Shown here: positions 1 through 64,000 of the stretch, piece after piece
Layout of the letters: each line of letters begins with the position of its first letter
Numbering within the stretch: position 1 is the first letter of the stretch
Assembly: GCA_965246995.1 (NCBI GenBank)
Contig: OZ252008.1
Location: 562,323 to 626,322, forward strand
Length of the DNA: 64,000 nucleotides
Direction: 5' to 3'
Source: Vicinamibacterales bacterium
GTDB taxonomy: Bacteria > Acidobacteriota > Vicinamibacteria > Vicinamibacterales > UBA8438
Notes under the pieces: model-generated
The model's database searches: none
What the model saw: only the letters and a program-made list of their open reading frames with translations
Told to the model about the DNA's origin: nothing
Position numbers and translations under genes: made by a program

Positions 1-882
1 GTGCTCCTTGAGGTCCTTCAGCCAGGCGAGCTTCTCGGCGCCGATGCCGTCCGGATCGTGGATGAAGCCGCCCGAGTCTGAGACGGTCACCACCTTGGCC
101 CCCAGTTCCACGAGCTTCTCGATCGCATAGAGGGCGACGTTGCCCGATCCCGAGATGACGGCGGTCTTCCCGCGGACCTCGTCCTTGCGGGTCGAGAGCA
201 TGTTCTGGAGGAAGTAGACGGCGCCGTAACCGGTCGCCTCGGTTCGGACCCGGCTACCCCCGAACGCGAGTCCCTTGCCGGTCAGCACCCCGGTGAAGCG
301 GTTCGACAGCCGCATGTACTGGCCAAACAGGTAGCCGATCTCGCGCGCGCCGACGCCGATATCACCCGCCGGGATATCGGTGTCCTCGCCGATATGGCGG
401 TGCAGCTCGCGCATCATCGCCTGGCAGAACCGCATCACGTCGGTGTCGCTCTTGCCGCGCGGATCGAAGTTCGCGCCGCCCTTGGCGCCGCCCATCGGCA
501 ACCCGGTCAGACTGTTCTTCAGGATCTGTTCGAAGCCGAGGAACTTCAGCACGCTGCGGGTCACCGTCGGATGGAAGCGAAGCCCTCCTTTATAGGGGCC
601 GATCGCGTTCGAGAACTGCACCCGCCACGCGCGGTCGGCATGGACGAGGCCGTCGTCGCCCTGCCAGGTGACACGGAACGTGATGATCCGGTCCGGTTCG
701 GTCAGCCGCTCGAGAATCTTCAGCCGTTCGAATTCCGGGTGGTGGTTCCGGATGAACGGGATGACCGACTCGGCCACCTCCCGCACCGCCTGGTGGAACT
801 CCGGCTCCGCCGGGTTGCGGCGGACCAGACCCGCCATGAAGTTATCGATCGTGAGCGGCTTCGGCCGCGTGTGAACAAGCAT
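1..882 (-). CDS. gdhA: Glutamate dehydrogenase, first 294 codons. The 3' end runs off the window edge.
   Basis: Absent from the ORF track because it is open at the edge. My reverse translation from the ATG at 882 reads MLVHTRPKPLTIDNFMAGLVRRNPAEPEFHQAVR...GPYKGGLRFHPTVT...PMGGAKGGANFDPRGK...EKLVELGAKVVTVSDSGGFIHDPDGIGAEKLAWLKDLKEH. This contains the Glu/Leu/Phe/Val dehydrogenase signature. Confidence 0.9.
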   Translation of the reverse strand, partial: MLVHTRPKPLTIDNFMAGLVRRNPAEPEFHQAVREVAESVIPFIRNHHPEFERLKILERLTEPDRIITFRVTWQGDDGLVHADRAWRVQFSNAIGPYKGGLRFHPTVTRSVLKFLGFEQILKNSLTGLPMGGAKGGANFDPRGKSDTDVMRFCQAMMRELHRHIGEDTDIPAGDIGVGAREIGYLFGQYMRLSNRFTGVLTGKGLAFGGSRVRTEATGYGAVYFLQNMLSTRKDEVRGKTAVISGSGNVALYAIEKLVELGAKVVTVSDSGGFIHDPDGIGAEKLAWLKDLKEH

Positions 883-887
883 GACTG

Positions 888-1931
888 TTAGGGCCTCTTC
901 TTGAGCATAGCTGCCATGTCGCGTTTCTGTCCCGGCTGACGGTCGTCGCCGAGGGCGAGCATCCACATCGGGTAGGGGAGCTGCCGCGCGCTCACCTCGT
1001 CGAGCGACGTCACTTCGTCGGCCGACAGCGCGACGTCGACCGCAGCGAGGTTGTCGTGCAACTGATCCATGCGCTTCGCGCCGATGATGACGCTGGTGAC
1101 CGCGGGCTTGGCCAGCAGCCATGCCAGCGCCACCTGTGCGACCGACACGCCGTGCGCTTCGGCGATCGCGGCCATCACGTCGAGGGTGTCGAAGGCCTGG
1201 TCGCGGTCGATCGGCGGAAAGTCGAACGCGGCGCGCCGCGCGTCACGGTCGCGCGCGCCCTCCCGCGTGAACTTGCCGGTCAGGAAGCCCCCCGCGAGCG
1301 GACTCCAGACCAGCAGCCCGAGCCCCTGATCCTCGATGAGCGGAATGGTGTCCTGCTCGAGGTCGCGTCCCGCGAGCGAGTAGTACGACTGCGTCGCGCA
1401 GAACCGTTCGAAGCCGCGGCGCTCGGAGATGCCGAGCGCCTGCATCAGCTCCCACGCCTGCAGGTTCGAGCAGCCGATGTAGCGCACCTTCCCGGCCCGC
1501 ACCAGGTCGGTGAGGGCGCTGAGCGTCTCCTCGATATCCGTGTCCGGATCGCTCCGGTGGATCTGGTAGAGGTCGATGTAATCGGTGCCGAGCCGTCGCA
1601 GGCTCGCGTCGCACGCCTGCATGATGTGGAGCCGCGAGAGCCCCACGTCGTTCGCGCCCGGCCCCATTCGCCCGCGCGCCTTGGTGGCGATGACGACCTC
1701 TTGGCGCCGCGAGGCGAGCGCCTTCCCCAGGATCTCCTCGGAGTCGCCGGTCGAGTAGACGTCGGCGGTGTCGAAGAAGTTGATCCCTGCGTCGATGGAC
1801 GCGCCCACCAGCGCGTCGGCCTCCGTCTGACCGAGCGCGCCGATGACTTCCCACTCCGTCCCGAACGTCATCGCTCCCAGGCAGAGCTCCGACACGTAGA
1901 CACCAGTCCGTCCCAATCGTCGATATTGCAT
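888..1931 (-). CDS. Aldo/keto reductase family oxidoreductase
   Basis: 347-aa ORF. It reads MQYRRLGRTGVYVSELCLGAMTFG...INFFDTADVYSTGDSEEILGKAL...YIDLYQIHRSD...VRYIGCSN, the typical AKR pattern. Confidence 0.9.
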   Translation of the reverse strand: MQYRRLGRTGVYVSELCLGAMTFGTEWEVIGALGQTEADALVGASIDAGINFFDTADVYSTGDSEEILGKALASRRQEVVIATKARGRMGPGANDVGLSRLHIMQACDASLRRLGTDYIDLYQIHRSDPDTDIEETLSALTDLVRAGKVRYIGCSNLQAWELMQALGISERRGFERFCATQSYYSLAGRDLEQDTIPLIEDQGLGLLVWSPLAGGFLTGKFTREGARDRDARRAAFDFPPIDRDQAFDTLDVMAAIAEAHGVSVAQVALAWLLAKPAVTSVIIGAKRMDQLHDNLAAVDVALSADEVTSLDEVSARQLPYPMWMLALGDDRQPGQKRDMAAMLKKRP

Positions 1932-1988
1932 GGCGGAGATTCTATGCCTTAGCGATTACAGTGTAGAAGGTTGGTACAGAGGTCACGG

Positions 1989-2180
1989 ATGGCGCGCAAT
2001 CTCGAGAATGCGGAGACCGTACGGCTGGCCGAGGAACTGGAACGGCTACGTCCCGAGCGCTCCGGCCTGTCACGGCATGATCGGTTGCGGGCGCTCGCCC
2101 GGCTGTGCGCTCGGTTGCCGGAACGGGATCCACGCCTGGCCGACGAGATCGTCGGGTACGACGAGAACGGCCTGCCCTAG
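1989..2180 (+). CDS. VapB-type (Rv0623/PSK-like) antitoxin-like small protein with no cognate toxin gene
   Basis: MARNLENAETVRLAEELERL...RLADEIVGYDENGLP. The N-terminal ribbon-like segment and the C-terminal GYDExGLP ending resemble mycobacterial VapB30-type antitoxins, from memory. The track ORF starts at 1971; the ATG at 1989 is more likely. The stop TAG (2178-2180) is the flank of the MITE. Confidence 0.55.
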   Translation: MARNLENAETVRLAEELERLRPERSGLSRHDRLRALARLCARLPERDPRLADEIVGYDENGLP

Positions 2181-2338
2181 GAGCCCGTGGTGAAACCCCT
2201 GCTACATTCGAGCGGCGATGCATCCCGCCTGAACGGCGTTGCTCCTCGGTCTCATACGGCCAATATGCTCCCTCGTCGCGCCTTGTCAGGCGAGCGCCTC
2301 ACCGCTCTCGGTGCTACGCGGGGTTTCACCACGGGCTC
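2181..2338 (+). mobile_element. MITE-like palindromic element, copy A (short form, 158 bp)
   Basis: Termini are GGAGCCCGTGGTGAAACCCC ... GGGGTTTCACCACGGGCTCC, perfect 20-bp inverted repeats. It is flanked by CTAG (2177-2180) and CTAG (2339-2342). It is near-identical to five other copies in the window. Confidence 0.85.
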
Positions 2339-3082
2339 CTAGCGCCCGTCCCACTGTTCGAGCATCCAGTTGCCCGCGTCCTGCAGGGACGGAACGTAGC
2401 TGCCCATGTTGAAGTGACCGATCCCTTCGAGGGTCGTGAAGGCGACCGGGTGGCCGGCTGCCTCGAGGCGCTGGAACGCCTCCTCGGCGGGTTCGAAGGG
2501 GACCACTTCATCGACGCGGCTATGGATGATGTGGATCGGCATGGTGCCGAAGGCGTCGGGCGCGTGGTCACCGGGGCGGCCCGCGATGGGGATGGCGCCG
2601 GTGAAGAAGTCGGAGTGCTGCCCCGCGAAGAACCATGTGCCGGCGCCGCCGAGGCTGAAGCCGGTCACGAGGATGCGCGACCGGTCGATCGTGTAGTCGT
2701 CGAGGATCTGCTCGAGCAGCGCCATCACCCCCCGATCGGCTACCTCGGAGGTCCAGCGGCGGGTCGGCACGTCGGGGGCGACCATGATGGCGCCGAGCTC
2801 GCGCAACCCCGGCGCGAAGATGCCTTGCATGTTCCGGCTGCCGTAGTACGCGCCGTTGATGCCGCCGGGGTGGAGCGCCAGGACGAGCGGGCGCGGCTCG
2901 CCCGCCGGGTCGTAGCCGGCCGGCACCGATACGGCGTAAGGCATCTCGCCGTGGCCGTCGATCGTGAAGACCAGATGCTCCATCGTGGGACGTCCTCCCT
3001 GGAATGGGAGAACTACTGCTGTACTGGCTGCCGTCAGTCCCGCCCCCACGATCAGAATGCCGACTGACCGAATGGTACGCAT
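2339..3082 (-). CDS. Secreted alpha/beta-hydrolase (esterase/depolymerase-like)
   Basis: 247 aa with an N-terminal hydrophobic signal, the nucleophile elbow GFSLGG and a C-terminal His region (GIGHF). The stop codon is the reverse TAG of the CTAG flank of MITE copy A. Confidence 0.75.
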   Translation of the reverse strand: MRTIRSVGILIVGAGLTAASTAVVLPFQGGRPTMEHLVFTIDGHGEMPYAVSVPAGYDPAGEPRPLVLALHPGGINGAYYGSRNMQGIFAPGLRELGAIMVAPDVPTRRWTSEVADRGVMALLEQILDDYTIDRSRILVTGFSLGGAGTWFFAGQHSDFFTGAIPIAGRPGDHAPDAFGTMPIHIIHSRVDEVVPFEPAEEAFQRLEAAGHPVAFTTLEGIGHFNMGSYVPSLQDAGNWMLEQWDGR

Positions 3083-3265
3083 TCCGTTGTCCTCCTCAGT
3101 GGCCGCGCGATGCCAAGCTGCACCCGCCGCATGGTAACGTATCGATTTCGGATCGACGTGATCCCGCTGCTCAACTGTAGACCTAAAATTTCGTCCAGGA
3201 CTCGACGTGACCTGCCACTGGCGCTATATTCTTCGTAGCGTTCCACCGCGTCACCTACCGGAGAG

Positions 3266-4486
3266 GTGCCGGGTGTTCGGTGCAGCAAAGCGCGCCTCCG
3301 CGACGATATCACTTGTCTGACGGTGCCGAAGCACAGTCACGAAATCAGGGATCCGATTCACGTCTTTGTGCGTTTGGACAGCACAGAGCGCGATGTCCTC
3401 AATTCTGCTCCGTTTCAGAGGCTCCGCCACATTCATCAGCTCGCTCTGACGTACCTCGTGTATCCGGGGGCCACCCACCGCCGATTCGAGCACTCACTTG
3501 GCGTGATGGAGCTCGCGAGTCGAATCTTTGATGTCGTGACTAACCCCGCCAACATCAGCGAGGAAATCTCCAACCGCTTGGACGAAATTAGCCAGCCGGC
3601 TAAGCTTCAATACTGGCGTCGCGTCCTGAGGATGGCCGCTCTGTGCCATGATATGGGCCATCTTCCGTTTTCTCATGCCGCCGAGAAGGAATTGCTGCCT
3701 AACGGGTGGGACCACGAACGCATCACACGTAGCATTATAGATAGTGAAGAGATGCGGTCCATTTGGAATGGTATGACTCCGCCTCTTCGATCCGCGGACG
3801 TTATTAAATTGGCCATAGGGCCCACGAAGACAGACGACCTTGAGTTCTCAGAATGGGAAGCGATTCTCGGCGAGATCATCGTAGGAGATGCTTTCGGCGC
3901 TGATCGGATGGACTATCTTCTTCGAGATTCCCATCACGCCGGTGTCGCGTATGGCCGGTTCGATCACTATCGCTTGATTGACACATTGCGTATTTTGCCG
4001 GCAAAGGATATCGCGGGGGAAGAGCAAGTCGGAACACCCGCTCTCGGATTACAAGAAGGAGGACAGCAGTCTGCCGAGGCATTGTTACTCGCACGCTATT
4101 TTATGTATTCACAGGTCTATTTTCATCCGGTCCGTCGAATCTACGACATTCACCTCATGGAATTTCTGAAGGAATCGCTGGACGGAGGAACGTTTGCGAC
4201 AGATCCTGTGGACCACTTGCGTTTAACTGACAACGAAGTTACCGCTGCGTTCGTCGAGGCCGCTGGAAACAAGAATGCACGAGGTCATATTCACGCCAGT
4301 CGAATTGTCCAGCGACGGCACTTCCGACGCGTCTATGGACGGAATCCGGTGGATCTTGAGCGGAATCTTGAACCGGGAAGAGCCATATACCAAAGCGTTG
4401 TGCGGCGTGTTGGGGGCGGAGAACGTGAGACACGATCGCCGGCGACCGGGAGGGGGGTCGCCGGATTTTCCGATATTGCTTCATAA
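3266..4486 (+). CDS. SAMHD1-like HD-domain phosphohydrolase (COG1078-type putative dNTP triphosphohydrolase)
   Basis: IRDPIHVFVRL...FQRLRHIHQLALTYLVYPGATHRRFEHSLGV...CHDMGHLPFSH...GADRMDYLLRDSHHAGVAYG match the SAMHD1/YwfO-type HD motifs. An alternative GTG start lies at 3323. The gene sits in a lower-GC stretch. The 3' end may be frameshifted (see findings). Confidence 0.8.
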   Translation: MPGVRCSKARLRDDITCLTVPKHSHEIRDPIHVFVRLDSTERDVLNSAPFQRLRHIHQLALTYLVYPGATHRRFEHSLGVMELASRIFDVVTNPANISEEISNRLDEISQPAKLQYWRRVLRMAALCHDMGHLPFSHAAEKELLPNGWDHERITRSIIDSEEMRSIWNGMTPPLRSADVIKLAIGPTKTDDLEFSEWEAILGEIIVGDAFGADRMDYLLRDSHHAGVAYGRFDHYRLIDTLRILPAKDIAGEEQVGTPALGLQEGGQQSAEALLLARYFMYSQVYFHPVRRIYDIHLMEFLKESLDGGTFATDPVDHLRLTDNEVTAAFVEAAGNKNARGHIHASRIVQRRHFRRVYGRNPVDLERNLEPGRAIYQSVVRRVGGGERETRSPATGRGVAGFSDIAS

Positions 4487-4591
4487 CGATGAGGTTGTTC
4501 CCGCTACTTTGGCGTCGGAAGCGTTGGGGCAGATTCCCGCGGTGTCGGTAGATAACGTGTTCGTCGAACCGTCGAAGCAAAGAGAGGCTGG

Positions 4592-4749
4592 GAGTCCGTG
4601 GTGAAACCCCGGGTAGCACCGAGAGCGGCGAGGCGCTCGCCTGACAAGGCGCGACGAGGAAGCATATTGGCCATATGAGACCGAGGAGCAACGCCGTTCA
4701 GGCGGGATGCATCGCCGCTCGAATGTAGCGGGGGTTTCACCACGGGCTC
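4592..4749 (-). mobile_element. MITE-like palindromic element, copy B (short form, 158 bp, inverted orientation)
   Basis: Same family as copy A. Termini are GAGTCCGTGGTGAAACCCC ... GGGGGTTTCACCACGGGCTC. It is flanked by the direct repeat CTGG (4588-4591) and CTGG (4750-4753). Confidence 0.85.
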
Positions 4750-4808
4750 CTGGAGACTGGGTGGGTGAACATCGCGAAGAGGCGTTGAGCGAAACGGAGG
4801 GATGAGCG

Positions 4809-5351
4809 ATGGAAAGGCTCTTGGTGGCGGCACTGTTGCTGCGCTTGATTCGGGCGCAGAAGGAAGAAGGAAGCCCGGGCGGCGAGACCCATATTCAGAA
4901 GGCTGTCTATTTTCTGCAGGAGTTGATGCAAGTCCCGTTGAATTTTCGGTTCATCTTGTACCGATACGGACCGTATTCCTTTGAGCTTAGAGATGCGCTC
5001 ATGAGCTTGAGGGCGGATGGGTTGGTTCGACTTGAACCACAACGTTCGGTGGGAGCCAAGATCGTTCCGACGGAGCGCGGTGTGCGGTTCTTGGACTCGC
5101 GGCAAGCGGCGCTTGGGAAGTGGATGGCTAGAATCGAGTTCGTAGCAAAGGCGTTGGGAAGGAATGGCGCGCTCGGCTTGGAACGGCTTGGGACAGCGTA
5201 TTTCGTCACGCACAGGGCGACGATCGAAGCGACGGTTCAGGATCGAGTGAAGGAAGTGAGACGGCGTAAACTGCATATCACGGCGAACGACGCGAAGGAA
5301 GCGGTGGAGTGGGCGGACCGCATTACAGAGCAAGCGGCGACGGTCCGATAA
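4809..5351 (+). CDS. YwgA-like / winged-helix-type small protein, putative partner of the HD phosphohydrolase
   Basis: 180 aa. HIQKAVYFLQELMQVPLNFRFILYRYGPYSFELRDALMSLRADGLVRLE resembles the YwgA pattern (LQK.vY...F.f..YGPYS.EL) as I remember it. A GGAGGG ribosome-binding site lies 8 nt upstream. The 3' end overlaps gltX by 43 nt. Confidence 0.5.
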   Translation: MERLLVAALLLRLIRAQKEEGSPGGETHIQKAVYFLQELMQVPLNFRFILYRYGPYSFELRDALMSLRADGLVRLEPQRSVGAKIVPTERGVRFLDSRQAALGKWMARIEFVAKALGRNGALGLERLGTAYFVTHRATIEATVQDRVKEVRRRKLHITANDAKEAVEWADRITEQAATVR

Positions 5352-6964
5352 GGGTCCGAACGCGGTTCGCGCCGAGCCCGACCGGCTACCTGCACATCGG
5401 CGGGGTCCGGACAGCGCTATTCAACTGGCTCTTCGCGCGACGGCACGGCGGAACGTTCATCCTCCGCATCGACGACACCGACCGCGAGCGGAACGTGGCC
5501 GAGGCGCTGCAGCCGATCCTCGACGGCTTCCGCTGGCTCGGGATCGACTGGGATGAGGGACCGGAGGTGGGCGGATCGTGCGGCCCGTATTTCCAGTCGG
5601 AACGGGGCGACCGCTACCGCGCGGCGGTTGACGCCCTGATCGCGAGCGGGAGCGCGTACCGGGACTACGCGACGGCGGCCGAGACGGTTGCGGAGCGCGA
5701 AGCGGCGCGGCGGGCGAAGGCGCGCTTCATCTATAGCCGTCGCTGGATGGCGGAGACCGAGGTCGTTGCGGCGCGCTTCGAAGCCGAAGGCCGCACCGCG
5801 GTGGTCCGCCTCAGGATGCCGCGCGAGGGCGCGTGCGCGTTCGACGATCTGGTGCGCGGCCCCGTCGCGTTCGACTGGGCCCTCGAGCAGGACCACGTGA
5901 TTCAGCGCGCCGACGGCACGCCGCTCTATCACCTGGCGAGCGCGGTGGACGACCACGACTTCGGGATCACGCACGTCATCCGCGCGGAGGAGCACCTCTC
6001 CAACACGCCGCGGCAGATCTTCATCATGCAGGCGCTCGGATACGACCTGCCGCACTACGCCCACCTGCCGTACGTCGCGGCGCCGGGCGGCAGCGAGAAG
6101 CTGAGCAAGCGCAAGTTGGGGAAGTACCTGAAGCAGGATGACTTCCGGAAGGCGTACGAGCACGCGGCGGGCATCATGGACCGGCTGGGCGAACCGGTGA
6201 CGGAGGCGTTCAACCCGGTCATGGTCGCCTTCTACCGCGCCGTCGGCTACCTCCCGGACGCGCTCCTCAACTACCTGCTGCTCCTCGGCTGGTCGCTCGA
6301 CGACAGGACGGAGGACTTCTCGCGCGACGCGATGATCGCGAACTTCTCCCTCGAGCGCGTCAACAAGTCGGCGGCCAGCTTCGACCCGCAGAAACTGATG
6401 GCCTTCCAGGAGCGCCGGATGACCGGGCTCCCGCTGGACGAGAAGGTCGAGCAGGTCCGTCCGTACCTAGACCGTTTCGGCGCGCGGCTAGAGATGGAGC
6501 TTGATACCAATCTGAAACGCCTACGCGCCGTCGTGGCTGCCGCCGGCGACAGGATCAGGGTTGCGGGCGACATTCTGGACTACGTTGCCTTCTTCCAGTG
6601 CGACGACGAAGTCGCGTACGACGAAAGAGCGTTGAAGAAGCGTCTAGGCTCTGACGAGGCGAAGGATCTACTCGTGCGGTTCTATCAGGAAGTGCTTGAG
6701 ACTCTGCAACCCTTCAACTCTCGAACCATCGAGGGCGCGTTGCATAGGTTCGTCGAGAAGTGGGGGAGCAAGAAGGGACAAGTCGTCAACGCCGTTCGAG
6801 TCGCCGTTACCGGTAAGGCTGTTGGCTTCGGTTTGTACGAAGCGATGGAGATTCTTGGTCGGGATGAGTGCCTCGCTAGAATTGATCAAGCGCTGCACAA
6901 AGCGGATGCCATGAATGCGTCAGACCCTGCGGCCACCCCAACCACACCAGGACCGACACCGTGA
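5309..6964 (+). CDS. gltX: Glutamate--tRNA ligase
   Basis: [46 protein letters not shown] carries the HIGH motif, and KLSKR is also present. 551 aa. Confidence 0.93.
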
Positions 6965-8655
6965 CCCCTGCTGACGCCGCAACGCCGAGCCTCGACTTCA
7001 TTCGCGAAATCGTCGCCGACGACAAGGCGAACAACCGGCGCAACGGCCGCGTCCACACCCGTTTCCCGCCGGAGCCGAACGGCTACCTCCATATCGGCCA
7101 CGCGAAAGCGATCTGCCTCAACTTCGGCATCGCGCACGAGTACGACGGCCTCTGCAACCTCCGGATGGACGACACCAACCCGGAGACCGAGAAGGTCGAG
7201 TTCGTCTGCGCCATCGAGGACGACGTGCGCTGGCTCGGTTTCGACTGGGAGGAGCGCGCGTTCTACGCGTCCGACTATTTCGAACGGCTCTACGCGTGCG
7301 CGGTGACGCTGATCCGCAAGGGGCTCGCCTATGTCGATGACCTGCCGGGCGACCAGGTGAGCGCCTACCGCGGCCGCTGGGACGAGCCGGGCCGCGACAG
7401 TCCGTACCGCGACCGTGCCGTCGACGAGAACCTCGACCTGTTCCAGCGCATGCGCGCCGGCGAGTTCGAGGATGGCGCCCGAACGCTGCGCGCGAAGATC
7501 GACATGGCGGCGCCGAACATGAACATGCGCGATCCGACCATCTACCGGATCCGCCGCCGCCCGCACTACCGCTCGGGCGACGACTGGATGATCTATCCGA
7601 CCTACGACTTCACGCATCCGCTGTCGGATGCATTCGAGAGGATCACGCACTCCCTCTGCACGCTGGAGTTCGAGGATCACCGCCCGCTGTACGACTGGTA
7701 CCTGCAGGCGCTCGACTTCGAGGAGCCGCCCCGGCAGATCGAATTCGCCCGGCTCAACCTGACCTACACCGTCCTGAGCAAGCGCAAGCTCCTCGAGCTG
7801 GTGGAAGGGGGCCACGTCGCCGGCTGGGACGACCCGCGCATGCCGACGCTCACCGCGATGCGGCGGCGCGGCTGCCCGCCCGCGGCGCTCCGCGACTTCT
7901 GTAACCGGATCGGGATCGCGAAGGCGAACTCGGTGGTGCAGGTGGCGCAGCTCGACGACGCCATCCGGCGGGAGTTGAACCGGACGGCGACACGCGTCAT
8001 GGCGGTCCTCCGTCCGCTGAAGGTGGTGATAGAGAACTATCCGGAGGATCAGACCGAGCAGCTCCAGGCGGTCAACAACCCGGAGGACGAGAGCGCCGGC
8101 ACCCGCCCGGTCCCGTTCACGCGCGAACTCTGGATCGAGCGCGGCGACTTCATGGAGGACCCGCCCCGCAAGTTCTTCCGCCTCGCGCCGGGCCGCGAAG
8201 TGCGGCTGCGCTACGCTTACTTCCTAACCTGCCGCGACGTCATCAAGGACGCCGCCGGCAACGTCGTCGAGCTCCGGTGCACCTACGACCCGGAGACGCG
8301 CGGCGGTTATGCTCCCGACGGCCGGAAAGTGCGCGGGACGATCCACTGGGTCTCCGCGCGGCACGCGGTCCAGGCGCAGGCGCGGCTCTACGATCACCTC
8401 TTCAGCGCGGAATACCCGGAAGAGCTGCCGGAAGGCGCGAACTGGCTCGACGGCATCAATCCGGCGTCGCTCGAGACGGTCGGCACCTGCTACGTCGAAC
8501 CGAGCATCGCCGCCGCGCCGGCGGGGACGCGGTGCCAGTTCGAGCGCCTCGGCTACTTCTGCGTCGATCCCGACTCGACGGACGGACGGCCGGTCTTCAA
8601 CCGCACCGTGACCCTCCGGGATACCTGGGCCAGGATCGCCAAGCGGCAGGCGTAG
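6961..8655 (+). CDS. glnS: Glutamine--tRNA ligase
   Basis: [28 protein letters not shown]...[12 protein letters not shown] and VLSKRKL are class I GlnRS motifs. The GTGA start overlaps the gltX stop. Confidence 0.92.
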
Positions 8656-8685
8656 TAGGCTAGCCCCCCCACAGGAGGCCCCCCC

Positions 8686-10035
8686 ATGCAGCCCGATCAG
8701 CGACGCTCGTTCCTGCCGTCCTTCATCGTCGTGGGCGTACTCGCCGCGACGCTCGGCATCGGCGCTATTTTCCTCGGCGAGTTGTACGAAGCGACCACGC
8801 CGAGCGCCATTGCGGCCCCTGGCGATGTCGCCGGCGCGGTCGGCGAGGCCGATCTCGCCACCGTGGACCCCGCCGCCGTCGGGCTTTCCGCCGAACGTCT
8901 CGAGCGCCTCGACGATGGCCTGCAGGGGCTGGTGGACGACGGCAAGATCGCGGGCGTCGTCGCGCTGCTCGCCCGCCACGGCAAGATCGTGTTCACCGAC
9001 GTGGCCGGCGTCCAGAACGTCGATACCGGCAGCCCGATGGGGCGCGACTCCATCTTCCGCATCTTCTCGATGACGAAGCCGATCACCGGCGTCGCGATGA
9101 TGATGCTCTATGAGGAAGGGAAGTGGCGCCTGAACGATCCGGTCGAGCGCTACATCCCCGAGTTCGCCGACCTGAAGGTGCACGTCGGTGAGAACTCCGA
9201 CGGCTCGATGCGACTCGAGGACCCCGACCATCCGATCACGATGCGCGAACTGATGACGCATACCGCCGGCCTCGGCTACGTCCTCAATCCGCGCCACCCG
9301 GTCAACCAACTGTTCCTCGAGCAGCGCGTCCTCAACCCGACGGAAGAACTCCAGGTGATGATCGACAAGCTCGCCGGGATCCCGCTGCTGGAGCAGCCGG
9401 GGCAGCGCTGGATCTACAGCGTGGCGGTCGACGTGCGCGGCTACCTGGTGGAGCAGCTTTCGGGCGTGCCGTTCGAGCAGTTCCTGCAGGACCGCATCTT
9501 CGACCCGCTCGGCATGGTCGACACGAAGTTCTACGTCCCGGAGTCGAACGTCGACCGCATCGCGCTCCGTCACCGGATCGATGAGGGCGGCGACCTCGCG
9601 CTCGATTCACGCGGCGACCCGTTCACGTCGAACCCGGCCGGTCCGTCGGGCGGCGGCGGCCTCTTCGGCACCGCCGACGACTACCTCCGCTTCGCGCAGA
9701 TGCTCCTGAACGGCGGCGAGTTCGATGGCCACCGCCTGCTCTCGCCCCGCACCGTCGAGATGATGCGCACCAACCACATGTCGGCGCAGGCGACCGAGAA
9801 CATGCGCGCCGGCATGGGCTTCGGCATGGACGTCATGATCTACATGGATCCGGCCGCGGCCGGCGAGCCGCATGGCGTCGGCAGCTACTACTGGCTCGGC
9901 ATCGACGGCACCTGGTTCTGGATCGATCCGGTCCACGACCTCGTCTTCGTCGGCATGCTCCAGCATCAGGGCCCGAATCAGGGGATGACGCACGGGCTCA
10001 GCCGCAACTGGGTCTACCAGTCCATCGTGCACTGA
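8686..10035 (+). CDS. Serine hydrolase of the beta-lactamase/esterase (class C-like) family
   Basis: 449 aa with an N-terminal TM/signal segment and the S-x-x-K motif in FRIFSMTKPITGVAMMML. The family is beta-lactamase-related. Confidence 0.8.
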   Translation: MQPDQRRSFLPSFIVVGVLAATLGIGAIFLGELYEATTPSAIAAPGDVAGAVGEADLATVDPAAVGLSAERLERLDDGLQGLVDDGKIAGVVALLARHGKIVFTDVAGVQNVDTGSPMGRDSIFRIFSMTKPITGVAMMMLYEEGKWRLNDPVERYIPEFADLKVHVGENSDGSMRLEDPDHPITMRELMTHTAGLGYVLNPRHPVNQLFLEQRVLNPTEELQVMIDKLAGIPLLEQPGQRWIYSVAVDVRGYLVEQLSGVPFEQFLQDRIFDPLGMVDTKFYVPESNVDRIALRHRIDEGGDLALDSRGDPFTSNPAGPSGGGGLFGTADDYLRFAQMLLNGGEFDGHRLLSPRTVEMMRTNHMSAQATENMRAGMGFGMDVMIYMDPAAAGEPHGVGSYYWLGIDGTWFWIDPVHDLVFVGMLQHQGPNQGMTHGLSRNWVYQSIVH

Positions 10036-10064
10036 CGCCGGGCGTCGGCGCGCGGCCTTGCGGG

Positions 10065-10565
10065 TCAGCGAATGCGTTCCACGCGACCGGACGAGCTGCG
10101 GATGTCCTGCTCCTCGACCGCGCCGTCATGAATCGTCACGTTGCCGGAACTGCTGATGTCGATCTGGAGTGCGCCGGCTTCGATGCCCTCCATCGACAGG
10201 TCGCCGGAGCTGCTGATGTCGACCTCGAAGCGGTCCGCCGACAGCCTGGAGGCGTGCGCGTTGCCGCTGCTGGAGAGCGCGATACGCTCGAGGGACCTGA
10301 CGGTGAGCGTAAAGCGAACCGGTTCGGACGGCTGCAGATTGGCACCCCGCCGGCCGCGGATTCTCAGGGTGTCGCCGACCTGTTCCGCCTCGAAATACGG
10401 AAGCAGGTTGTCGTCCGTTTCGATGCGCAGCTCTTCCCGATCCCCAAGATGGATGTCCAGCTCGCCAAGCGTCGACAGCCGGACGCCGGTGAGGTCGGTG
10501 AACGTGTAGGTATCCTCGGCGATCGTTCCCGATCCCTGGAGGGTCTCCTGGTTGGTGATGCTCAC
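10065..10565 (-). CDS. GIN-domain (DUF2807-like, putative adhesin-head) beta-helical repeat protein
   Basis: 166 aa with repeated SSSG(D/N)..(I/V) strands (ALSSSGNAHAS, DISSSGDLSMEG, DISSSGNVTIHDG). No signal peptide is present. The GTG start overlaps the stop of a 19-codon upstream ORF (10562-10621). Confidence 0.55.
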   Translation of the reverse strand: MSITNQETLQGSGTIAEDTYTFTDLTGVRLSTLGELDIHLGDREELRIETDDNLLPYFEAEQVGDTLRIRGRRGANLQPSEPVRFTLTVRSLERIALSSSGNAHASRLSADRFEVDISSSGDLSMEGIEAGALQIDISSSGNVTIHDGAVEEQDIRSSSGRVERIR

Positions 10566-10711
10566 GCAGCCGTGCAGGGCGACCGCTCGGTTTGCGGATC
10601 AGGCTCCCCGGGCTTCGGCATGGAACTTGCGTACCTCCTTCGCATGTCGTTTTCCACTCACGGGAGGCGGCTGTCGCTACGGCCCCCGTTGCGGTAGCCT
10701 TGGAGGAAACG

Positions 10712-11272
10712 ATGATGCCGGACTTCTTGCGGATTGGCGCGGAGGTGATGATCGCGGTCGCGGCGATGCTCACCGTTCTCTGGCGTTTCAACGATTCGCT
10801 CGGTAAGGAGTTGCGCGCGGACATCAGGGTGCTTGGTACCGAGTTGCGCGGTGACATCAGCACTCTCGGTACCGAATTGCGCGGTGAAATCGGAGCACTC
10901 GATACCGAGTTGCGCGGTGAAATCGGGGCGCTCGATGGCAAGTTGTCCGGTGACATCAGGACACTCGGCACCGAGTTGCGTGGTGAAATCAAAACGCTCG
11001 GCACGGAGTTGCGCGGTGAAATCGGGGCACTCGATACCAGGTTCTGCGGTGAAATCGGCACGCTTGGCACGGAGTTGCGTGGTGACATCAGTGCTTTGCG
11101 TGTGGACAACAGAGAGCTGCTCGCCCGAGTGTCAAGAATTGAGGGGCTTCTTGAACTTCGCGCAGAACCGCGCACGAAGGTGGGCGCCACTCAGTCGTCG
11201 TCCGGGTCCAGTCCGGCGGACGATCGCGATGACCCCAAGGAGGATGCGGACAACGCTGTCGCGGGCGGTTAA
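10712..11272 (+). CDS. N-terminally membrane-anchored protein made of 11-residue (hendecad) tandem repeats
   Basis: The ATG at 10712 follows a GGAGGA site. A TM helix (FLRIGAEVMIAVAAMLTVLW) is followed by nine repeats of the type LGTELRGEIGA and an acidic disordered tail. The track ORF start at 10592 is probably too far upstream. Confidence 0.65.
   Translation: MMPDFLRIGAEVMIAVAAMLTVLWRFNDSLGKELRADIRVLGTELRGDISTLGTELRGEIGALDTELRGEIGALDGKLSGDIRTLGTELRGEIKTLGTELRGEIGALDTRFCGEIGTLGTELRGDISALRVDNRELLARVSRIEGLLELRAEPRTKVGATQSSSGSSPADDRDDPKEDADNAVAGG
10808..11104 (+). repeat. Nine tandem 33-bp repeats (consensus GAGTTGCGCGGTGAAATCGGGGCACTCGATACC), in frame in the CDS
   Basis: Unit boundaries counted by hand are 10808, 10841, 10874, 10907, 10940, 10973, 11006, 11039 and 11072. 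Confidence 0.9.
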
Positions 11273-11299
11273 CCTCGCGGATTCAGACCTTCTTCCTGC

Positions 11300-11728
11300 T
11301 CAGGCCGTCACCGTCTCGGGCTTGGGCGCGCCGGCGATCTTGCCCACGACCGCGCCTACCGCGACACACCACACGATCTCGAGGAGCGTCCAGGCCCAGG
11401 CGAGCGTGTAGGCGAAGTCGACTATCACGACGTTCAGAAACAGGTGGGTCGGAAAACCGATGAGCACGCCGGCATAGAGGCCGAAGATCGCTCCGCCCCC
11501 AGCTCCGTCGCGGAAGCAGGAGCGAACCCGCTGGTAGACCCAGACGAACACCGCTACCGAGACGAAATCGCCCACGGTGAGCGCGAGTGGTGAACCCTCG
11601 GTCCCGAACAGGGCGGTCTGCTGGACGTAGAAGGCATTTCCCAGCAGGAAGCCGTGAACGAGGAAGTCCAGGACGTTTGCGACGAGACCGCCAATCACAA
11701 TCGAGAGAACGATCTGCTTCTTGGTCAT
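11300..11728 (-). CDS. Small polytopic membrane protein (DUF1761-like?)
   Basis: 142 aa with four hydrophobic segments and no recognisable catalytic motif. Confidence 0.5.
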   Translation of the reverse strand: MTKKQIVLSIVIGGLVANVLDFLVHGFLLGNAFYVQQTALFGTEGSPLALTVGDFVSVAVFVWVYQRVRSCFRDGAGGGAIFGLYAGVLIGFPTHLFLNVVIVDFAYTLAWAWTLLEIVWCVAVGAVVGKIAGAPKPETVTA

Positions 11729-11750
11729 GATTCCTCCAGTGATTGCGTCC

Positions 11751-13499
11751 TCAGAGTGATTCCCGCAGATACCGCTCGCCGGTCCATTCCGGCGCCTGCT
11801 GATTGTGCTTTAGTCGCACGCGCTGCAGGGCCAGACCGGCGTAGTAATCATCGAGCCGGTCGCTGGCGTGTGCCACACCGGGCAGGCTCGCGGCGGCTTC
11901 CAGGGCGAAGCGGTCGGCAAGGAGCGGGTTCGGCGCGGTGCGGTACGCGCCATTCCACCAGTCGTAGATTCGCTCCTCCGCCTGGCGCAGGATCTGGTCT
12001 CCCGGCAGGAGATTGCGCTTCTCGTGCTGATTGACCTGCCGGTGTGCCGGCATCAGGTTCCAGAGGTCACCGCAGGGCCAGATCGCCCACGGGAAGCAGT
12101 GATCAATGTCGAGGGTTTGGCCTGAGAGCCGGCGACCGGTCCAGACACATTGCAGCGATCCCGTGGCCAGGAGGCGGTCGGCCTGTTCGCGGGCCACACG
12201 AACATCGCGTTCCGGCTCCATCCAGCTCATGGCGTGCGCAAGCGTCCGCTCGTCAAGCGAACGTCCCTGCCGGCCCGCGTACTCGTGCATGAGCAGCTTC
12301 CATTCCGCGACGATCGCTGGCTCGATCCAGACGCTCAGGCGCCGGATCGCCATCCATAGATGCATGGGAACGCGCAGCGTGCCGAAGCTCGCCAGGTAGG
12401 CCGGGGTCAAGCCTCCATCAACCGGCCGGGAGGGCTTGCTCGTCGTGCCCTCGTGGCGGACCGGAAGAATGGGATCGCTACTGTTCGGATAGGTCATGTA
12501 GCGAACCGGCATCCTCACGATCGTCGAGGTGACATCGGACAGGGCCCGGTGCAGCGCCGAAACGGTGTCGCGCGTGAACCGCGCACCCACCCGCAGATCG
12601 TGGTGAGAGACGTCCAGCCCTTCGACGCCATCCTGTTTGACGAACCCCAGTTTGTGGCCGGCGTGATCGTTGACCGGACTCTGCGGAATGTCCGCGTCGA
12701 GGAGCGGTTTGTAGAGTCGAATCCACGTCAGGGCGACGAGTCCCATCGGGATCGTGACATGGTCCTGATCCTGTTCCTCGGCGAGACCGAACGCGCCGTC
12801 GGCGATGCGGCAGAGCACGCGGAGCAGGCCCAGCTTGTAGGTTGAACTCTTCGAGTCGTTCAGGATGACGTTGCGGAGTAGCGGGAGCGCATCTGTCCCG
12901 TCGTCCGGGAGGCGGATCGCAACCTGGCTCCAGCGGACATCGCCGCGGCCCATCTGATCGTCGCCCGTCGCCTCCCGTTCCACGTACGCGCCGTGGTCCC
13001 GCGCGAGGCGGCGGAGTTCGGCAACCGTGACGGGGTGGAAGCCGCGGTTGTCTTCATCGGGTCCGTCGCGGAGGGTGATCGCGAGGAGACCGCCGGGCTT
13101 GAGCAGGGTGATCAGTTTGCGGAAGGCGCGAGGTCGATCCGTCGGGGCGAGGTGCATCCAGACCGCGCTCACGAGGATGACGTCGAACGAAAGGCCGGTC
13201 GAGAAGGTCTGCTTGAGCGCGGGAAGGCGGTCGTCGAGCCAGGTTATGGAACAGTCGGCGTGTCGGGCCCGGCCGAACTCCCGCATGCCGTCGGACGGCT
13301 CGACGGCGACGACGTCATAACCCATCCGGGAGAGTTGCGCGGCGTCGCGCCCGCTGCCGGCGCCCACGTCGAGGATGGCGGCGGGCGATGTCGGGAGCAG
13401 GTCGGCGAGCCAGCCGTGGACACGCTCGAAGGAGGTCGACTCGTAGCGCGCCGTGGCGGTCTCGGCGTGGGCGTTGTACCAGGCTATCGCGTCAGTCAT
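11751..13499 (-). CDS. Fusion protein with an N-terminal class I SAM-dependent methyltransferase, a central uncharacterised domain and a C-terminal HNH nuclease
   Basis: ILDVGAGSGRDAAQLSRMGYDVVAVEPS...VILVSAVWMHL...LLKPGGLL is the Rossmann SAM motif I and post-I region. The centre reads SKSSTYKLGLLRVLCRIA. The C-terminus reads LDIDHCFPWAIWPCGDLWNLMPAHRQVNQHEKRNLLP (HNH). 582 aa. Confidence 0.7.
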   Translation of the reverse strand: MTDAIAWYNAHAETATARYESTSFERVHGWLADLLPTSPAAILDVGAGSGRDAAQLSRMGYDVVAVEPSDGMREFGRARHADCSITWLDDRLPALKQTFSTGLSFDVILVSAVWMHLAPTDRPRAFRKLITLLKPGGLLAITLRDGPDEDNRGFHPVTVAELRRLARDHGAYVEREATGDDQMGRGDVRWSQVAIRLPDDGTDALPLLRNVILNDSKSSTYKLGLLRVLCRIADGAFGLAEEQDQDHVTIPMGLVALTWIRLYKPLLDADIPQSPVNDHAGHKLGFVKQDGVEGLDVSHHDLRVGARFTRDTVSALHRALSDVTSTIVRMPVRYMTYPNSSDPILPVRHEGTTSKPSRPVDGGLTPAYLASFGTLRVPMHLWMAIRRLSVWIEPAIVAEWKLLMHEYAGRQGRSLDERTLAHAMSWMEPERDVRVAREQADRLLATGSLQCVWTGRRLSGQTLDIDHCFPWAIWPCGDLWNLMPAHRQVNQHEKRNLLPGDQILRQAEERIYDWWNGAYRTAPNPLLADRFALEAAASLPGVAHASDRLDDYYAGLALQRVRLKHNQQAPEWTGERYLRESL

Positions 13500-13523
13500 C
13501 GGACGCGCCCTACGCGGCGCCGC

Positions 13524-14057
13524 TCACTCGAACACGTTGATCAGGGCATACGTGATCGCGCCGCCATCGGGGACGACGACCTGGTGCCACGAGCGGGCGG
13601 GCACATGGAGGATATCCCCCACGGTGACCTGGAACGCCTGCGCGCCTTCAAGTTGCGGCGTCTGACCTTCAGGCGGCTGTCCGTCGGTGAAGTTCACCCG
13701 CTCGCCGCCGACCCGAACTGTCCCGGAGCCCTTCAGGACGACGTAGATGTCCCACTTCGTCTCGTGGATCTCCGGCTGCGTGTAGCCCGCGCGGTGAATG
13801 ATCTGGACGGTGTGCGGCCGGTGGTCGGCGCTCGGCAGGGCCGTTTCGACCGCGAACGGCGTGCCCCAGATGCCCTCGCCGTTGGAGAGGGTTTCTTCGA
13901 GCGCGTCCTGAAAGTTCTCAACCGCCGCGGCGTCCCAGAGGATGTACTCCTCGGGACGAGGCTCGTTCGTGACATCCGCGAAAGGGTCGTCCTGCGCCGC
14001 CGCGAACGCAGGCAGTGCGAGAAACGCCAGCACCGTGAGGAAGCCTGCCGTGCGCAT
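13524..14057 (-). CDS. Secreted cupin-domain protein
   Basis: It has the signal peptide MRTAGFLTVLAFLALPAFAAAQ and cupin strands (HETKWDIYVVLKGSG...GDILHVPARSWHQV). Confidence 0.65.
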   Translation of the reverse strand: MRTAGFLTVLAFLALPAFAAAQDDPFADVTNEPRPEEYILWDAAAVENFQDALEETLSNGEGIWGTPFAVETALPSADHRPHTVQIIHRAGYTQPEIHETKWDIYVVLKGSGTVRVGGERVNFTDGQPPEGQTPQLEGAQAFQVTVGDILHVPARSWHQVVVPDGGAITYALINVFE

Positions 14058-14130
14058 GTGTCACCTCCATGGCGAGCGGGTTGTTGCGACGGTTATCGTA
14101 ACCGGGAAGCGGGCGTGCGGGGAGGTGGAC

Positions 14131-14183
14131 GTGCCGGTCGGGAGACCGGCACACCGACCGGCGAACCGACCGGCGCAGCGGCC
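14131..14183. repeat. GC-rich hairpin plus ~12-nt repeat element, copy 1 (intergenic)
   Basis: GTGCCGGTCGGGAGACCGGCACACCGACCGGCGAACCGACCGGCGCAGCGGCC. The hairpin is GCCGGTC-GGGA-GACCGGC, followed by (N5)GACCGGC units. Confidence 0.75.
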
Positions 14184-15500
14184 TTAATCGATCCCGATTC
14201 TCAGGACGGTAAAGAGTAACCAGCAGGTGAAGCCGCCGACGACGGTCATCGAGAGGCCCCACGCCATCAGCTGGTTGAAGAGTTTGCGGCTGTCCTCGTG
14301 AGCGGGTGCGGCGGCCATGCAGAGGGCGCCGAGCGTGGAGAGGGCAGAGACGTCCACGAGGTGCGCGCCGACGTTCATGGCGGAGGCGATGGCGAGCGGG
14401 CTGACGCCGCCTACCTGTTCGGCCAGGCCAGGTACCGTCGGGAGGAACGCCGGGAGAACGACGCCCGACGTGCTGCTGTAGATGGAAATGAACCCGGTGG
14501 TGAACGCCATGATGCCGGTGACGGTATAGCCCGTGGAGACACCGGCGAGCACGCGGGTAAAGAGTTCGAGACCGCCGGTCTCGTCCAGGACGGAGATCAG
14601 GACGGTCACGCCGCAGACCATCATGATGACGCGCCATGGCATCAGCTTGACCGCTTCGTTCTCGTCACCCGCCTTGAACAGCGCGAGGAGGATCGCACCG
14701 GCGAATGCGCCGAGGCCGACGTTGAGGTTGAAGCCGATGACGCCGACGAGAAGCGCACTGATGACGCCTATCGTGATCCAGTGGCGCCGCTCGAGGGTGC
14801 CGCCCCCATTGGCGGCCTCGCTTCCATCTGCCGCCGAGGACTCCGCCGTGTCGGAACCCGCGCCGGCGACCATCAGGTCGCCATGGTAGTAGCGGCCAAG
14901 CAGGCGCCACCCGCCCAGCAGGAAATACGCGGCGAGGGCGATGACGATGTGCGCCATCATGTTGTTCAGATAGGTCTGCACTTCGTTGCCGCCGAGGCCG
15001 ATGTCGGCCATGACGCCGTTGACGATGACGCCGGTCGGCGCAATGGGAGACAGCGCTCCGGCATTGGCGCCGTTGCCGATCATGATCGCCATCAGGAACG
15101 CCGGAATGCCCACCTGCCCGGCGACCGCCATGCCCATGGGCGCCATGAGCGCGGTTGACGAGATGTTGCCCGGCCCCACCGACGCAAGAATGAACGAGAG
15201 CAGGAAGAACATGATCGGCATCATGCCGACGTTGCCGCGGCAGAGGCGGACCGCCTTCTGAGCGATCAGGTCAAGGGTGCCGTTCGCCTGCGCCTGGGAA
15301 AAGAGCAGCGTGACACCGGCGAGTGTCAGAAAGAGCCGGGTCGGGAAACCGGCCATCACGTCGTTGGCACTCATGCCGGCTATGAAGACGCCAACCACCC
15401 ACGCGAGCGCGATCGCGAGGAACCCCACGTGGAGGCGGATCGTGCAACTGACGATGATGGCGATGGCGAGTGCGCCGAGCGAGAGGGTGGCGACGTCCAT
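14184..15500 (-). CDS. Ion-transporter superfamily permease (SLC13/DASS or ArsB/NhaD-like anion or carboxylate transporter)
   Basis: 438 aa, polytopic, with two hairpin-like motifs (SFILASVGPGNISSTALMAP and NVGAHLVDVSALSTLGAL) typical of the IT superfamily. Confidence 0.65.
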   Translation of the reverse strand: MDVATLSLGALAIAIIVSCTIRLHVGFLAIALAWVVGVFIAGMSANDVMAGFPTRLFLTLAGVTLLFSQAQANGTLDLIAQKAVRLCRGNVGMMPIMFFLLSFILASVGPGNISSTALMAPMGMAVAGQVGIPAFLMAIMIGNGANAGALSPIAPTGVIVNGVMADIGLGGNEVQTYLNNMMAHIVIALAAYFLLGGWRLLGRYYHGDLMVAGAGSDTAESSAADGSEAANGGGTLERRHWITIGVISALLVGVIGFNLNVGLGAFAGAILLALFKAGDENEAVKLMPWRVIMMVCGVTVLISVLDETGGLELFTRVLAGVSTGYTVTGIMAFTTGFISIYSSTSGVVLPAFLPTVPGLAEQVGGVSPLAIASAMNVGAHLVDVSALSTLGALCMAAAPAHEDSRKLFNQLMAWGLSMTVVGGFTCWLLFTVLRIGID

Positions 15501-15536
15501 GGGGCGGGAGTATATGGGAAAGGGTGGGTTTTATTT

Positions 15537-15586
15537 CGCCGGTCGGAGACCGGCGCACAGACCGGCGCACAGACCGGCGCACCATG
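15537..15586. repeat. GC-rich hairpin plus 12-nt repeat element, copy 2 (intergenic)
   Basis: GCCGGTCGGAGACCGGC followed by GCACAGACCGGC GCACAGACCGGC GCACC. Confidence 0.75.
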
Positions 15587-15635
15587 TCGCGCACCCACCG
15601 AGCCGATACAATGATCTGATCGCGCGGCGGCTGTA

Positions 15636-16979
15636 GTGCACATCATCATCATTGGCGGCGGCGACATCGGCTATCCGCTGGCCAAGGCCCTCTCGGCGCA
15701 GCACGACGTTTTCCTGGTCGACCGCGATCCGCTGCGCGCCCACCGTTTTTCCCACCTCGACGTGGAGTTCGTCGGCGGCAGCGGCACGAGCCCCGACGTG
15801 TTGCGGAACGCCGGCGTCGAGAAGTGCGACCTGCTGATCGCGGCGACGCGCCTGGACGAGGTGAACATCGTCGCCTGCTCGCTCGGGAGTGGCCTGGGCG
15901 CGAAGCGGACGGTCTGCTTCGTGACGAAGGCCGACCTGCTGGAGCAGCGGAGCGGGAACGACAGCCTCCAACGCAACTTCGGCATCGACGAGATCATCTG
16001 GCCGGAAGCGCAGCTCGCGGCGGGGATCGAGCGGATCATCATGGCGCCCGGCGCGGTCGACGCGGAGCTGTTTGCCGGCGGGCGGATCGAGCTGCTCGAG
16101 TTTCGCCTCGACGCTGGCTCGCCGTTCGTCGGCCGCGAGGTGGCGTCGCTTGCGCTCCCGGCCGGCGTCGTCATCATCGCGCTCAAGCACGAGCACTCGA
16201 CGTCTATTCCGAGCGGCCAGACCGTGCTGGAGGCGGGCGACAAGGTGGTGCTGATGGGGACGCGCGACGGGATGACGGACCTGCGCCCCATCATCGCGCC
16301 GGCGAGCAGGGACTCCGACCGGCAGATGGTCACCATCATCGGCGGCGGCGATGTCGGCTTCCGGCTTGCGCAGAGCCTCGACCGGGTGGATGGCATCCGT
16401 CTGGTCGTCATCGAGCGCGAGCGCGAGCGGGGTGAACTGCTGGCCGCGGCGCTCCGCAACGCACTGATCCTGCGGGGCGACGGTACCGACCTCGAGCTGC
16501 TCGAGTCGGAAGAGATCGGCCGGAGCGATGTGCTCGTTTCGGTAATCGACAACGACGAGCGGAACCTGCTCGCCTCGCTCCTCGGCCACCAGTTGGGCGT
16601 GCGCAAGGTGATTACGCGCGTCAGCAAGCCGTCGAACCATCATCTCTTCGAACGGGTCGGAATAGACGTGGCGCTGTCGGCGCGTGGCGCGGCGGTCACG
16701 TCCGTCATCCACGGGATTGATGGCGGCCGCGCGAGTCTGCTCGCCGTCCTCGAGGAGGGACAGGCACGCGTGGTTGAACTGGCCGTGCCGGGCGGGTTCC
16801 AGTCGACCGCGGTACGCGATCTCGGCCTGCCGAAGGATTCGATCATCGGATCCGTTCTGCGCGACGGCGCGGTAATCGTGCCCCGCGGCGACGATCGCGT
16901 TCAGGGAGGCGATCGCCTGCTGGTCTGCTGCACCGAGCCGGCCGTCCGCGGCGTGCGCGACCTGTTCGCCCACGCGTAG
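15636..16979 (+). CDS. trkA: Trk potassium uptake system, NAD-binding subunit
   Basis: Two RCK/TrkA-N repeats are present (HIIIIGGGDIGYPLAKAL and MVTIIGGGDVGFRLAQSL). 447 aa with a GTG start. Confidence 0.9.
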   Translation: MHIIIIGGGDIGYPLAKALSAQHDVFLVDRDPLRAHRFSHLDVEFVGGSGTSPDVLRNAGVEKCDLLIAATRLDEVNIVACSLGSGLGAKRTVCFVTKADLLEQRSGNDSLQRNFGIDEIIWPEAQLAAGIERIIMAPGAVDAELFAGGRIELLEFRLDAGSPFVGREVASLALPAGVVIIALKHEHSTSIPSGQTVLEAGDKVVLMGTRDGMTDLRPIIAPASRDSDRQMVTIIGGGDVGFRLAQSLDRVDGIRLVVIERERERGELLAAALRNALILRGDGTDLELLESEEIGRSDVLVSVIDNDERNLLASLLGHQLGVRKVITRVSKPSNHHLFERVGIDVALSARGAAVTSVIHGIDGGRASLLAVLEEGQARVVELAVPGGFQSTAVRDLGLPKDSIIGSVLRDGAVIVPRGDDRVQGGDRLLVCCTEPAVRGVRDLFAHA

Positions 16980-16984
16980 CCCAG

Positions 16985-17178
16985 GAGCCCGTGGTGAAAC
17001 CCCTGCTACATTCGAGCGGCGATGCATCCCGCCTGAACGGCGTTGCTCCTCGGACTGCGTTCAGTCCGCGGACTGCGTCAGTCCGCGGTCGCAATATGGC
17101 CAATATGCTCCCTCGTCGCGCCTTGTCAGCCGGGCGCCTCACCGCTCTCGGTGCGACGCGGGGTTTCACCACGGGCTC
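16985..17178 (+). mobile_element. MITE-like palindromic element, copy C (long form, 194 bp, two central hairpin modules)
   Basis: It has the same termini as copy A. The centre carries GGACTGCGTTCAGTCC and GGACTGCGTCAGTCC. Flanks are CCAG (16981-16984) and CTAG (17179-17182). It lies between trkA and trkH. Confidence 0.85.
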
Positions 17179-17192
17179 CTAGCACCCAGTCG

Positions 17193-18659
17193 ATGCGGGT
17201 CATCATCGTCGCGTCGATCGCCGGCCGTATCCTGCGGGTCTTCGGCGCCGCCTTTCTCGCCCCCGCCATCGTCGCCGCTCTCTACCGCGAGTGGACGGAC
17301 CTGCCCGGCTTCGTCATCGGCGGGTTGCTCTGCGCCGCGATCGGCGAAGCGATGATTCGCGGATCGCGCGGCGCCGGGGAAGACCTTCGCCGCATCGAGG
17401 CGCTCGCGGTGGTCTCCGGTGTCTGGCTGATGCTCGCCCTGCTGTGCGCGGTGCCCTACGTCTGGGTCGGGCTGCATCCCATCGATGCGTTATTCGAGGC
17501 GATGTCGGGCATCACGGCGACCGGCGCCACCATCCTGGTCGACTTCGACACACCGGGCCGCGGTTTCTTCTTCTGGCGCGCGATGACGCAGTGGCTGGGC
17601 GGCATGGGCGTTATCGCACTGGTGCTGGCGGTACTGCCGCGCCTCGCGATCGGGGTGCGGCAGCTCTTCGTCGCCGAGGTGCCGGGTCCGACCGAGGAGA
17701 AACTGGCGCCGCAGATCCGGAAGACCGCCGCGACGCTCTGGCGCTTTTATGCCGGGCTGACCGTGGCGGAGGTGATCGCACTGATGGTGGCGGGGATGCC
17801 GCTCTTCGATGCGGTCTGCCACGCGTTCACCAATGTCGCGGCGGGCGGGTTCTCGCCGGACCCGCAGTCTATTGCGGGCTACAACAGCGTCGCGATCGAG
17901 TGGATCGTCATCGTCTTCATGTTCTTGTCCGGCGCCAACTTCGCGCTCCAGTACCGCGCGGTGCTCGGTTACCCCGGCGGTCTGGTGCGCGACGACGAAT
18001 TCCGCGCTTACGTCGGCATCGCCACCGGTGCGGCGGCAATCCTGGCCGTGCTGTTGTGGCAGTTGGAATCAGCCGGCGCGCCCATCCGGACGGCGCTGTT
18101 CCAGGTGCTCTCCATCCTGACCACCACCGGCTACGCCAGCGTCGACTTCGAGATGTGGACGGATCAGACGAAGGTGGTGCTGCTCGCCATGATGTTCATC
18201 GGCGGCTGCGCCGGCTCGGCGGCGGGCGGCCCGAAGGTGCTGCGCCACATGCTGATCGGCCGTTTCACGCTGACCGAGCTGCGGCGCACGCTCCATCTGC
18301 GGGGTGTCATGCCCGTCAAGTTGGGCGGGAAGGCGGTGCCGGAGGAAGTAATCCGTTCCGTCCTGGTGTTCTTTCTCTTCTACATCCTGATGTTCGCGAT
18401 TAGCACCGCTGCCCTCATCGCCTTCGGCGCCGACATGGAGACGGCGGTGACCGCGACGGCCGGCACCCTCGGCAACGTCGGGCCGGGTTTCGGCGAGGTG
18501 GGACCGATGACGCACTATGGCAGTCTGCACCCGGTGAGCAAGTTGATGTTGACCGCCGCCATGTGGATTGGCCGCCTCGAGGTGGTCACGGTCCTGGCCC
18601 TCCTTCGCCCGGAGGTGTGGCTGCGGGCCCACTGGCAGGGCATCACCCCGCGCGGTTAG
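17193..18659 (+). CDS. trkH: Trk potassium uptake system, membrane subunit
   Basis: From the ATG at 17193 it reads MRVIIVASIAGRILRVFG... and is polytopic, with TrkH-type selectivity-filter-like segments (SGITATGAT, NVAAGGFS, LTTTGYAS). The track ORF start at 17043 lies inside the MITE. Confidence 0.88.
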   Translation: MRVIIVASIAGRILRVFGAAFLAPAIVAALYREWTDLPGFVIGGLLCAAIGEAMIRGSRGAGEDLRRIEALAVVSGVWLMLALLCAVPYVWVGLHPIDALFEAMSGITATGATILVDFDTPGRGFFFWRAMTQWLGGMGVIALVLAVLPRLAIGVRQLFVAEVPGPTEEKLAPQIRKTAATLWRFYAGLTVAEVIALMVAGMPLFDAVCHAFTNVAAGGFSPDPQSIAGYNSVAIEWIVIVFMFLSGANFALQYRAVLGYPGGLVRDDEFRAYVGIATGAAAILAVLLWQLESAGAPIRTALFQVLSILTTTGYASVDFEMWTDQTKVVLLAMMFIGGCAGSAAGGPKVLRHMLIGRFTLTELRRTLHLRGVMPVKLGGKAVPEEVIRSVLVFFLFYILMFAISTAALIAFGADMETAVTATAGTLGNVGPGFGEVGPMTHYGSLHPVSKLMLTAAMWIGRLEVVTVLALLRPEVWLRAHWQGITPRG

Positions 18660-18695
18660 GCGCGCCGTGGTTCGCCGGCGCTGGTTCGCCGGCAC

Positions 18696-20138
18696 TCACC
18701 CCATTCCCGCGAGCTGCGCGTTCAGGATGTCCCACGCGCGGCGGACATGCCGCTCTTCCGTCCGGATGTGACCAATGGCGAGGCGCAGGGCATACGCGCC
18801 GTGGAGCTTCGTGTGCGAGAGGAAGACCTCGCCGGTGGCGTTGACGGCGTCGAGCAGACGCTGGTTGAGCGCGTCTGGATCGTCACCACCGGTCGTGGCG
18901 CGGAAGCAGACGACGCTGAACGGCACCGGCGAAAGGCGCTCGAAGTCTGGGCTTGCGTCGACCCAGTCCGCGAACTGTTGTGCGAGGCGGATGTGTTCGG
19001 CGAGGCGCTCGCCGATCCCGTCGGATCCGAAGTAACGCAGCACCGCCCAGAGTTTCAGGGCGCGGAACCGGCGGCCGAGCTGCACGCCGGTATCCATCAG
19101 GTTGCGCACGCCGGCGTCGCCTTCGCGGGTCTGCAGATAGTCCGGCGTCAGCGAGAACGCCGCGCGCACATCGTCCATCCGCCGGCAATAGAACGCGCTG
19201 AGATCGAACGGCGTAAACAGCCACTTGTGCGGGTTGACGACTACCGAATCGGCCCGCGCGCAGCCGTCCATCACCCCGCCCATGCCGGGGACCAGCGCGG
19301 CCGCGCCGGCATACGCGGCATCGACGTGCAGCCAGATGCCGCCATCCCCGGCGACCAGATCGGCGATCGCTTCCACCGGATCGACGCTGGTGGTCGACGT
19401 TGTGCCGACCGTCGCGACGACCGCCATCGGGACGATGCCGGCGGCCCGGTCCGCCGCGATTGCTTCCCGCAGCGCATCCGCCCGCATCCGGAAACGGTCA
19501 TCGGCCGGGATCTTCCGGATCGCGTCCAACCCCAACCCGAGTGTCATCACCGCCTTGTCGACCGATGAATGCGCCTGCTCGGAGGCGTACACGGCCAGCG
19601 GTGGCAGGTCCGCGCGCCCTGCCATCCCCCGTGTCCGTGTCTCCGGCGCGGCCCGATGGCGCGCCGCCGCCAGCGCGTGCAGCGTCGAGATCGACGCCGT
19701 GTCGTAAATCACGCCTTCGAACGGCTCAGGCAGCCCGAGGAGTTGCCGGAGCCAGCCGAGGGTTACCTCTTCCAGCTCTGTCGCGGCGGGCGAGGTCCGC
19801 CACAGCATCGCCTGCACGTTGAGCGCGGCGGAAAGAAACTCCGCCAGCACGCCGGGGGCGCTGCCCGAGATGGCGAAGTATCCGAAGAAGCCGGGGTGGT
19901 TCCAGTGGGTGAGGCCGGGGACGACTACGCGCTCGAAGTCGCGGAAGATCGCCTCGAACTCCACCCCTTCGCGGGGCGGGTAGTCGGGCAGCGCGCCGCG
20001 GATGTCGCCCGGATTGGCGCGCGACAGTACCGGATAGCGTTCCGTGTCATCGAGGTACGTCGCGATCCAGTCGACGAGCGCATGCCCCTCGCGCCGAAAT
20101 GCCTCCGCATCCATGTCGCCGAGGCGTCTGCTGGACAC
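18696..20138 (-). CDS. PLP-dependent group II decarboxylase (aromatic-L-amino-acid/tyrosine decarboxylase-like)
   Basis: MDAEAFRREGHALVDWIATYL...THWNHPGFFGYFAISGS...NPHKWLF carries the PLP-lysine motif. The likely start is the ATG at 20114. Confidence 0.85.
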   Translation of the reverse strand: MSSRRLGDMDAEAFRREGHALVDWIATYLDDTERYPVLSRANPGDIRGALPDYPPREGVEFEAIFRDFERVVVPGLTHWNHPGFFGYFAISGSAPGVLAEFLSAALNVQAMLWRTSPAATELEEVTLGWLRQLLGLPEPFEGVIYDTASISTLHALAAARHRAAPETRTRGMAGRADLPPLAVYASEQAHSSVDKAVMTLGLGLDAIRKIPADDRFRMRADALREAIAADRAAGIVPMAVVATVGTTSTTSVDPVEAIADLVAGDGGIWLHVDAAYAGAAALVPGMGGVMDGCARADSVVVNPHKWLFTPFDLSAFYCRRMDDVRAAFSLTPDYLQTREGDAGVRNLMDTGVQLGRRFRALKLWAVLRYFGSDGIGERLAEHIRLAQQFADWVDASPDFERLSPVPFSVVCFRATTGGDDPDALNQRLLDAVNATGEVFLSHTKLHGAYALRLAIGHIRTEERHVRRAWDILNAQLAGMG

Positions 20139-20215
20139 GCGTTCAACTGCGTCGTGGGTGCGCCGCGCCGCCGCGGGCGGTCAGGAAGCGGCGCGGCGGC
20201 GCGAGCAGGGTGACG

Positions 20216-20767
20216 TCAGTTGCCGCCCAGGTAGTCGAGCGCGAACGTCTTCAGCGCGTCGCTCCGCAGGCCGATCGCCTCTGCCTCGACCGTCGCATCC
20301 TCGATCGAGTAGCCATCCTGCTTCACCCGCTTGATGAGCCACATGAAGCCCACCCGATTGGCGGATCCGCAGTGGATGTACACCGGCTGGTTCGCCGGCT
20401 CGGCCACCGTGTCCAGGAACTGATCGACGAGCTCGTCCGTCGGCTCCCGGAACGGGATATGGACGTAGTTCAGACCCACATCCTCGGCCGCTTCGCGCGA
20501 CGCCTCGACCCGTGCGTTCCGTTCACCCGCGGTCCGGAAGTTGATGACCGTGTTGAACCCGCGCTCGCGGATCTCCGGCATCGCTTCGGGACCGGTCGCC
20601 CCGGCGCACGCCACCGAGGCGTCTACCCGCGTGTAGTTCGGCACCCCTTCGGGGCCCTCTTCCTGCTGGAAGTTCTGCGCCTGCACGGCCACGACCGTTC
20701 CGGCCGCGACGAGCAGGATCGCAGCGAAAGCCGACACCAACGCCCCCGAGTTTCTTGACTGTTGCAT
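20216..20767 (-). CDS. Secreted or periplasmic Cys-based phosphatase-like protein (DSP-PTPase/DUF442-like)
   Basis: From the ATG at 20767 there is a signal-like segment SAFAAILLVAAGTVVAVQA. The CX5R P-loop is HCGSANRVG. The track ORF start at 20926 is probably too long. Confidence 0.65.
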   Translation of the reverse strand: MQQSRNSGALVSAFAAILLVAAGTVVAVQAQNFQQEEGPEGVPNYTRVDASVACAGATGPEAMPEIRERGFNTVINFRTAGERNARVEASREAAEDVGLNYVHIPFREPTDELVDQFLDTVAEPANQPVYIHCGSANRVGFMWLIKRVKQDGYSIEDATVEAEAIGLRSDALKTFALDYLGGN

Positions 20768-20807
20768 GACGGGTGATTGTACCATCGCTCCAGGGAGGGA
20801 GCCACAC

Positions 20808-21272
20808 ATGCCTGACGTCGTCCATACCAGCCGGATGCGGATCGAACGGGTGAAGGGCCCGGTCCGCCAAGCGTTTCTCGAGGGCTTCGACACGCCGATC
20901 CGCTTCGGCGTCCACGGGGGCATCAAGAAGTTCTACGGCGTCGAGCCTGAAGAGGAAGTCCCCGCGACGCTGGACTACATCGTCGGCGCAGTCGGCGGTT
21001 GACTGCTCGGGACACTTGCACGCGCACTGGAAGTGCGCAAAATTCCGGCGCCGCCCGACAAGATCAAGGCCCAGGTGGAGGGCGACATCGAGGCGATCGA
21101 CAATGTGCTGCGCATTACGCGCATCCGGGTCCGGTACGACCTGACGGTTCCGAGCGGGATGCGGGAGGCCGCCGAGCGCGCCGTCGCGAAGCACCCGAAG
21201 GGCTGCCCCGCTGCGAACAGCGTTGCCGGCTGCATAGACCTCGACATCACCGCCGACATCACCGAGGAGTAG
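20808..21272 (+). CDS. OsmC/YhfA-family peroxiredoxin-like protein with an in-frame TGA (21000-21002) at the conserved active-site Cys position; candidate selenoprotein
   Basis: Track ORFs 20766-21002 and 21033-21272 are in the same frame (both starts are divisible by 3) and are separated only by the TGA. The joined sequence is ...PATLDYIVGAVGG-[TGA]-LLGTLARALEVRKI...KHPKGCPAANSVAG. It parallels E. coli YhfA ...PSPMEMVLMAAGG-C-SAIDVVSIL...EKYCSVA (from memory). A GGGAGGGA site precedes the ATG at 20808. Confidence 0.6.
21022..21038 (+). promoter_or_regulatory. Candidate bacterial SECIS hairpin for the OsmC-like gene
   Basis: GCGCACU-GGA-AGUGCGC forms a perfect 7-bp stem. The G-rich apical loop starts 26 nt after the UGA. 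Confidence 0.4.
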
Positions 21273-21312
21273 GTCCACCGGCCCGCGGGCCGGCTTCGCC
21301 AAGACTCTCGCC

Positions 21313-22881
21313 GTGCCGCGCCTCATGCCGGACGTTCCAACCGCGGCGACCGTCCGGTGGCGCCCCTGGTGCGCGTCCACGTTCACGGATGCCCGCAGTG
21401 CCGGCGTCCCGGTGTTGCTGTCGCTCGGGCCGTCCTGGTGCCGCGCCACCGCCGCGATGGCGTCGGCCACGTACGGGGATCCCACCGTTGCCGCGCACGT
21501 TGCGGATCGGTTCATCCCGGTCCACGTCGATCCCGACGCACGTCCCGACATCGCCGACCGCTACAGCCTGGGCGGCTGGCCCACCACCGCCTTCCTGACA
21601 CCGGACGGCGACCTGCTGGGCGGCGAGACGTACATCCCGCCCGAACGGATGCGCGGCCTGTTGCCGCAGGTTGCCGACGCCTTCGCCGCACAGCGCGACG
21701 CGATTGCCGGGCGCGGCGGATCGGCAAGGGAAACACCCGTGCCGCCGTCCGCGCCCGACCGGACGATCGACGGTTGGCTCGCTGCCCACCTGCTCGATCA
21801 ATTCGACGCCACGCACGGCGGTTTCGGATCGGCGCCGAAGCGTGTGCATGCGGCGGCGCTCGAATATGCGGCGCGCCGCGCTGGGGCGGGGGACGACCGA
21901 TTTGGCGAGGTGGTCGATCGGACGCTGCGGGCGATCGGATGGGGTGGGCTGTACGACGACGTCAACGGCGGCGTGTTCCGCTATTGCGCGCGATCGGACT
22001 GGACGGAGCCGGCGACCGAGAAGCTGCTCGGTACGAATGCCGCGGCCTTGCGGCTCTTCCTGGAACGCGACGATGACCGTTGTCGGGAACGCGCCGTCCA
22101 TCTGATCAGCTACGTCCGGCGCACGCTGCTCGGGCGGCCGCATGGGCGCGCGGTGTTCTTTGCGAGTCAGCGGGCGGATCCGGCTTTCTATAGCTGCCGG
22201 TCGGGAGACCGGCGCGCCGACCGGCGCACAGACCACGACTACAGCCGGTCTGGAGACCGGCGAACGAATGAGCGCACCCACGAGACGCCGCCGGTGGTGG
22301 ATCGCGCGCTGTACGCGGACGGTACCGCGCTGATGGTCCGGGCCTGGACACGCGCCGCAACGGTGCTGGGTGACGAGAAGCTGCTGGCGGATGCGGTCGA
22401 CGCGCTGGAGCATGTGGTTGGCGGCACCTACGAGCGCGGCGGCGGCATCGCGCATCAGGTCGGCGAACGCGCGGACGCCGCCAGCCAGGTGCGAGGGTTG
22501 CTCGTCGATCAGGTGACGAACAGCGGAGCGCTCCTCGATCTGTATGCGGTGACGGACCGTGACGTCTATCTCGACATGGCGCAGGAACTGATGCACTTCT
22601 GCATCCGCCATCTCTGGAACGACGCGGCCGGAGGCTTCCGTGACCGGGTCCACGCGAACGACGACATCGGCCTCCTGCGGGAAGCGGTGTACCCCTTCGG
22701 CCTCAACTGCGACGCCGCTCGGGTCCTCGTCCGCCTCAGCCACCTGACGGGGCAGCCACAGTTTCGCGACCGTGCCCTCTCGACGCTCGCCGCGCAGTCC
22801 GCCGCCGCCCGCCCCCAGGGCGTCGACGCGGCGCCGTACGCCCTCGCGCTGCAGGATCTCGCCGCTACCCGCGATCCGTAG
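21313..22881 (+). CDS. Thioredoxin-fold DUF255/YyaL-like protein with a C-terminal (alpha/alpha)6-barrel-like domain
   Basis: WRPWCASTFTDARSAGVPVLLSLGPSWCRATAAMA...FIPVHVDPDARPDIADRY is DUF255-like, but the usual CHWCH motif is degenerate. It contains an in-frame GC-hairpin repeat insertion at 22193-22270. Confidence 0.65.
   Translation: MPRLMPDVPTAATVRWRPWCASTFTDARSAGVPVLLSLGPSWCRATAAMASATYGDPTVAAHVADRFIPVHVDPDARPDIADRYSLGGWPTTAFLTPDGDLLGGETYIPPERMRGLLPQVADAFAAQRDAIAGRGGSARETPVPPSAPDRTIDGWLAAHLLDQFDATHGGFGSAPKRVHAAALEYAARRAGAGDDRFGEVVDRTLRAIGWGGLYDDVNGGVFRYCARSDWTEPATEKLLGTNAAALRLFLERDDDRCRERAVHLISYVRRTLLGRPHGRAVFFASQRADPAFYSCRSGDRRADRRTDHDYSRSGDRRTNERTHETPPVVDRALYADGTALMVRAWTRAATVLGDEKLLADAVDALEHVVGGTYERGGGIAHQVGERADAASQVRGLLVDQVTNSGALLDLYAVTDRDVYLDMAQELMHFCIRHLWNDAAGGFRDRVHANDDIGLLREAVYPFGLNCDAARVLVRLSHLTGQPQFRDRALSTLAAQSAAARPQGVDAAPYALALQDLAATRDP
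22193..22270. repeat. GC-rich hairpin plus repeat element, copy 3 (in frame inside a CDS)
   Basis: CTGCCGGTCGGGAGACCGGCGCGCCGACCGGCGCACAGACC...GCCGGTCTGGAGACCGGCGAACG. It encodes the low-complexity peptide CRSGDRRADRRTDHDYSRSGDRRTNE. Confidence 0.7.
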
Positions 22882-23005
22882 CGCGCGGGCGGTTGGGCCT
22901 GCCCGGGAAGCCCGAGAAATCGACGCATCCCTATGCAGCCGTGCGAAACACGGAGTGCGCGCCGACGACGCCGATCCCCCGTGCTAGACTTCGCGCCGAA
23001 GAGTC

Positions 23006-24895
23006 GTGCCTTCCGACGCGCTTACCCTCACCGCTCTAGAACAGGTCGCCCTCCGCCTCCGCATCGCGTCCGTCCGCGCGACGAGCGAGGCGGGCAGCGG
23101 CCATCCATCGAGCTGCTGCTCCGCCGCCGACGTCGTGGCGGCGCTCTTCTTCGCGCAGATGCGCTTCGACCCGCGCGACCCGCAGCGTGAGGACAACGAT
23201 CGCTTCGTCCTGTCGAAGGGGCACGCCGCGCCGCTTCTCTACGCCGCCTGGGCCGAAGCGGGCTACGTTCCGAAAGACGAGCTGCTCAATCTCCGCAAGA
23301 TCGATTCCGACCTCGAGGGCCACCCGACGCGGCGGCTGCCGTTCGTCGACGTCGCGACCGGCTCGCTCGGCCAGGGGATCTGCGCCGCGATAGGTATCGC
23401 GCTGAATGCGCGCCGGATCGGTTCCACGTACCGGACGTACGTCCTGATCGGCGACGGCGAATCGGCCGAGGGCTCAGTCTGGGAAGCCGCGCAGGTGGCG
23501 CACCGGCAGGGGCTCGACAATCTCTGCGCCATCACCGACGTCAACGGCTACGGTCAGAGCCGCCCGACGCAGTGGGGCCACGACATGGAGGCCTACCGCG
23601 CGCGGTGGGAAGCTTTCGGCTGGCACGCGATCGTCATCGACGGCCACGACATGCGGCAGATCGTCGACGCGCTCGACCAAGCCGCGCGCACGGCTGGACG
23701 CCCGACGATGATTCTCGCGCGCACGCTGAAGGGGCGGGGCGTCGAGCTCATCGAAGGGAAGGACGGTTGGCACGGCAAGCCGATCCCGCCCGGCGACCCG
23801 CTCGGCACCGCCCTCGCCGAGCTGAACGCGAAGCGGGTGCCAGGGACCGCGACGCCGGATATCCCGCTGCCGCCGGAGCGCGCGCCCTCCGTTCAGGCCG
23901 CGCCGGCACCGAGCGGACCCCCCCGCTTGCCGGCGCCCCCGGCCTATGCGCTGGGTGAGAAGGTAGCGACGCGTGCCGCCTATGGCACGGCGCTTGCCGC
24001 GCTCGGCAGCGCCGACCCGCGCATCGTCGCGCTCGACGCCGACGTCAGCAATTCCACGTTCAGCCAGGACTTCGAGCAGCAACACGCCGATCGCTTCTAC
24101 CAGACCTACATCGCCGAACAGGTGATGGCGGGCATGGCGATGGGCTTCGCGAGCCGCGGCGCTATCCCGTTTCCGTCGACGTTCGCCGCGTTTCTGATAC
24201 GCGCCGCCGACTTCGTCCGGATGGCGGGCATCGGTCAGATGAACATCACGTTCGCGGGGTCGCACGCCGGCGTTTCGATCGGCCAGGACGGGCCGTCCCA
24301 GATGGCGCTGGAAGACCTCGCCATGATGCGCGCGGTCCCCGGCTGCGCCGTGCTGTACCCGAGCGACGGCGTGAGTGCGGCGCGCCTCGTCGAAGCGGCG
24401 GCGGGCTACGCGGGCATGGCCTACATCCGGACGACGCGCCCGGCGACGCCGGTCATCTACGGCCCGGACGAAGTCTTCCCGATCGGCGGCGCGAAAGTGG
24501 TGCGGGAGTCCGCGGACGACGCCGCGACGGTGGTCGCGGCCGGCATCACGCTGTTCGAGGCGCTCGCCGCGCACGACGAGCTTGCCGGTGACGGCATCGC
24601 CGTGCGCGTCATCGATGCCTACTCGGTTCAGCCGGTCGATCGCGACACGCTGCTTGCCGCCGCCCGGCAGACCGGCGGCCGCGTGATCACCGTCGAAGAC
24701 CACTACGCCGCGGGCGGTCTTGGCGACGCCGTCAGCGAGGCCCTCGCGCCCGACGGCATCGTTGTCGAGCGCCTCGCCGTCCGCGGGATTCCCCGCAGCG
24801 GCCCTCCCGCCGACCTGCTGGACCGCCACGGCATCTCCGCGGCCCGCATCGTCGCCGCCGTCCGCCGCCAGGTCGCCGCCGCAAGCTTGCCGTAG
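23006..24895 (+). CDS. tkt: Transketolase
   Basis: SGHPSSCCSAADVVAALFF...DRFVLSKGHAAPLLYA...GSLGQGI...LIGDGESAEGSVWEA carries the ThDP-binding motif, followed by the pyrimidine-binding and C-terminal domains. 629 aa. Confidence 0.9.
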   Translation: MPSDALTLTALEQVALRLRIASVRATSEAGSGHPSSCCSAADVVAALFFAQMRFDPRDPQREDNDRFVLSKGHAAPLLYAAWAEAGYVPKDELLNLRKIDSDLEGHPTRRLPFVDVATGSLGQGICAAIGIALNARRIGSTYRTYVLIGDGESAEGSVWEAAQVAHRQGLDNLCAITDVNGYGQSRPTQWGHDMEAYRARWEAFGWHAIVIDGHDMRQIVDALDQAARTAGRPTMILARTLKGRGVELIEGKDGWHGKPIPPGDPLGTALAELNAKRVPGTATPDIPLPPERAPSVQAAPAPSGPPRLPAPPAYALGEKVATRAAYGTALAALGSADPRIVALDADVSNSTFSQDFEQQHADRFYQTYIAEQVMAGMAMGFASRGAIPFPSTFAAFLIRAADFVRMAGIGQMNITFAGSHAGVSIGQDGPSQMALEDLAMMRAVPGCAVLYPSDGVSAARLVEAAAGYAGMAYIRTTRPATPVIYGPDEVFPIGGAKVVRESADDAATVVAAGITLFEALAAHDELAGDGIAVRVIDAYSVQPVDRDTLLAAARQTGGRVITVEDHYAAGGLGDAVSEALAPDGIVVERLAVRGIPRSGPPADLLDRHGISAARIVAAVRRQVAAASLP

Positions 24896-25048
24896 GCTGG
24901 TGCGGCGTCCAAGTCCGCCGGACTCTCGGTCCGGCAACCTCTGACCGCTCGATGCACGGGTCCGAGGCCGCACATTCGACGTGCAGTTTCAGGGCGAGTT
25001 GGCCGGGGTTGCGGTAGCATAGCGTCCAGGCTTCGCGAAGACGCAGGA

Positions 25049-26776
25049 ATGGTGATCATGTCCAGAAAGACACTGGCGGTGGCGGCGATGCTGGGAATCA
25101 CGCTGATCGGCTCCGACTTCCAAACGCAGGCGCAAACGCAGGATGCCCTCGGCCACGGCTACAGCCGCCCGGCCCGCAGCGTCCATGGCAGCCGTTCCGA
25201 GGTGATCGCCCCGAACGGTATGGTCGCGGCGAGCCAGCCGCTTGCCGCGCAGGTGGGCCTCGAGGTCCTCAAGTCGGGCGGCAACGCGATCGATGCCGCC
25301 GTCGCGGTCAACGCGATGCTCGGCCTGGTCGAGCCGCACATGAACGGGGTTGGCGGCGACCTCTTCGCCATCCTCTGGCACGCCGAGACCGAGCAGCTCT
25401 ATGCGCTGAACGGCACCGGGCGCGCGCCGTACGAGATCAGCCGCGAGACGCTGGTCAGCCAGGGCTACGAACGGATGCCGGGCGCCGGTCCGCTCACCTG
25501 GACGGTTCCGGGCGCGGTCGATGCCTGGTCGCAACTGCTCGAACGCTTCGGCACGATGGAGCTGGCCGACCTGCTCCAGCCCGCCATCGACTACGCGCGC
25601 AACGGCTTCCCGGTCAGCGAGATCATTCAGGGGCAGTGGTCCGGGTCGATGCCGTCCCTCCGCGAGTGGCCGACATCAGCCGCGACGTACCTGCCGAACG
25701 GCAGGCCGCCGGCTGTGGGCGAGCTGTTCAAGAACCCGCAGCTCGCGGACACCTACGAACAGGTCGCGCGCGGCGGCCGCGATGCGTTCTACCGCGGCGA
25801 GATCGCGCGGAAGATAGTCGCGTTCAGTGAAGCGAACGGCGGCTACTTCACGATGGCCGACTTCGAGGATCACACGTCCGAGTGGGTCGAGCCGGTCGGC
25901 ACCAACTACCGCGGCTACGACATCTGGGAGGTACCGCCCAACAGCTCCGGGATCCTCGCACTGATGATCCTGAACATCCTGGAGGGCTATGACATCGCGT
26001 CGCTCGGCCACAACAGCGCGGATGCGCTGCACCTCTTCGCGGAGGCGAAGAAGCTGGTCTGGGCGGATCGCAACACCTACGTCGCCGACGCGAACGCCAA
26101 CACGCTGCCGACGCAGCCGCTCATCTCGAAGCCGTATGCGGAATCGCGCCGCAAGATGATCGACAAGGGACGCGCCGCGACCGAGGTGACCCCCGGCAAC
26201 CCGTTCGAGCACAGCGACACCGTCTATCTGACCGTGGTCGACAAGGACCGGAACGCCATCTCGTTCATCGAGAGCATCTTCGGCGGTTTCGGCTCGAAGA
26301 TCGTGCCGGGCGACCTCGGCTTCGCGCTCCAGAACCGGGGTTCAGGCTTCTCCCTCGAGGAGGGGCACCTCAATTCGCTCGAGCCGCACAAGCGCTCGCT
26401 CCACACCAACATGCCGGGCTTCGTCACCAAGGACGGCAAGCCGTTCATGCCGTTCGGCGTGATGGGCGGTCCGATGCAGCCGCAGGGTCACTGGCAGATC
26501 CTGTCGAACATCATCGACCACGGCATGAACATCCAGGAAGCGGGCGACGCCGCGCGCGTGCGCCACAGCCCGAGCAGCTATCCGGGGGGCACGCTGGCCG
26601 TCGAGCCGGGCATCTCGGACGAAGTCATCGCGGAGCTCCGCCGCCGCGGCCACCATGTCGAACGGCAGGGTGGGGGCGGCATGGGGGGCTACCAGGCGAT
26701 CATGATCCACCCCGAAACCGGCATGCTCCACGGCGGGACCGATCCTCGCAAGGACGGTCTGGTGGCGGGGTACTAG
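25049..26776 (+). CDS. ggt: Gamma-glutamyltranspeptidase
   Basis: It has a signal peptide and GMVAASQPLAAQVGLEVLKSGGNAIDAAVA. The autoprocessing region reads HSDTVYLTVVDKDRNAISFIESIFGGFGS. The stop TAG (26774-26776) lies in the CTAG flank of MITE copy D. Confidence 0.9.
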   Translation: MVIMSRKTLAVAAMLGITLIGSDFQTQAQTQDALGHGYSRPARSVHGSRSEVIAPNGMVAASQPLAAQVGLEVLKSGGNAIDAAVAVNAMLGLVEPHMNGVGGDLFAILWHAETEQLYALNGTGRAPYEISRETLVSQGYERMPGAGPLTWTVPGAVDAWSQLLERFGTMELADLLQPAIDYARNGFPVSEIIQGQWSGSMPSLREWPTSAATYLPNGRPPAVGELFKNPQLADTYEQVARGGRDAFYRGEIARKIVAFSEANGGYFTMADFEDHTSEWVEPVGTNYRGYDIWEVPPNSSGILALMILNILEGYDIASLGHNSADALHLFAEAKKLVWADRNTYVADANANTLPTQPLISKPYAESRRKMIDKGRAATEVTPGNPFEHSDTVYLTVVDKDRNAISFIESIFGGFGSKIVPGDLGFALQNRGSGFSLEEGHLNSLEPHKRSLHTNMPGFVTKDGKPFMPFGVMGGPMQPQGHWQILSNIIDHGMNIQEAGDAARVRHSPSSYPGGTLAVEPGISDEVIAELRRRGHHVERQGGGGMGGYQAIMIHPETGMLHGGTDPRKDGLVAGY

Positions 26777-26952
26777 GAGCCCGTGGTGAAACCCCCGCTA
26801 CATTCGAGCGGCGATGCATCCCGCCTGAACGGCGTTGCTCCTCGGACTGTGGCAGTCCGCGGTCGTCATATGGCCAATATGCTCCCTCGTCGCGCCTTGT
26901 CAGGCGAGCGCCTCGCCGCTCTCGGTGCTACGCGGGGTTTCACCACGGACTC
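26777..26952 (+). mobile_element. MITE-like palindromic element, copy D (medium form, 176 bp, one central hairpin module)
   Basis: It has the same termini as the other copies and a central GGACTGTGGCAGTCC. It is flanked by CTAG (26773-26776) and CTAG (26953-26956). Confidence 0.85.
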
Positions 26953-28158
26953 CTAGTTCCACGGAGGGGTCCTCCCCAATTCCGCTGGCGCGAGGGACAA
27001 GTTGGGAAGAGCCGCGAGACGGGCCACGTCCGTGACCGCCAGGACTGTGATGTTGCGGTCCGCCGGGTAGGTGCTGTTCGTTGGACAGACGACGAACAGG
27101 TGATCGAGCCCGAGTGTGGCGGTAACGTTGCGCAACTGGGCGGTCACCCTGGGCGCCTCGCTGAACTTCACCTCGAATCCGATACGGCGGCCGCGGTGTA
27201 ACACGAGCAGGTCCAGCTCGCCGCCCCCGTGGGCCGCCCAGAACCACGCCTGAACGGGATCCAGGGCCGACAGGATCTGTTCGATCACGAAGCCTTCCCA
27301 GGATGGCCCGACACGCGGGTGGCTGAAGAGCTCGGCGTCGTTCCGGATCCCGAGCAACGCGTGCAGCAGACCGGTGTCGCGGAGGTAGACCTTCGGCGCC
27401 TTGACCTGGCGCTTGGCGACGTTCTCGTACCAGGGCTGGAGCTGGCGGACCATGAAGGCTCCGGTCAGCAGGTCCAGATAACCGCGGACCGTCTTGTCAG
27501 AGGCGCTGATCGAGCGGCCCAGGCTGGAGGCGTTCCAGGTCTGGCCGTGCCAGTGCGCGAGCATCGTCCAGAACCGCTCGAGGGCGGCGGCCCGGATGGT
27601 GATGCCCAATTGCGGGATGTCGCGTTCCAGGAACGTGCGTATGAACGCGCGGCGCCACGAGTGGCCGTCGTCATCCGTCGGCGCGAGATACGACCTCGGA
27701 AGTCCGCCGCGCAGCCAGAGCGTCCGCCAGGCGTCGGCGCCGGTCTCCGAGAGATCGAAGCCGGTCATATCGATGAACTCGACCCGGCCGGCGAGGGACT
27801 CGGATACAACCCGCACGATCCCGGGTGACGCGCTGCCCAGGATCAGGAAGCGCGTTCTCGCGCCGGGGCGGTCTGCCAGCACCCGCAGGACGTTGAAGAG
27901 GTGCGGCATCCGCTGGATTTCGTCCACCACAACCAAGCCGTCGAGCGCCCCGAGGACCAGCTCGGGATTGGCGATTCGGCGAACGTCCTGATTGGATTCC
28001 AGGTCAAGAAAGGTGGCGTTGCGCGTTGCCGCGAACTGCCGGGCGAGCGTCGTCTTGCCGCACTGCCGGGGTCCCAGCAGCGAGGTGACAGGCGCGCGGC
28101 GGGTTGCGGCGGCGAGTCGATCCAGGTAGTCGGAGCGGGCAACCAGGGTGTCTGACAC
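26953..28158 (-). CDS. AAA+ ATPase with a DUF4143-type C-terminal domain (COG1373-like)
   Basis: The Walker A motif is LLGPRQCGKTTLARQF and the Walker B region is LVVVDEIQ. 401 aa with a GTG start. The stop is the reverse TAG of the MITE flank. Confidence 0.75.
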   Translation of the reverse strand: MSDTLVARSDYLDRLAAATRRAPVTSLLGPRQCGKTTLARQFAATRNATFLDLESNQDVRRIANPELVLGALDGLVVVDEIQRMPHLFNVLRVLADRPGARTRFLILGSASPGIVRVVSESLAGRVEFIDMTGFDLSETGADAWRTLWLRGGLPRSYLAPTDDDGHSWRRAFIRTFLERDIPQLGITIRAAALERFWTMLAHWHGQTWNASSLGRSISASDKTVRGYLDLLTGAFMVRQLQPWYENVAKRQVKAPKVYLRDTGLLHALLGIRNDAELFSHPRVGPSWEGFVIEQILSALDPVQAWFWAAHGGGELDLLVLHRGRRIGFEVKFSEAPRVTAQLRNVTATLGLDHLFVVCPTNSTYPADRNITVLAVTDVARLAALPNLSLAPAELGRTPPWN

Positions 28159-28244
28159 GCTGATATTTCACTTGAACACTCGGATACTAGATCCGAATAT
28201 TCAATATATTGACACGCTGGCGCGGCGTTTGCCGCGATCTGTCG

Positions 28245-29009
28245 CTATCGTTCCTGCGGCACGAAGACGTCCCGCGCGGGCATCTGCACCTGCGCGAGCG
28301 TGCTGGCGTTCATCACCGCGTCGGTCTCGATGATGCCGTTCTCCGCGAGCAGCCAGGCGGAGAGGGCGTAGACCTCGTCGTTGGCGAGGGTGCCGGGTGC
28401 GTTCGAGGGCATCGCTCTCCGGATGTAGTCGAAGAGCGTGGTGGCGTAGGGCCAGTAGTTCCCCACCGTGAACGGGACGTCGTCACCGTCGCCACGCCAT
28501 TCCTCGTAACGGGGGCCGAACGGCGGCGCGGTCCCCGGTTCGTAGCCGACGAGCGGTTCTGCGCTCATTCCTTCGCCGGCGCGGCCGTGGCAACTGGCGC
28601 AGTGGCGGAGGTAGATCGGCGCGCCGTCGGCGTGGGAGCCTTCGCCTTCCGGGAGGCCGGTGCCGTCCGGCATCACATCGATGTCCCACGCGGTGATCTC
28701 TTCGTGGGTGGCCTCGCGGCCGAAGCCGAAGCGGTCGGGATAGCCGGCCGGCGCTGTGGTGCCGACCGGCGCTGTGGTGCCGACCGGCACTGTGGTGCCG
28801 ACCGCCGCCGTCGTGTCGGCGGGCGCCGCATCGGTCATTGTTGCCGGCTCGGCGGCGGGCGGTGCGCTGTCCGCGCCCGTGCAACCGGCCGCGAGCACTG
28901 CGACAGCGAACAGCGTGGAGGCGAGACGCGTGAGCGCGAGATGCGTGAGGGATCCCGGCGTGGACGCCGGCGGACCATACGCCGGCGCACCGCGCGTTAT
29001 GCGTCCCAC
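28245..29009 (-). CDS. sorB: Cytochrome c subunit of sulfite dehydrogenase (lipoprotein-type signal)
   Basis: CASCHGRAGEG is the heme c site, and the lipobox-like segment is LFAVAVLAAGC. The proposed GTG start at 29009 overlaps the sorA stop. The longer track ORF (to 29504) overlaps sorA out of frame and is unlikely to be real. Confidence 0.65.
   Translation of the reverse strand: MGRITRGAPAYGPPASTPGSLTHLALTRLASTLFAVAVLAAGCTGADSAPPAAEPATMTDAAPADTTAAVGTTVPVGTTAPVGTTAPAGYPDRFGFGREATHEEITAWDIDVMPDGTGLPEGEGSHADGAPIYLRHCASCHGRAGEGMSAEPLVGYEPGTAPPFGPRYEEWRGDGDDVPFTVGNYWPYATTLFDYIRRAMPSNAPGTLANDEVYALSAWLLAENGIIETDAVMNASTLAQVQMPARDVFVPQER
28748..28801. repeat. Three tandem 18-bp repeats (CCGGCGCTGTGGTGCCGA) inside sorB
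   Basis: Units start at 28748, 28766 and 28784. On the minus strand they encode (V/A)GTT(V/A)P x3 in the linker after the lipobox. Confidence 0.8.
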
Positions 29010-30220
29010 GGTTCCTCCTCGCGGTAGAAGACGTGGCCGTCGGACTGAACACGCCAGGCGGTGATCGGGTTGAGGTGGTAGCGCCGGGCGCGGCGGCCTC
29101 TCTGGGCAAGGAGTTCCGCGCGCGTCGGCTGGACGTAGCCGGTATCGTCGGTCGCGCGGCTCATGATCTCGGTCTCGTTGCCATCCCACTGCCACAGGTG
29201 GCGGAACCGGGTGTGCGCCTGGCGGAGCACCGGCTCCTGCAGACGCGCCGGCTGCCAGGTGGCGCCGCCATCGGTGCTGGTGTCGACCTGGGCGATGGTT
29301 CCGCGGCCGGACCAGGCGATGCCCCGGAGCTCTATCCAGCCCGGCTCGATCACCTCGGGATACGCCGGCGACGTAATCACCGAGCGGGCGTCGAAGACAA
29401 AGCTGAAGCTCCGCGCTTTGCCGTCGGCCATCGGGTCGGTGTACTTCGACGTCTCCTCGCGGGTCATGAACGGCTGATCGGCCAGCTCGATCCGGCGCAG
29501 CCACTTGACGTTCGAGTTTCCCTCCCAGCCGGGGAGCAGCAGGCGCGCCGGGTAGCCCTGCGACGGGCGCAGCGATTCACCGTTCTGGGCGTAGGCGATC
29601 ATCGCGTCGTCCCACGCCTTCTCCATCGGGACGCTCCGCGTCATCACGGCGGCGTCCTGTCCTTCGGCCAGCAACCAGGAGGCGTCGGGACTCGCCCCCA
29701 CCTCGCGGAAGAGCGTAGCCAGGGTGACGCCGGTCCATTCGGTGGTCGCCGTCATGCCGCAGACATTCTGCGGCATGGTCTCGGGGCCAGCCGCCTGCGG
29801 GTAGTTGCCGGAGCACTCCAGGAAGCAGATGCGCGACGTCGCGGGAAAGCGTTTCAGTTCGTCGAGCGTGAGGATCATGGGCCGCTCGACCATGCCGTGG
29901 ATCAGGAGCTGGTAGTTGTCCGGGTCGATCGACGGCACGCCGGCGTGGTGACGCTCGAAGTGGACATCGGATGGCGTGATCATGCCGTGGAGGTCCTGGA
30001 GCGGCGTGCGGGAGGAACCGCGGGTGACGGAGCCGCGCGAGAGCGTCGCGTGCGGCGAGCGGTCGCCGAGCACGCTGGGAGGACCGCCGGGGGCCTTCGT
30101 TGTGTCGCCGGATTGGGCGAGGGCGTCGCGCGACGTGGGGAGTGTCGTGGCGGCGATGGCGGTGGCGGCGGTCGCGAGGAGACGGCGCCGGGTAATTGTC
30201 TTCGTGCTGCTGCGGGGCAT
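28997..30220 (-). CDS. sorA: Molybdopterin sulfite dehydrogenase/oxidase catalytic subunit with a Tat signal
   Basis: The twin-arginine signal is [25 protein letters not shown]...ICFLECSGN...[25 protein letters not shown] are SorA/SUOX-family motifs. Confidence 0.85.
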
Positions 30221-30285
30221 TGCGTCCTCCTGTCGTGCGACGCAGCCGGACGAAGTTCTCCGGCGGCGCCGCTTCCACTCCGCCG

Positions 30286-30516
30286 TTACGCGGTGGTCAA
30301 CGCCTTCAGGGCGTCAAGGACTTCCTGGGGTTCCGGGAAGCGTTCCTCCTTGTGCTTGGAGAAAATCATCTCGCCATCGGCGATGACGTCGAAGATGCCG
30401 TTGGTTCCCTCGATCAACTCGGCGTCGATATCGAACGCCTGCCTGATGTCGGCCGCCAGACTGGTGGCCCGGGGTCCGTACTTTCAACGGGTGCAGTAGG
30501 TAATCGAAATCTTCAT
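30286..30516 (-). CDS. SelW/Rdx-family (SelW-SelT-SelH-like) small redox protein with a CxxU motif; the in-frame TGA at 30484-30486 is read as selenocysteine
   Basis: Not in the ORF track. My translation is [10 protein letters not shown]-[TGA][65 protein letters not shown], 77 codons in total. A GGGAGGAG ribosome-binding site lies 10 nt upstream of the ATG at 30516. The Rdx family hallmarks are present (YCxxC/U near the N-terminus, G.FeV..dG..ifsk...gRFPe). Confidence 0.75.
30451..30469 (-). promoter_or_regulatory. Candidate bacterial SECIS hairpin for the SelW-like gene
   Basis: The mRNA reads GGCCACCA-GUC-UGGCGGCC, giving 7 base pairs and one A.C mismatch. The apical loop starts with GU, about 22 nt after the UGA. 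Confidence 0.45.
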
Positions 30517-30570
30517 GGGTGGCGCACTCCTCCCGTGAATCCTACTCGGAAGCGGGGCTCGCGTCGACAG

Positions 30571-32115
30571 CTAGCGCCGCCAGGCGAACAGGCGGGTGAG
30601 GAGCGCTTTCTGGCGCGCGCTGAAGCGGGATCGGCGGAGCTGGTTTGCGGTCCGGCGCCAGGCCTCGGCCTGTGTGGGGTAGGGGTGAATCGCGGCGCCG
30701 ATGGTCCCCAGTCCGGCCCTGGCCTGCATAGCGACGGTCACCTCGCTGATCAGGTTGCCGGCGTCGGCGGCGACTATTGTCGCGCCCAGGATCCGGTCGG
30801 TCCCCTGCTGGACGAGGACCCGCGCGAAACCGGCCTCCTCGCCATCGAGCAGCGCGCGGTCGACCTCCTCGAGCGGCTGCGTGAACGTCTCGACGGCAAG
30901 GCCTTTCTCGCGGGCATCCGCTTCGTACATCCCGACGTGCGCGATCTCGGGTTCGGTGTACGTGCACCAGGGGATGATCAGGCTGTCGGTCGTCCGGCGC
31001 CCGAGACCCAACGGGTGGGGGAAGAGGGCGTTCTGGATGACGATCTGCGCCATCGCATCGGCGGTATGCGTGAACTTGAAGGGGAAGCAGATATCGCCGG
31101 CAGCGTAGATGCGGGGGTTGCTCGTCCGGAGGTAGCTGTCGACGGTGACCCCCGCCCGGTCGAACGCCACGCCCGCCGCCTCCAGGCCGAGGTTCTCGAC
31201 GTTGGGAGCGCGCCCGACGCCGACGAGGATGGCATCCACGGTGACGTCGCTGGCGGCGCCGTCCAAGGTGTAGCGAATGTTCTTCTGGCCGCCGTTCGCC
31301 CCATCCGACTCGACGGACTCGACCTTGGCGTTGAATATGAAGCGGACCCCATCGTGTGCCATGCGGTCCTGCACGACCTCCGCCGCGTCCGGATCTTCGC
31401 GTGGGAGGATGTGATCGAACATTTCGATCAGCGTCACCTCGCTGCCGAAGCGGGCGAACGCCTGCGCCATCTCGCAACCGATCGGACCGGCCCCGATTAC
31501 GGCCAGGCGCGGCGGCAGCTCGGTCAGGGAGAAGACGGTTTCGTTCGTCAGGTAGCCGGCTTCGGCGAGGCCCGGGATCGGCGGCGCCGCGGCGCGCGCG
31601 CCGGTGCAGATCGCGCCGCGCGCAAACTGCAGGGTCGTATCGCCTACCTGCAGCGTGTCCGGTCCGGCGAAGCGTCCTTCGCCAAGGAAGATATCGACGC
31701 CGAGGCCGCGGTAGCGCTCGGCCGAATCGACATGGCTGATGGTTGCGCGGAGGCGGCGCATCCGTTCCATCGCGATACCGAAGTCGCGCTGGACGCCACC
31801 GGGAAAGGTGAGGCCGAAGCCCGCGCCGTCCTGGGCGCTCGCCCAGACGCGCGCCGCGCGGATCATTCCCTTCGAGGGGACGCAGCCGACGTTCAGGCAG
31901 TCGCCCCCCATCAGGTGGCGTTCGACCAGTGCGACTTTCGCGCCGAGGCCTGCCGCTACCGACGCGCTGATCAGGCCGGCGGTCCCGGCGCCAACCACCA
32001 CCAGGTTGTAGCGGCCGTCCGGCGTGGGGTTCTGCCAATCGGGCGGATGGACATTCGCCGTCAACTGGCGGTTGAAAAGGTCGTCAGGGGGCAGCAGGGA
32101 TTCGATTTCAGTCAC
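30571..32115 (-). CDS. FAD-dependent pyridine nucleotide-disulfide oxidoreductase (mercuric reductase/dihydrolipoamide dehydrogenase-like, no NmerA domain)
   Basis: [47 protein letters not shown] carries the redox-active CxxxxC. It also has an NAD site ([12 protein letters not shown]) and a dimerisation domain. 514 aa. Confidence 0.85.
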
Positions 32116-32178
32116 GGCGGATCACTATATGCTGTAGCGCTGCGGTGCCCCCTTCGAATCGGGGCGGAAGGAGAAACC

Positions 32179-32844
32179 ATGCTGTTCGCCAACCCGGCCA
32201 GCCTTCGCGTCCCGGATGCCGACACGGCACTGCCCGGCCGCGACGAGCCGATACCGGTTTCGCCGGAGCACTTCGTGCACGGCCGGCGTATCGTCCCGCC
32301 GTTCCCGGACGGCGCCGGGCAGGTGCTCTTCGGGATGGGTTGCTTCTGGGGCGCGGAGAAGGCGTTCTGGGATGTGGAAGGCGTCTACGCGACGGCCGTC
32401 GGCTACGCGGGCGGGCTGACGAAGAACGCCACCTACCGGGAGGTGTGCGGCGGACAGACCGGCCACGCCGAAGTGGTGCTCGTGGTGTACGAACCGGACG
32501 TCCTGCCGTTCGAGCGGCTGCTGACCCTCTTCTGGGAGCATCATGACCCGACGCAGGGGATGCGCCAGGGGAACGATGTCGGGACGCAGTACCGGTCGAC
32601 CATCTATGTCGCGGGCGCCGAGCGGCTCCGCGCCGCCGAGGCGTCGTGGGAGCGCTACGCGCCGCTCCTGGCCGAGGCCGGTTACGGGCCGGTCACGACC
32701 GAGATCCGCGACCTGCCCCCCTTCTACTACGCCGAGGAGTATCACCAGCAGTATCTCGCCAAGAACCCGTTCGGGTACTGCGGGCACGGCGGAACCGGCG
32801 TCACGTGTCCCGTCGGCGTCGTGAGGGAGACGACGGCGCGTTGA
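32179..32844 (+). CDS. msrA: Peptide methionine (S)-S-oxide reductase
   Basis: From the ATG at 32179 (GGAAGGAG site upstream) it reads ...[16 protein letters not shown]...GYAGG...[15 protein letters not shown]...FWEHHDPTQ. It is embedded in a long spurious track ORF (30196-32844). Confidence 0.9.
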
Positions 32845-32878
32845 TTGGCCGATACGACGATCCGACAGATACGCGCCC

Positions 32879-33679
32879 GTGGGGCCGAGCGTTCCGATGA
32901 TCACCTGGACTGCGTACGAAGCGGTGCTGTTCGACCTCGATGGGGTGCTGACAGCGACGGCGCGGCTGCATGCGACGTCTTGGAAGCGGATGTTTGATGC
33001 GTTTTTGGGGGAACGGGGGACTGTTGGTAGTGCCGGTCGGGAAGGCAAAGGGAATGCCGGTCGGGAGACCGGCGGACCGACCGGCGGACCTTTTAAGAAA
33101 AGGGATTACGCGCGGTACGTGGATGGGCGCCCACGGTATGACGGGGTGCGCGCGTTTCTGGCGTCGCGCGGGATGACCTTGTCCGATGGCGAGCCGTCCG
33201 ATGCTCCGGGGCATGGGACGGTCTGCGCGCTGGGGAACCGCAAGAACGCCCTCTTTCACGAACTGCTGGCGACCGAGGGGGTCGAGACCTACGACGGGTC
33301 GCTGGCGGTGGTGCGGCATCTGCAGGCGAATGGGGTTCGGAGAGCGGTCGTCTCGTCGAGCCGCGGCTGCCGGGAGATTCTGGACGCGGCGGGGATCGCG
33401 GATCTGTTCGAGTTGCGTGTCGACGGACTGACGGCGGAGGCCGAGGGGCTGGCGGGGAAACCGGCCCCCGACATGTTCGTCCACGCGGCGCAGACCTTGG
33501 GCATCGAGCCGGCGCGCGCGGCGGTCGTGGAAGACGCCATCGCCGGGGTGCAGGCGGCACGCGCGGGAGGTTTCGGGCTCGTCGTCGCGATCGACCGGAC
33601 CGGGGCGCCGCAGGAGTTGGCGGCGGCAGGGGCGGATGTGGTCGTGACCGACCTGGGGGCGACGCTGGACGAACGGTAG
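32879..33679 (+). CDS. pgmB: Beta-phosphoglucomutase (HAD superfamily)
   Basis: VLFDLDGVLT is HAD motif I, and it continues ...YVDGRPRYDG...SSS...VVEDAIAGVQAARAGGF. An alternative ATG lies at 32897. It contains an in-frame GC-hairpin repeat insertion at 33033-33090. Confidence 0.8.
   Translation: MGPSVPMITWTAYEAVLFDLDGVLTATARLHATSWKRMFDAFLGERGTVGSAGREGKGNAGRETGGPTGGPFKKRDYARYVDGRPRYDGVRAFLASRGMTLSDGEPSDAPGHGTVCALGNRKNALFHELLATEGVETYDGSLAVVRHLQANGVRRAVVSSSRGCREILDAAGIADLFELRVDGLTAEAEGLAGKPAPDMFVHAAQTLGIEPARAAVVEDAIAGVQAARAGGFGLVVAIDRTGAPQELAAAGADVVVTDLGATLDER
33033..33090. repeat. GC-rich hairpin plus repeat element, copy 4 (in frame inside a CDS)
   Basis: GTGCCGGTCGGGAAGGCAAAGGGAATGCCGGTCGGGAGACCGGCGGACCGACCGGCGGACC. 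It encodes SAGREGKGNAGRETGGPTGGP. Confidence 0.7.
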
Positions 33680-33729
33680 GACCCCGCGGTGCGTGGGCGC
33701 ACGCGCGCTGGCGCACGCGGCAAGGAGTC

Positions 33730-36171
33730 ATGGCGAACCATCGACGGCATTCGGTCGACGACATCTACACGCACGATGAGTGGCGACTCATCGAGACCGA
33801 ATTCGATGAACGGCGCCTCGCCGCGTCGGAGTCGATCTTTGCCCTCGCCAACGGCTACGTCGGCATGCGCGGCACCTGCGACGAGGGGCAGCCGGTCGAG
33901 TACAGCGGCACCTACATCAACGGGTTTCATGAGACCTGGCCGATCGTCTACGGCGAGGAGGCGTTCGGCTTCGCGAAGGTGGGGCAGACGATCGTCGACG
34001 TTCCTGACGCGAAGATCCTGCGGCTCTACGTCGGCGACGAACCCTTCTTTCTGCCGACCGCCACGCTCGACGAGTTCCAGCGGGTGCTCGACATGCGAGC
34101 CGGCACGCTCGACCGCCGGCTGGTCTGGCGCCATGACTCGGGCCAGCGCGTCACGATCGAGTCCCGCCGTCTCGTCTCCCTCGAGCACCGGCATCTGGCG
34201 GCGATCGTCTACGACGTGACGCTGGCGCACGATGCGCCGGTCGTGATCGAATCCGAAATCACCGACTCGCGCCGCGCGCAGCACCAGAACGGCGATCCGC
34301 GCAGCAAGCAGGTGGGCTGCGAAGTGCTGAAGTCGCGCGTCAGTGAAACGCGCGGTCTTCGCATCGTGCGGGGCTATGCGGTGAAGTCGAGCGGGATGAC
34401 GCTGTCGTGTTCGGTCGATCACACCGTCGAGACCGAATGCGGAGTCACCACCGAGACCCAGGCGGACGCGGCGGGCGGCCGCGTGGTCTTCTCGATCGAC
34501 GGGAAAGCGAACACGCGGATCCGGATAGTCAAGTACATCGCTTACCACTCGTCGTCTAGCCGCCGAGGCCCCGACGAGCTCTGCCGCGAGGCGCGGCGCG
34601 TACTCGACCGGGCCGTCAAGCGCGGTGTCCAGGATCTGCTCGACAGCCAGCGGCGGTTCCTCGACCGGTTCTGGGATCGCTCCGACATCGTCGTCGATCA
34701 CAAGGAGTGGCAGCGGACCATCCGCTTCAACCTGTTCCACATCTGCCAGGCGACGGCGCGCGCCGAGGGCGTGGGCGTGCCGGCAAAGGGACTGACCGGT
34801 CCCGGGTACGAGGGCCACTACTTCTGGGACACCGAGATCTACCTGCTGCCGTTCCTCATCTACACGACGCCGCGTATCGCGCAGAACCTGCTGCGCGAGC
34901 GGCATCGTTATCTCGACAACGCGCGACAGCGCGCGCGCGAGGTGAACCAGAGGGGGGCGCTCTTCCCCTGGCGGACGATCAACGGCGCTGAGGCATCCGC
35001 CTACTACGCCGCCGGCACGGCCCAGTACCACATCAATGCCGACATCGCGTACGCGTTGCGCAAGTACGTCGACGTCACCGGCGACCAGGAATTCCTCGCG
35101 AAGGTGGGAGCCGAAATCCTGGTGGAGACGGCGCGGCTCTGGGCCGACCTGGGCTTCTACGCGCAGCGGCCCGGCCGTCCGGACGACGTCAGCTTCAAGA
35201 TCAACGGCGTGACGGGGCCGGACGAATACAACACCGTCGTCAACAACAACCTCTACACGAACCTGATGGCGCGCGAGAACCTCGGGTATGCGGCCAGCAC
35301 GATCCGCCAGCTGCACGATACCGATGCGTCGCAGTTCGCGGCGCTGGTCCGCAACACCGGGCTCGAGCTGAGCGAGGTGGACGAATGGCAGCGCGCCGCG
35401 AGCCTCATGTACGTGCCGTACGACGCGTCACAGCGCGTCCATCTGCAGGACGACATGTTCAAGGACAAGCAGGACTGGGACTTCGCGAACACGCCGCCCG
35501 AGAAGTACCCCCTGCTGCTGCACTACCACCCGCTCGTCATCTACCGCCATCGCGTGGTGAAGCAGGCCGATGTCGTCCTGGCGATGTTCCTGCTGGGCGA
35601 CGAGTTCTCGTTCGATCAGAAACGGAACAACTTCAACTTGTACGACCCGCTGACGACCCGCGACTCCTCGCTCTCGTCTTCGATCGAGAGCATCGTCGCG
35701 TCCGAGGTGGGGGAGTCGGAGAAGGCATTCCGGTATTCGACCGACGCGGGGCTGATGGACCTGGCGGACGTGGCGGGCAATGTCCACGACGGCTGCCATA
35801 TCGCGTCGATGGGTGGCTTCTGGATGACGCTGATCTATGGCTTCGCCGGGATGCGTGACTTCCGGGGAGCGATCAAGTTCTCTCCGCGCGTGCCGGAGGC
35901 GCTCGGCCGGCTGCGGTTTCCGCTCGAGATCCGGGGGCAGCGGCTGGACGTCGAGATGACACCGGCCGAGGCGACCTACACGCTGACAGGGAACGCGCCG
36001 CTGGTGATCGTGCACGAGGGGCAGGCGATCGAGCTGGCGCCGGGCGTGCCGGTCACCCGGCCTACGGTATCTGGAGCTGGTTCTCGACCCGCATCACCCC
36101 TTGGGTCTGCCCCACGATCCGCTGCAGTTCAATCACTTCGATCTGGCTCTGCACGTAGCCGACCAGAGTGA
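33730..36171 (+). CDS. Glycoside hydrolase family 65 disaccharide phosphorylase (trehalose/kojibiose/maltose phosphorylase-like)
   Basis: ESIFALANGYVGMRGTCDEG...GLTGPGYEGHYFWDTEIYLLPF...KQADVVLAMFLL are GH65 motifs. It is adjacent to pgmB. The last ~35 codons overlap the convergent BON gene and look low-complexity. Confidence 0.85.
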   Translation: MANHRRHSVDDIYTHDEWRLIETEFDERRLAASESIFALANGYVGMRGTCDEGQPVEYSGTYINGFHETWPIVYGEEAFGFAKVGQTIVDVPDAKILRLYVGDEPFFLPTATLDEFQRVLDMRAGTLDRRLVWRHDSGQRVTIESRRLVSLEHRHLAAIVYDVTLAHDAPVVIESEITDSRRAQHQNGDPRSKQVGCEVLKSRVSETRGLRIVRGYAVKSSGMTLSCSVDHTVETECGVTTETQADAAGGRVVFSIDGKANTRIRIVKYIAYHSSSSRRGPDELCREARRVLDRAVKRGVQDLLDSQRRFLDRFWDRSDIVVDHKEWQRTIRFNLFHICQATARAEGVGVPAKGLTGPGYEGHYFWDTEIYLLPFLIYTTPRIAQNLLRERHRYLDNARQRAREVNQRGALFPWRTINGAEASAYYAAGTAQYHINADIAYALRKYVDVTGDQEFLAKVGAEILVETARLWADLGFYAQRPGRPDDVSFKINGVTGPDEYNTVVNNNLYTNLMARENLGYAASTIRQLHDTDASQFAALVRNTGLELSEVDEWQRAASLMYVPYDASQRVHLQDDMFKDKQDWDFANTPPEKYPLLLHYHPLVIYRHRVVKQADVVLAMFLLGDEFSFDQKRNNFNLYDPLTTRDSSLSSSIESIVASEVGESEKAFRYSTDAGLMDLADVAGNVHDGCHIASMGGFWMTLIYGFAGMRDFRGAIKFSPRVPEALGRLRFPLEIRGQRLDVEMTPAEATYTLTGNAPLVIVHEGQAIELAPGVPVTRPTVSGAGSRPASPLGSAPRSAAVQSLRSGSARSRPE

Positions 36172-36802
36172 CGACGCCGTTGTCGACGATGATGTGGAAC
36201 GGTGGGTTCGACATCGTCCCGAAACGCTGAAAGTGGACGTTGGCAAAGACCTGCCGGGCGATGGAGTAGCGCAGCCGGTCGTCTGACCGCGTGGCGGGGA
36301 GCACATCGAAGTTCACCTGCACGTCCTGCACGCCCCGAATCTTCGCGATCCGCTCGAACAACTCGCGCGCCTTGTCCCGCTCCGGGGTCACCTTGCCGAA
36401 CAGCGTGACGGCGCCCTCGTTGACGCGGCCATCGATCAGATCCCATATCTGGTAGTGGGGATATCGCTGCACCGCGCGGCCCACCTCCTCGGCCAGGCGC
36501 TCCTCGTCCTCTTCCGCCGGGACGATGATTTCGCTGGCGACAGTGCTGATGCCGTTGACGCCGAGCGCCCGCTGAATGGCCCGGTGCTTGTCCCAGAAGG
36601 TGTTGACGGGCCCGGAGAGCGTCGCTTCGTCGCCGGCCACGGTCACCTCGAGTCGCCGCATGGAGCGCTCATCGTGCAATTCCCTCTCGACACGCTGCTG
36701 AAGCTGATCGGGGGTCTGCGCCGCGGGAGCGGCCGTGGCCACTACGGCAACGGCGGTCACGGCGAGGAAGACACGAACAAGGCGGTGTGATATCGAAGAC
36801 AT
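36062..36802 (-). CDS. Secreted protein with three BON domains (OsmY-like)
   Basis: A signal peptide is followed by three repeats ending in ...V.V..G.VTL.G.V (VTVAGDEATLSGPV, GRVNEGAVTLFGKV, IVDNGVVTLVGYV). Confidence 0.75.
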   Translation of the reverse strand: MSSISHRLVRVFLAVTAVAVVATAAPAAQTPDQLQQRVERELHDERSMRRLEVTVAGDEATLSGPVNTFWDKHRAIQRALGVNGISTVASEIIVPAEEDEERLAEEVGRAVQRYPHYQIWDLIDGRVNEGAVTLFGKVTPERDKARELFERIAKIRGVQDVQVNFDVLPATRSDDRLRYSIARQVFANVHFQRFGTMSNPPFHIIVDNGVVTLVGYVQSQIEVIELQRIVGQTQGVMRVENQLQIP

Positions 36803-36929
36803 TGTTTTCTCCAGCGCTGGGCTCCCTTCCGTTGTATCACACCCACGGACCGCGCGCCCGCGGCAGCCGCCCGCCGGCAGTCTCCAGCCGGCCAGCGGGA
36901 GTGGTTCCGGGTGCTACAGTTGTCGCCCG

Positions 36930-38375
<1,446 letters not shown>

Positions 38376-39973
38376 GAGTTTGCGCCGCAGAAAAGGGATG
38401 CGACAATCGCAGACCATCCGACGACGAAAGGACCTGATGTCGACGACGTTCCGCCGCTACGCACCGGACCAGACCCTGTTGCTGCCAGCCGACATGCGGG
38501 AGTGGCTGCCGGAAGGCCACTTGGCGCATCACGTGAGCGACCTGGTGGACGGTTTGGATCTGACGGCGTTCTACGCGCCGTATGAGGGAGACGGACGGCG
38601 CAACGCGCCGTATGCGCCGCGGATGCTGGTGAAGGTGCTGATCTACGCGTATGCGACGGGGGTGTTTTCGTCGCGGGGGATCGCGAAGAAGCTGGAAGAG
38701 GACGTGGCGTTCCGGGTGCTGGCGGCGGGCAACTTTCCGCAACACCGGACGGTGTGCGAGTTCCGTCGGCGGCACCTTGGGGACTTCAAGAAACTGTTTG
38801 TGGAGGTGGTGCGTCTGGCGCAAGAGCTGGGGCTGGCGAGCTTCGGGAAGTTGTCGATAGACGGGACGAAGGTGCGGGCGAACGCGAGCAAGCGCAAGGC
38901 GATGAGCTACGGTCGGATGCAGGAGGAGGAGCGTCGCTTGGTCGGCGAGATTGACGCGCTGCTGGCGTCGGCGGACGACGCTGACGCGGCCGAGGATGCG
39001 CGGTTGGGGGCGGAGGTGCGCGGCGACGAGCTGCCGACGGAGTTGCGGCGGCGGGAGGATCGTCTGGCGGCGATCCGGGCGGCGAAGGCGCGTCTGGAGG
39101 CGGCGCAGCGGGCGGCGGACGACGCGCGCGGGCGGCAGCCGGGCGAGGGTCGGAACCCGCAGGGCGGTCGGCCGTACAAGCGGGGGTATGGCGAGCCGGA
39201 CGAGAAGGCGCAGAGCAACTTCACGGATCCGGACAGCGGGATCATGAAGACGAGCAACGAAGGGTTCCAGCAGTGCTACAACGCGCAGGTGGCGGTGGAT
39301 GGTGACCACCAGTTGGTGGTGGCGACCGACGTGACGGCGAACGCGAGTGACCAGGGCGGGTTGCCGGCGCTGCTCGACGCGGTGTCGGAGACGTTCGACG
39401 CGCAGCCGGAGACGGTGCTGGCCGACGCCGGGTATTGCAACGAGCGGGACTTGGTGGACCTGGAGACGCGGGGCGTCAACGGGTATGTGGCGCCGGGACG
39501 AGAGGGTAAGACGGCGGCGACCAGCGACCCCAAGAAGCATCCGGCGACGAGTCGCATGTCGGAGAAACTGGCGACGCGGGCGGGCCGGGCGGCGTATGCG
39601 GAACGCAAGTGGCTGTCGGAGGCCCCGCACGGCTGGATCAAGCACGTGCTGGGATTCCGGCGCTTCAGCCTGCGGGGACTCGCCACGGCGGGCGGCGAGT
39701 GGGACTTGGTGTGCCTGGCGTTGAACGTCAAACGCCTTCAGCCCCTGATGGGGATGTGAAACGCGAGGTATGAAGCCGGCAACGGCCGCGCAGCGGTGCG
39801 AATCGTGGCCGCTGGCGAGCCCCGGGGCGCGTCGGAGCCGATTTTGCCGACCGTTTCGCCGGCCGCCGAGAATCGACCTCGCCCGCTGACCGGCGAAGTC
39901 GCCCCGACGCGGTGCGTCAGGTTGTGGGCCGACGGCCAACTATCGTCCGGCGAATCTCCTGCGGCGCAGACTC
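38376..39973 (+). mobile_element. IS1182-family insertion sequence, copy 1 (1598 bp)
   Basis: The inverted termini are GAGTTTGCGCCGCAG and CTGCGGCGCAGACTC. It is flanked by CTAG (38372-38375) and CTAG (39974-39977) and contains a single transposase ORF. Confidence 0.85.
38437..39759 (+). CDS. IS1182-family DDE transposase
   Basis: MSTTFRRYAPDQTLLLPADMREWLPEGHLAHHV...RNAPYAPRMLVKVLIYAYATGVFSSRGIAKKLEEDVAFRVLAAGNFPQHRTVCEFRRRH...LSIDGTKVRANAS is the typical IS1182 N-terminal region and DDE region. Confidence 0.88.
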   Translation: MSTTFRRYAPDQTLLLPADMREWLPEGHLAHHVSDLVDGLDLTAFYAPYEGDGRRNAPYAPRMLVKVLIYAYATGVFSSRGIAKKLEEDVAFRVLAAGNFPQHRTVCEFRRRHLGDFKKLFVEVVRLAQELGLASFGKLSIDGTKVRANASKRKAMSYGRMQEEERRLVGEIDALLASADDADAAEDARLGAEVRGDELPTELRRREDRLAAIRAAKARLEAAQRAADDARGRQPGEGRNPQGGRPYKRGYGEPDEKAQSNFTDPDSGIMKTSNEGFQQCYNAQVAVDGDHQLVVATDVTANASDQGGLPALLDAVSETFDAQPETVLADAGYCNERDLVDLETRGVNGYVAPGREGKTAATSDPKKHPATSRMSEKLATRAGRAAYAERKWLSEAPHGWIKHVLGFRRFSLRGLATAGGEWDLVCLALNVKRLQPLMGM

Positions 39974-39977
39974 CTAG

Positions 39978-41681
39978 CCCGGATAATTCAGGAAGGGTCC
40001 GATTACGGTAGAAAAACAAGAGCCTCCGCGTGGTATAAATGGCTTATTCACAGACATTTACCCACCACGGAGGCCCTTGCGTGACGATCAATACGATACC
40101 ACAGACTGTCCTCTTTCCGGATCTCTTCGACAAGCCCCTCGTCGCGACGTTCGACCGCCGGCACGCGAGTTCCGATGGCGGCGCCGTCCTGCTCAAGGCG
40201 GCGGAGCGCGTGTATGGGTTGGTGGCGGGTTTCGCCCGGTGTCTGGTGGACCGGCGGGAGCCCGGGAAGATCCGGCACACGCTGGCGGAGTTGCTCGGCC
40301 AGCGGATCTTCGGCATTGCCTGCGGCCATCCCGATGGCAACGACGCCGACCACCTCGCCGACGACCCGATCCACAAGCTGTTGCTCGGGCGGGACCCGGT
40401 GGCGGGGGAGGCGTTGGCCTCGCAGCCGACGATCTCGCGGTTCGAGAACGGCGTTGGCCGGTCCGCCCTCTACGAGCTGGCGCGCGAGCTGGCGATGCGG
40501 GTCATCGAGCGGCATCAGCGCCGGCTGGACGGGCGGGCGCGGCGCATCACGATCGACCTGGATCCGACCGACGACGCGACGCACGGCGCCCAGCAGCTCA
40601 CCTTCTTCAACGGGCACTACGATCGCTGGTGCTACCTGCCGTTGCTGGCGTTTCTGACCTTCGACAAGGAACGCGAACAGTATCTGTGCGCGGCGGTGCT
40701 GCGGCCCGGCAATGTGCCGGCCCCCCGCGGGACCGTGGGCGTGTTGTGCCGGCTGCTGCCCCTGCTGCGGCAGGCCTTTCCCCAGGCGCGGTTTCTCGTC
40801 CGGCTCGACGGGGGCTTTGCGACACCGGAGATCTTCGACTTCCTGGATGCCGAGCCGCGGCTCGACTACGTGGTGGCCATGGCCAAGAACGCCGTGTTGC
40901 AGCGCCACGCCGAGCCCGCCCTGCTCGTGGCGCAGGCCCAGAGCGCGGCCAGCGGCCAGACCGCGCAGGTCTACGCCGACACCCGCTATCGGGCCCGCAC
41001 GTGGGACCGCGACCGCCGCGTCGTGATCAAGGCCGAGGTCGTCCGGCTCGGCGACCGCGCCCCGCGCGACAACCCGCGCTTCGTCGTGACCAATCTGCGC
41101 CAGACGCCGCGCTTCCTCTATGAACGGATCTACTGCGCCCGCGGCGACATCGAGAACCGCATCAAGGAACTGCTCGATGGCCTGCAGATCGACCGCACGA
41201 GCTGCTGTCGCTTCTGGGCCAATCAACTGCGCGTGCTGCTCACCGCCGCCGCCTACGTGCTGATGCAAGAACTCCGGCTGCGCGCGGCGCGCACCGCCTG
41301 TGCCCGCGCCCAGGTGACGTGGCTGCGCGACCGGCTCCTCAAATTGGGGGCGCACGTCGTCGGCTCGGTCCGCCGCGTGGTCCTGCACCTGCCGACCGCC
41401 ACGCCGGACCTCCACGCCTGGCGGCACATCGCGCTGGCACTCGGCGCCCGCCCCGGATAGACCCCAGACAGCGCCCGTCAGCCGCGCATACACGCATCCC
41501 AACGGCGAACCGAGCCCGCCCATGGCGAAGCCGTCCCTGGACGGCCCCATACCCAGGCCTTCCGCACCGGCAATCAGTGTCTATCCCGCCGGCGCTCGAC
41601 GAAAACGACGCCCGGCGGGCCGTGTGCGCGACGATCACACCGTCCGAGGGGCCATCTTGGAGCCTTCAGGAATAGTCCGGG
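39978..41681 (+). mobile_element. IS1380-family insertion sequence, copy 1 (1704 bp)
   Basis: The termini are imperfectly inverted (CCCGGATAATTCAGGAAGG and CCTTCAGGAATAGTCCGGG). It is flanked by CTAG (39974-39977) and CTAG (41682-41685). Confidence 0.8.
40039..41460 (+). CDS. IS1380-family DDE transposase
   Basis: ATFDRRHASSDGGAVLLKAAERVYGLVAGFARCL...IFGIACGHPDGNDADHLADDP...LASQPTISRFENGV...ITIDLDPTDD is the IS1380 pattern. Confidence 0.88.
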   Translation: MAYSQTFTHHGGPCVTINTIPQTVLFPDLFDKPLVATFDRRHASSDGGAVLLKAAERVYGLVAGFARCLVDRREPGKIRHTLAELLGQRIFGIACGHPDGNDADHLADDPIHKLLLGRDPVAGEALASQPTISRFENGVGRSALYELARELAMRVIERHQRRLDGRARRITIDLDPTDDATHGAQQLTFFNGHYDRWCYLPLLAFLTFDKEREQYLCAAVLRPGNVPAPRGTVGVLCRLLPLLRQAFPQARFLVRLDGGFATPEIFDFLDAEPRLDYVVAMAKNAVLQRHAEPALLVAQAQSAASGQTAQVYADTRYRARTWDRDRRVVIKAEVVRLGDRAPRDNPRFVVTNLRQTPRFLYERIYCARGDIENRIKELLDGLQIDRTSCCRFWANQLRVLLTAAAYVLMQELRLRAARTACARAQVTWLRDRLLKLGAHVVGSVRRVVLHLPTATPDLHAWRHIALALGARPG

Positions 41682-41685
41682 CTAG

Positions 41686-41861
41686 GAGTCCGTGGTGAAA
41701 CCCCGCGTAGCACCGAGAGCGGCGAGGCGCTCGCCTGACAAGGCGCGACGAGGGAGCATATTGGCCATATGACGACCGCGGACTGCCACAGTCCGAGGAG
41801 CAACGCCGTTCAGGCGGGATGCATCGCCGCTCGAATGTAGCAGGGGCTTCGCCACGGGCTC
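41686..41861 (-). mobile_element. MITE-like palindromic element, copy E (medium form, 176 bp, inverted orientation)
   Basis: It belongs to the same family, with a central GGACTGCCACAGTCC. Flanks are CTAG (41682-41685) and CTAA (41862-41865). Confidence 0.85.
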
Positions 41862-41887
41862 CTAAGCCGCTGGCCGCGCGAGGCCGG

Positions 41888-42892
41888 TCACGCGCCTGGG
41901 GGGGCGATCGCTTCTGCGGCCGGGGAATCGGGCCAGCGCGGCTCCGGTTTGGCCACGTAGGTGGCGTGGGCGAGCTGGGACTGGAAGTAGGAGATCTGCG
42001 CCGCGTAGGCGGCCAGCCTGGCGAAGACGCGCGCGACGATATAGAGCTGGCCGATGACGAAAGCTCCCCAGACGGCATTGCCGCTCGCGCCGGCGCCCGG
42101 GGCCACGACCGCGTAGGCGGTGAAGATCAGCCCGAGGAGCGCGCCGTTCAATAGCCACAATCCCGCCACACCGACGACATGGCGTCGCATGAACCGCAGT
42201 GTAGCGAGGAGCGCACCGATCATGCTGTGGCGATCTTCCACGACGGCGCGGACGCGCGTGTAGTCGAATACCAGGTCGACGGCGGCGAGCAGCTCGGCGA
42301 AGATCAGGTAGAACGCAAACAGAGTCCATGCCGACGTGCGCTCCACCGTCACGTCGCGGACAAGCGTTTCGTAGACGTCTCCGAACAACCAGGGGTGCAG
42401 CCAGAGGAAGAGCGCCCCGTACACGGCCGCAGCGATGATGCCGAGTCGCGCGAAACGCCCGGCAAACCCGCCGCACGCCGAGAAGAACGCGGCGCTCCGG
42501 ATCGGCCGCTGCCGCGCCAGGCGATCGATCACGCCGCCGGCGAGAAAGATCCAGGCGAGGAACCAGACGATAGCGGGCAGCGTCGCCGGCCCTGGCGCGC
42601 TGCCGTTGAGCAGCCCGGAGAGGTTGAAGAGGACTCCCGCAAAGCCGATCACCCAGGGGCCGAACAAACCCTCGATGGCGTTCGCGTCGGCGCGGAACTC
42701 GATCCACCACATCTCGTCCCATCCCTCCGCCACGGCAGCGGCGGTGGTGCTCGGTCCGAGATCGGAGGCAATGCCGAGGAACAGCAGCAGCGCCAACGGC
42801 AGCACCGTGACGAGCGTCAGCGCCCACACCCCCAGCACCAGCGTCGGCGCCGCGGCGGTCCGGCGGAGCCCGTCGAGGAAGGCGGCGATCAT
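41888..42892 (-). CDS. Polytopic membrane protein of unknown function, translationally coupled to the M1 peptidase
   Basis: From the ATG at 42892 it reads MIAAFLDGLRR..., with about 8 hydrophobic segments. The ATGA overlaps the stop of the upstream peptidase gene. The track ORF start at 43108 is too long. Confidence 0.55.
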   Translation of the reverse strand: MIAAFLDGLRRTAAAPTLVLGVWALTLVTVLPLALLLFLGIASDLGPSTTAAAVAEGWDEMWWIEFRADANAIEGLFGPWVIGFAGVLFNLSGLLNGSAPGPATLPAIVWFLAWIFLAGGVIDRLARQRPIRSAAFFSACGGFAGRFARLGIIAAAVYGALFLWLHPWLFGDVYETLVRDVTVERTSAWTLFAFYLIFAELLAAVDLVFDYTRVRAVVEDRHSMIGALLATLRFMRRHVVGVAGLWLLNGALLGLIFTAYAVVAPGAGASGNAVWGAFVIGQLYIVARVFARLAAYAAQISYFQSQLAHATYVAKPEPRWPDSPAAEAIAPPGA

Positions 42893-44913
42893 GCGAGGAA
42901 ACCAACCGTCAGGAGGAGGTCCTGCAGCCAGATGATCGAGGCGAGCGTCCACTTGGTCGCCGCTTCGGCGGCGCGGGACCGCGTGGTCCGGCTGTTGTTC
43001 GTGAAGTCGGTGTCCAGCAACAGGACACGCTCCGGATCGACGGTTGCGGTCACCGCGCGCGACGGGCCGACGAAGCGGTAGTACGTCCACTGCGCGCGGC
43101 CGTCCCACCGCCGGCGTTCGGTCGTCCCGTCCGCGAACTCGACGAGGACGTCGACGGGGAAGATCCCGTCACCGTAGCGGCGGACCGCGACGAGCGATTC
43201 GAACCGGTTCGAGGTTCCTCCGGCGGCGGGGGAAACGCCGTCCGCCGCGCTGCCCGCTTCGTCCCGGTACTGGCCATCGTCGAACCATCCGCGTCCCGAT
43301 GCGTTGCGGCTGCCGAGTTGTGCGATGCCGTAGTCGAAGACGGCGGAGCTGCCGTGCACCTGATCGAAGAACCAGCCCAGGTCTTCGCCGGCCGCCGTGT
43401 TCATCGCGGTGAAGAAGTCGTCCGGCTTGGGATGACCGAACTTCCACTGCCGATAGAACGCCGACATGCCGCGCTGCATCACGTCCCAGCCGAGATGCCG
43501 TTCGAGCGTGTGAAGGTAGAGGGATGACTTGTTGTAGGTAATCGCGCCGCCCGAGCCCGGCCAGTAGCGGTAGGTCGGCGTGGCCTGCACGTCCGAGCGC
43601 GCGACCGCCCGGTACCCCGCGATCCGATCGCCATGAATGACGCGATCCCACGGAATGTCCGGTTGCGGCCACGGCACGAAGCCACCGAAGAAGCGGAGCT
43701 CGCGGACGAAGGGGAACGCCTCTTCCATCGCCCGCGCGGTGGCGTAGGTATTCAGCCCCTCGTCGAGCCACGAGTGCTCCATCTCGTTGTTGCCGACGCC
43801 GCTCTGGAAGAACATGTGTCCCGCTTCGTGGACCGTCACCTCCTCCGGGCCGTCGGTCGAGGCGGGGGACAGCCAGCGCGTGCCGGCGGTGATGAACATC
43901 GGGTATTCCATCCCGCCCGAGCGGCTCTGCCACGCCGGGTCCACGATGGTGATGTGGTCCCATGGGTACGCGCCGAACCACTCGCCGTAGAGGCGGAGCG
44001 TCTCGCGCGTCGCGCGGAGGTGCCGCTCTTCCTGGCCGGCATGCTCCGGCTGCAGCAACAGGCGCATGTCGACCGGCGGCAATGACGGGTGCTCGAACCG
44101 GTCTTCCACGACCAGGAAGTCCGGGCTCGTGGTCCAGGCGAACTCGTGAACATCCTCGGCGTGGAAGTGCCGTGTGGCGGTCCCGTCGCCGTTGTCGGTC
44201 ACTTCCTGCTCGCGTCCGGTGGCGCCCACGACCCAGTCGGCGGGCGCCGTGATCCGGACGTCATAGACGCCGTAGTCGGAAAAGAACTCGGTCCCGGTGT
44301 GGAACTGGTGGCAGTTCCAGCCCGCCGCCTCGAGGACACCGATCTTCGGGAACCAGTGGGAGAGGAAGAAGTAGTCGCCGATTGTCCCGGTCCGCGCGAA
44401 GGGGCGCGGGATGCGGCTGATCCACTCGATCTCGACCTCGATCGTCTCCCCGGGCGCGACCGGTCTCGGGAGCGGCACGCGCAGGACGGTCCGGTCGTCG
44501 GGGTTGCCGTCGTCAGGCGCGATGAACGCGGCGTCGCGGGTCAGGTCAACGGCGGCGCTGCCGCTGGCGCCATCCCCCGGCAGGCGAATGCTGCTGACAT
44601 CGATCCGGCCCCAGTCCTCCTCCGGGCGGCCGTGCAGCGCCGCACCCCGGCCGAGGAGGCGCTCGCGCATCCAGGTGGAGCGGGTGTTGCGCCAGGCGTT
44701 GTAGTAGAGATGGAACTGGAGTTCCGACGTCGGGTTCGGCGAGATATTCCGCCAGGTCAGCGTCTCGCGTCCGGTCAGCGTCCGCGCCGACGGGTCAAGC
44801 GTGACGTCGATGTCGTAGTTGGCGTTTCGCGGGGACGTCGGCGCCTGCGCCCCGCCCGGCGCGATGGCCAGGCCCAGGAGGAGGGCGATGGCCACGGCAT
44901 GTTTCGTACGCAT
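42889..44913 (-). CDS. Secreted M1-family (gluzincin) metallopeptidase
   Basis: From the ATG at 44913 it reads MRTKHAVAIALLLGLAIAPGGAQA (signal). HEAGHMFFQSGVGNNEMEHSWLDEGLNTY carries the HExxH-(18)-E motif. Confidence 0.8.
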   Translation of the reverse strand: MRTKHAVAIALLLGLAIAPGGAQAPTSPRNANYDIDVTLDPSARTLTGRETLTWRNISPNPTSELQFHLYYNAWRNTRSTWMRERLLGRGAALHGRPEEDWGRIDVSSIRLPGDGASGSAAVDLTRDAAFIAPDDGNPDDRTVLRVPLPRPVAPGETIEVEIEWISRIPRPFARTGTIGDYFFLSHWFPKIGVLEAAGWNCHQFHTGTEFFSDYGVYDVRITAPADWVVGATGREQEVTDNGDGTATRHFHAEDVHEFAWTTSPDFLVVEDRFEHPSLPPVDMRLLLQPEHAGQEERHLRATRETLRLYGEWFGAYPWDHITIVDPAWQSRSGGMEYPMFITAGTRWLSPASTDGPEEVTVHEAGHMFFQSGVGNNEMEHSWLDEGLNTYATARAMEEAFPFVRELRFFGGFVPWPQPDIPWDRVIHGDRIAGYRAVARSDVQATPTYRYWPGSGGAITYNKSSLYLHTLERHLGWDVMQRGMSAFYRQWKFGHPKPDDFFTAMNTAAGEDLGWFFDQVHGSSAVFDYGIAQLGSRNASGRGWFDDGQYRDEAGSAADGVSPAAGGTSNRFESLVAVRRYGDGIFPVDVLVEFADGTTERRRWDGRAQWTYYRFVGPSRAVTATVDPERVLLLDTDFTNNSRTTRSRAAEAATKWTLASIIWLQDLLLTVGFLA

Positions 44914-45020
44914 GCGGGGGATAGTAATGGCAGGTCGGGGTGAGCGTCGACGTCGTGCAATGCCGGCGTGGACGCCGGCGCACCATGGAGATCCCCGCCC
45001 CCATGGGCGCCGGCCCACCG

Positions 45021-46676
45021 CTAATCGCTCAGGCCGAAGGTGAAGACGACGTTGCCCGCGGCGATGCTGACGTACTGCTCGCCGTCCACGGAGTAGGTGA
45101 TCGGCGCGGCGTGCACCCTCGAGCCGACCGCCATGTGCCACAGCTCCTCGCCGCTCACCGCGTCGACGGCGAAGACGTAGCCGTCGACGGTCCCGCCGAA
45201 GACCAGATCGCCAGCCGTCGTCATCAGGCCCGAAGTCGAACGGGGCTGAATCGGATACTCCCACCGCACGTCGCCCGTCGCGGGGTCAATGGCGCGCACT
45301 GCGCTGTGGTAGGTGTCGGTCGGGGCCGCGTTCTCGCCGCCGCCTCCGGTGAACTGTTCGCCCTCGACGTAATCCTCGTCGCGGATGAAGTAGATCTGTT
45401 CTCCGTCGTACGCGTTGACGTAGAACAGCCCGGTGCGCGGGCTGAACGCCGGCGACCACCAGTTCGTGCCCCCGCCAATCGACGGCGCGACGAGTGTGCC
45501 TTCCAGCGACGGCTCCATGTTCGGCACGCGGATCGGCCGCCCGTTCTCGTCGAGCCCCTCGGCCCAGGTCTGCTTGGCGTACGGCTTGCCGACCAGGAAC
45601 TCGCCGGTCTCGCGGTCGAGTGTGTAGTAGAAGGCGTTGCGGTTGGCCCACATCATCACCTTCCGCATCTCACCCTCGTACATGATGTCGCCGAGGATCG
45701 GCACCTGGATGGCGTCCCAGTCGTGGATGTCGTGCGGCGTGAACTGGAAGTACCAGTCCATCTCGCCCGTCTCGCCGCTCAGCGCGAGCGCGGAGTCGCT
45801 GTACAGGTTGTCGCCCATGCGGACGTCGCCGTTCCAGTCGGGCCCGGGGTTGCCGGTACCCCAGTAGACGAGATCGAGGTCCGGGTCGTACGAGCCGGTG
45901 ATCCAGGTGGGTGATCCACCCGTCCGCCACGATTCGCCCGCCCAACTGTCGTTCCCCGGATCGTCCGGCCCCGGGATCGTGTGGGTGCGCCAGTTGCGCG
46001 TGCCGCTCTGCGCGTCATACGAATCGAGGAAGCCGCGGATGCCGAACTCGCCGCCGGCGATCCCGGTCACGACTTGATCCTTCACGATGAGCGGTGCGGC
46101 GGTCTTGGAGTAGCCCGCGCGATAGTCGGCTGCCGCGGTGCTCCAGAGCAGGTTGCCGCTGCGCGCGTCGATCGCCACCAGGCGCGCATCGAGCGTGCTC
46201 ATGTAGAGGGTCTCATCGAGGATGGCGACGCCCCGGTTGTTCCGGCCGCAGCAGATCCGCAGGTCGTCCGGCAGTTCGTGGTCGTAGCGCCAGTACTGCC
46301 GTCCCGTCGCGGCGTCGAGCGCGACGACGTTGCTCGGCGCCTCGGTGACGAACATGATGCCGTCGACGACCAGCGGCGTAGTTTCGGCGCGGTCGATCTC
46401 CGGTATCTGGTAGGCCCACTTCAGTTCGAGGTTCTGCACGTTGCGGCTGTGGATCTGCTCCAGCCCGCTGTAGCGCTGGCTGTCGAGGGTGCCGTTGTAC
46501 ATCAGCCAGTTCTCCGGCTCGTCGGCAGCGTTCAACAACCTTTCCCAAGTGACCGGCCGGAATGTCGACGCCCCGTCCGACTGGGCATTGAGGCCCACGA
46601 CCGCGACGCGATCCGCAACGGCGAACGCGACGGCCGCGACGGCGAGGCAGGCGATAAGCAGGGTAGTCCGCTTCAT
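45021..46676 (-). CDS. PQQ-dependent dehydrogenase (methanol/ethanol family quinoprotein)
   Basis: It has a signal peptide, NWLMYNGTLDSQRYSGL, the vicinal Cys pair in DDLRICCGRNNRGVA, and W-rich propeller repeats. 551 aa. Confidence 0.85.
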   Translation of the reverse strand: MKRTTLLIACLAVAAVAFAVADRVAVVGLNAQSDGASTFRPVTWERLLNAADEPENWLMYNGTLDSQRYSGLEQIHSRNVQNLELKWAYQIPEIDRAETTPLVVDGIMFVTEAPSNVVALDAATGRQYWRYDHELPDDLRICCGRNNRGVAILDETLYMSTLDARLVAIDARSGNLLWSTAAADYRAGYSKTAAPLIVKDQVVTGIAGGEFGIRGFLDSYDAQSGTRNWRTHTIPGPDDPGNDSWAGESWRTGGSPTWITGSYDPDLDLVYWGTGNPGPDWNGDVRMGDNLYSDSALALSGETGEMDWYFQFTPHDIHDWDAIQVPILGDIMYEGEMRKVMMWANRNAFYYTLDRETGEFLVGKPYAKQTWAEGLDENGRPIRVPNMEPSLEGTLVAPSIGGGTNWWSPAFSPRTGLFYVNAYDGEQIYFIRDEDYVEGEQFTGGGGENAAPTDTYHSAVRAIDPATGDVRWEYPIQPRSTSGLMTTAGDLVFGGTVDGYVFAVDAVSGEELWHMAVGSRVHAAPITYSVDGEQYVSIAAGNVVFTFGLSD

Positions 46677-46678
46677 GA

Positions 46679-47482
46679 CTAGTTATCCTCCTTGCGCAGC
46701 GAGAAGACGTAGGCGACCAGGTCATCCAGTTCCGCACCCGACCCCGAAACGGCGGGCATTGTCGAGTCGGTCACCCGCTCGACGGAGCGAACCTGGCTCT
46801 TGAGGAAATGCCACAGCCGCTCGTCCTCATCCATGATCCGGACCGAGAACGTGTCCTCGTTCATGCGGAGTCCCTCGACGCGTGAGCCATCCTCGCGAAC
46901 GATCCGCATCGTCCACCAGCGCGGGGTGACGTCGGCGTTCGGGTCGGTCAGCGCAGTCCGGATCTCGTCCGGTGTCAATCGTCCGCCGACATCCGACAGG
47001 TCCGGGCCGAGGCGGCCCCCGTCGCCGTTGACCATGTGGCATTGGCTGCAGTTCTGAGCCTCGTACGCCTGCGCTCCGCCGGACGCGTCGCCCGGCAGGT
47101 TGTAGTCGCTCGGGTCGAAGTTGAGCGAGTTGATGTAGGAGACGATCTGCCAGACGGCCTGATCCGACGCGCGGCTGCTAATGCCGATCATCGCGGTGTT
47201 GTCGATGCCGTCCTGGATCACCTCGAACATGCCCTGATCGGTGCTCGCATAGGTGAATTGCCCAATCGTCAGGTCGGGCGCGCCGGTCTCGTCGTTCCCC
47301 TTGGCGTCACGGCCATGACAGCGGCCGCACTGCGCACGGAAGAGCCGCTGACCTATTCGGGCGTCGACCGTGGTGTCATAGGGGTTTTCCTGCGCGGCGG
47401 CGGGAGTCGCGGCGATGCCGCTACCGCCGAAGGCAATCAGCCCGGCCGCGAGGATGTTGAAAGCCGTCAAGGGAGTCCGCAT
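46679..47482 (-). CDS. Dihaem c-type cytochrome, probable electron acceptor of the PQQ dehydrogenase
   Basis: Two CxxCH sites are present (CGRCH, CSQCH), with a signal peptide. Its stop lies 2 nt upstream of the dehydrogenase start. Confidence 0.8.
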   Translation of the reverse strand: MRTPLTAFNILAAGLIAFGGSGIAATPAAAQENPYDTTVDARIGQRLFRAQCGRCHGRDAKGNDETGAPDLTIGQFTYASTDQGMFEVIQDGIDNTAMIGISSRASDQAVWQIVSYINSLNFDPSDYNLPGDASGGAQAYEAQNCSQCHMVNGDGGRLGPDLSDVGGRLTPDEIRTALTDPNADVTPRWWTMRIVREDGSRVEGLRMNEDTFSVRIMDEDERLWHFLKSQVRSVERVTDSTMPAVSGSGAELDDLVAYVFSLRKEDN

Positions 47483-47602
47483 GGTGCCACCTCTCTACGG
47501 ATAGTCGTGTGGGCCGCATCATACCACCCACGCTGCCGTCCTTGAGCCGGTCCGGGGCGCGGGGATGCCGGTTCACCCGGTTATGATGGGAGCGGCAGCG
47601 CC

Positions 47603-48106
47603 ATGAAGACCCTCCTGATTCTGCGGCACGCCAAGTCCAGGTGGAAGGATCGGGAGCAATCGGACCACGACCGCTCTCTCAACAAGCGGGGCAAGCGCGA
47701 TGCTCCCCGAATGGGACGCCTCGCGGCGGAGCACGGTCTCCGCCCGGACCTGGTCCTCAGTTCTACCGCCAAACGGGCCCGGGTCACGGCCGAGGCGGTG
47801 GCGAGTGAGGCTGCCTACCCCGGCACGGTCCAACTGGAACGGCGGCTCTACCTCGCCAACCCGTCCGAGATCATCGAGGTCATCCGCGAATCGGCCGGCG
47901 ATGCGGCCACCGTCATGGTGGTGGGCCACAATCCCGGTCTCGAGGAGTTGGTCGCCCGCTTCGGCGGCGCCGGCGAGCCGTTGCCCACCGCGGCACTCGC
48001 CGAGATCCATCTGGAGATCCCCGCCTGGTCCAGGCTGACGCTCCAGAGCCCGGCGACGCTCGCGAATCTCTGGCGCCCGAGAGACCTGGCCCCCGACGAA
48101 GACTGA
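47603..48106 (+). CDS. Histidine phosphatase superfamily protein (SixA-like)
   Basis: LLILRHAKS carries the catalytic RHA motif, and it continues ...LSSTAKRARVTAE...VVGHNPGLEELV. 167 aa. Confidence 0.8.
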   Translation: MKTLLILRHAKSRWKDREQSDHDRSLNKRGKRDAPRMGRLAAEHGLRPDLVLSSTAKRARVTAEAVASEAAYPGTVQLERRLYLANPSEIIEVIRESAGDAATVMVVGHNPGLEELVARFGGAGEPLPTAALAEIHLEIPAWSRLTLQSPATLANLWRPRDLAPDED

Positions 48107-48220
48107 ACCGCCCACGGCCGCGGATTGCCGACAGTCGCCGAGTGTGCACTGTCCGTTTGGGTGTAGAATTGATGTTAATAGAAGGGTGGCTTATATACCG
48201 CGTTGAGGAGGATCTGGACG

Positions 48221-51158
48221 ATGAGAAAGACTCTGACAATCGCGCTCAGCCTTGCATTCGCGCTAACGGTCACGGCGAGCGCTTTTGCGCAGGGCCGCCA
48301 GACCGGAACCATCGGTGGCACCGCGGTGGACGCCCAGGGGCTTTCGCTCCCCGGTGTGACGATTACGGTCAGTTCGCCTTCCATGCAGGGGATGCGCACG
48401 GCTGTCAGTGATATCAACGGCAACTACTCGCTGCCGCAGCTCCCGCCGGGTGTGTACGCGGTGGTTTTCACGCTTTCCGGCTTCGGCGATGTCGAGGAGA
48501 TAGCCACGGTGCCGCTTGGCGGCGAGGTCGGCGTGAACGCGGTCATGGCGCCCGGCGGCGTCACCGAGACGGTGCAGGTAGTAGGCGTCGTCCCGGCGGA
48601 AATCCAGACGACGGAGACCGCCTCGAACATGGTGGTCGATGAAGTGAACGCGTTGCCGATGGGTCGGTCGCCGTTCGCTATCGCCGCGATTCAGCCCGGT
48701 CTGAATACGAACACGCCGAATGGCGGGCAGCTCGCGATCAACGGCGCGTTCGCGTACGACAACGTCTACCTGGTGGACGGTGTCGATACGAACGACAACC
48801 TGTTCGGGACGTCGAACGGGCTCTATGTCGCCGACGCGATCGAGGAGACGCAGGTACTCACCTCCGGGATCTCCGCCGAGTACGGTCGGTTCTCCGGCGG
48901 CGTCGTCAACGTCATCACGAAGAGCGGCGGCAACACGTTCTCGGGCAGTTGGCGCACGAATCTCGACAACCCGACGTGGGAAGGGCTCAACCCCTACGAG
49001 GTGGAGAACGAGGTGGAGCGGGAGGACATCCTGAACCAGACGCATGAGGCGACGCTCGGCGGACCGATCGCACGTGACCGCCTCTGGTTCTTCTCCTCGT
49101 ACCGCCGCGCGCGGACCACCACCAGCGACAGTTTCGCGCAGACCGCCATCTCGTACAACCATAGGACCAACAACGACCGGAACCAGATCAAGCTGACCGC
49201 CACGCTCGCGCCGGGACACACGCTGTCCGGCCAGTACATGCGGAACCAGACGTCCCGGTTCGACCGCCCCACCTTCGGCTTCAGCATCACGCCGGACACG
49301 CAGAACGACGCGGGGCGGCCGAACGACCTGTATGTCACGACCTACCGCGGCAGCCTGAGCCAGAACGTCTTTGCGGAGGCCCAGGTGTCGCAGAAGCGGC
49401 AGGGCTTCCGGGGCGGCGGCGGCACCGAGACCGCCATCGGGTACTCACCCTTCATCACCCTGACGCAGCAGTTGGGCCACTTCAACGGGCCCTACTTTGA
49501 CGCAACGGACCCGGAAGATCGGAACAACCTGCAGGTGACGGGCAACGTCACCTGGTACAAGGCGACGGAGTCATTCGGTTCGCACAACATCAAGGTGGGC
49601 TTCGAGAGCTACCGCTCGACCCGGACCGGCGGCAACTCGCAGTCGTCGACCGGCTTCGTCTTCGACGCCGACTACAAGGTGGATGCGAACGGCGACCCGG
49701 TCCTGGTCGACAACCGGCTGATCCCGGTGTTCTCTCAGTTCGACTCATTGATCGAGGACTGGAGGCCGGCGCGCGGGGCAAGGATCAACATCAGCACCAG
49801 GTCGTTCTTCATCAACGACAACTGGGCGTTCAACGATTACCTCTCGTTCAACCTCGGCGTGCGGGGTGAGATGGTCACGGGCGAGTCGACGCCGGGGGAC
49901 ATAACAACCGTCGACACGCGCTCGATTGTCCCGCGCGTCGCCGCGTCACTGGACCCGCTGGGTGACGGCCGCTTCTCGATTCAGGCGACCTACAGCCACT
50001 ACTCCGGGAAGTACAGCGAGGCGCAGTTCGCGGAGAACACGAACGTCGGGAAGCCGAGCCTGCTGTACCGTGTCTACACGGGTCCGACGCACGAGTGCCC
50101 GGGCCTGCCGAACGCGACGGCAGCGGACTGCCCCGGACTCGACCCCAACAACTACTTCACGGTCTTCGGCTCCTTTCCGACGCAGAATGTCTTCGCCGAC
50201 GACCGGCTCAATTCGCCCGTCACCAAGGAGTTCACGCTGTCGAGCGGCGCGACGCTCGGGACACGCGGGTACTTCCAGGCGACCTACGTCCGCCGCCGCT
50301 CGGGTAGCTTCGTGGAGGATTACCAGGACCTGACGACCGGGACGACGACGCTCATGGATCCGGACACCGGGGAGGAGTTCGGCACGTTCACGAACCAGGT
50401 CTTCGCGAACCCCGGCGACCTGGGGGACGACGCGGACGTCCTGCAGCGGAACTACGACGGGCTGCAGTTCGAGGCCCGGTACCAGCTCTTCGATAGGCTG
50501 TTGCTGAACGGTTCCACGACGATCCAGCTCAACAGCGAGGGGAACTTCGACGGCGAAGGAACCAACCAGCCTGGCGTCTCGTCGGTCTACGGCGATTGGC
50601 CGGAAGTGACGCCGGCGGATCGGTTCTATCCGTGGGGCCGCCTCGACGACTACCAGAAGCACCGGGTCCGCGTCTGGGGGGATCTACACCCTCGGCATGG
50701 GCTTCATGGGAGACCTGGATGTCGGCGGTTTCTGGCGTTACGACTCGGCCGAGAACTACAGCCTCGCGTCGAGCGCCTTCCGAGTGAGTTCCGAACAGCA
50801 GGCGATCCTCGACGAGCTCGGCTACATCGATGGTCCCACGTCTCGGACGCTCTACTACGACTCGGGTCGCGGGTCGGAGCCCTACAACGGCGTGGGTCGG
50901 TTCGACCTGTCGCTCCACTACGACATCCCGGTCTGGCGGGACCTGCGGCCGTGGCTGAAGTTCGATTGGTACAACGTGACCAATAACGACAAGCTGGTCC
51001 TCTTCAACACGACCATTCGGCATGACTCGAGCGGCCCGACGGACGCGTTGGGGATCCCGACCATGTACACCGAAGGGATCAACTTTGGCGAAGCGACCTC
51101 AGCCGGCCACTACCCGTCGGCACGGTCGTTCCTGATTTCCTTGGGCCTCCGTTTCTAG
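48221..51158 (+). CDS. TonB-dependent receptor-like outer-membrane protein with an N-terminal carboxypeptidase-regulatory-like domain, interrupted by a 1-nt frameshift in a G6 tract (50676-50681)
   Basis: It has a signal peptide, GTIGGTAVDAQGLSLPGVTITV...INGNYSLPQLPPGVY (the CarboxypepD_reg pattern) and a plug region. The frame-2 ORF decays into low-complexity text after ...HRVRVWG. The frame-0 ORF (50697-51158) continues IYTLGMGFMGDLDVGGFWRYDS... and ends in the barrel-type ...LISLGLRF. Confidence 0.75.
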
Positions 51159-51182
51159 CCCAGCGTTCCGGTAGTTCGACGA

Positions 51183-51226
51183 CCCCCGGGGGGCGCCACG
51201 CGGGTGGCCTCCCGGGGTTTCGTCTG
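51183..51226 (+). terminator. Putative intrinsic terminator after the receptor gene
   Basis: CCCCCGGGGGGCGCCACGCGGGTGGCCTCCCGGGG forms a long GC hairpin (CCCCGGG/CCCGGGG plus GCCAC/GTGGC), followed by TTTCGTCTGT, a short U tract. Confidence 0.45.
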
Positions 51227-51369
51227 TACGGCGCGCGTAGGTTTGTTGACGCCGACCGCGAGGATGTAGTGTCGGCTACTGGTCCCGATCCGCCTTTTCG
51301 AATCGGAGGCGGGCCGGCGCGGTCTCGTCGGACCGACCCACAGTTGGGTCCAGCGAGAGGAGCATTGCC

Positions 51370-53574
51370 ATGAAAGGGCTGATCGCCCTTGTCGTCGTCG
51401 TCTTCACCGGCGCGTCGGCGTCTGCTGCTCCCCTGACCTGCGACCTGGGCCAATACACGGCGAAGGACGGGCTCGCGGTAACCGTCGAATCGGATGTGCT
51501 GAGCGTCGCGTGGGCCGGCGACGACGGCAGCGACCTGCGGATGCGTTTTGTCATCCAGGACGGGCAGCCGATCGTGCGGGAGCTGGCGATTCGCCGGCAG
51601 GGCGGCGCCTGGGCCACGCTCGGTCAGGATCTCACACCCGAATTCCATGTCACGAGCGGCGTCCGCCGGCTGTCGTACCAGCAGTCACGGCCGCTCGAGG
51701 GGACGGGCGTCGAAATCGACCAGGAGGTGATCGACAGAGAGAAGTGGTACGTCTTCTGGGACGCGCCGCTTCTCGTTCCCGGCGTGACCGAGGGCAGAAA
51801 TCCCCGGAACTGGGGTCTCCCGCGCTCGCCGGAGGAAATCCGTCACATGGATGCGTCGTTCGCCACCTCGTCGTGCAGCGTGAAGACGGATGGCGCGCGC
51901 CTGGAGGTGACCTTTCCGGGCCTGTCGATGGGCATCTTCGCCGGCAATCTGCGCTTCACGGTCTATCGCGGCACGAACCTCGTGCGGATGGAGGCCATCG
52001 CGATGACCGAGGAGGACTCGGTCGCCTACATCTACGAAGGGGGCTTGCGCGGCTTTTCGACCGACACGCTGTCGCGTGTGGTGTGGAACGACCTCGGCGG
52101 CAACGCGCAACAGTACGGGTTCGGCGGCGTGACGAACGACACGAGGGTCGCGGTGAGGGCCGCCAACCGCGTGCTGGTCGCAGAAGGCCAGGGCGGGTCG
52201 GTCGCGGCGTTTCCGCCGCCCCACGCCTTCTTCTGGACACGGGAAGTGGACATCAATCTCGGTTACGTGTGGTACCGGCACGACGAGGGTGACCAGTTCG
52301 GCATCGGCGTGCGGCAGCACGATCGTGAAGAAGACCCGCGCTACGTCGAGAACTTCGCGTTGTACAACGCGCCGCCGGGCACCATGCAGCGGATGGCGAT
52401 GTACTTCTACGCCGGGACCGGCCCCGCGGAGGCCACACGCCAGGATGTGCTCGCCTTCACCTACGGTGACAAGTTCAAGGCGGTCCCGGGCTACCAGACG
52501 TTCGTTAACCACTTCCACCTCCGGTTCACCGAGCGGCAGCGCGCGCTCGGGTCGCTGGACTACAAGTTCCCGGACCTGGAGGCGATGAAGGCGGTGGGCC
52601 TCAACATCGTCGGGTTGAGCGATTTCCACGGCGACATGAATCCGAACGACCCTGGCCCGCTGCGGTTCGATGACTGGCGCGACTACGGCCTGGCGTCGCA
52701 GAAGGCCTCCGACGCCGACTTCCTCGTGACGCCCTGGGAAGAGCCGAGCGCGTACTTCGGCGGACACTTCAACACGATGTTCCCCAAGGTCGTGTACTGG
52801 TCGAAGGTGCGCGAGCCGGGGCAGCCGTACACCGAGCACGACCCCACCTACGGGACGGTGTACCACGTCGGCAACACGGATGACATGCAGCAGCTCCTGG
52901 ACGACGAGGACGGCTACTGGTTCCATGCGCACCCGCGCACCAAAGGCACGACGGGGTACCCGGATCACCTCTTCGACACGTCGTATCTGCGCAACGACCG
53001 CTACCTGGGCGTCGCCTTCAAGCCGGGCATGGGCCAGGATCTGTCGGAAAAGCGGATGTGCGAGTATCGCTGCTTCGACGCGGTGGACACGATGAACAAC
53101 CTCCTGGCCGGCTCCGGTCTGCGGCCGAAGTACATCATCGCGGACGTCGATACGTATCAGAAGGGCCCGAACGACGACATCTATGCGAACTTCCCGGTCA
53201 ACTACGTCAAGCTGGAGCGGTTGCCGAGGGCGGACGAGGACTGGAGCCCGATCCTGACCGCGCTCCGGAACGGCGACTTCTTCGTGACGACGGGCGAGGT
53301 TCTGATTACGAACCATGCTGTCGAAGGCACTGGGAACACGCGGACGTTCGGGGCCGACGTGCAGTGGACGTACCCGCTTGAATTCGTCGAAGTGGTCTGG
53401 GGCGATGGCACGAACATCGACCGGCGCATTGTCTCCGCCACCGATCTGCCTCCGTTCGGATCCCGGCGGTTCGAGATCCCGTTCGACGCCACCGGGAAGG
53501 CGTGGGTCCGCTTTGCCGTTTGGGACTCGGCCGGTAACGGCGCCTTCGTGCAGCCGATGTGGGTGAAGCCATGA
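51370..53574 (+). CDS. Secreted protein of unknown function, paralogue A (734 aa), with His-rich metal-hydrolase-like motifs in the C-terminal half
   Basis: It has a signal peptide. The motifs FVNHFHLRF, GLSDFHGD, GGHFNTMFP and WFHAHPRTKGTTGYPD suggest a metal-dependent (PHP-like?) fold. No confident family assignment is possible. Confidence 0.6.
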   Translation: MKGLIALVVVVFTGASASAAPLTCDLGQYTAKDGLAVTVESDVLSVAWAGDDGSDLRMRFVIQDGQPIVRELAIRRQGGAWATLGQDLTPEFHVTSGVRRLSYQQSRPLEGTGVEIDQEVIDREKWYVFWDAPLLVPGVTEGRNPRNWGLPRSPEEIRHMDASFATSSCSVKTDGARLEVTFPGLSMGIFAGNLRFTVYRGTNLVRMEAIAMTEEDSVAYIYEGGLRGFSTDTLSRVVWNDLGGNAQQYGFGGVTNDTRVAVRAANRVLVAEGQGGSVAAFPPPHAFFWTREVDINLGYVWYRHDEGDQFGIGVRQHDREEDPRYVENFALYNAPPGTMQRMAMYFYAGTGPAEATRQDVLAFTYGDKFKAVPGYQTFVNHFHLRFTERQRALGSLDYKFPDLEAMKAVGLNIVGLSDFHGDMNPNDPGPLRFDDWRDYGLASQKASDADFLVTPWEEPSAYFGGHFNTMFPKVVYWSKVREPGQPYTEHDPTYGTVYHVGNTDDMQQLLDDEDGYWFHAHPRTKGTTGYPDHLFDTSYLRNDRYLGVAFKPGMGQDLSEKRMCEYRCFDAVDTMNNLLAGSGLRPKYIIADVDTYQKGPNDDIYANFPVNYVKLERLPRADEDWSPILTALRNGDFFVTTGEVLITNHAVEGTGNTRTFGADVQWTYPLEFVEVVWGDGTNIDRRIVSATDLPPFGSRRFEIPFDATGKAWVRFAVWDSAGNGAFVQPMWVKP

Positions 53575-55838
53575 TGAAGACCACGATCACATCTGTCGCG
53601 TCCGTACTCTCCGTGACCGCGCTGGCCGCAGCTACCGTTGGGTTCGGCGCGTCGCCGGCGTATGCCGAGGCGCTGAACTGCAGTCTGACCGGATACCAGG
53701 CATCGCCAGGGCTGACCGCCGCCGTGGCCGATGACACACTGGCCCTCACCTGGGACGGGGACCCTGGCCAGGAAGTACGGCTCAGGCTGATGATCTCGGG
53801 CGGCGCGCCCACGATTCTGGACCTCGCGGTGCGGCGCAAGGGCGCGCGGTGGGCCACGCTGGTCAGCAACGCGAGGCCTGAATTCCGGGTAGCCTCCGGT
53901 CTGCGCCGGATCACCAATCAGCAACTGCGGCCGCTCCAGGCGCTCGGCGTCGACATCACGGCGGAGATCATCGACGAGGAAAAGTGGGACGCGTTCTGGG
54001 ACGCGCCCTTGAACCTCCCGGGCGGCGACGCGGCCCACGGAAACTCGACACCCCCGCTCGAGGGCCTCGATCATCAGCCGGGGCTGCCGCGCCTGCCGGA
54101 AGAGGTCACGCGCGCCACCGCGACGTATCAGGCGCAGGGATGCGAAGTGACGACCAACGGGGCGCGCCTTGAAGTGACCTTCCCCGGCGTCGAGTTGGGC
54201 GTCTTTGCCGGCCGGCTGCAATACACGGTGTTCCGGGGCACGAACCTGATCCGGCAGGAGGTCATTGCCAAGACAGACGAACCGTCGGTGGCCTACAAGT
54301 ACGAGGCCGGTCTCAGCGGGTTGGCGATTCAGCCGACGTCCCGGATGGTATGGCGCGACATCTCGAATCTCTGGCAGGACTATCAGTTCGGCGGCGCTCT
54401 GAACGAGAGCCCGGTGTCTCTGAAATCGAGCAACCGGCTGGTCGTTGCCGAAGTTCCAGGGGGGGCTATTGCGGCGTTCCCGCCGCCGCACAATTTCTTT
54501 TGGGCCCGCGAACTCGAGTTCAACCTCGGGTACACCTGGTATCGCAAGGATAGCGAGACGTCGTTCTCGTTCGGCGTCCGACAGCCCGACGGCGAGGAAG
54601 AGCCGACAGGCGTGGGCCGCGGAGCCGAGGATATCCGGCAGAACTCCGCGCTCCGCAGCGCGAGGCCGGGCACCTGGCAGCGGATGCCGGTCTTTTTCTA
54701 TGTCAGCGCCGGATCCGGCGAGGCCACGCTGGAGTCGGCGCTGGCCTTCACCCGCCAGGACACCTTCAAGCCGCTCGAAGGCCACAAGGTCATGGCGACC
54801 CACTTTCATACCCGATTCGTGCGGCGGCTGCAGGCATCCGGCATGGACACGAGGATTCGCGAGCTCGATGCGATGAAGGCGATCGGGATCAACATCCTGG
54901 GGCTGGGCGAGAGTTCGCGCGGCCCCGATCGCCTGAAGAACCAGGCTGATTACTTCGAAGGCGCCCGGCGACATTCCGACAAGGACTTCCTGATCATGCC
55001 GAGCGAGGAGGATTTTTCCGGCAATCTCGGCGGGCACAACGACGTCCTGCCGTCGAAGCCGGTCTTCTGGACGCAAGGCCGCGCCGATGGCCAAGCGTTT
55101 GTCGAGGAGCATCCCACGTACGGCACGGTCTATCACGTCGGCAACCCGGCGGACATGATGGAGATGGCCAAGCGGGAGAACATGCTCATCTACATGGCCC
55201 ATCCGCGCTCGAAGGGCTCGACCGGATTTCCGGACGCGATCAAGGACACGGCCCACTTTCGGCACGAGCACTATCGGGGGATCGGCTGGCGCTGGGGGAT
55301 GGGCATCGACGGGTCGGAGCGGCGCCTGTGCGAGCTTCGCTGCCTGGACCTGTTGGACGACATGAACAACTGGGTCGCCGACCAACCCACCCCGGCCAAG
55401 TATCTGCATGCCATTTCAGAGACCTATCAGAAGGGACCGGGGGACGACATCTACGCGAACAATCCGGTCAGCTACGTGAAGATCGATCAGCTCCCCGGGT
55501 CCGACGACTGGAGCCCGATCATCGACGCCATGAAGCGCGGCGACTACTTCGTGACCTCGGGAGAGGTGTTGATCCCCTCCTACGGCATCGAGGGAACTGG
55601 CGCCGACAGCACGATCATCGCCGAAGTGGAGTGGACCTTTCCGCTGGAATTCGTCGAGGTCGTCTGGGGAGACGGGCAGACGACTGACCGGCAGATCGTC
55701 TCGGCGACCGACCTGTTGCCGTTCGGCCGCCAACGGTTCGAAATCCCGTTCGACGCCACCGGGAAGAAATGGGTGCGTTTCGCCGCGTGGGACTCGGCAG
55801 GTAACGGCGCACTCGTGCAGCCGATCAAGCTCCAGTGA
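53571..55838 (+). CDS. Secreted protein of unknown function, paralogue B (755 aa)
   Basis: Its ATGA overlaps the stop of paralogue A. It is colinear with A (for example FPGVELGVFAGRLQYTVFRGTNLIRQE against FPGLSMGIFAGNLRFTVYRGTNLVRME, and the same C-terminal ...WVRFAAWDSAGNGALVQP). Confidence 0.6.
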   Translation: MMKTTITSVASVLSVTALAAATVGFGASPAYAEALNCSLTGYQASPGLTAAVADDTLALTWDGDPGQEVRLRLMISGGAPTILDLAVRRKGARWATLVSNARPEFRVASGLRRITNQQLRPLQALGVDITAEIIDEEKWDAFWDAPLNLPGGDAAHGNSTPPLEGLDHQPGLPRLPEEVTRATATYQAQGCEVTTNGARLEVTFPGVELGVFAGRLQYTVFRGTNLIRQEVIAKTDEPSVAYKYEAGLSGLAIQPTSRMVWRDISNLWQDYQFGGALNESPVSLKSSNRLVVAEVPGGAIAAFPPPHNFFWARELEFNLGYTWYRKDSETSFSFGVRQPDGEEEPTGVGRGAEDIRQNSALRSARPGTWQRMPVFFYVSAGSGEATLESALAFTRQDTFKPLEGHKVMATHFHTRFVRRLQASGMDTRIRELDAMKAIGINILGLGESSRGPDRLKNQADYFEGARRHSDKDFLIMPSEEDFSGNLGGHNDVLPSKPVFWTQGRADGQAFVEEHPTYGTVYHVGNPADMMEMAKRENMLIYMAHPRSKGSTGFPDAIKDTAHFRHEHYRGIGWRWGMGIDGSERRLCELRCLDLLDDMNNWVADQPTPAKYLHAISETYQKGPGDDIYANNPVSYVKIDQLPGSDDWSPIIDAMKRGDYFVTSGEVLIPSYGIEGTGADSTIIAEVEWTFPLEFVEVVWGDGQTTDRQIVSATDLLPFGRQRFEIPFDATGKKWVRFAAWDSAGNGALVQPIKLQ

Positions 55839-55875
55839 GGTTCCCGCCGCGAACGGGGGTCCGCGCGGCGAACCG

Positions 55876-57363
55876 TCAGCCCGCCGTCTTCACGTCCTCG
55901 TACAGCAGGACGCCCTGTTCGTCGTAGAAACGGAACGCCGCGGTCGGCGTCTCGCCGGGCGTGACGACGACATTCAGGAAACCGCCGGTCGGCTCGTCGT
56001 ACGTGTAGTACTGCATCACGAGCGCGTCGGGGTCGTTGGAGTCCGGGTCGCCCGGCGGCCGCCCGACACGGGAGTTGGCGTCGACGAGGGCGCCGGTCGA
56101 GAACTCTTCGAAGCCGGATGGGTCGAGCGAGTGGTACTGCCAGTGCCGGTCGCCGGTGACGATGTAGAGGTGCTTCTCAAGGAAGCCGTTCTCCGTCAGC
56201 CAGTCAACCAGGGCGTCGCGCTCCGCCCGGAAGCCGAGCGGGTTCGAGTGGTTGTCCCGCTTGGCCGGGTCGTGTCCCTCCGCCGCCCGTCCCGCCTGGT
56301 TGGCGTCGTCCGGGCCGATCATCGGGGTCGGTGAGATCAGGATCTTGAACGTCGCGTCGCTCGCGAGCAGCGTCTCCTTGAACCAGGCGAGCTGCTCGGC
56401 GCCCCAGAGCGTCTTGTCGGGCCCCGGCTCCATCATGTTCGCGCTCCGGTAGTCGCGTCCCTCGACCAGCCAGATCTGGAGATCCCGGCTGACGCGGTGC
56501 GTTCGGTAGGTCACCGGGTCGGGGTCGTTCGGGTCGGCCACCGGCACCTGCTCGAGGAAGATGCGACGTCCGAGTTCGGGGAGCGGCGCGACGTCGGTCG
56601 TGTTGTCGCAGTCGTTGAAGCGGTAGTCGTGATCGTCCTTCTGCCAGTACGTCGGCGTGTCCGCGAAGAAGTCGATGAAACGCTGCCGGCCGAGCTGTTC
56701 ATGCCACTTCCTGCGCATCGTGGGCGCGGTGTCGGCCCGCCCGTCGTACGGCGCGTCGTAGTAGACGTTGTCGCCGGTCGCGATGAAGAAGTCGGGCTCG
56801 AGGGCCAGCATCGACACGAGGCCCGGGAACCCGAGTTCCTTGTCGGGCCCGGTGTACATCCGGTTCGGGTTGTTGTAGAACTGGTGATAGTTCATCCCGG
56901 TGACGACGGTGAAGCTGGTTTGCGCCTCCGCGTCCGGACCCGGGTGGGTAGCGAACGAGCGGGTCGGTCCGCTCTCGGCGTTGTCGGGGTTAGGGCCGTA
57001 CAGGACACGGTAGAGGTACTCGGTCCCGGGCGTCAGGCCCGCGATCTGCGCCTTGACGATGTGGTCGTTCTCCGCCGTCGCCTCCAGCCAGGGGGTGACC
57101 CGCGGCGCCGCAAACTCCGGGTTGGTCGTAATCTCGAACCGCACGACGCCTGCCATGCCCGGCAGGTCGCCATCGACCCATCCCGACTTCGCGGTGAGGC
57201 GTGTCTGAAGGACGATGGAGGTATCGGTGGCCTCGCCGGCGATCTCCCCCTGCCCGTTCGTCATCAGGATCTCCACCGGCTCCGGCGCGCTCGTGCATGC
57301 CGCGGCCGCCACTGCAACCGCCGCAATCAGGTGTCTCTTCGTAGTCGCCATCGGAACCTCCAT
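55876..57363 (-). CDS. PhoD-like alkaline phosphatase/phosphodiesterase (metallophosphatase)
   Basis: It has a lipoprotein-like signal (AAVAVAAAAC). FIATGDNVYYD...WQKDDHDYRFNDC...HSNP... are PhoD-family motifs. The likely start is the ATG at 57351. Confidence 0.8.
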   Translation of the reverse strand: MEVPMATTKRHLIAAVAVAAAACTSAPEPVEILMTNGQGEIAGEATDTSIVLQTRLTAKSGWVDGDLPGMAGVVRFEITTNPEFAAPRVTPWLEATAENDHIVKAQIAGLTPGTEYLYRVLYGPNPDNAESGPTRSFATHPGPDAEAQTSFTVVTGMNYHQFYNNPNRMYTGPDKELGFPGLVSMLALEPDFFIATGDNVYYDAPYDGRADTAPTMRRKWHEQLGRQRFIDFFADTPTYWQKDDHDYRFNDCDNTTDVAPLPELGRRIFLEQVPVADPNDPDPVTYRTHRVSRDLQIWLVEGRDYRSANMMEPGPDKTLWGAEQLAWFKETLLASDATFKILISPTPMIGPDDANQAGRAAEGHDPAKRDNHSNPLGFRAERDALVDWLTENGFLEKHLYIVTGDRHWQYHSLDPSGFEEFSTGALVDANSRVGRPPGDPDSNDPDALVMQYYTYDEPTGGFLNVVVTPGETPTAAFRFYDEQGVLLYEDVKTAG

Positions 57364-57526
57364 GAATGCCCAAGCCTAGCCTAACCGCGGGCAGTGCTAC
57401 GCACCCGCCCGTGAGCGCCGGCGCAATGAAACCGCCCACTTATAATGGGCCGATGGCCAGCGAGTTCCGCCGCTTCGTCATCGACAATGACGGCTCGGTC
57501 ATCGACCTCACCACCCACCGCCACTA

Positions 57527-58399
57527 ATGCTGGCAGCAGAGCGGCATCGTAAGCGGGGGCTCTTCAAGAGCGAAGACCGACCGGCGGAGCTGGGGTGGCG
57601 GTTCCGCCTGCACGAGATCATCTTCGAAGCGGACACGCCCGCCGGCAAGCTCTTCGACGTCGCACTGCTGCTTGCCATCATCGCCAGCGTGGCGGTGGTG
57701 ATGCTCGAGAGCCTGCCGAACGTGCGGCCGCAGTTCGCCTCCCTGCTCCTCCAGATCGAGTGGGTGTTCACGCTCCTGTTCACCGTCGAGTACGCCGCGC
57801 GCATCGCGGCGGTGCGGTATCCGTCGCGCTACATCTTCAGTTTCTTCGGGTTGATTGACCTGATGGCGATCATCCCCACCTGGATCAGCCTGGTACTGCC
57901 CGGGGGCCAGGCGCTGATCGCGATCCGCGTGGTCCGGCTGATCCGCGTATTCCGTGTCCTGAAGCTCGGGCACTACCTGATGGGCGCGGAAGAGCTGACG
58001 GATGCGTTGCGCGAGAGCCGGCCGAGGATAGTCGTCTTTATGGCCGCAGTCGCGTCGATCGCGGTGGTGATGGGCGCGTTGATCTACCTGGTCGAAGGGG
58101 AGGAAAACGGCTTCACGTCGATCCCGCGGGGGGTCTACTGGGCCATCGTGACGATAACGACGGTCGGTTACGGCGACATCTCGCCGCAGACCACCGTCGG
58201 GCAGTTCGCCGCCGTGATCCTGATGCTGATTGGCTACGGGATCATCGCGGTGCCTACCGGCATCTTTTCGGCCGCCATCGCGCGGCGGGGGACGGACCCG
58301 ATATCGACGCAGGCGTGCCTGGAATGCAGCCGGGAGGGTCACGACCCGGACGCCGAGTTCTGCAAGCACTGCGGCGCCGACCTGCACCCGGGGGACTAG
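57527..58399 (+). CDS. Voltage-gated K+ channel (6-TM Kv-type) with a C-terminal zinc-ribbon tail
   Basis: The S4 segment is IRVVRLIRVFRVLKLGH and the selectivity filter is TTVGYGD. The tail is CLECSREGHDPDAEFCKHCGADL (CxxC...CxxC). The stop TAG (58397-58399) lies in the CTAG flank of the IS. Confidence 0.85.
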   Translation: MLAAERHRKRGLFKSEDRPAELGWRFRLHEIIFEADTPAGKLFDVALLLAIIASVAVVMLESLPNVRPQFASLLLQIEWVFTLLFTVEYAARIAAVRYPSRYIFSFFGLIDLMAIIPTWISLVLPGGQALIAIRVVRLIRVFRVLKLGHYLMGAEELTDALRESRPRIVVFMAAVASIAVVMGALIYLVEGEENGFTSIPRGVYWAIVTITTVGYGDISPQTTVGQFAAVILMLIGYGIIAVPTGIFSAAIARRGTDPISTQACLECSREGHDPDAEFCKHCGADLHPGD

Positions 58400-60018
58400 C
58401 AGCCTGTCGGACTTAGGCGCGGCAAACGCGCGTGGAAGCGACTTGGCACCTGTTTGAACGACGCCCTGTGTCTCTGTGCCGGGAGGGCCGCTTCGACCGA
58501 AACGGGGACTGTATCCTGGCCATCGGTCGCTGACGGCGCCTGGAGGTCTTTCTGACGCCTCTGGTGGGTCGCGAACACGCCGAGTTCCGCCCCGTATAGC
58601 CCCGTCATGCCAGCCTGAGGTTGTGCACGCGTCGGCAGTTATACGCCAGCGTTACCAAGGCCCATTCGCCCTCCACCTTCTCAAGACCCCGCAGCAGAAA
58701 CTGCCGGAAGCCCATCGCCTGCTTCACGATCCCGAACACCGGCTCCACCGTCTGCTGGCGCAAACGGTAATGCGCCCGGTGCTCCGGCAGTGCCATCTTC
58801 TCCTGCATCGACTTGATCCAGTCCGCCTGCGGCTCCTTCGCCAGCTGCTCCGGCGGCTCCGGTCGGAAGTCGTGCCGGCGCCGTTGGCCTTCCGCCCCCG
58901 TCGCCACCAACACCTCCACACCGCGACCTGCCAGTTGCGACACCTCGCTGCCCGTCGCGTAGCCACTGTCCGCCAGTACCCGATCCGCCGCGCCCACCGC
59001 CGTCGGTATCGCGTCCACGTCCGCCACCAACTCGTTGCGGTCGCTCGCGCACACGCTCACCCGCGACCCCAACACCAACTGACTGCCGTCGGCATCCACC
59101 ACCGCCTGCGCGTTGTATGCCTGGCGGTACTCATGGCGCCGGCTCTTGCGCATCAGCGCACTGTCCGCATCCGTCAGGTTGATCTGCGCCTTCGCCTCCG
59201 GCGCGTCCCTCGGCGGCGTGATGTGCCGACCCTTGCGCGATCCCGCACGCCGCTCCCGCGCCGCCACCGTGCGCTCGTACTCCGCCCGCTCCGCGTCCGC
59301 ACGCGCCTGCGCACGCCGTTCCAACTCCGCGCACGCACGGTCCAGCTTCGCCCGTAGCGTCTCGCGCCGCGACAACTCCTCCGGCAGACCCTGTGGGTCC
59401 GGCACGTCGTCCGTGTCGGCGTGCTCCGCCTGATCCAACAACCCCTCGATCTCGCCTCGCAACTGCTCGCGCAACGCCCCCGCACGGTCGTAGCGGATGC
59501 TGTTGCGCTTGTTCGCGTTCGCGTCCACCTTCGTCCCGTCCACGCTCACCGTCCCAACACGCAGCAACTGCAGCTCCTTCGCCAGCAGCAGTACCTGCAG
59601 GAACGCCTCCGCTACCGCTTCGAAGTTGCTGCGCCGGAACGTGCAGATCGTGTCGTGGTCCGGATGACAGTTCGCCGCCACGTACCGAACGCCAATGTCC
59701 CGATACGTCGCCCGCTCGATCCGACGCGAGCCGAAGATCCCGTTCGCGTAGCAGTACACCAGCAACGCCAGCATCATCCGCGGGTGATACTGCGCCGATC
59801 CGGTGCCCCGTTCGTTCACCTGGAACCGCTCCAGCGGCACCCGTTCCACCGCCTCCACCACGAAGTGCGCCAGATCGTCCTCAGGCAGCCAATCGCGCAG
59901 GTCCGGCGGCAGCAGATACAACTGCGACTGGTGCCGCTGTACAAAATTCGGCATCTACTTCTACCCCCTCAACTCGACAAGCCCCATTATAAAACCCGGG
60001 CCTAAGTCCGACAGGCTG
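58400..60018 (-). mobile_element. IS1182-family insertion sequence, copy 2 (1619 bp, a different element from copy 1)
   Basis: It has perfect 19-bp inverted termini, CAGCCTGTCGGACTTAGGC ... GCCTAAGTCCGACAGGCTG. It is flanked by CTAG (58396-58399) and CTAG (60019-60022). Confidence 0.88.
58605..59954 (-). CDS. IS1182-family DDE transposase
   Basis: MPNFVQRHQSQLYLLPPDLRDWLPEDDLAHFV...YHPRMMLALLVYCYANGIFGSRRIERATYRDIGVRYVAANCHPDHDTICTFRR...VSVDGTKVDANAN. Confidence 0.88.
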   Translation of the reverse strand: MPNFVQRHQSQLYLLPPDLRDWLPEDDLAHFVVEAVERVPLERFQVNERGTGSAQYHPRMMLALLVYCYANGIFGSRRIERATYRDIGVRYVAANCHPDHDTICTFRRSNFEAVAEAFLQVLLLAKELQLLRVGTVSVDGTKVDANANKRNSIRYDRAGALREQLRGEIEGLLDQAEHADTDDVPDPQGLPEELSRRETLRAKLDRACAELERRAQARADAERAEYERTVAARERRAGSRKGRHITPPRDAPEAKAQINLTDADSALMRKSRRHEYRQAYNAQAVVDADGSQLVLGSRVSVCASDRNELVADVDAIPTAVGAADRVLADSGYATGSEVSQLAGRGVEVLVATGAEGQRRRHDFRPEPPEQLAKEPQADWIKSMQEKMALPEHRAHYRLRQQTVEPVFGIVKQAMGFRQFLLRGLEKVEGEWALVTLAYNCRRVHNLRLA

Positions 60019-60022
60019 CTAG

Positions 60023-61733
60023 CCCGGATTTCTCACCGTTGTAGATACAAGAGACTGCCTGTGATGGCGTAAAGTGTTGTGGCCGCAATACTTTCACACC
60101 AGACACGGAGGCAGCCTCTTGTCCACACAGTGTACGCCAATCCAACTTGAATTTCCGCGTGTCGGCCGCCGCCGACTGGTGGCGCGTTTCGGTGGCGGGC
60201 GGATTACCTCCAACGCGGGCGCGCTATTACTGCAGGCCGTGGAAGCGTGCACGCAGGTGTGCCGGCGTGCGGCGCGGTGCTTCCAGGATCACCGGGACGG
60301 GCGGTGGGTGGAGCACACGGTCGAGGAGTTAGTGACGCAGCGGGTGTTTGGCCTGGCGCTGGGCTACGAAGACCTGAACGACCACGACACGCTGCGGCGC
60401 GACGCGCTATTGGCGGCGGTGGTGGGCAAGGCGGACCCGACCGGGGCATCCCGGGTGCGGGCGGCGGACCGCGGGTCGGCCCTGGCGGGCAAGAGCACGT
60501 TGAACCGGCTGGAGTTGGCGGGGCCTGACGCGGAGACGGACCGCTACAAGAAGGTGAGCTATGACCAGGCGGCGCTCGATGCGCTGCTGGTCGACCTGTT
60601 CATCGAGGCCCACCCGCAGCCGCCCGTGCGCATCGTGCTCGATGTCGATGCCACCGACGACCCGCTGCACGGCCAACAGGAAGGGCGCTTTTTCCACGGC
60701 TACTACCGGCACTACTGCTATCTGCCGCTGTATGTCTTCTGCGGCGCGCACGTGCTGTGTGCACGGCTCCGGCCGGCGAACATCGATGCGGCGGCCGGCG
60801 TGGTCGATGAACTGGCGTGGATCGTGGACCGCGTGCGGCAGGCGTGGCCGACGGTGGCCATTCTGGTGCGCGGCGACTCGGGCTTCTGCCGGGACGCGTT
60901 GCTGAACTGGTGCGAGGCGCACCAGGTGGACTATCTCATCGGGGTCGCCAAGAACGACCGCCTCAAGGCGCAACTGGCGCCGGCGATGGTGCAGGCCCAG
61001 GCCCAGTGCCAGGCGAGCGGTCAGCCGGCCCGGGTGTTCGCCGACTTCGGCTATCGCACGCGCAAGAGCTGGAGCCGGGAGCGGCGGGTCGTCGGCAAGG
61101 CCGAGCACCTGCCGGCCGGGCCGAATCCGCGCTTCGTGGTGACCTCGCTGCCGGCAGACCGCGTCCCGGCCCAGCCGCTGTATGAGGACCTGTATTGCGC
61201 CCGCGGCGATATGGAGAACCGCATCAAGGAGCAGCAACTGGCCTTGTTTGCCGACCGCACCAGCAGTGCCACCCTGCGGGCCAACCAGTTGCGCCTCTAC
61301 TGGTCGACCTTGGCCTACGTCCTGTTGCACGCGCTCCGCAGCCGGGCTTTGGCAGGCACCCGGCTCGCCCGCGCCCAATGCGACACCTTACGCCTCCGGC
61401 TGCTCAAGGTCGGCGCCCATATCCGTGTCACCGCACGCTGCGTCTGGGTCGCGTTGACCGACTATCTGCCTGACGCCGACCTGTTCATCCTCGCCGCCAA
61501 CCGCTTGCACCAAGCGCGCGCACCCGCCTGACGCCCCAGTCCAACGCCAGACCACGTCCGCAGCTACCCGGTGGACTACCCCGGGGCCGGCCCGCTGCGC
61601 CCGACACGCCGCCGTCGGTGTCGCAACCGCCCCGTCCGCCGCCTTCCAACCTCTCCCGCGCGTCCGTGCTGGACCTCCTGCGCCGTAAACTCACCGCTTC
61701 AGCCTCGCGCCGGGTGGCTGTGAGAAATCCGGG
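60023..61733 (+). mobile_element. IS1380-family insertion sequence, copy 2 (1711 bp)
   Basis: The inverted termini are CCCGGATTTCTCAC ... GTGAGAAATCCGGG. It is flanked by CTAG (60019-60022) and CTAG (61734-61737). Confidence 0.85.
60074..61531 (+). CDS. IS1380-family DDE transposase
   Basis: ARFGGGRITSNAGALLLQAVE...VFGLALGYEDLNDHDTLRRD...LAGKSTLNRLE...IVLDVDATDDPLHG. Confidence 0.88.
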   Translation: MLWPQYFHTRHGGSLLSTQCTPIQLEFPRVGRRRLVARFGGGRITSNAGALLLQAVEACTQVCRRAARCFQDHRDGRWVEHTVEELVTQRVFGLALGYEDLNDHDTLRRDALLAAVVGKADPTGASRVRAADRGSALAGKSTLNRLELAGPDAETDRYKKVSYDQAALDALLVDLFIEAHPQPPVRIVLDVDATDDPLHGQQEGRFFHGYYRHYCYLPLYVFCGAHVLCARLRPANIDAAAGVVDELAWIVDRVRQAWPTVAILVRGDSGFCRDALLNWCEAHQVDYLIGVAKNDRLKAQLAPAMVQAQAQCQASGQPARVFADFGYRTRKSWSRERRVVGKAEHLPAGPNPRFVVTSLPADRVPAQPLYEDLYCARGDMENRIKEQQLALFADRTSSATLRANQLRLYWSTLAYVLLHALRSRALAGTRLARAQCDTLRLRLLKVGAHIRVTARCVWVALTDYLPDADLFILAANRLHQARAPA

Positions 61734-61737
61734 CTAG

Positions 61738-61896
61738 GAGCCCGTGGTGAAACCCCCGCTACATTCGAGCGGCGATGCATCCCGCCTGAACGGCGTTGCT
61801 CCTCGGTCTCATACGGGCCAATATGCTCCCTCGTCGCGCCTTGTCAGTCGGGCGCCTCACCGCTCTCGGTGCGACGCGGGGTTTCACCACGGGCTC
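61738..61896 (+). mobile_element. MITE-like palindromic element, copy F (short form, 159 bp)
   Basis: It belongs to the same family. Flanks are CTAG (61734-61737) and CTAA (61897-61900). Confidence 0.85.
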
Positions 61897-61915
61897 CTAA
61901 GGAGGATAGCCGCGA

Positions 61916-63037
61916 CTACTGCTTCACCCGGAGGTCGCGGTCCAGTTCGACGACGGAAGCCCCCAGAGGCGAGAGACGACGGGCATACCGCGCATCGGTG
62001 ATGATGACGCGGTAGCCGTCTGGAGTTTCTTCCACCGCGTAGGCCGGGTAGCGGATCCAGGCGACGAGGCCCTGCACGTGCGGCGCGGTGCGTGCGGCGG
62101 CGATGATGGCGTCGGCGCGCGGACCGCGCGGCTGCCGATCGATGGCCCGCGCCGCCACACGGGGTTCGGCGCCCCGCAGCCAATCGAGATCGAGGAAGTG
62201 GTAATGCTCCGCGTCGGCGACGACGATGTCACGGCGGAACGGATTGCCCGGCGTAGGGGACGCCATCACTTCGATCGGCGTGTCGTCCCCCTGCGCGGCC
62301 AGCCACGCGGCTACCTGTTGCTCGGCGAGGCGCGAGGCAGCGACCATCACGACGATGTAGACCGCGATGGCGGAGAGGCAGATTGTGGCCAGGCGCGGCA
62401 AGGCCAGACGCCATTGTCCGCTCGCGCGCAGCCAGACGATCGCGGCGACGCCGACGCACCAGAGCAGCCGCGTTGCGGCCGGCGCTCCCTCGAAGCCGGT
62501 GACGAGTGACGTCGCGGCGACCCCCAGCACGACCCACGCCGCGAGACTGGCGCGTGACGTGCTGCGCGCGAGGACGACGGAGGTTCCCGCGAGCAGCCAG
62601 ACCCACGGGTCGACCACGAACAGCGCATCGCCGTGGTACCACGTTCCCGAGAACGGCATCAGGAAGCGCACGCCGTACGTGTTGAGCCAGTCCAGAGCCG
62701 GGTGCGTCCAGACGGCGATGGCGCAGACCGCGACGAGCGGAAGGGTTCGAACGGGCGGGCTGTTCTGCCGGACCGGTCCGGAGAACCACCGGCGCGCGCG
62801 ATCCGCGAGAATCAGCAGTCCGGCCAGTGCGAGGGGGAGAACGACCATCGCCAGCAGGCCGTGCGTCCAGCCGCGGCGAAAGCCGAGCGAGACGTCGCGC
62901 GTCATGAAGAGGGTGATGGCGTCGAGGTCCGGGGCGTTCGCGCCCAGCAGCAACGCTGGCGTGGCGAGTGCGGTGGCGCGGCGGAGCCGCGTCTCCGCCA
63001 GTGTCACGCCGATGAGGGTATGGGCGATTGGGTCCAT
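61916..63037 (-). CDS. Membrane-bound metal-dependent hydrolase (YdjM/DUF457-like) with a C-terminal extra-membrane domain
   Basis: MDPIAHTLIGVTLAE...GANAPDLD...RGWTHGLL are YdjM-type His/Asp motifs, followed by several TM helices. 373 aa. Confidence 0.7.
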   Translation of the reverse strand: MDPIAHTLIGVTLAETRLRRATALATPALLLGANAPDLDAITLFMTRDVSLGFRRGWTHGLLAMVVLPLALAGLLILADRARRWFSGPVRQNSPPVRTLPLVAVCAIAVWTHPALDWLNTYGVRFLMPFSGTWYHGDALFVVDPWVWLLAGTSVVLARSTSRASLAAWVVLGVAATSLVTGFEGAPAATRLLWCVGVAAIVWLRASGQWRLALPRLATICLSAIAVYIVVMVAASRLAEQQVAAWLAAQGDDTPIEVMASPTPGNPFRRDIVVADAEHYHFLDLDWLRGAEPRVAARAIDRQPRGPRADAIIAAARTAPHVQGLVAWIRYPAYAVEETPDGYRVIITDARYARRLSPLGASVVELDRDLRVKQ

Positions 63038-63093
63038 CGCGCGCCATAGAATAAACGCCTCGGTCGATGACCGTAGCGAGACGGGAGTAAAGC

Positions 63094-63930
63094 GTGACAG
63101 ACAACGTGCTGAAGGATGTGAACATCGCTTTTATCGGCGCGGGCGCCATGGGCTCCGCGATGATCGGCGGCCTGGTATCCCGCCATGGCGTCGAGCCGGC
63201 CCGTGTGACGGCCAGCGACAAGCATGCCGAACGGCTTGAGGAGATGCGGGACCAGTTCGGTATCGCGACGACGCACGACAACCGCGAGGCGGCGGCCGGC
63301 GGGCAGGTGGTCGTGCTGTCGGTGAAGCCGCAGGTATTGCCGGGTGTGTTGCACGAACTGCAGGGGGGTATCGATGCGGACGCGCTGGTGCTTTCCATCG
63401 TCGCCGGGGCGACGATCGCGACGATGGCGGGCGGGCTCGGTCACCGCGCCATCGTCCGGACGATGCCCAACACCCCGGCGCAGGTGGGTGAAGGCATGAC
63501 GGTCTGGTGCGCGACGCCGGAGGTGTCCGAGGCGCAGCGGGCGCAAGCGGGCGCGATCGTCGGCGCGCTCGGAAGGCAACTGTTCGTCGAGGACGAGGCG
63601 TTCCTCGACATGGCGACGGCGATCAGCGGGTCGGGGCCCGCGTATGTCTTCCTGATGATGGAGGCCCTGATTGACGCGGCGGTGCACCTCGGCTTCTCGC
63701 GCGCAGCGGCGCGCGAGCTGGTGCTGCAGACCATCCGGGGCTCGGCGATCTACGCGCAGCAGCAGCCGGTGCACCCGGCGGAGCTGCGGAACCGCGTGAC
63801 GTCGCCCGGAGGCACGAGCGCCGAAGCGCTCTACCAGCTCGAGAAGGGCAACTTCCGCACCGTCATCTCAAAGGCGGTGGTGGCGGCGTACAACCGGAGC
63901 GTCGAACTGGGACGGGGTGGTGGGCGCTGA
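63094..63930 (+). CDS. proC: Pyrroline-5-carboxylate reductase
   Basis: NIAFIGAGAMGSAMIGGL...VLSVKPQ...RTMPNTPAQVGEGMT...SGSGPAYVFLMMEAL...VTSPGGTSAEAL. GTG start. Confidence 0.9.
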   Translation: MTDNVLKDVNIAFIGAGAMGSAMIGGLVSRHGVEPARVTASDKHAERLEEMRDQFGIATTHDNREAAAGGQVVVLSVKPQVLPGVLHELQGGIDADALVLSIVAGATIATMAGGLGHRAIVRTMPNTPAQVGEGMTVWCATPEVSEAQRAQAGAIVGALGRQLFVEDEAFLDMATAISGSGPAYVFLMMEALIDAAVHLGFSRAAARELVLQTIRGSAIYAQQQPVHPAELRNRVTSPGGTSAEALYQLEKGNFRTVISKAVVAAYNRSVELGRGGGR

Positions 63931-64000
63931 ATCGGATGACGTGCGGCCAGGATCGCCCGCGGCGGCCTATTCACCGCGCGGGATAAGGCGCGACGGGAAC

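Follow-up and report, generated by a model that had tools for sequence, protein, structure and literature searches.

Two IS1182-IS1380-MITE arrays in a Vicinamibacterales genome, probably built stepwise on single CTAA sites

The window, the whole stretch of 64 000 nucleotides analysed here, carries a pile-up of mobile elements between ppk2 (polyphosphate kinase 2) and a convergent gene for a membrane protein. This cluster, array 1 (38372-41865), has the order CTAG, an IS1182-family insertion sequence (IS) A1, CTAG, an IS1380-family IS B1, CTAG, the MITE M1, CTAA. Re-reading of the sequence showed that an earlier note on this DNA had given this order and all the coordinates exactly, and that a single CTAG is indeed present at each junction between neighbouring elements. 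The same three element types recur in the same order in array 2 (58396-61900; elements A2, B2 and M2), where, as the note also reported, the IS copies differ in sequence. Its wording 'head to tail' is loose, since the orientations differ: the A1 transposase is encoded on the plus strand but that of A2 on the minus strand, and M1 and M2 point in opposite directions. The features are listed in table 1.

Table 1. Mobile elements, junctions and neighbouring genes in the window.
Feature	Coordinates	Strand	Remarks
Solitary MITE	2181..2338		CTAG on both sides; right CTAG gives the TAG stop of minus-strand gene 2339-3223
Solitary MITE	4592..4749		CTGG on both sides
Solitary MITE, 194 bp	16985..17178		CCAG left, CTAG right
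Solitary MITE	26777..26952		CTAG on both sides; exactly between two convergent genes
ppk2 (polyphosphate kinase 2)	36930..38375	+	Stop codon here TAG (38373-38375)
CTAG junction 1, ppk2 end/A1	38372..38375		Its TAG is the ppk2 stop
A1, IS1182-family IS, 1598 bp	38376..39973	+	Transposase 38437-39759 (440 aa)
CTAG junction 2, common to A1 and B1	39974..39977
B1, IS1380-family IS, 1704 bp	39978..41681	+	Inverted repeats begin CCCGGA
CTAG junction 3, B1/MITE	41682..41685
M1, 176-bp MITE, no ORF	41686..41861		Terminal inverted repeats of about 25 bp, GAGYCCGTGGTGAAACCCC
CTAA, right half of original target	41862..41865		Undisturbed; CTAA in empty alleles L118-L123
Convergent downstream gene, membrane protein	41888..43108	-	No Pfam match
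Ion-channel gene	57527..58399	+	Pfam Ion_trans; stop formerly TAA, now TAG within CTAG 58396-58399
CTAG junction, ion-channel gene/A2	58396..58399
A2, IS1182-family IS, 1619 bp	58400..60018	-	23-bp inverted repeats CAGCCTGTCGGACTTAGGC
CTAG junction common to A2 and B2	60019..60022
B2, IS1380-family IS, 1711 bp	60023..61733	+	Inverted repeats CCCGGATTTCTCAC; transposase 60119-61531
CTAG junction B2/M2	61734..61737		Already there in the MITE-only allele
M2, 159-bp MITE	61738..61896		Inverted with respect to M1; 100% identical to copy in L256-L259
CTAA, right half of original target of array 2	61897..61900
Convergent downstream gene, YdjM family	61916..63037	-

A1 and A2 score 364.2 and 304.5 bits, respectively, with the NCBIfam model of the IS1182 family (NF033551, cut-off 270 bits), and both contain the Pfam domains DUF772, DDE_Tnp_1 and DDE_Tnp_1_6. 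Elements of this family have a single transposase ORF within terminal inverted repeats and a size of about 1.3-1.95 kb. Each of the two elements has one long ORF (58605-59954 on the minus strand for the A2 transposase) and inverted repeats of 15-23 bp, those of A1 (about 15 bp) being GAGTTTGCGCCGCAG / GAGTCTGCGCCGCAG. The transposases share 38% amino-acid identity. A copy of A1 that is 100% identical is present in the contig L098, and small derivatives with A1-like inverted repeats also exist. Both flanks are CTAG at 13 of the 14 A1-type sites and at all nine A2-type sites (22/23 together). As the flanks are nearly all the palindromic CTAG, a 4-bp duplication reads the same as a 2-bp one, and the few informative flanks differ in direction: L109 has TTAG/CTAG, while a mini element in L237 has CTAA/CTAG.

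Members of the IS1380 family, such as ISEcp1 and IS1247, end in CC and have direct repeats of 4-5 bp (ISfinder family descriptions). B1 and B2 are similar: they exceed the cut-off of the family model (NCBIfam NF033539, 180 bits) with 364.2 and 385 bits, match Pfam PF13701 (DDE_Tnp_1_4) with 420 and 490 bits, and have inverted repeats that start with CC (CCCGGA in B1), with 4-bp direct target repeats in sister copies. The longest ORF of B1 begins at 40039; the transposase is placed at 40081-41460, its 459 aa being the length of its homologues. Amino-acid identity between the B1 and B2 proteins is 40%, and the IS DNA of the two arrays is about 66% similar, over parts of the elements only. The pairwise comparisons therefore bear out the earlier assumption that the IS copies of the two arrays are distinct elements and not products of a segmental duplication. 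A sister set of ten B1-type copies at 94% DNA identity represents nine distinct sites. True 4-bp direct repeats are found there as TTAA (four sites), CTAG (three) and CTAA/CTAA (one), the exception being a copy in L006 with the mismatched flanks CTAG/CTAA. By these flanks, the IS1380 element makes true 4-bp duplications of YTAR. The searched literature contains no statement of a YTAR preference (TTAA/CTAG/CTAA) for this IS1380 clade, shown here from nine sites.

The MITE is a genuine repeat family: the window has six copies, and other Vicinamibacterales genomes have more than 70, about 70 of them full. These copies have the characters of a MITE: a length of 158-194 bp, inverted repeats of about 22-25 bp and no coding capacity. 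On folding, the element gives a long hairpin (z = -5.9), and an Rfam search with it gave no match. CTAG is present on both sides in 38 of the approximately 70 copies examined. Deviations fall on the outer base (TTAG/CTAG, CTAG/CTAA, GTAG/CTAA and CTAG/CTAT), and the pairs TTAG/TTAG and CTAA/CTAA never occur among these copies. Two copies, with CTAT/CTAT (L072) and TCAA/TCAA (L043), are at odds with a duplication of TA only. The two CTAG flanks of the solitary copy at 26777..26952 provide the TAG stops of both convergent genes.

A candidate autonomous parent of the MITE, with the repeats CAGCCCGTGGTGAAAG / CAGCCCGTGGCAGAAGG, is located at 2353-3818 of L092. Its putative transposase (456 aa, DUF772 and DDE_Tnp_1) falls short of the 270-bit cut-off of the IS1182 model, scoring 156 bits, and the candidate is best described as IS1182/IS5-like. 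The IS630 family was also considered as a source of the MITE and rejected, the IS630-like elements in L098 and L114 having unrelated ends. No IS630-type (DDE_3) parent with the repeats of the MITE was found; the only full-length element with MITE-like ends is the IS1182/IS5-like one.

The history of the two sites was read from sister strains, for which all comparison sequences are metagenome assemblies. Array 2 exists in three allelic states among strains that share 99.1-99.9% identity with the window in the flanks: an empty site, gggggaCTAAggagg (L115-L117); a MITE-only allele, gggggaCTAG[M2]CTAAggagg with M2 100% identical, in four contigs from four samples (L256-L259); and the full array of the window itself. 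Because the MITE-only allele occurs in four contigs, the MITE is the founder of array 2. For array 1, the empty site gcgcagCTAAgccgctgg is found in six contigs (L118-L123), whose flanks are likewise more than 99% identical, with no intermediate allele among the sister strains; the same CTAG...CTAA asymmetry suggests that the MITE came first here too. Of the intermediate states envisaged in the earlier note, MITE only is thus found for array 2, and none for array 1. The ppk2 orthologue of the empty-site strains is a 481-aa PF03976 PPK2 protein with the stop codon TAA, versus TAG in the window strain, and 22 bp separated this stop from that of the convergent gene before the insertions. The empty site of either array reads CTAA and contains the TAA stop, of ppk2 or of the ion-channel gene; CTAG was not the original target, contrary to what had been proposed.

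Comparison of the filled and empty sites shows that the MITE converts CTAA to CTAG-MITE-CTAA with a net gain of 163 bp, made up of the TA duplication, G, 159 bp and C. If the terminal G and C are counted, M1 proper extends from 41685 to 41862, with TA on either side at 41683-41684 and 41863-41864; the G of junction 3 in array 1 is then presumably the terminal base of M1. The CTAA at the right end, left unexplained in the earlier note, is present because the MITE supplies a G and a C at its ends and the duplication is limited to TA.

We consider that in each array three independent mobile elements piled up step by step on one CTAA, and estimate the probability of this reading at about 0.85. The original CTAA would have overlapped the TAA stop of a gene in a convergent pair. 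The MITE, as array 2 shows and as is likely for array 1, entered at the TA (C/TA/A), duplicating these two bases only and carrying G and C at its own tips. In the product, CTA-G[MITE]C-TA-A, one flank reads CTAG and the other CTAA, and the gene keeps a stop codon, TAA becoming TAG. An IS1380 element, with its 4-base YTAR duplication, and an IS1182 element, nearly always found in CTAG, would then enter the CTAG made by the MITE, each insertion leaving one more CTAG. The ISs would stack away from the CTAA because only that side has a CTAG, and the MITE would for this reason adjoin the CTAA in both arrays. The idea that newcomers enter the CTAG flank of a resident is supported for both ISs but needs correction for the MITE, which creates the first CTAG; moreover, self-seeding adds only one site per insertion and not two.

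Three factors together drive this process: a target motif common to elements of different families, the rarity of this motif in a genome of 67% G+C, such that element flanks form a large share of all CTAGs, and possibly the harmlessness of insertions beside an existing element between convergent genes, which would allow them to persist. In the window, CTAG is three-fold depleted (25 observed versus 81 +/- 9 expected) and YTAR occurs 55 times versus 198 expected. The array junctions represent 6 of the 25 CTAGs; the ten elements of the window are flanked by 11 of them in all. The junction pattern is not due to chance. Abutments of the same kind occur elsewhere, in L098, L092, L099, L107 and L248, and concern approximately six of the 70 MITE copies. 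In a simulation with uniform site choice and self-seeding, two triple arrays among ten elements arose with a probability of 0.009-0.08; a shared target thus does not by itself account for the arrays, and insertions probably also have to survive by lying at sites where they are harmless.

The common order of the element types could also mean that a pre-formed IS1182-IS1380-MITE composite was moved or duplicated as one block, and L098 carries A1, a B1-like element and a MITE in this same order, with other ISs on both sides. However, the identities in L098 are uneven: A1 is 100% identical, whereas the IS1380 element matches B1 at only 96% and the MITE, another length variant, matches M1 at 84%. 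This trio was therefore assembled separately. The protein identities of 38 and 40% between the arrays, the inversion of A2 and M2 and the stepwise assembly of array 2 visible in the MITE-only allele all speak against a block. In addition, the outer array ends are not a matched inverted-repeat pair, and no locus was seen where the same three elements stood as an identical block within a single target duplication. A composite transposon or segmental duplication was rejected, the three elements within an array all differing from one another, and movement as a block is very improbable. Sister strains carry a separate empty-site allele for each of the two arrays, in agreement with the earlier preference for target choice over duplication of a composite. 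An IS1380-type end adjoins a MITE in array 1, array 2, L098 and L092, and the MITE terminus itself might be the target, in the way that IS1397 and ISKpn1 home to the repeated palindromes REP and BIME. As with these ISs, the copies studied here end beside small repeated elements and form clusters of mobile DNA. Unlike in those cases, what the sites have in common here is a 4-bp motif where the element begins or ends, and the repeat itself is not what is recognised: none of the nine distinct sister B1-type sites adjoins a MITE, their targets TTAA, CTAG or CTAA lying in unrelated contexts, nor does any of the 23 IS1182-type sites; of the roughly 70 MITE copies in other genomes, a single one adjoins an IS1380 end, and both MITE orientations are used. 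Recognition of the MITE is thus an improbable explanation, somewhat less so than a composite. The association of other IS copies anticipated by the note holds for the tetranucleotide CTAG/YTAR but not for the MITE as such.

It could further be argued that all three elements make ordinary 4-bp CTAG duplications and that the right-end CTAA arose by a later G-to-A mutation. Most flanks do have CTAG on both sides, and the CTAT/CTAT and TCAA/TCAA copies of the MITE have 4-bp direct repeats. Yet the empty alleles of both sites are CTAA, the MITE-only allele is already asymmetric, and the deviations in other MITE flanks lie at outer positions that are never duplicated, so that this explanation is hardly credible. 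Equally little weight can be given to assembly artefacts, in which repeats would have been misjoined at short CTAG overlaps. The source is a metagenome-assembled genome, and L098 is a short contig of repeats only, at 5x coverage. Nevertheless, all junctions obey the logic of target duplication exactly, the flanks agree at every base with the empty and MITE-only alleles, junctions of the A1-B1 and B1-MITE types recur in an independent assembly (L098), and a 4-bp overlap cannot mislead an assembler.

The arrays reveal no new transposition mechanism and no new kind of system; they clearly illustrate how transposons are already known to behave. IS630, of the IS630/Tc1/mariner superfamily, is described as inserting at the central TA in 5'-CTAG-3' and duplicating these 2 bp (Tenzen & Ohtsubo 1991, cited in PMC2170065; PMC2577343, Table 1). 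By that description, the MITE is similar in preferring CTAG, tolerating CTAA, TTAG and CTAT, and duplicating only TA; unlike IS630, which has a DDE_3 enzyme, its repeats match an element with a DUF772 and DDE_Tnp_1 transposase. In Pseudomonas syringae, MITEPsy1 and ISPsy2 (an IS5-family element with its MITE, YTAR target) use CTAG or YTAA with a 4-nt duplication (PMC3189936). The target motif is the same here, and a small element, a putative non-autonomous derivative, likewise shares inverted repeats with a full-length IS, but the 4-bp YTAR duplication belongs to the IS1380 element and the MITE duplicates 2 bp. MITEPye1 and ISPye18 of Paracoccus yeei, a MITE and an IS of the IS1182 family, have 4-bp direct repeats (PMC11578231). 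The present elements resemble them in that A1 and A2 score above the cut-off of the family model, derivatives of small size with A1-like inverted repeats exist and the candidate parent of the MITE is IS1182-like; they differ in that the IS1182 copies are almost confined to CTAG. The searched literature makes no mention of CTAG as an IS1182 target in this sense.

Array 2 provides a rare complete natural time series of the building of an IS cluster (empty, MITE-only, full) in near-identical strains. It illustrates how a short element without coding capacity, by contributing a single base at a stop codon, can generate the site that unrelated transposons prefer. Targeting of CTAG/CTAA sends elements to gene ends, where stops are kept and little harm is done, which helps to explain IS-dense spots in the genomes of uncultured soil Acidobacteriota. 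Simple annotation rules for these abundant elements also follow (TA versus 4-bp duplication, YTAR target). A broader reading, which we regard as unlikely, is that at least three element lineages converged on stop-overlapping CTAG/YTAR, the TA-duplicating MITE seeding CTAA-to-CTAG landing pads that nucleate self-growing IS nests. If so, MITE-seeded nests would be expected at the ends of genes throughout Vicinamibacterales and in further soil bacteria of high G+C content, and element traffic could shape the number and position of CTAGs and stop-codon usage. In a stronger version of this unlikely reading, the IS1182-IS1380 abutment that recurs in arrays 1 and 2, L098, L099, L107 and L248 might reflect cooperation between the two elements or a real preference of one for the end of the other.

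Two pile-ups of transposable elements with the same layout are present in the window. Array 1, which follows ppk2, reads CTAG, A1, CTAG, B1, CTAG, M1, CTAA, where A1 belongs to the IS1182 family, B1 to the IS1380 family and M1 is a MITE. Array 2 (58396–61900), located after an ion-channel gene, reads CTAG, A2, CTAG, B2, CTAG, M2, CTAA, with A2 scoring 304.5 bits on the NCBIfam IS1182 model and B2 385 bits on the IS1380 model. Re-reading of the sequence gives for array 1 exactly the order and coordinates proposed in the earlier note, and every element of this array carries terminal inverted repeats ending precisely at the flanking tetranucleotides. The four transposases have no further copies in the window (tblastn).

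Coordinates of the features discussed in the text (L-numbers denote comparison loci from other assemblies)
Feature	Location	Strand	Remarks
Gamma-glutamyltranspeptidase gene	24896–26776	+	upstream of the MITE 26777–26952
DUF4143 ATPase gene	26953–28167	-	convergent partner across the MITE 26777–26952
CTAG junction 1	38372–38375		TAG is the ppk2 stop codon
A1, IS1182 family, 1598 bp	38376–39973		NCBIfam 364 bits, cut-off 270; Pfam agrees
B1, IS1380 family, 1704 bp	39978–41681		NCBIfam 364 bits, cut-off 180; Pfam agrees
M1, MITE, 176 bp	41686–41861		without ORF
Tiny A1-like palindromes	L053 5854–5901 and 6121–6168; L028 4714–4743; L014 2913–2960; many loci of L127–L246

The two arrays are independent. 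Pairwise alignment shows the IS copies to be distinct, as the earlier note had supposed: A1 and A2 share 38% amino-acid identity, B1 and B2 40%, and the arrays align only partially at the DNA level (about 66%). The A2 transposase lies on the strand opposite to that of A1, and the two MITEs, M1 and M2, have opposite orientations, so that 'head to tail', the wording of that note, is not strictly accurate. Because of these low identities and differing orientations, a segmental duplication is ruled out; a composite block is likewise rejected, also in view of a MITE-only allele of array 2 (see below).

The window has a G + C content of 66.9%, and the tetranucleotide CTAG occurs 25 times (81 ± 9 expected). 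The wider motif YTAR, which covers TTAA, CTAG and CTAA, occurs 55 times (198 expected). Given this scarcity, the six CTAG junctions of the two arrays are not due to chance. Eleven of the 25 CTAGs flank the ten elements of the window, and an element requiring CTAG therefore stands a considerable chance of landing beside another element.

Sister strains, with flanks 99.1–99.9% identical to the window, were found through look-ups of neighbouring proteins in public assemblies; the comparison data are metagenome assemblies throughout. Look-ups gave no match for B1 (ATG start), the exact A2 protein, the gene downstream of array 1 or ppk2 as a protein of 481 aa. The empty site of array 1, gaagcgcagCTAAgccgctgg, is present in six contigs from six samples, and that of array 2, cccgggggaCTAAggaggatagcc, in three contigs. 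The search for intermediate states suggested in the earlier note yielded a MITE-only allele of array 2, cccgggggaCTAG[M2]CTAAggaggatagcc, in four contigs, each from a different sample and two of multi-megabase size, with an M2 identical to that of the window. The original target of array 2 was thus a CTAA that included a TAA stop codon; the MITE arrived first and made the CTAG, and both ISs came later. The net gain in this allele is 163 bp, consisting of a duplicated TA, a G, 159 bp and a C.

This gain confirms the TA-only rule derived from flank statistics. Six MITE copies are present in the window, and a scan of representative genomes found the MITE in many Vicinamibacterales (Acidobacteriota) assemblies, a distribution that also points to where the window probably comes from. 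Among about 70 full copies examined, 38 have CTAG on both sides. The deviating pairs are TTAG/CTAG, CTAG/CTAA, GTAG/CTAA and CTAG/CTAT, the left flank ending in G and the right beginning with C; TTAG paired with TTAG, or CTAA with CTAA, was never seen among these copies. Such a pattern would be expected of an element proper G-GAGYCC...GGRCTC-C that duplicates only the central TA. Two copies are off this rule, with flanks CTAT/CTAT (L072) and TCAA/TCAA (L043). The MITE folds into a long hairpin (z = -5.9); Rfam has no match to it, nor to any part of the whole window.

Flanks CTGG and CCAG are also common among MITE copies. In one orthologous insertion (L030 2642–2800 versus L039 1062–1220), a single flanking dinucleotide differs, TG versus CA, giving flanks of CTGG/CCAG for one genome and, in the same orientation, CCAG/CCAG for the other. 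The window MITE at 26777–26952 sits exactly between convergent genes, and its CTAG flanks provide the TAG stop codons of both; before insertion, these two stops would have overlapped on one CTAG.

The IS1380-type elements behave differently from a TA-only scheme. Ten loci with a copy 94% identical to B1 represent nine distinct sites, flanked by TTAA/TTAA (four sites), CTAG/CTAG (three), CTAA/CTAA (one) and CTAG/CTAA (one). The inner flank bases vary among copies of the same element and are therefore target-derived; judged by these flanks, IS1380-type elements truly duplicate all 4 bp of a YTAR target. A TA-only duplication with G...C ends, considered for all three element types, is accordingly rejected for IS1380, sister copies with identical proteins being flanked on both sides by TTAA, CTAA or CTAG. 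The one mismatched copy (L006 3894–5605, CTAG left and CTAA right; all others have perfect 4-bp repeats) could have arisen by point mutation, by loss of a neighbouring element or by recombination among copies. At L248 3024–3266, a CTAG-flanked MITE (about 239 bp) carries B2-type inverted repeats (CCCGGATTTCTCACC) and adjoins an IS1182 element of the A2 type; miniature derivatives with the same target thus exist in the IS1380 lineage, too.

Relatives of A1 (86% DNA identity) are flanked by CTAG on the left and right at 13 of 14 sites, the exception being TTAG/CTAG; for relatives of A2 (70% amino-acid identity, from a host of lower G + C content) the count is 9 of 9. TTAG/CTAG flanks around MITE or IS1182 copies are exemplified by L109, L069 and L089. 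On this flank evidence the A1- and A2-type elements are close to CTAG-specific. Both at the 23 sister sites and in metagenomes scanned with the A1 inverted repeat, nearly all flanks are the palindromic CTAG, compatible with a duplication of either 4 bp or 2 bp. At L110 1819–5016, an A1-type element splits the transposase gene of another IS (Mu-transpos_C_2/rve) with adjoining IstB_IS21 genes, apparently having inserted at a CTAG within an IS21-family element. Tiny palindromes of 29–30 bp and about 48 bp with A1-like inverted repeats (GAGTCTGCGCCGYAGAA), flanked by CTAG, CCAG or CTGG, occur widely in genomes of Vicinamibacterales as well as in soil metagenomes, several of them joined to the MITE by one common tetranucleotide.

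These properties indicate how the arrays were most probably assembled. The MITE inserts into C|TA|A, a step demonstrated in array 2 and inferred in array 1, and its two flanks then read CTAG and CTAA; a MITE-only allele of array 1 would read gcgcagCTAG[M1]CTAAgccgctgg. In either order, an IS1380 element enters the MITE-made CTAG and duplicates it, and an IS1182 element enters one of the CTAGs on offer at the time. The ISs stack on the side away from CTAA because CTAG is offered on that side only, which accounts for the MITE adjoining CTAA in both arrays. The coincidence of 'same order' then reduces to IS1182 lying outside IS1380, about an even chance per array. In array 1 the MITE is the probable founder; if IS1182 elements also duplicate TA alone, A1 could even have preceded it there. 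Both upstream genes retain a stop codon (TAA changed to TAG), and each site is located between convergent genes with ends originally 15–22 bp apart; nothing obvious was thus disrupted.

The target preference and self-seeding proposed in the earlier note are supported by the independence of the arrays, the association with the motif and the stepwise alleles of array 2; the original target, however, was CTAA rather than CTAG, the latter being created by the MITE. Specific homing to the MITE is rejected as the main cause, since the nine sites of sister IS1380 copies all lie away from any MITE; the association is with the motif and not with the MITE as such. Whether a shared target suffices was assessed by simulation with uniform choice and self-seeding: two triple arrays among ten elements arose with P = 0.009 (44 YTAR sites) to 0.08 (20 CTAG sites), values not to be over-read because the window was chosen after the fact. 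In other genomes, about 6 of 70 MITE copies abut another element. The simulation suggests a factor beyond the shared target. Many of the remaining window CTAGs lie within genes or overlap stop codons, and the most economical inference is survival, since a hit on a CTAG that separates an element from the end of a gene would be free of cost.

Pile-ups also occur elsewhere. In L098 (1–5176), a 5-kb contig of repeats only at 5x coverage, an IS630-like element, A1, a B1-like element, the MITE and A2 are joined via single CTAGs. Identity to the window copies is 100% for A1 and 96% for the IS1380 element, and its MITE differs in length; this uneven divergence indicates that the array was assembled separately. 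Its right-hand junction is CTAG where array 1 has CTAA, and if L098 were the array 1 locus, a terminal G would have to come from A2 as well. One Vicinamibacterales assembly (L092 1–3822) carries an inverted IS1380, CTAG, a MITE (822–979), CTAG, rearranged IS1380 fragments, CTAG, a 1466-bp IS1182/IS5-like element (2353–3818) and CTAG. In L099 and L107, an A1-type element adjoins an IS1380-type end.

The 1466-bp element of L092 is the only full-length element found with MITE-like repeats (CAGCCCGTGGTGAAAG/CAGCCCGTGGCAGAAGG). Its transposase of 456 aa contains DUF772 and DDE_Tnp_1 domains and scores best, below cut-off, on the IS1182 model (156 bits); it is a candidate MITE parent and nothing more. 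IS630 targets CTAG and duplicates TA (Tenzen & Ohtsubo 1991, as cited in PMC2170065 and Table 1 of PMC2577343), which the MITE matches, but the ends of the IS630-like elements seen here are unrelated to it. An IS630-type parent is thus unsupported, the only full-length element found with MITE-like ends being IS1182/IS5-like. Targeting of YTAR/CTAG is established for IS5-type elements and their MITEs (MITEPsy1, PMC3189936), and elements of the IS1182 family are known to have given rise to MITEs (MITEPye1, PMC11578231). The literature searched, which excludes the ISfinder pages, held nothing relevant on a CTAG or YTAR preference of the IS1380 or IS1182 families, a weak sign of novelty. The elements add new members to known families, and the pile-up is a predictable result of shared target choice; distinctive are the observed stepwise series and the CTAG made by the MITE.

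Four of the 14 window CTAGs not flanking elements lie in a class I Glu/Gln tRNA synthetase paralogue (5270–6964) directly upstream of a second such gene (6886–8655); this unusual density may be a sign of foreign origin. The A + T-rich sequence immediately upstream of the DUF4143 gene contains a perfect CTAG-centred palindrome (28175–28200, cggataCTAGatccg), perhaps an operator or a target site that no element has occupied.

Follow-up and report, generated by a model that had tools for sequence, protein, structure and literature searches.

Genes A and B, which lie side by side in a 64,000-nucleotide stretch of DNA from a Vicinamibacterales bacterium (hereafter the window), are, judging from sequence comparison, true paralogues from a very large, unnamed family of soil bacteria, a remote relative of the CehA/McbA carbamate-pesticide hydrolases. 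We believe, with a probability of roughly 0.55, that the two proteins are periplasmic metal hydrolases that are coupled to a receptor and divide substrate specificity between them. The family has more than 2,300 members (homologue counts of 2,305 and 1,469; 1,920 clusters at 50% identity) in Acidobacteriota (Vicinamibacterales and Bryobacterales), Verrucomicrobiota, Planctomycetota and Bacteroidota, and "hypothetical" is the annotation of its members in every source. No Pfam model matched A or B at E ≤ 1 or any of 57 family members at E ≤ 10, in keeping with the original prediction that the family is an unknown one.

Gene A (51370-53574, + strand) encodes 734 amino acids and starts with an ATG that has GAGAGGAG just before it. 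Gene B (53571-55838, + strand) encodes 755 amino acids counted from its ATG; the ORF as listed by the ORF lister starts at the GTG at 53559. The two colinear reading frames were found with the coordinates, the strand and the ATGA overlap (53571-53574) that had been predicted, and gene B is predicted to be translationally coupled to gene A via this overlap. The proposed paralogy is real, and the earlier estimate of about 45% identity was slightly low: in the full-length BLASTP alignment of 748 columns (E = 0), 50% of positions are identical and 66% positive. The identity differs between the domains, at 51% in the N-terminal part, 48% in the barrel and 70% in the C-terminal sandwich. Both N-termini carry Sec-like signal peptides as judged by eye, ending ASA-A in A (about aa 1-19) and AYA-E in B. 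The gene order A-B is retained in two 94%-identical loci (L001 and L005). The dN/dS values are 0.157 for gene A, measured against a 94%-identical orthologue, and 0.126 for gene B, so both are under purifying selection.

The full-length AlphaFold2 model of gene A (pLDDT 87.6, pTM 0.90) consists of three domains, all encoded on the + strand. A galactose-mutarotase-like beta-supersandwich (aa 20-365, 51427-52464) is followed by a His/Asp-rich barrel (aa 366-640, 52465-53289) and an Ig-like beta-sandwich (aa 641-734, 53290-53571). The N-terminal half had been described as having no recognisable motif. This description no longer holds, as the confident model is a supersandwich of the type seen in GH36, GH38, PL26 and YidC, and its Foldseek matches are GH36, GH101, PL26, GH38, YidC-P1 and mutarotase supersandwiches (E from 4e-9 to 5e-5). 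Among the best 50 PDB matches of the C-terminal model, Foldseek returned no metal-dependent barrel but only Ig-like sandwiches and low-TM entries, the latter including GH29 and glycopeptidase structures. Of the cysteines, C24 and C169 do not vary in the family and C564 and C568 hardly do, a pattern that fits an oxidising compartment.

The relation to CehA/McbA comes from NCBIfam NF038032, a model of 315 positions with a curated cutoff of 80 bits. Gene A matched this model with residues 588-733 (28.5 bits, E = 1e-6), and gene B with residues 458-752 on model positions 45-312 of 315 (32.9 bits, E = 4.5e-8). The model was also matched by 56 of the 57 family members, with a best E of 1.4e-10 and all under the curated cutoff. 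Two relatives at 38% and 31% identity, P0264 and a Hymenobacter protein, are clearly homologous to gene A or B (E = 7e-112 and E = 8e-87) and scored 52.6 bits over positions 8-314 of 315 (E = 4.5e-14) and 55.6 bits over positions 22-314 (E = 5e-15), respectively. A whole-protein score of at least 80 bits on NF038032 was reached by neither A, B, the 57 members nor the two distant relatives. Similarity over the whole 315-position domain is present in gene B, P0264 and the Hymenobacter member. From these profile matches we take the barrel and sandwich of A and B to be a divergent CehA/McbA-type metallohydrolase domain, and the reproducible sub-threshold match is consistent with the earlier guess that the C-terminal half is a metal-dependent hydrolase. 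Placement in a well-characterised family had been named as an outcome that would speak against the original prediction; what emerged lies halfway, with a nearest family that has a name yet is poorly understood, and with A and B under its cutoff.

The predicted structure also raises the idea that A and B belong to a new carbohydrate-active family of glycoside hydrolases or lyases, in which a polysaccharide would be attacked by carboxylates and not by a metal centre, within a GH36-type layout. The three-domain order is the same as in GH36 alpha-galactosidases, GH31, GH97 and GH101, and the best full-length Foldseek matches are the GH36 enzymes 6jhp and 4fnp (E = 4e-9 to 8e-9, about 880 columns covering the whole chain, TM 0.26, rmsd 21 Å), followed by GH101, PL26 and GH38. 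Weak C-terminal matches to GH29 and a DUF4832 protein span the barrel and the sandwich, and the barrel has many invariant carboxylates (D367, D448, E458, D557, D573, D602 and D603). However, with TM-scores of 0.19-0.26 and rmsd above 17 Å, what matches is the supersandwich and the order of the domains, not the catalytic barrel. The latter is not recognisable as a GH barrel, and it is homologous to the metallohydrolase domain. The conserved residues are His-rich, the invariant HxH and HP histidines being typical of metal centres, and no CAZy-type model was matched in Pfam or NCBIfam. We consider a carbohydrate-active family of this kind quite unlikely.

The His/Asp motifs quoted in the original prediction are present, except that FHGD occurs in gene A only and gene B reads GESSRGPD there. 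H381-x-H383 and H521-P522-R523 show little or no variation across the 57 homologues, and the same applies across subtypes to H381, H383, E458, H466, H521, D557 and D602. Gene A carries the type-A residues H381, H383, D418, H420, E458, H466, H519, H521, D557, D592, D594, D602 and D603. Gene B keeps the core H/H/E/H/H/D/D and has Met for H519, Ile for D592 and Glu for D594; in place of H420 it shows either Ser or a gap, according to how the sequences are aligned. These substitutions are common to all 27 type-B homologues examined (27/27), and the signatures of the subtypes are stable.

The "PHP-type" label that had been suggested for the C-terminal half was not confirmed. Pfam PHP (PF02811) matched neither A or B at E ≤ 1 nor the 57 members at E ≤ 10, and PHP structures were absent from the best 50 Foldseek PDB matches of the C-terminal model. 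Comparison of the barrel profile (87 sequences) with E. coli YcdX by hhalign gave no significant match (probability 1.0%, E = 0.052), with sensitivity limited by a shallow YcdX profile whose homologues were all ≥ 79% identical. In type A the candidate metal ligands do follow an order that resembles that of YcdX. On the predicted strands it reads H381-x-H383, D418-x-H420, E458, H466, H521-P and G-x-D557-x-S, and greedy hhalign pairing set H381/H383 against H7/H9, D418/H420 against D39/H40, E458 against E73 and D557 against D192. Unlike in PHP proteins, the final D-x-H reads D-x-S in the A/B family. Type B departs from the YcdX order in lacking H420, and the A/B barrel has a large beta domain on either side, which typical PHP enzymes lack.

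A TonB-type outer-membrane receptor gene (48203-51158, + strand; CarboxypepD_reg and OMP_b-brl_4 in Pfam) lies directly upstream of gene A. Within the window it is split into two frames, 48203-50986 and 50697-51158, with the frame change at a G6 run (50676-50681) from which removal of one G restores ...HRVRVWGIYTLGMGF... As the gene is intact (981 aa) in one same-species assembly (L089) and in three pieces in another (L090), a homopolymer error of long-read sequencing probably accounts for the frameshift. The receptor gene and gene A are 211 nt apart, and this spacer contains a GC-rich hairpin (51184-51217, + strand); the RNA fold of 51159-51240 has -45.7 kcal/mol (z = -2.3 against shuffles), and UUUCGUCUG forms a weak U tract directly after the hairpin. 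The hairpin is not among the calls of the consensus terminator scan, and it might act as a partial terminator or as a site of RNA processing. With a hairpin of this strength between them, co-transcription of the receptor gene and gene A is putative. No + strand ORF of at least 100 aa is found between the two genes, and the pairing of a SusC-type receptor with a neighbouring SusD-like lipoprotein gene that marks Sus-like polysaccharide utilisation loci is absent.

The linkage to a TonB receptor pointed out in the original prediction recurs in other genomes. Of 79 loci, 11 have a co-directional receptor gene as the next gene upstream, while receptors make up about 3% of neighbourhood ORFs; the other 68 loci have no adjacent receptor. 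The upstream receptors are mutually only 26-35% identical. Tandem arrays reach five copies, as on one contig where a receptor gene precedes five paralogues that belong to two subtypes.

A PhoD-family phosphatase gene (55876-57363, - strand; Pfam PhoD 2.4e-19, PhoD_N 2e-10) converges on gene B, an arrangement shared with both same-species assemblies, and in the window species a gene for a SixA-like histidine phosphatase (His_Phos_1) precedes the receptor gene. PHP-family enzymes of known function are mostly phosphoesterases. These neighbours, together with the YcdX-like motif order of type A, could mean that A and B are PHP-type phosphoesterases that, under phosphate limitation, act together with PhoD and the SixA-like phosphatase to strip phosphate from organophosphates or phosphorylated polymers after import. 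A split PhoD gene at a distance of 4 kb from a copy with 83% identity and a PhoA-type phosphatase near a type-B copy point in the same direction. However, homologues of the window PhoD are found in none of 83 related loci, and phmmer located PhoD in only one other context (L002/L003). The closest orthologous locus (L001, 94% identity) has neither PhoD nor any other phosphatase gene. Four upstream regions showed no common 8-mer or Pho-box-like repeat, in a motif test that is weak for Acidobacteriota. With PhoD so rare elsewhere and no shared upstream motif, the earlier reading of a phosphate-utilisation locus is confined to the window species, where PhoD is a neighbour and not a conserved partner of A and B. 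Pfam, hhalign and Foldseek lend no support to PHP membership, and the nearest characterised relatives cleave carbamate esters, not phosphoesters (PMC8292978). Phosphate scavenging is an unlikely role in our view.

The other neighbours of the family are heterogeneous and include amidases, S9 and S33 hydrolases, an OPT transporter, sulfatases and kinases. The Hymenobacter member has GH92 and GH97 genes downstream, and in L001/L007 the island of paralogues includes a PcRGLX-like gene. Fusions to DUF4861, DUF4350, Laminin_G_3 or a DUF4965-like segment occur in distant members. These neighbours and fusions also speak for a carbohydrate-active enzyme and, taken at the level of gene context, they hint at a glycan substrate. 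Given such heterogeneous neighbours and the 68 loci without a receptor, a glycan is just one option.

Under the favored reading of receptor-coupled periplasmic metal hydrolases, A and B would be exported by the Sec pathway to the periplasm, where the barrel would bind metal through its ordered conserved His, Asp and Glu residues, assumed to cluster in space. The substrate would be material brought in by the upstream TonB-type receptor, oligomeric and probably glycan-derived. A metal-activated water would then cleave an ester-type bond, whether a phospho-, acyl- or carbamoyl-ester. Because A keeps the H420/H519/D592 triad whereas B has Ser or a gap, Met and Ile at these positions, and because the core is common to both, the triad may provide A, but not B, with an additional site for a metal or a substrate. 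A and B would then be non-redundant, with two specificities used together.

The characterised enzymes nearest to A and B are CehA (Rhizobium sp. AC100 and sphingomonads) and McbA (Pseudomonas spp.), the carbaryl and carbofuran hydrolases of NF038032. Histidines of the predicted PHP-like domain are required for the activity of both enzymes, namely H467, H477 and H504 in McbA and H313, H315, H453 and H495 in CehA (PMC8292978). The invariant H381, H383, H466 and H521 are candidate equivalents in the A/B family. CehA of Rhizobium sp. AC100 has been called metal-independent in one review (PMC13594046). Members of the A/B family are predicted to be exported, as CehA and McbA are, and both groups have sizes of about 750-800 aa (McbA has 769 aa). 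A TonB receptor gene also lies upstream of cehA in Sphingomonas sp. CDS-1 (PMC8292978).

One may ask whether A and B are simply CehA/McbA-like hydrolases of small-molecule esters, carbamates or amides that detoxify or catabolise natural aromatic carbamates or esters and do not act on a polymer. All characterised homologues are carbaryl/carbofuran hydrolases, CehA also cleaves the natural carbamate physostigmine (PMC8292978), and amidase and alpha/beta-hydrolase genes are frequent neighbours of the family. But the similarity is remote, at 28-33 bits against the 80-bit cutoff, and tblastn gave no connection between the A/B proteins and annotated CehA/McbA family members. The one annotated member read, a Croceicoccus protein, has a PD40 beta-propeller at its N-terminus instead of the supersandwich of A and B. 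A common natural substrate also fits better than a rare toxin with thousands of copies and multi-paralogue arrays in oligotrophic soil phyla, and we regard the small-molecule role as improbable. The genomic setting of the receptor-coupled hydrolases we propose differs likewise: the known CehA/McbA enzymes are encoded by single xenobiotic genes on mobile elements, whereas the A/B family forms chromosomal paralogue arrays.

Gene A (51370-53574, + strand, 734 aa, its ATG preceded by GAGAGGAG) and gene B (53571-55838, + strand, 755 aa counted from its ATG) were both found where the original prediction had placed them. The predicted ATGA junction is present as well, the ATG of gene B overlapping the TGA of gene A in ...GCC ATG ATG AAG.... 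A BLASTP alignment of the two products spans 748 columns with 50% identity and 66% positives; identity is highest in the last 94 residues (70%), against 51% across the N-terminal half and 48% across the central region. Judged by eye, each protein begins with what looks like a Sec signal peptide.

A word-indexed search returned 2,305 homologues for gene A and 1,469 for gene B, and an exhaustive HMMER scan gave 1,920 clusters at 50% identity with E ≤ 0.001, 378 of them with E ≤ 1e-30. "Hypothetical protein" is the sole name of family members in all sources that give one. The genomes carrying the family are chiefly Vicinamibacterales, Bryobacterales and Terriglobia; further hosts are Opitutaceae and other Verrucomicrobiota, Phycisphaerae, one Myxococcota MAG and one Hymenobacter plasmid, and identical copies of the window proteins are present in several long-read MAG assemblies. 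Neither gene A nor gene B has any Pfam match at E ≤ 1, and 57 family members have no relevant one at E ≤ 10. When all ORFs of 150 aa or more in the retrieved loci were searched locally with an HMM, no remote relatives outside the family emerged.

For gene A, AlphaFold2 gave a confident model (pLDDT 87.6, pTM 0.90) from an alignment of 57 sequences. It divides the protein into a signal peptide ahead of residue ~20, an all-beta domain (residues ~20-365), an alpha/beta region (~366-640) and a beta-sandwich (~641-734). Foldseek with the full-length model placed GH36 alpha-galactosidases first (E = 4e-9), followed by GH101, the PL26 exo-rhamnogalacturonan lyase, GH38, the YidC periplasmic domain and galactose mutarotase, all of which share a beta-supersandwich. 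Since the TM-scores of these matches are just ~0.2-0.26, they speak to the supersandwich and the arrangement of domains along the chain, not to the catalytic part. True glycosidase or lyase activity is ranked third among the candidate activities. The N-terminal half, at first described as having no recognisable motif, matches a supersandwich by Foldseek and is conserved to the same degree as the remainder of the protein; R99, R100, W126, W130, D131, H285, R291, R303, R315 and E320 of gene A are invariant. The loop of residues 287-296 (window ~52228-52257), which carries the invariant F287, F288 and R291, is the sole internal segment with pLDDT below 50; this conserved, flexible loop might close over the active site like a lid.

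The only library match of the C-terminal half is NCBIfam NF038032, "CehA/McbA family metallohydrolase", with 28.5 bits for gene A and 32.9 bits for gene B against a curated cutoff of 80. The same model is matched by 56 of the 57 family members (best E = 1.4e-10). Two relatives span it almost completely: P0264, a distant member 38% identical to gene A, covers positions 8-314 of 315 (E = 4.5e-14), and the Hymenobacter protein, 31% identical to gene B, covers positions 22-314 (E = 5e-15). By transitivity through these relatives, the barrel and terminal sandwich are assigned as a divergent CehA/McbA domain. A full-length family profile aligned by hhalign with a Croceicoccus CehA/McbA protein over the C-terminal 105 columns only (probability 7%), and tblastn of gene B and P0264 against plasmids failed to recover cehA or mcbA. 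PDB sequence searches gave zero matches for gene A, for the 57-member profile and for a bona fide CehA/McbA domain; as this last protein also has no PDB sequence relative, the whole superfamily is structurally uncharacterised within the sight of these tools. Small-molecule carbamate or ester hydrolysis, as by CehA and McbA themselves, is ranked fourth. The C-terminal extension of P0264 (725-873) resembles parts of DUF4965/"glutaminase family" proteins (E 1e-12 to 4e-7) encoded on Bacteroides, Parabacteroides, Hymenobacter and Chondrinema plasmids.

The essential His467, His477 and His504 of McbA lie within a predicted polymerase/histidinol-phosphatase-like (PHP-like) domain, and CehA requires His313, His315, His453 and His495 (reviewed in PMC8292978). 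The PHP-type fold suggested for the C-terminal half of the paralogues was not borne out by the profile and structure searches. There is no Pfam PHP match, and hhalign of the barrel against YcdX was not significant with either a single sequence or a profile; the profile probability was 1%, the YcdX profile being shallow, as its homologue search gave only sequences at least 79% identical. The greedy alignment at this 1% probability pairs H381/H383 with H7/H9 of YcdX, D418/H420 with D39/H40, E458 with E73 and D557 with D192. When residues 366-734 of gene A were modelled separately (pLDDT 87.7), the best 50 Foldseek matches in PDB or BFVD included no PHP structure, only Ig-like sandwiches and low-TM matches, leaving the barrel without structural placement.

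A comparison of 30 A-type and 27 B-type sequences showed that H381, H383, E458, H466, H521, D557, D602 and D603 (gene A numbering) are conserved in both types. The types differ at three positions: residue 420 is His in 30/30 A-type sequences and never His in type B, where Gly or a gap prevails (the window gene B has Ser or a gap); residue 519 is His in 30/30 against Met; and residue 592 is Asp in 30/30 against Ile. Type C keeps H420 and has M519 and A592, and a Bryobacterales type has Q519 and E592. We infer that the H420/H519/D592 triad is a putative extra metal or substrate site, present in type A only. Against orthologues of 94% and 91% identity, dN/dS is 0.157 for gene A and 0.126 for gene B, values which indicate that both window genes are under purifying selection and, therefore, that gene B is a maintained variant. 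That gene B might be a decaying copy is ruled out by its dN/dS of 0.126 together with the large clade in which its substitutions are fixed.

The link to a TonB-type receptor recurs elsewhere. A co-directional CarboxypepD_reg-type gene lies directly upstream (gap <400 nt) in 11 of 79 non-redundant loci (83 scanned, less two duplicates and the loci without a called family ORF, plus the window), against a background of ~3% receptors among the ORFs of these neighbourhoods (33/1,017). Multi-copy arrangements of the family are likewise found in 11 of the 79. The relative whose locus is 94% identical has a 26%-identical receptor 3 kb upstream, then a divergent alpha/beta-hydrolase fusion gene and, downstream, four tandem paralogues (A, B, B', A') and a PcRGLX-like gene. 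Large islands of paralogues also occur. On a metagenomic contig (L086:1-12909) a receptor gene precedes an array of five tandem paralogues (types C, B, B, B and C). One Vicinamibacterales chromosome (OZ253576.1, ~2.31-2.35 Mb; loci L001/L004 and L007) carries six family copies within ~26 kb, with a PcRGLX-like (PL26-like) gene lying among them. The receptor gene of the window (48203-51158, + strand) shifts frame at a G6 homopolymer (50676-50681), and deletion of one G restores a continuous protein (...HRVRVWGIYTLGMGF...). As the gene is intact (981 aa) in L089, an assembly of the same species, and falls into three ORFs in L090, a second one, the frameshift probably stems from a homopolymer error in long reads and does not mark a pseudogene.

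Both same-species assemblies keep the order His_Phos_1, receptor, A, B, PhoD (-), ion channel and YdjM genes. The PhoD gene (55876-57363, - strand), which had been taken as a partner of the locus, has zero homologues in the 83 loci by tblastn; any PhoD occurs in only one other context, and the phosphatase gene is absent from the locus of the 94%-identical relative. Among the upstream regions compared there is no shared motif or Pho box, and a consensus promoter/terminator scan gave chance-level hits only. Phosphoesterase activity of the paralogues is ranked second, and for the window no function should be inferred from the PhoD neighbour. In the window, a short SixA-like histidine phosphatase gene (47603-48106, + strand) lies just before the receptor gene, and a PQQ-dependent dehydrogenase gene with a cytochrome c partner (45021-47482, - strand) lies upstream on the opposite strand; both are kept in L089 and L090. 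Two DDE transposase genes (DDE_Tnp_1/DUF772, 58605-59954, - strand; DDE_Tnp_1_4, 60074-61531, + strand) separate the ion-channel and YdjM-family genes, which are directly adjacent in L089 and L090, so the transposases are strain-specific insertions ~3 kb from the locus.

Elsewhere the neighbours are diverse: amidases, S9 and S33 hydrolases, an OPT transporter, sulfatase/FGE pairs and kinases. A protein of ~610 aa (cluster c3) adjoins family genes in nine loci, among them L014, L016, L017 (14226-16073), L034 and L052, often as the third gene after a receptor gene and a family gene. Since it has no match in Pfam, NCBIfam or PDB, it gives no clue to function, and the window has no copy. In L001 (7088-9814, - strand) c3 is fused to an alpha/beta-hydrolase domain. 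Several contexts hint at glycans: a PcRGLX-like gene neighbours the paralogues, distant members are fused to DUF4861, DUF4350 or Laminin_G_3, and GH92 and GH97 genes lie directly downstream of the family member in Hymenobacter. This last member (L084; H. volaticus plasmid NZ_CP095068.1, 75924-78008) is the only one found on any PLSDB plasmid, and its GH92/GH97 genes, on the same strand, are the clearest carbohydrate-type context found.

The best-supported reading is that gene A and gene B would encode a pair of metal-dependent hydrolases, located in the periplasm and belonging to a divergent family of the CehA/McbA type. The pair would be linked in function to TonB-dependent import, and the A, B and C subtypes would confer different specificities towards one substrate class. 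As an informed guess from the chemistry of the nearest relatives and the carbohydrate-type shell, an ester-type bond in a glycan-derived oligomer is ranked first as the bond cleaved. A bolder proposal, which we consider unlikely, is that the family represents an unrecognised class of TonB-receptor-coupled periplasmic enzymes with a glycosidase-like three-domain shell and a histidine-rich metal centre, whose tandem A/B/C members jointly dismantle a common complex natural polymer such as a phosphorylated or esterified glycan, CehA and McbA being recent offshoots. If this is true, soil Acidobacteriota would have a new family of enzymes at the centre of their carbon or phosphorus turnover.

Vicinamibacterales and Bryobacterales are abundant in soil, have few cultured members and encode many exported enzymes with no assigned function. 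The family has thousands of members, no Pfam model and no sequence-detectable solved structure, and its genes often stand directly behind those of outer-membrane importers, in arrays with distinct active-site signatures. Identifying the substrate would annotate thousands of "hypothetical" genes together, might expose a nutrient-acquisition route in oligotrophic soils, and would point to the natural role that gave rise to the CehA/McbA pesticide hydrolases. The family is large and ecologically widespread, with nothing mechanistically surprising so far, and the locus-specific PhoD connection fails. Within a superfamily that has a name but is poorly understood, it forms an unnamed, divergent branch, distinguished by its N-terminal supersandwich and its conserved active-site subtypes.

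Follow-up and report, generated by a model that had tools for sequence, protein, structure and literature searches.

The pile-up of mobile elements at positions 58396-61900 of the window (the whole 64-kb stretch of DNA analysed) is best explained by three independent, sequential insertions of unrelated elements that share one target word, CTAG. The MITE in the pile-up is not itself recognised by the other two elements; it acts just as the supplier of the CTAG. The probability of this reading is put at roughly 0.8. The non-autonomous MITE would first have entered a YTAR site between convergent 3' ends, duplicating only the central TA and giving rise to a new CTAG. An IS1380-family element and an IS1182-family element would then have entered that CTAG, in this strain only, by 4-bp staggered cuts, each leaving CTAG duplicated. 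Every IS insertion adds one CTAG, so the next CTAG-specific element can land adjacent and trains form. CTAG trains are ordinary transposon behaviour and need no special homing system; alleles from before and after the insertions show that IS trains arise through a shared, rare 4-bp target which is regenerated each time.

The locus (locus 2) reads CTAG / IS1182-family element / CTAG / IS1380-family element / CTAG / 159-bp MITE / CTAA. A base-exact check upheld the order, coordinates and TIRs given for it in the preliminary description. On its left is a plus-strand gene for a voltage-gated-type ion channel (Kv) of 290 aa (57527-58399; Pfam Ion_trans, 113.7 bits), the stop codon of which, TAG, sits within the first CTAG (58396-58399). 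Of the copies of the duplicated target, this CTAG lies furthest out; in relatives it is the only one, and the MITE comes directly after it. The IS1182-family element, IS1182b, follows at 58400-60018 on the minus strand. It is 1619 bp long and has the TIR CAGCCTGTCGGACTTAGGC; both this TIR, perfect over 19 bp (22/23), and the minus-strand orientation of the transposase (58605-59954, 449 aa, one ORF) are as described earlier. The second copy of the target (60019-60022) separates it from the IS1380-family element, IS1380b (60023-61733, plus strand, 1711 bp), the TIR of which, CCCGGATTTCTCAC, is perfect over 14 bp. IS1380b is oriented with its left end (IRL) toward IS1182b and its right end (IRR) toward the MITE, and encodes a transposase of 470 aa on the plus strand (60119-61531, TTG start at 60119).

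The third copy of the target occupies 61734-61737; the logic of an empty site at a second locus (locus 1, below) and the flank statistics of MITE ends assign its C and TA to the host target and its G to base 1 of the MITE. The MITE (61737-61897, plus strand, TIR GGAGCCCGTGGTGAAACCCC) comprises a 159-bp core at 61738-61896 plus a terminal G and C, and its TA duplication lies at 61735-61736 and 61898-61899. The CTAA at 61897-61900 is composed of the terminal C of the MITE, the TA duplication and a host A. A convergent downstream gene of the YdjM family is found at 61916-63037 on the minus strand (Pfam YdjM, 83 bits); two convergent genes thus have their 3' ends on either side of the insertion site. 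The perfect repeats and the identical 4-bp flanks at this locus are not due to chance. An Rfam scan of 58000-62300 gave nothing credible; the top match, chrB-b, scored 19 bits, below its gathering score of 36.5.

Family membership was judged against curated cut-offs: 270 for NF033551 (IS1182), 180 for NF033539 (IS1380) and 34.7 bits for PF13701. The IS1182b transposase scores 304.5 bits with NF033551 and has the Pfam domain make-up DUF772 + DDE_Tnp_1 + DDE_Tnp_1_6. The single ORF, the TIRs and the length of the element also place it in the family, members of which are about 1.3-1.95 kb long (ISfinder). Its 4-bp target duplication is seen as CTAG/CTAG at locus 2 and as TTAG/TTAG in two other sequences, L026 and L074, which prove the duplication to be of 4 bp. 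The IS1380b transposase scores 384.8 bits with NF033539 and 490 bits with PF13701. The element agrees with the IS1380 family in length (about 1.65-1.7 kb), in repeats that start with CC and in a 4-5 bp duplication; IS1247 duplicates 5 bp (PMC3281130). The exact 470-aa transposase is on record, with the TTG start at 60119 as called in public assemblies. A start at GTG 60074 was rejected, as its product had no exact-protein match and that of TTG 60119 did. Exact-protein look-ups of the IS1182b transposase and of a 546-aa PPK2 ORF found no match.

A second pile-up in the window has the same element order, as had been described, and this was verified at 38372-41865: CTAG / IS1182a / CTAG / IS1380a / CTAG / MITE / CTAA. 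IS1182a lies at 38376-39973 on the plus strand (NF033551, 363.9 bits), IS1380a at 39978-41681 on the plus strand and the MITE at 41685-41862 on the minus strand. This is locus 1; both pile-ups are located between convergent gene ends.

Alleles from related strains show that the MITE came before the IS elements. All comparison data are metagenome assemblies. An identical channel protein is present in five related assemblies, and 14 related assemblies with an identical or near-identical channel gene read GGGGA CTAG followed by the MITE, with no IS; nine of these 14 continue past the MITE to CTAA GGAGG. Compared with these relatives, one CTAG has been turned into three at locus 2. For locus 1, relatives were found via the neighbouring BON-domain protein. 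Six related assemblies are completely empty there and read GCGCAG CTAA GCCGC, where the window has CTAG at one end and the MITE followed by CTAA at the other. Because there are IS-free MITE alleles and empty locus-1 alleles, the MITE is the older insertion, and the IS elements are recent arrivals specific to this strain. Both the creation of a CTAG by MITE insertion and the arrival of the two IS elements in that CTAG are demonstrated by these alleles. Which of the two IS elements arrived first at locus 2 is only inferred, since an intermediate allele (MITE plus one IS) does not occur among the 14 relatives; most likely the MITE was followed by IS1380b, and IS1182b then entered the CTAG on the left-end side of IS1380b.

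Six copies of the MITE are present in the window, with sizes of 158-194 bp and repeats of 19-20 bp in the alignment; further copies are found in L122, L183 and JGI contigs. The sequence has the form GGAGCCCGTGGTGAAACCCC...GGGGTTTCACCACGGGCTCC and folds as a long hairpin (z = -7.3). The element is short and non-coding and has TIRs, dispersed copies, a target duplication and a presence/absence polymorphism (the empty locus-1 allele), all of which are characteristic of a MITE. It occurs, as does the IS1182b repeat, in Vicinamibacterales MAGs.

About 45 of 46 MITE ends have a G beside GAG, and the outer base is variable. Flanks of other MITE copies are TTAG/CTAG (L162, L184), GTAG/CTAG (L189) and CTAG/CTAA (twice in the window). 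As judged from these flanks, the G of the MITE-side CTAG appears to be the MITE's own and the MITE appears to duplicate TA alone, a model based on four to five informative loci. The MITE starts with G and ends with C, so landing in C-TA-A leaves one end as C-TA-G and the other as C-TA-A. A MITE which turns CTAA into CTAG by its own terminal bases is the seed of a train. A 4-bp MITE duplication was rejected; it would require four to five loci to have undergone an identical mutation of the outer base, and it clashes with the CTAA of the empty allele.

The parent of the MITE was sought among other elements. Its TA duplication is as expected for derivation from an IS630/Tc1-mariner element, for which an autonomous relative with matching TIRs and a DDE_3 transposase would be expected as well. 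An IS630-family element in L014 was discarded, as its ends are unrelated. The sole element with MITE-like ends (L183, CAGCCCGTGGTGAAAG) encodes an IS1182-like transposase; resemblance of the MITE TIR to this element predicts a 4-bp duplication, whereas 2 bp are observed. The end motif expected of a full-length partner of the MITE is GGAGCCCGTGGTGAAAC.

CTAG is a rare word in this DNA. The genome has a G+C content of 67%, and the window contains 25 copies against 196 expected from base composition or 78 from a Markov model, a 3-8 fold depletion. MITE or IS ends adjoin 11 of the 25; the remaining 14 include five in coding sequence and nine which are stop-codon or intergenic. The 13 further IS1380b-type copies that were found all have CTAG/CTAG flanks. 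About six of them are in plain host DNA, and none adjoins a MITE. Close copies of IS1380b, each flanked by CTAG, are present in L014 and L015 (99.9% identity) and in L030 and L031 (99.3%). Copies of IS1182b which are 95-99% identical are also found elsewhere, with CTAG or TTAG direct repeats as flanks. In species-representative genomes from many phyla, CTAG abuts 84% of IS1182b-type ends (97/116); the other ends are one-base CTAG variants (TTAG makes up about 2% of ends), and there is no consensus past 4 bp.

Trains of other composition are also found. L014 contains IS1380b / CTAG / IS630-family element (NF033545, 119 bits), and an IS630-family element is also part of the train in L015. L020 contains IS1182a' / CTAG / IS1182b' / CTAG / IS1380b', and L146 and L147 contain a 160-nt MITE / CTAG / IS1182b'. 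The TTAG cases with a 4-bp duplication are TTAG / IS1380-like / TTAG / IS1182-like / TTAG in L074 and TTAG / IS1182b' / TTAG in L026. Trains would build up in a third step: the genome is very poor in CTAG, many of the CTAGs present may have been made or duplicated by the elements themselves, and such CTAGs would lie between gene ends or beside transposons, where insertion is presumably costless. As a counterpoint, the frequency of CTAG by itself does not predict how often a second IS comes to lie directly next to an earlier one. At each locus, the first IS is flanked by about 2 of the 17 tolerated CTAGs in the window, and double occupancy at both loci has p ~0.014. Apart from the two TTAG cases, the duplications by themselves are also compatible with movement of two IS elements as a block, because nearly every spacer is CTAG.

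It is possible, if on balance doubtful, that IS1182-type elements need CTAG and in addition home to the left (transposase-start side) junction of IS1380-family elements. IS1182 and IS1380 elements are adjacent in nine cases (the two pile-ups of the window, L015, L016=L023, L020, L026-29, L030=L032, L031 and L074); in every one, IS1182 adjoins the left end of IS1380, never the right (binomial p = 0.004), a bias which suggests some further attraction or selective filtering. IS1182b is found in both orientations, with different outer flanks. One IS1182b variant has two copies on a single 5.1-Mb contig, both of them at IS1380b left ends (L030, L031). The two cases with the rare TTAG have TTAG as the inner spacer too, so the insertions were made in place, into a word rarely used by IS1182b-type elements. 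IS1380b is often solo, which suggests that IS1380 is the first arrival. Homing of this kind, if real, fixes the order IS1182 / IS1380 / X whenever the right end of IS1380 faces X.

Several observations argue against left-end homing. The two ends of IS1380b share 14 terminal bases and both are then followed by CTAG, with no obvious distinguishing sequence; the left ends of IS1380a, IS1380b and the elements in L026 and L074 share little past CCCGGAT. IS1380 is beside only one of 113 GTDB stretches with the IS1182b repeat, and the IS1182 elements of L146, L147, L149 and L150 do not adjoin IS1380. The sample derives partly from IS1380 look-ups, and minus the IS1182-found loci the bias has a Fisher p of 0.09; IS-rich "junkyard" regions could also inflate adjacency. 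The cue at the left end might lie outside the terminal sequence, for example in a cis-bound transposase, in the local structure of the DNA or in the promoter region with its high A+T content. Were it true, a DDE IS would home to one particular end of an unrelated IS, the right end of which is sequence-identical. The subterminal part of the IS1380 left end loosely resembles the cognate IS1182 repeat; this resemblance was judged too weak for use.

The preliminary description took the recurrence of the order at two loci to mean that these IS families home to the MITE end or to its CTAG. The second of these holds, as a single pre-existing CTAG was entered and duplicated; the first is not supported, given the MITE-free CTAG copies. 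It is very unlikely, and largely refuted, that the transposases of the IS1182 and IS1380 elements recognise the MITE terminus itself in the way that REP/BIME sequences are recognised by IS1397 and ISPpu9/10. Both IS1380 elements of the window do abut a MITE end, and the G of the CTAG comes from that end. However, the count of MITE-adjoining elements among further IS1380b-type copies is 0/13, and the IS1182 elements of the window touch the IS1380 left end, not the MITE, at both loci. IS1380b- and IS1182b-type copies use CTAG in unrelated DNA without a MITE, and the proposed analogy to REP/BIME targeting is not supported. Of the 12 MITE ends in the window, two are occupied and ten are free. In JGI metagenome contigs, about 46 MITE ends all lack an adjacent IS; contigs assembled from short reads, however, tend to end at IS elements. 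Seven of 16 tolerated CTAGs are MITE-flanking, and two hits of two thus have p ~0.19. Two IS elements placed in a single CTAG on one side of a MITE can be arranged in just two ways, and the chance of agreement between the two loci is about 1/2; the same order at two loci is therefore weak evidence by itself. Adjacency alone is insufficient for inferring repeat-targeted homing.

It is highly improbable that insertion is essentially random, with survivors in harmless places (gene ends, transposons) and the CTAGs incidental. The position of both loci between convergent gene ends fits this, as do the many related copies in IS-rich regions. However, 84% of IS1182b-type ends and each of the 13 further IS1380b-type copies have CTAG flanks despite the depletion of the word, and selection for harmless sites is not able to produce this pattern in a CTAG-depleted genome. 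Random insertion alone is refuted as an account of the data, with selection as a probable further contributor to the pattern.

Copying of one composite block (a segmental duplication or an IS1182+IS1380+MITE composite transposon) would account for the family order and the CTAG...CTAA punctuation common to both loci, but it is already refuted by sequence divergence and intermediate alleles: the transposases of the two pile-ups differ, as had been noted, with just 38% (IS1182 pair) and 40% (IS1380 pair) identity, the elements are about 66% identical over parts, IS1182 (its opposite orientation also noted earlier) and the MITE are inverted in pile-up 1 relative to pile-up 2, and relatives have the MITE alone at locus 2 (14 assemblies) or nothing at locus 1 (six).

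Sequential insertion into one CTAG has parallels in known systems. IS5 has the target YTAR (e.g. CTAG/CTAA) and a 4-bp duplication; in the IS630 / Tc1-mariner group, IS630 prefers CTAG and duplicates TA. The elements described here are similar in their short, palindromic, TA-centred target, the IS elements resembling IS5 (4 bp) and the MITE resembling IS630 (2-bp TA); they differ in that the transposases belong to the IS1182 and IS1380 families. REP/BIME-targeting IS elements (IS1397, ISPpu9/10) and IS4321/IS5075, of the IS3 and IS110/IS1111 families, have a long, structured target with a fixed insertion position; IS4321/IS5075 target the terminal repeats of the Tn21 family. These and the present elements alike insert next to or inside other repeated or mobile sequences, but here the sole demonstrated determinant is a 4-bp word which is used in ordinary DNA too. 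A left-end preference of IS1182, if real, would resemble IS4321/IS5075, for which a fixed position and orientation at the repeat is typical of most or all copies; IS1182 elements occur in both orientations, and many copies lie elsewhere.

Within the IS1182 family, ISPse1 of Paracoccus has 1653 bp, 16-bp repeats and a 4-bp duplication (PMC3281130). ISPse1 and a Komagataeibacter/Acetobacter element are like IS1182b in size, in the single DDE transposase with an N-terminal DUF772, in TIRs and in the 4-bp duplication. The IS1182-family element of a Komagataeibacter plasmid is 57% identical, has the repeat start CAGCCTGTCGG in common and is flanked by CTAG/CTAG. According to Siguier et al., as cited in PMC5678879, some family members target palindromes. 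IS1272, also of this family, replaces stem-loops without duplication (PMC5678879); IS1182b differs, as there is no stem-loop replacement here. With 38-57% identity to those compared, the IS1182 elements of this DNA appear to be new sequence variants. A search of one literature library found no statement of CTAG specificity for IS1380- or IS1182-family elements and no description of CTAG trains, an absence which is not proof of novelty. Knowledge of such trains is of use in annotating Vicinamibacterales-type genomes and in reading assembly breaks at these sites.

The prototype of the IS1380 family, IS1380A of Acetobacter pasteurianus (about 1.67 kb), has a transposase with 49.7% identity to that of IS1380b. 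Its TIR, CGCGGATTTCTCAC, is near-identical to that of IS1380b, CCCGGATTTCTCAC, and both elements have a 4-bp, near-palindromic flanking word. This word is TCGA/TTGA in IS1380A, in contrast to CTAG (once TTAG) in the clade found here; a CTAG-specific clade is thus now documented in a family with its prototype on TCGA/TTGA.

The segment at 58396-61900 (pile-up 2, or locus 2) reads CTAG / IS1182 / CTAG / IS1380 / CTAG / MITE / CTAA, and the preliminary description of this layout is exact to the base. The segment begins in the end of a 290-aa ion-channel gene (57527-58399; Pfam Ion_trans), the TAG stop codon of which lies inside CTAG 58396-58399. IS1182b (58400-60018; 1619 bp) is bounded by terminal inverted repeats, CAGCCTGTCGGACTTAGGC, that match perfectly over 19 bp (22/23). 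Its minus-strand 449-aa transposase carries DUF772, DDE_Tnp_1 and DDE_Tnp_1_6 domains and scores 304.5 bits with NCBIfam IS1182 (cut-off 270). After CTAG 60019-60022 follows IS1380b (60023-61733; 1711 bp; 14-bp repeat CCCGGATTTCTCAC), the transposase of which scores 384.8 bits with the IS1380 model (cut-off 180) and 490 bits with PF13701. The true start of this protein is TTG 60119, giving 470 aa; the same form is annotated in public assemblies. CTAG 61734-61737 precedes a 159-bp copy of a MITE that occurs six times in the window, and CTAA comes after it. The elements are members of the IS1182 and IS1380 families and a TA-duplicating MITE.

Pre-insertion neighbourhoods were retrieved by exact-protein look-ups from related assemblies; several contigs span 3-5 Mb, and all comparison sequences are metagenome assemblies. 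At locus 2, all 14 contigs with an identical or near-identical channel gene read GGGGA CTAG and then the MITE directly; none of the 14 has an IS at this locus. The far side is CTAA GGAGG, followed by a YdjM gene, in the nine contigs that extend so far. Locus 1 (pile-up 1) is wholly empty in six contigs (GCGCAG CTAA GCCGC). These IS-free and empty alleles show that the MITE arrived before the IS elements and that both IS elements are recent and strain-specific. The CTAG count at locus 2 rose from one to three, which means a 4-bp duplication by each IS; we infer that IS1380 inserted before IS1182 here. The reconstruction is clean, and the seeding of CTAG by the MITE is a neat detail.

The ancestral target at locus 1 is CTAA, and the occupied allele has CTAG opposite CTAA; the G thus did not come from the target. 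A MITE with true ends G...C that duplicated TA only would give C-TA-[G...C]-TA-A, or CTAG...CTAA, and the flanks at both window loci match this model exactly. A 4-bp duplication of CTAA would instead yield CTAA...CTAA. The terminal base of the MITE itself creates the CTAG. When JGI metagenome contigs were scanned with the MITE repeat, about 46 further ends emerged; in all of them except one, the base adjoining GAG is a G. The flank words are CTAG (37), TTAG (3), GTAG (1), CCAG (2) and others (3), the outermost base being variable. Paired flanks (TTAG/CTAG in L162 and L184; GTAG/CTAG in L189) differ at outer positions only, which fits TA duplication and not 4-bp duplication. The PPK2 stop codon (38373-38375) is TAG in the window vs TAA in the empty alleles (L006-L011), because it was rewritten by the MITE terminal G.

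Window copies of the MITE lie at 2181-2338, 4592-4749, 16985-17178, 26777-26952, 41686-41861 and 61738-61896; others are found in a Vicinamibacterales MAG (L122, 7739-7923), which makes this order a guess for the host lineage, and in a JGI metagenome contig (L183, 10077-10245). Copies from all three sources have a conserved interior (GGCGTTGCTCCTCGG ... CCAATATGCTCCCTCGTCGCGCCTTG), and an 18-36-bp insert block accounts for the differences in length. As RNA, the MITE is predicted to fold into a single long hairpin (z = -7.3). Several copies sit exactly between convergent stop codons, e.g. 26773-26956. The IS630-family element of related trains can be dismissed as the autonomous partner, its ends being unrelated. 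In L183, the ends (CAGCCCGTGGTGAAAG) of a truncated IS1182-like element resemble the MITE repeat. Its transposase is fused in frame with a pyridine-nucleotide-disulphide oxidoreductase fragment and lies beside a CTAG-flanked 58-nt mini-element (7393-7450; the stretch as a whole is 7393-10245), which is formed by a back-to-back pair of terminal repeats.

A scan with the 19-bp IS1182b repeat, using one genome per species, gave 113 stretches from Verrucomicrobiota, Gammaproteobacteria, Vicinamibacterales and other groups. CTAG adjoins 97 of 116 IS1182b-type ends (84%), and the remainder are mostly one-base variants; there is no consensus over the next 12 positions. TTAG/TTAG flanks in L026 and L074 prove the 4-bp duplication for this type. 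Look-ups with the exact IS1380b protein and a 96%-identical variant gave 12 further loci. All IS1380b-type copies with ends present (13 further copies) are flanked as CTAG-CCCGSATTTCTCAC...GTGAGAAATSCGGG-CTAG; a 60%-identical relative in L074 has TTAG/TTAG. About six copies lie in ordinary DNA without an adjoining MITE or IS (L017, L018, L019, L022, L024, L025), and in one (L014) the right end adjoins an IS630-family element. A group II intron (RVT_1 + GIIM ORF; GTGCG start, CTAC end) interrupts the IS1380b-type repeat between bases 13 and 14 (CCCGCATTTCTCA^C). The left end is affected in L017 (909-2919) and L021, the right end in L019 (up to 6601) and L021; the intron appears to home to this repeat.

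CTAG is scarce: the window contains 25, vs 196 expected from base composition or 78 from a second-order Markov model. Eleven adjoin an end of a MITE or IS; the 14 others comprise five sites within coding sequence and nine stop-codon or intergenic ones. Four of the five coding-sequence sites (6467, 6488, 6644, 6876) are in one ORF (5270-6964); this is unusual for the genome and may point to a foreign origin of the ORF. Another CTAG, at the centre of the palindrome cggataCTAGatccg (28175-28200), has no connection with the transposons; the palindrome lies in A+T-richer intergenic DNA that separates divergent ORFs, and it resembles an operator. Each insertion adds one CTAG, and the added sites fall in harmless places, next to another transposon or between the ends of convergent genes. 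Trains also form with other partners: IS1380b-CTAG-IS630-family element (L014), IS1182a'-CTAG-IS1182b'-CTAG-IS1380b' (L020; primes denote variants, a the pile-up 1 types), TTAG-IS1380-TTAG-IS1182-TTAG (L074), and a 160-nt MITE with IS1182a-type ends-CTAG-IS1182b' (L146, L147). The pile-up is therefore a guild effect and is not MITE-specific. This second MITE family (ends GAGTCTGCGCCGCAGG; L146 4560-4719 and 6071-6230, L147 2773-2932) is CTAG-flanked and directly adjoins IS1182b-type copies. L146 also has a CTAG-bounded IS1634-family element (NF033559, 311 bits).

CTAG counts alone would not predict that one site is doubly occupied at both loci: the probability is (2/17)^2, or ~0.014. An IS1182-type element lies at the IS1380 left end (the transposase-start side) in 9/9 adjacencies and at the right end in 0/9 (binomial p = 0.004; both pile-ups, L015, L016=L023, L020, L026-29, L030=L032, L031, L074). 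Left and right ends are identical over their 14 terminal bases, and CTAG follows each. A real left-end preference is a tentative reading, somewhat less likely than not. Against a strict rule of homing, the adjacency occurs in only 1/113 GTDB stretches and is absent from 4/10 loci in ENA assemblies, and the sample was partly ascertained via IS1380 look-ups (Fisher p = 0.09 minus IS1182-found loci). The asymmetry is the only part with the potential to become something new. Since almost every spacer is CTAG, the duplications taken by themselves are compatible with movement of a two-IS unit; only the TTAG cases speak against it. Several features argue for separate insertions in place: both IS1182b orientations occur, outer flanks differ, one IS1182b variant has its two copies in a single 5.1-Mb contig both at IS1380b left ends, and the inner spacer is also the rare TTAG in the two TTAG cases.

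It had been proposed that these IS families home to the MITE end or its CTAG. The target word stands, on a CTAG made by the MITE terminal base; the MITE end is not supported: IS1182 elements never touch the MITE, and IS1380b copies elsewhere never adjoin one (0/13 further copies). The suggested analogy with REP/BIME-targeting IS elements is likewise unsupported. No IS was found at the ~46 MITE ends in JGI contigs, a weak observation given that short-read contigs tend to break at IS. MITE-flanking sites are 7/16 of the tolerated CTAGs in the window, so two hits of two have p ~0.19. Pile-up 1 (38372-41865) does have identical punctuation and family order, as described, but a shared order has a chance probability of ~1/2. 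The pile-ups are not two copies of a single block but four distinct IS elements, since transposase identity is only 38% and 40% and the IS1182, like the MITE, is inverted.

Site-specific insertion at a short palindrome with target regeneration is already known behaviour. Komagataeibacter plasmids carry an IS1182-family element (57% identical to IS1182b) with the same repeat start and CTAG/CTAG flanks. In an Acetobacter ascendens plasmid (L194, NZ_CP015171.1, 2040-3490), an IS1182-family element directly adjoining the IS5-like IS12528 has TTAG at one flank and CTAA at the opposite one; these are inverted, not direct, repeats and may be the footprint of inversion between IS copies. The prototype IS1380A of Acetobacter pasteurianus (L195, plasmid NC_017104.1, 50001-100000) has a terminal repeat almost identical to that of IS1380b, CGCGGATTTCTCAC, but its 4-bp flanks are TCGA/TTGA, not CTAG. 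A fixed 4-bp word is thus characteristic of the family, with CTAG the one used by the IS1380b clade; target word and terminal repeat have diverged independently.
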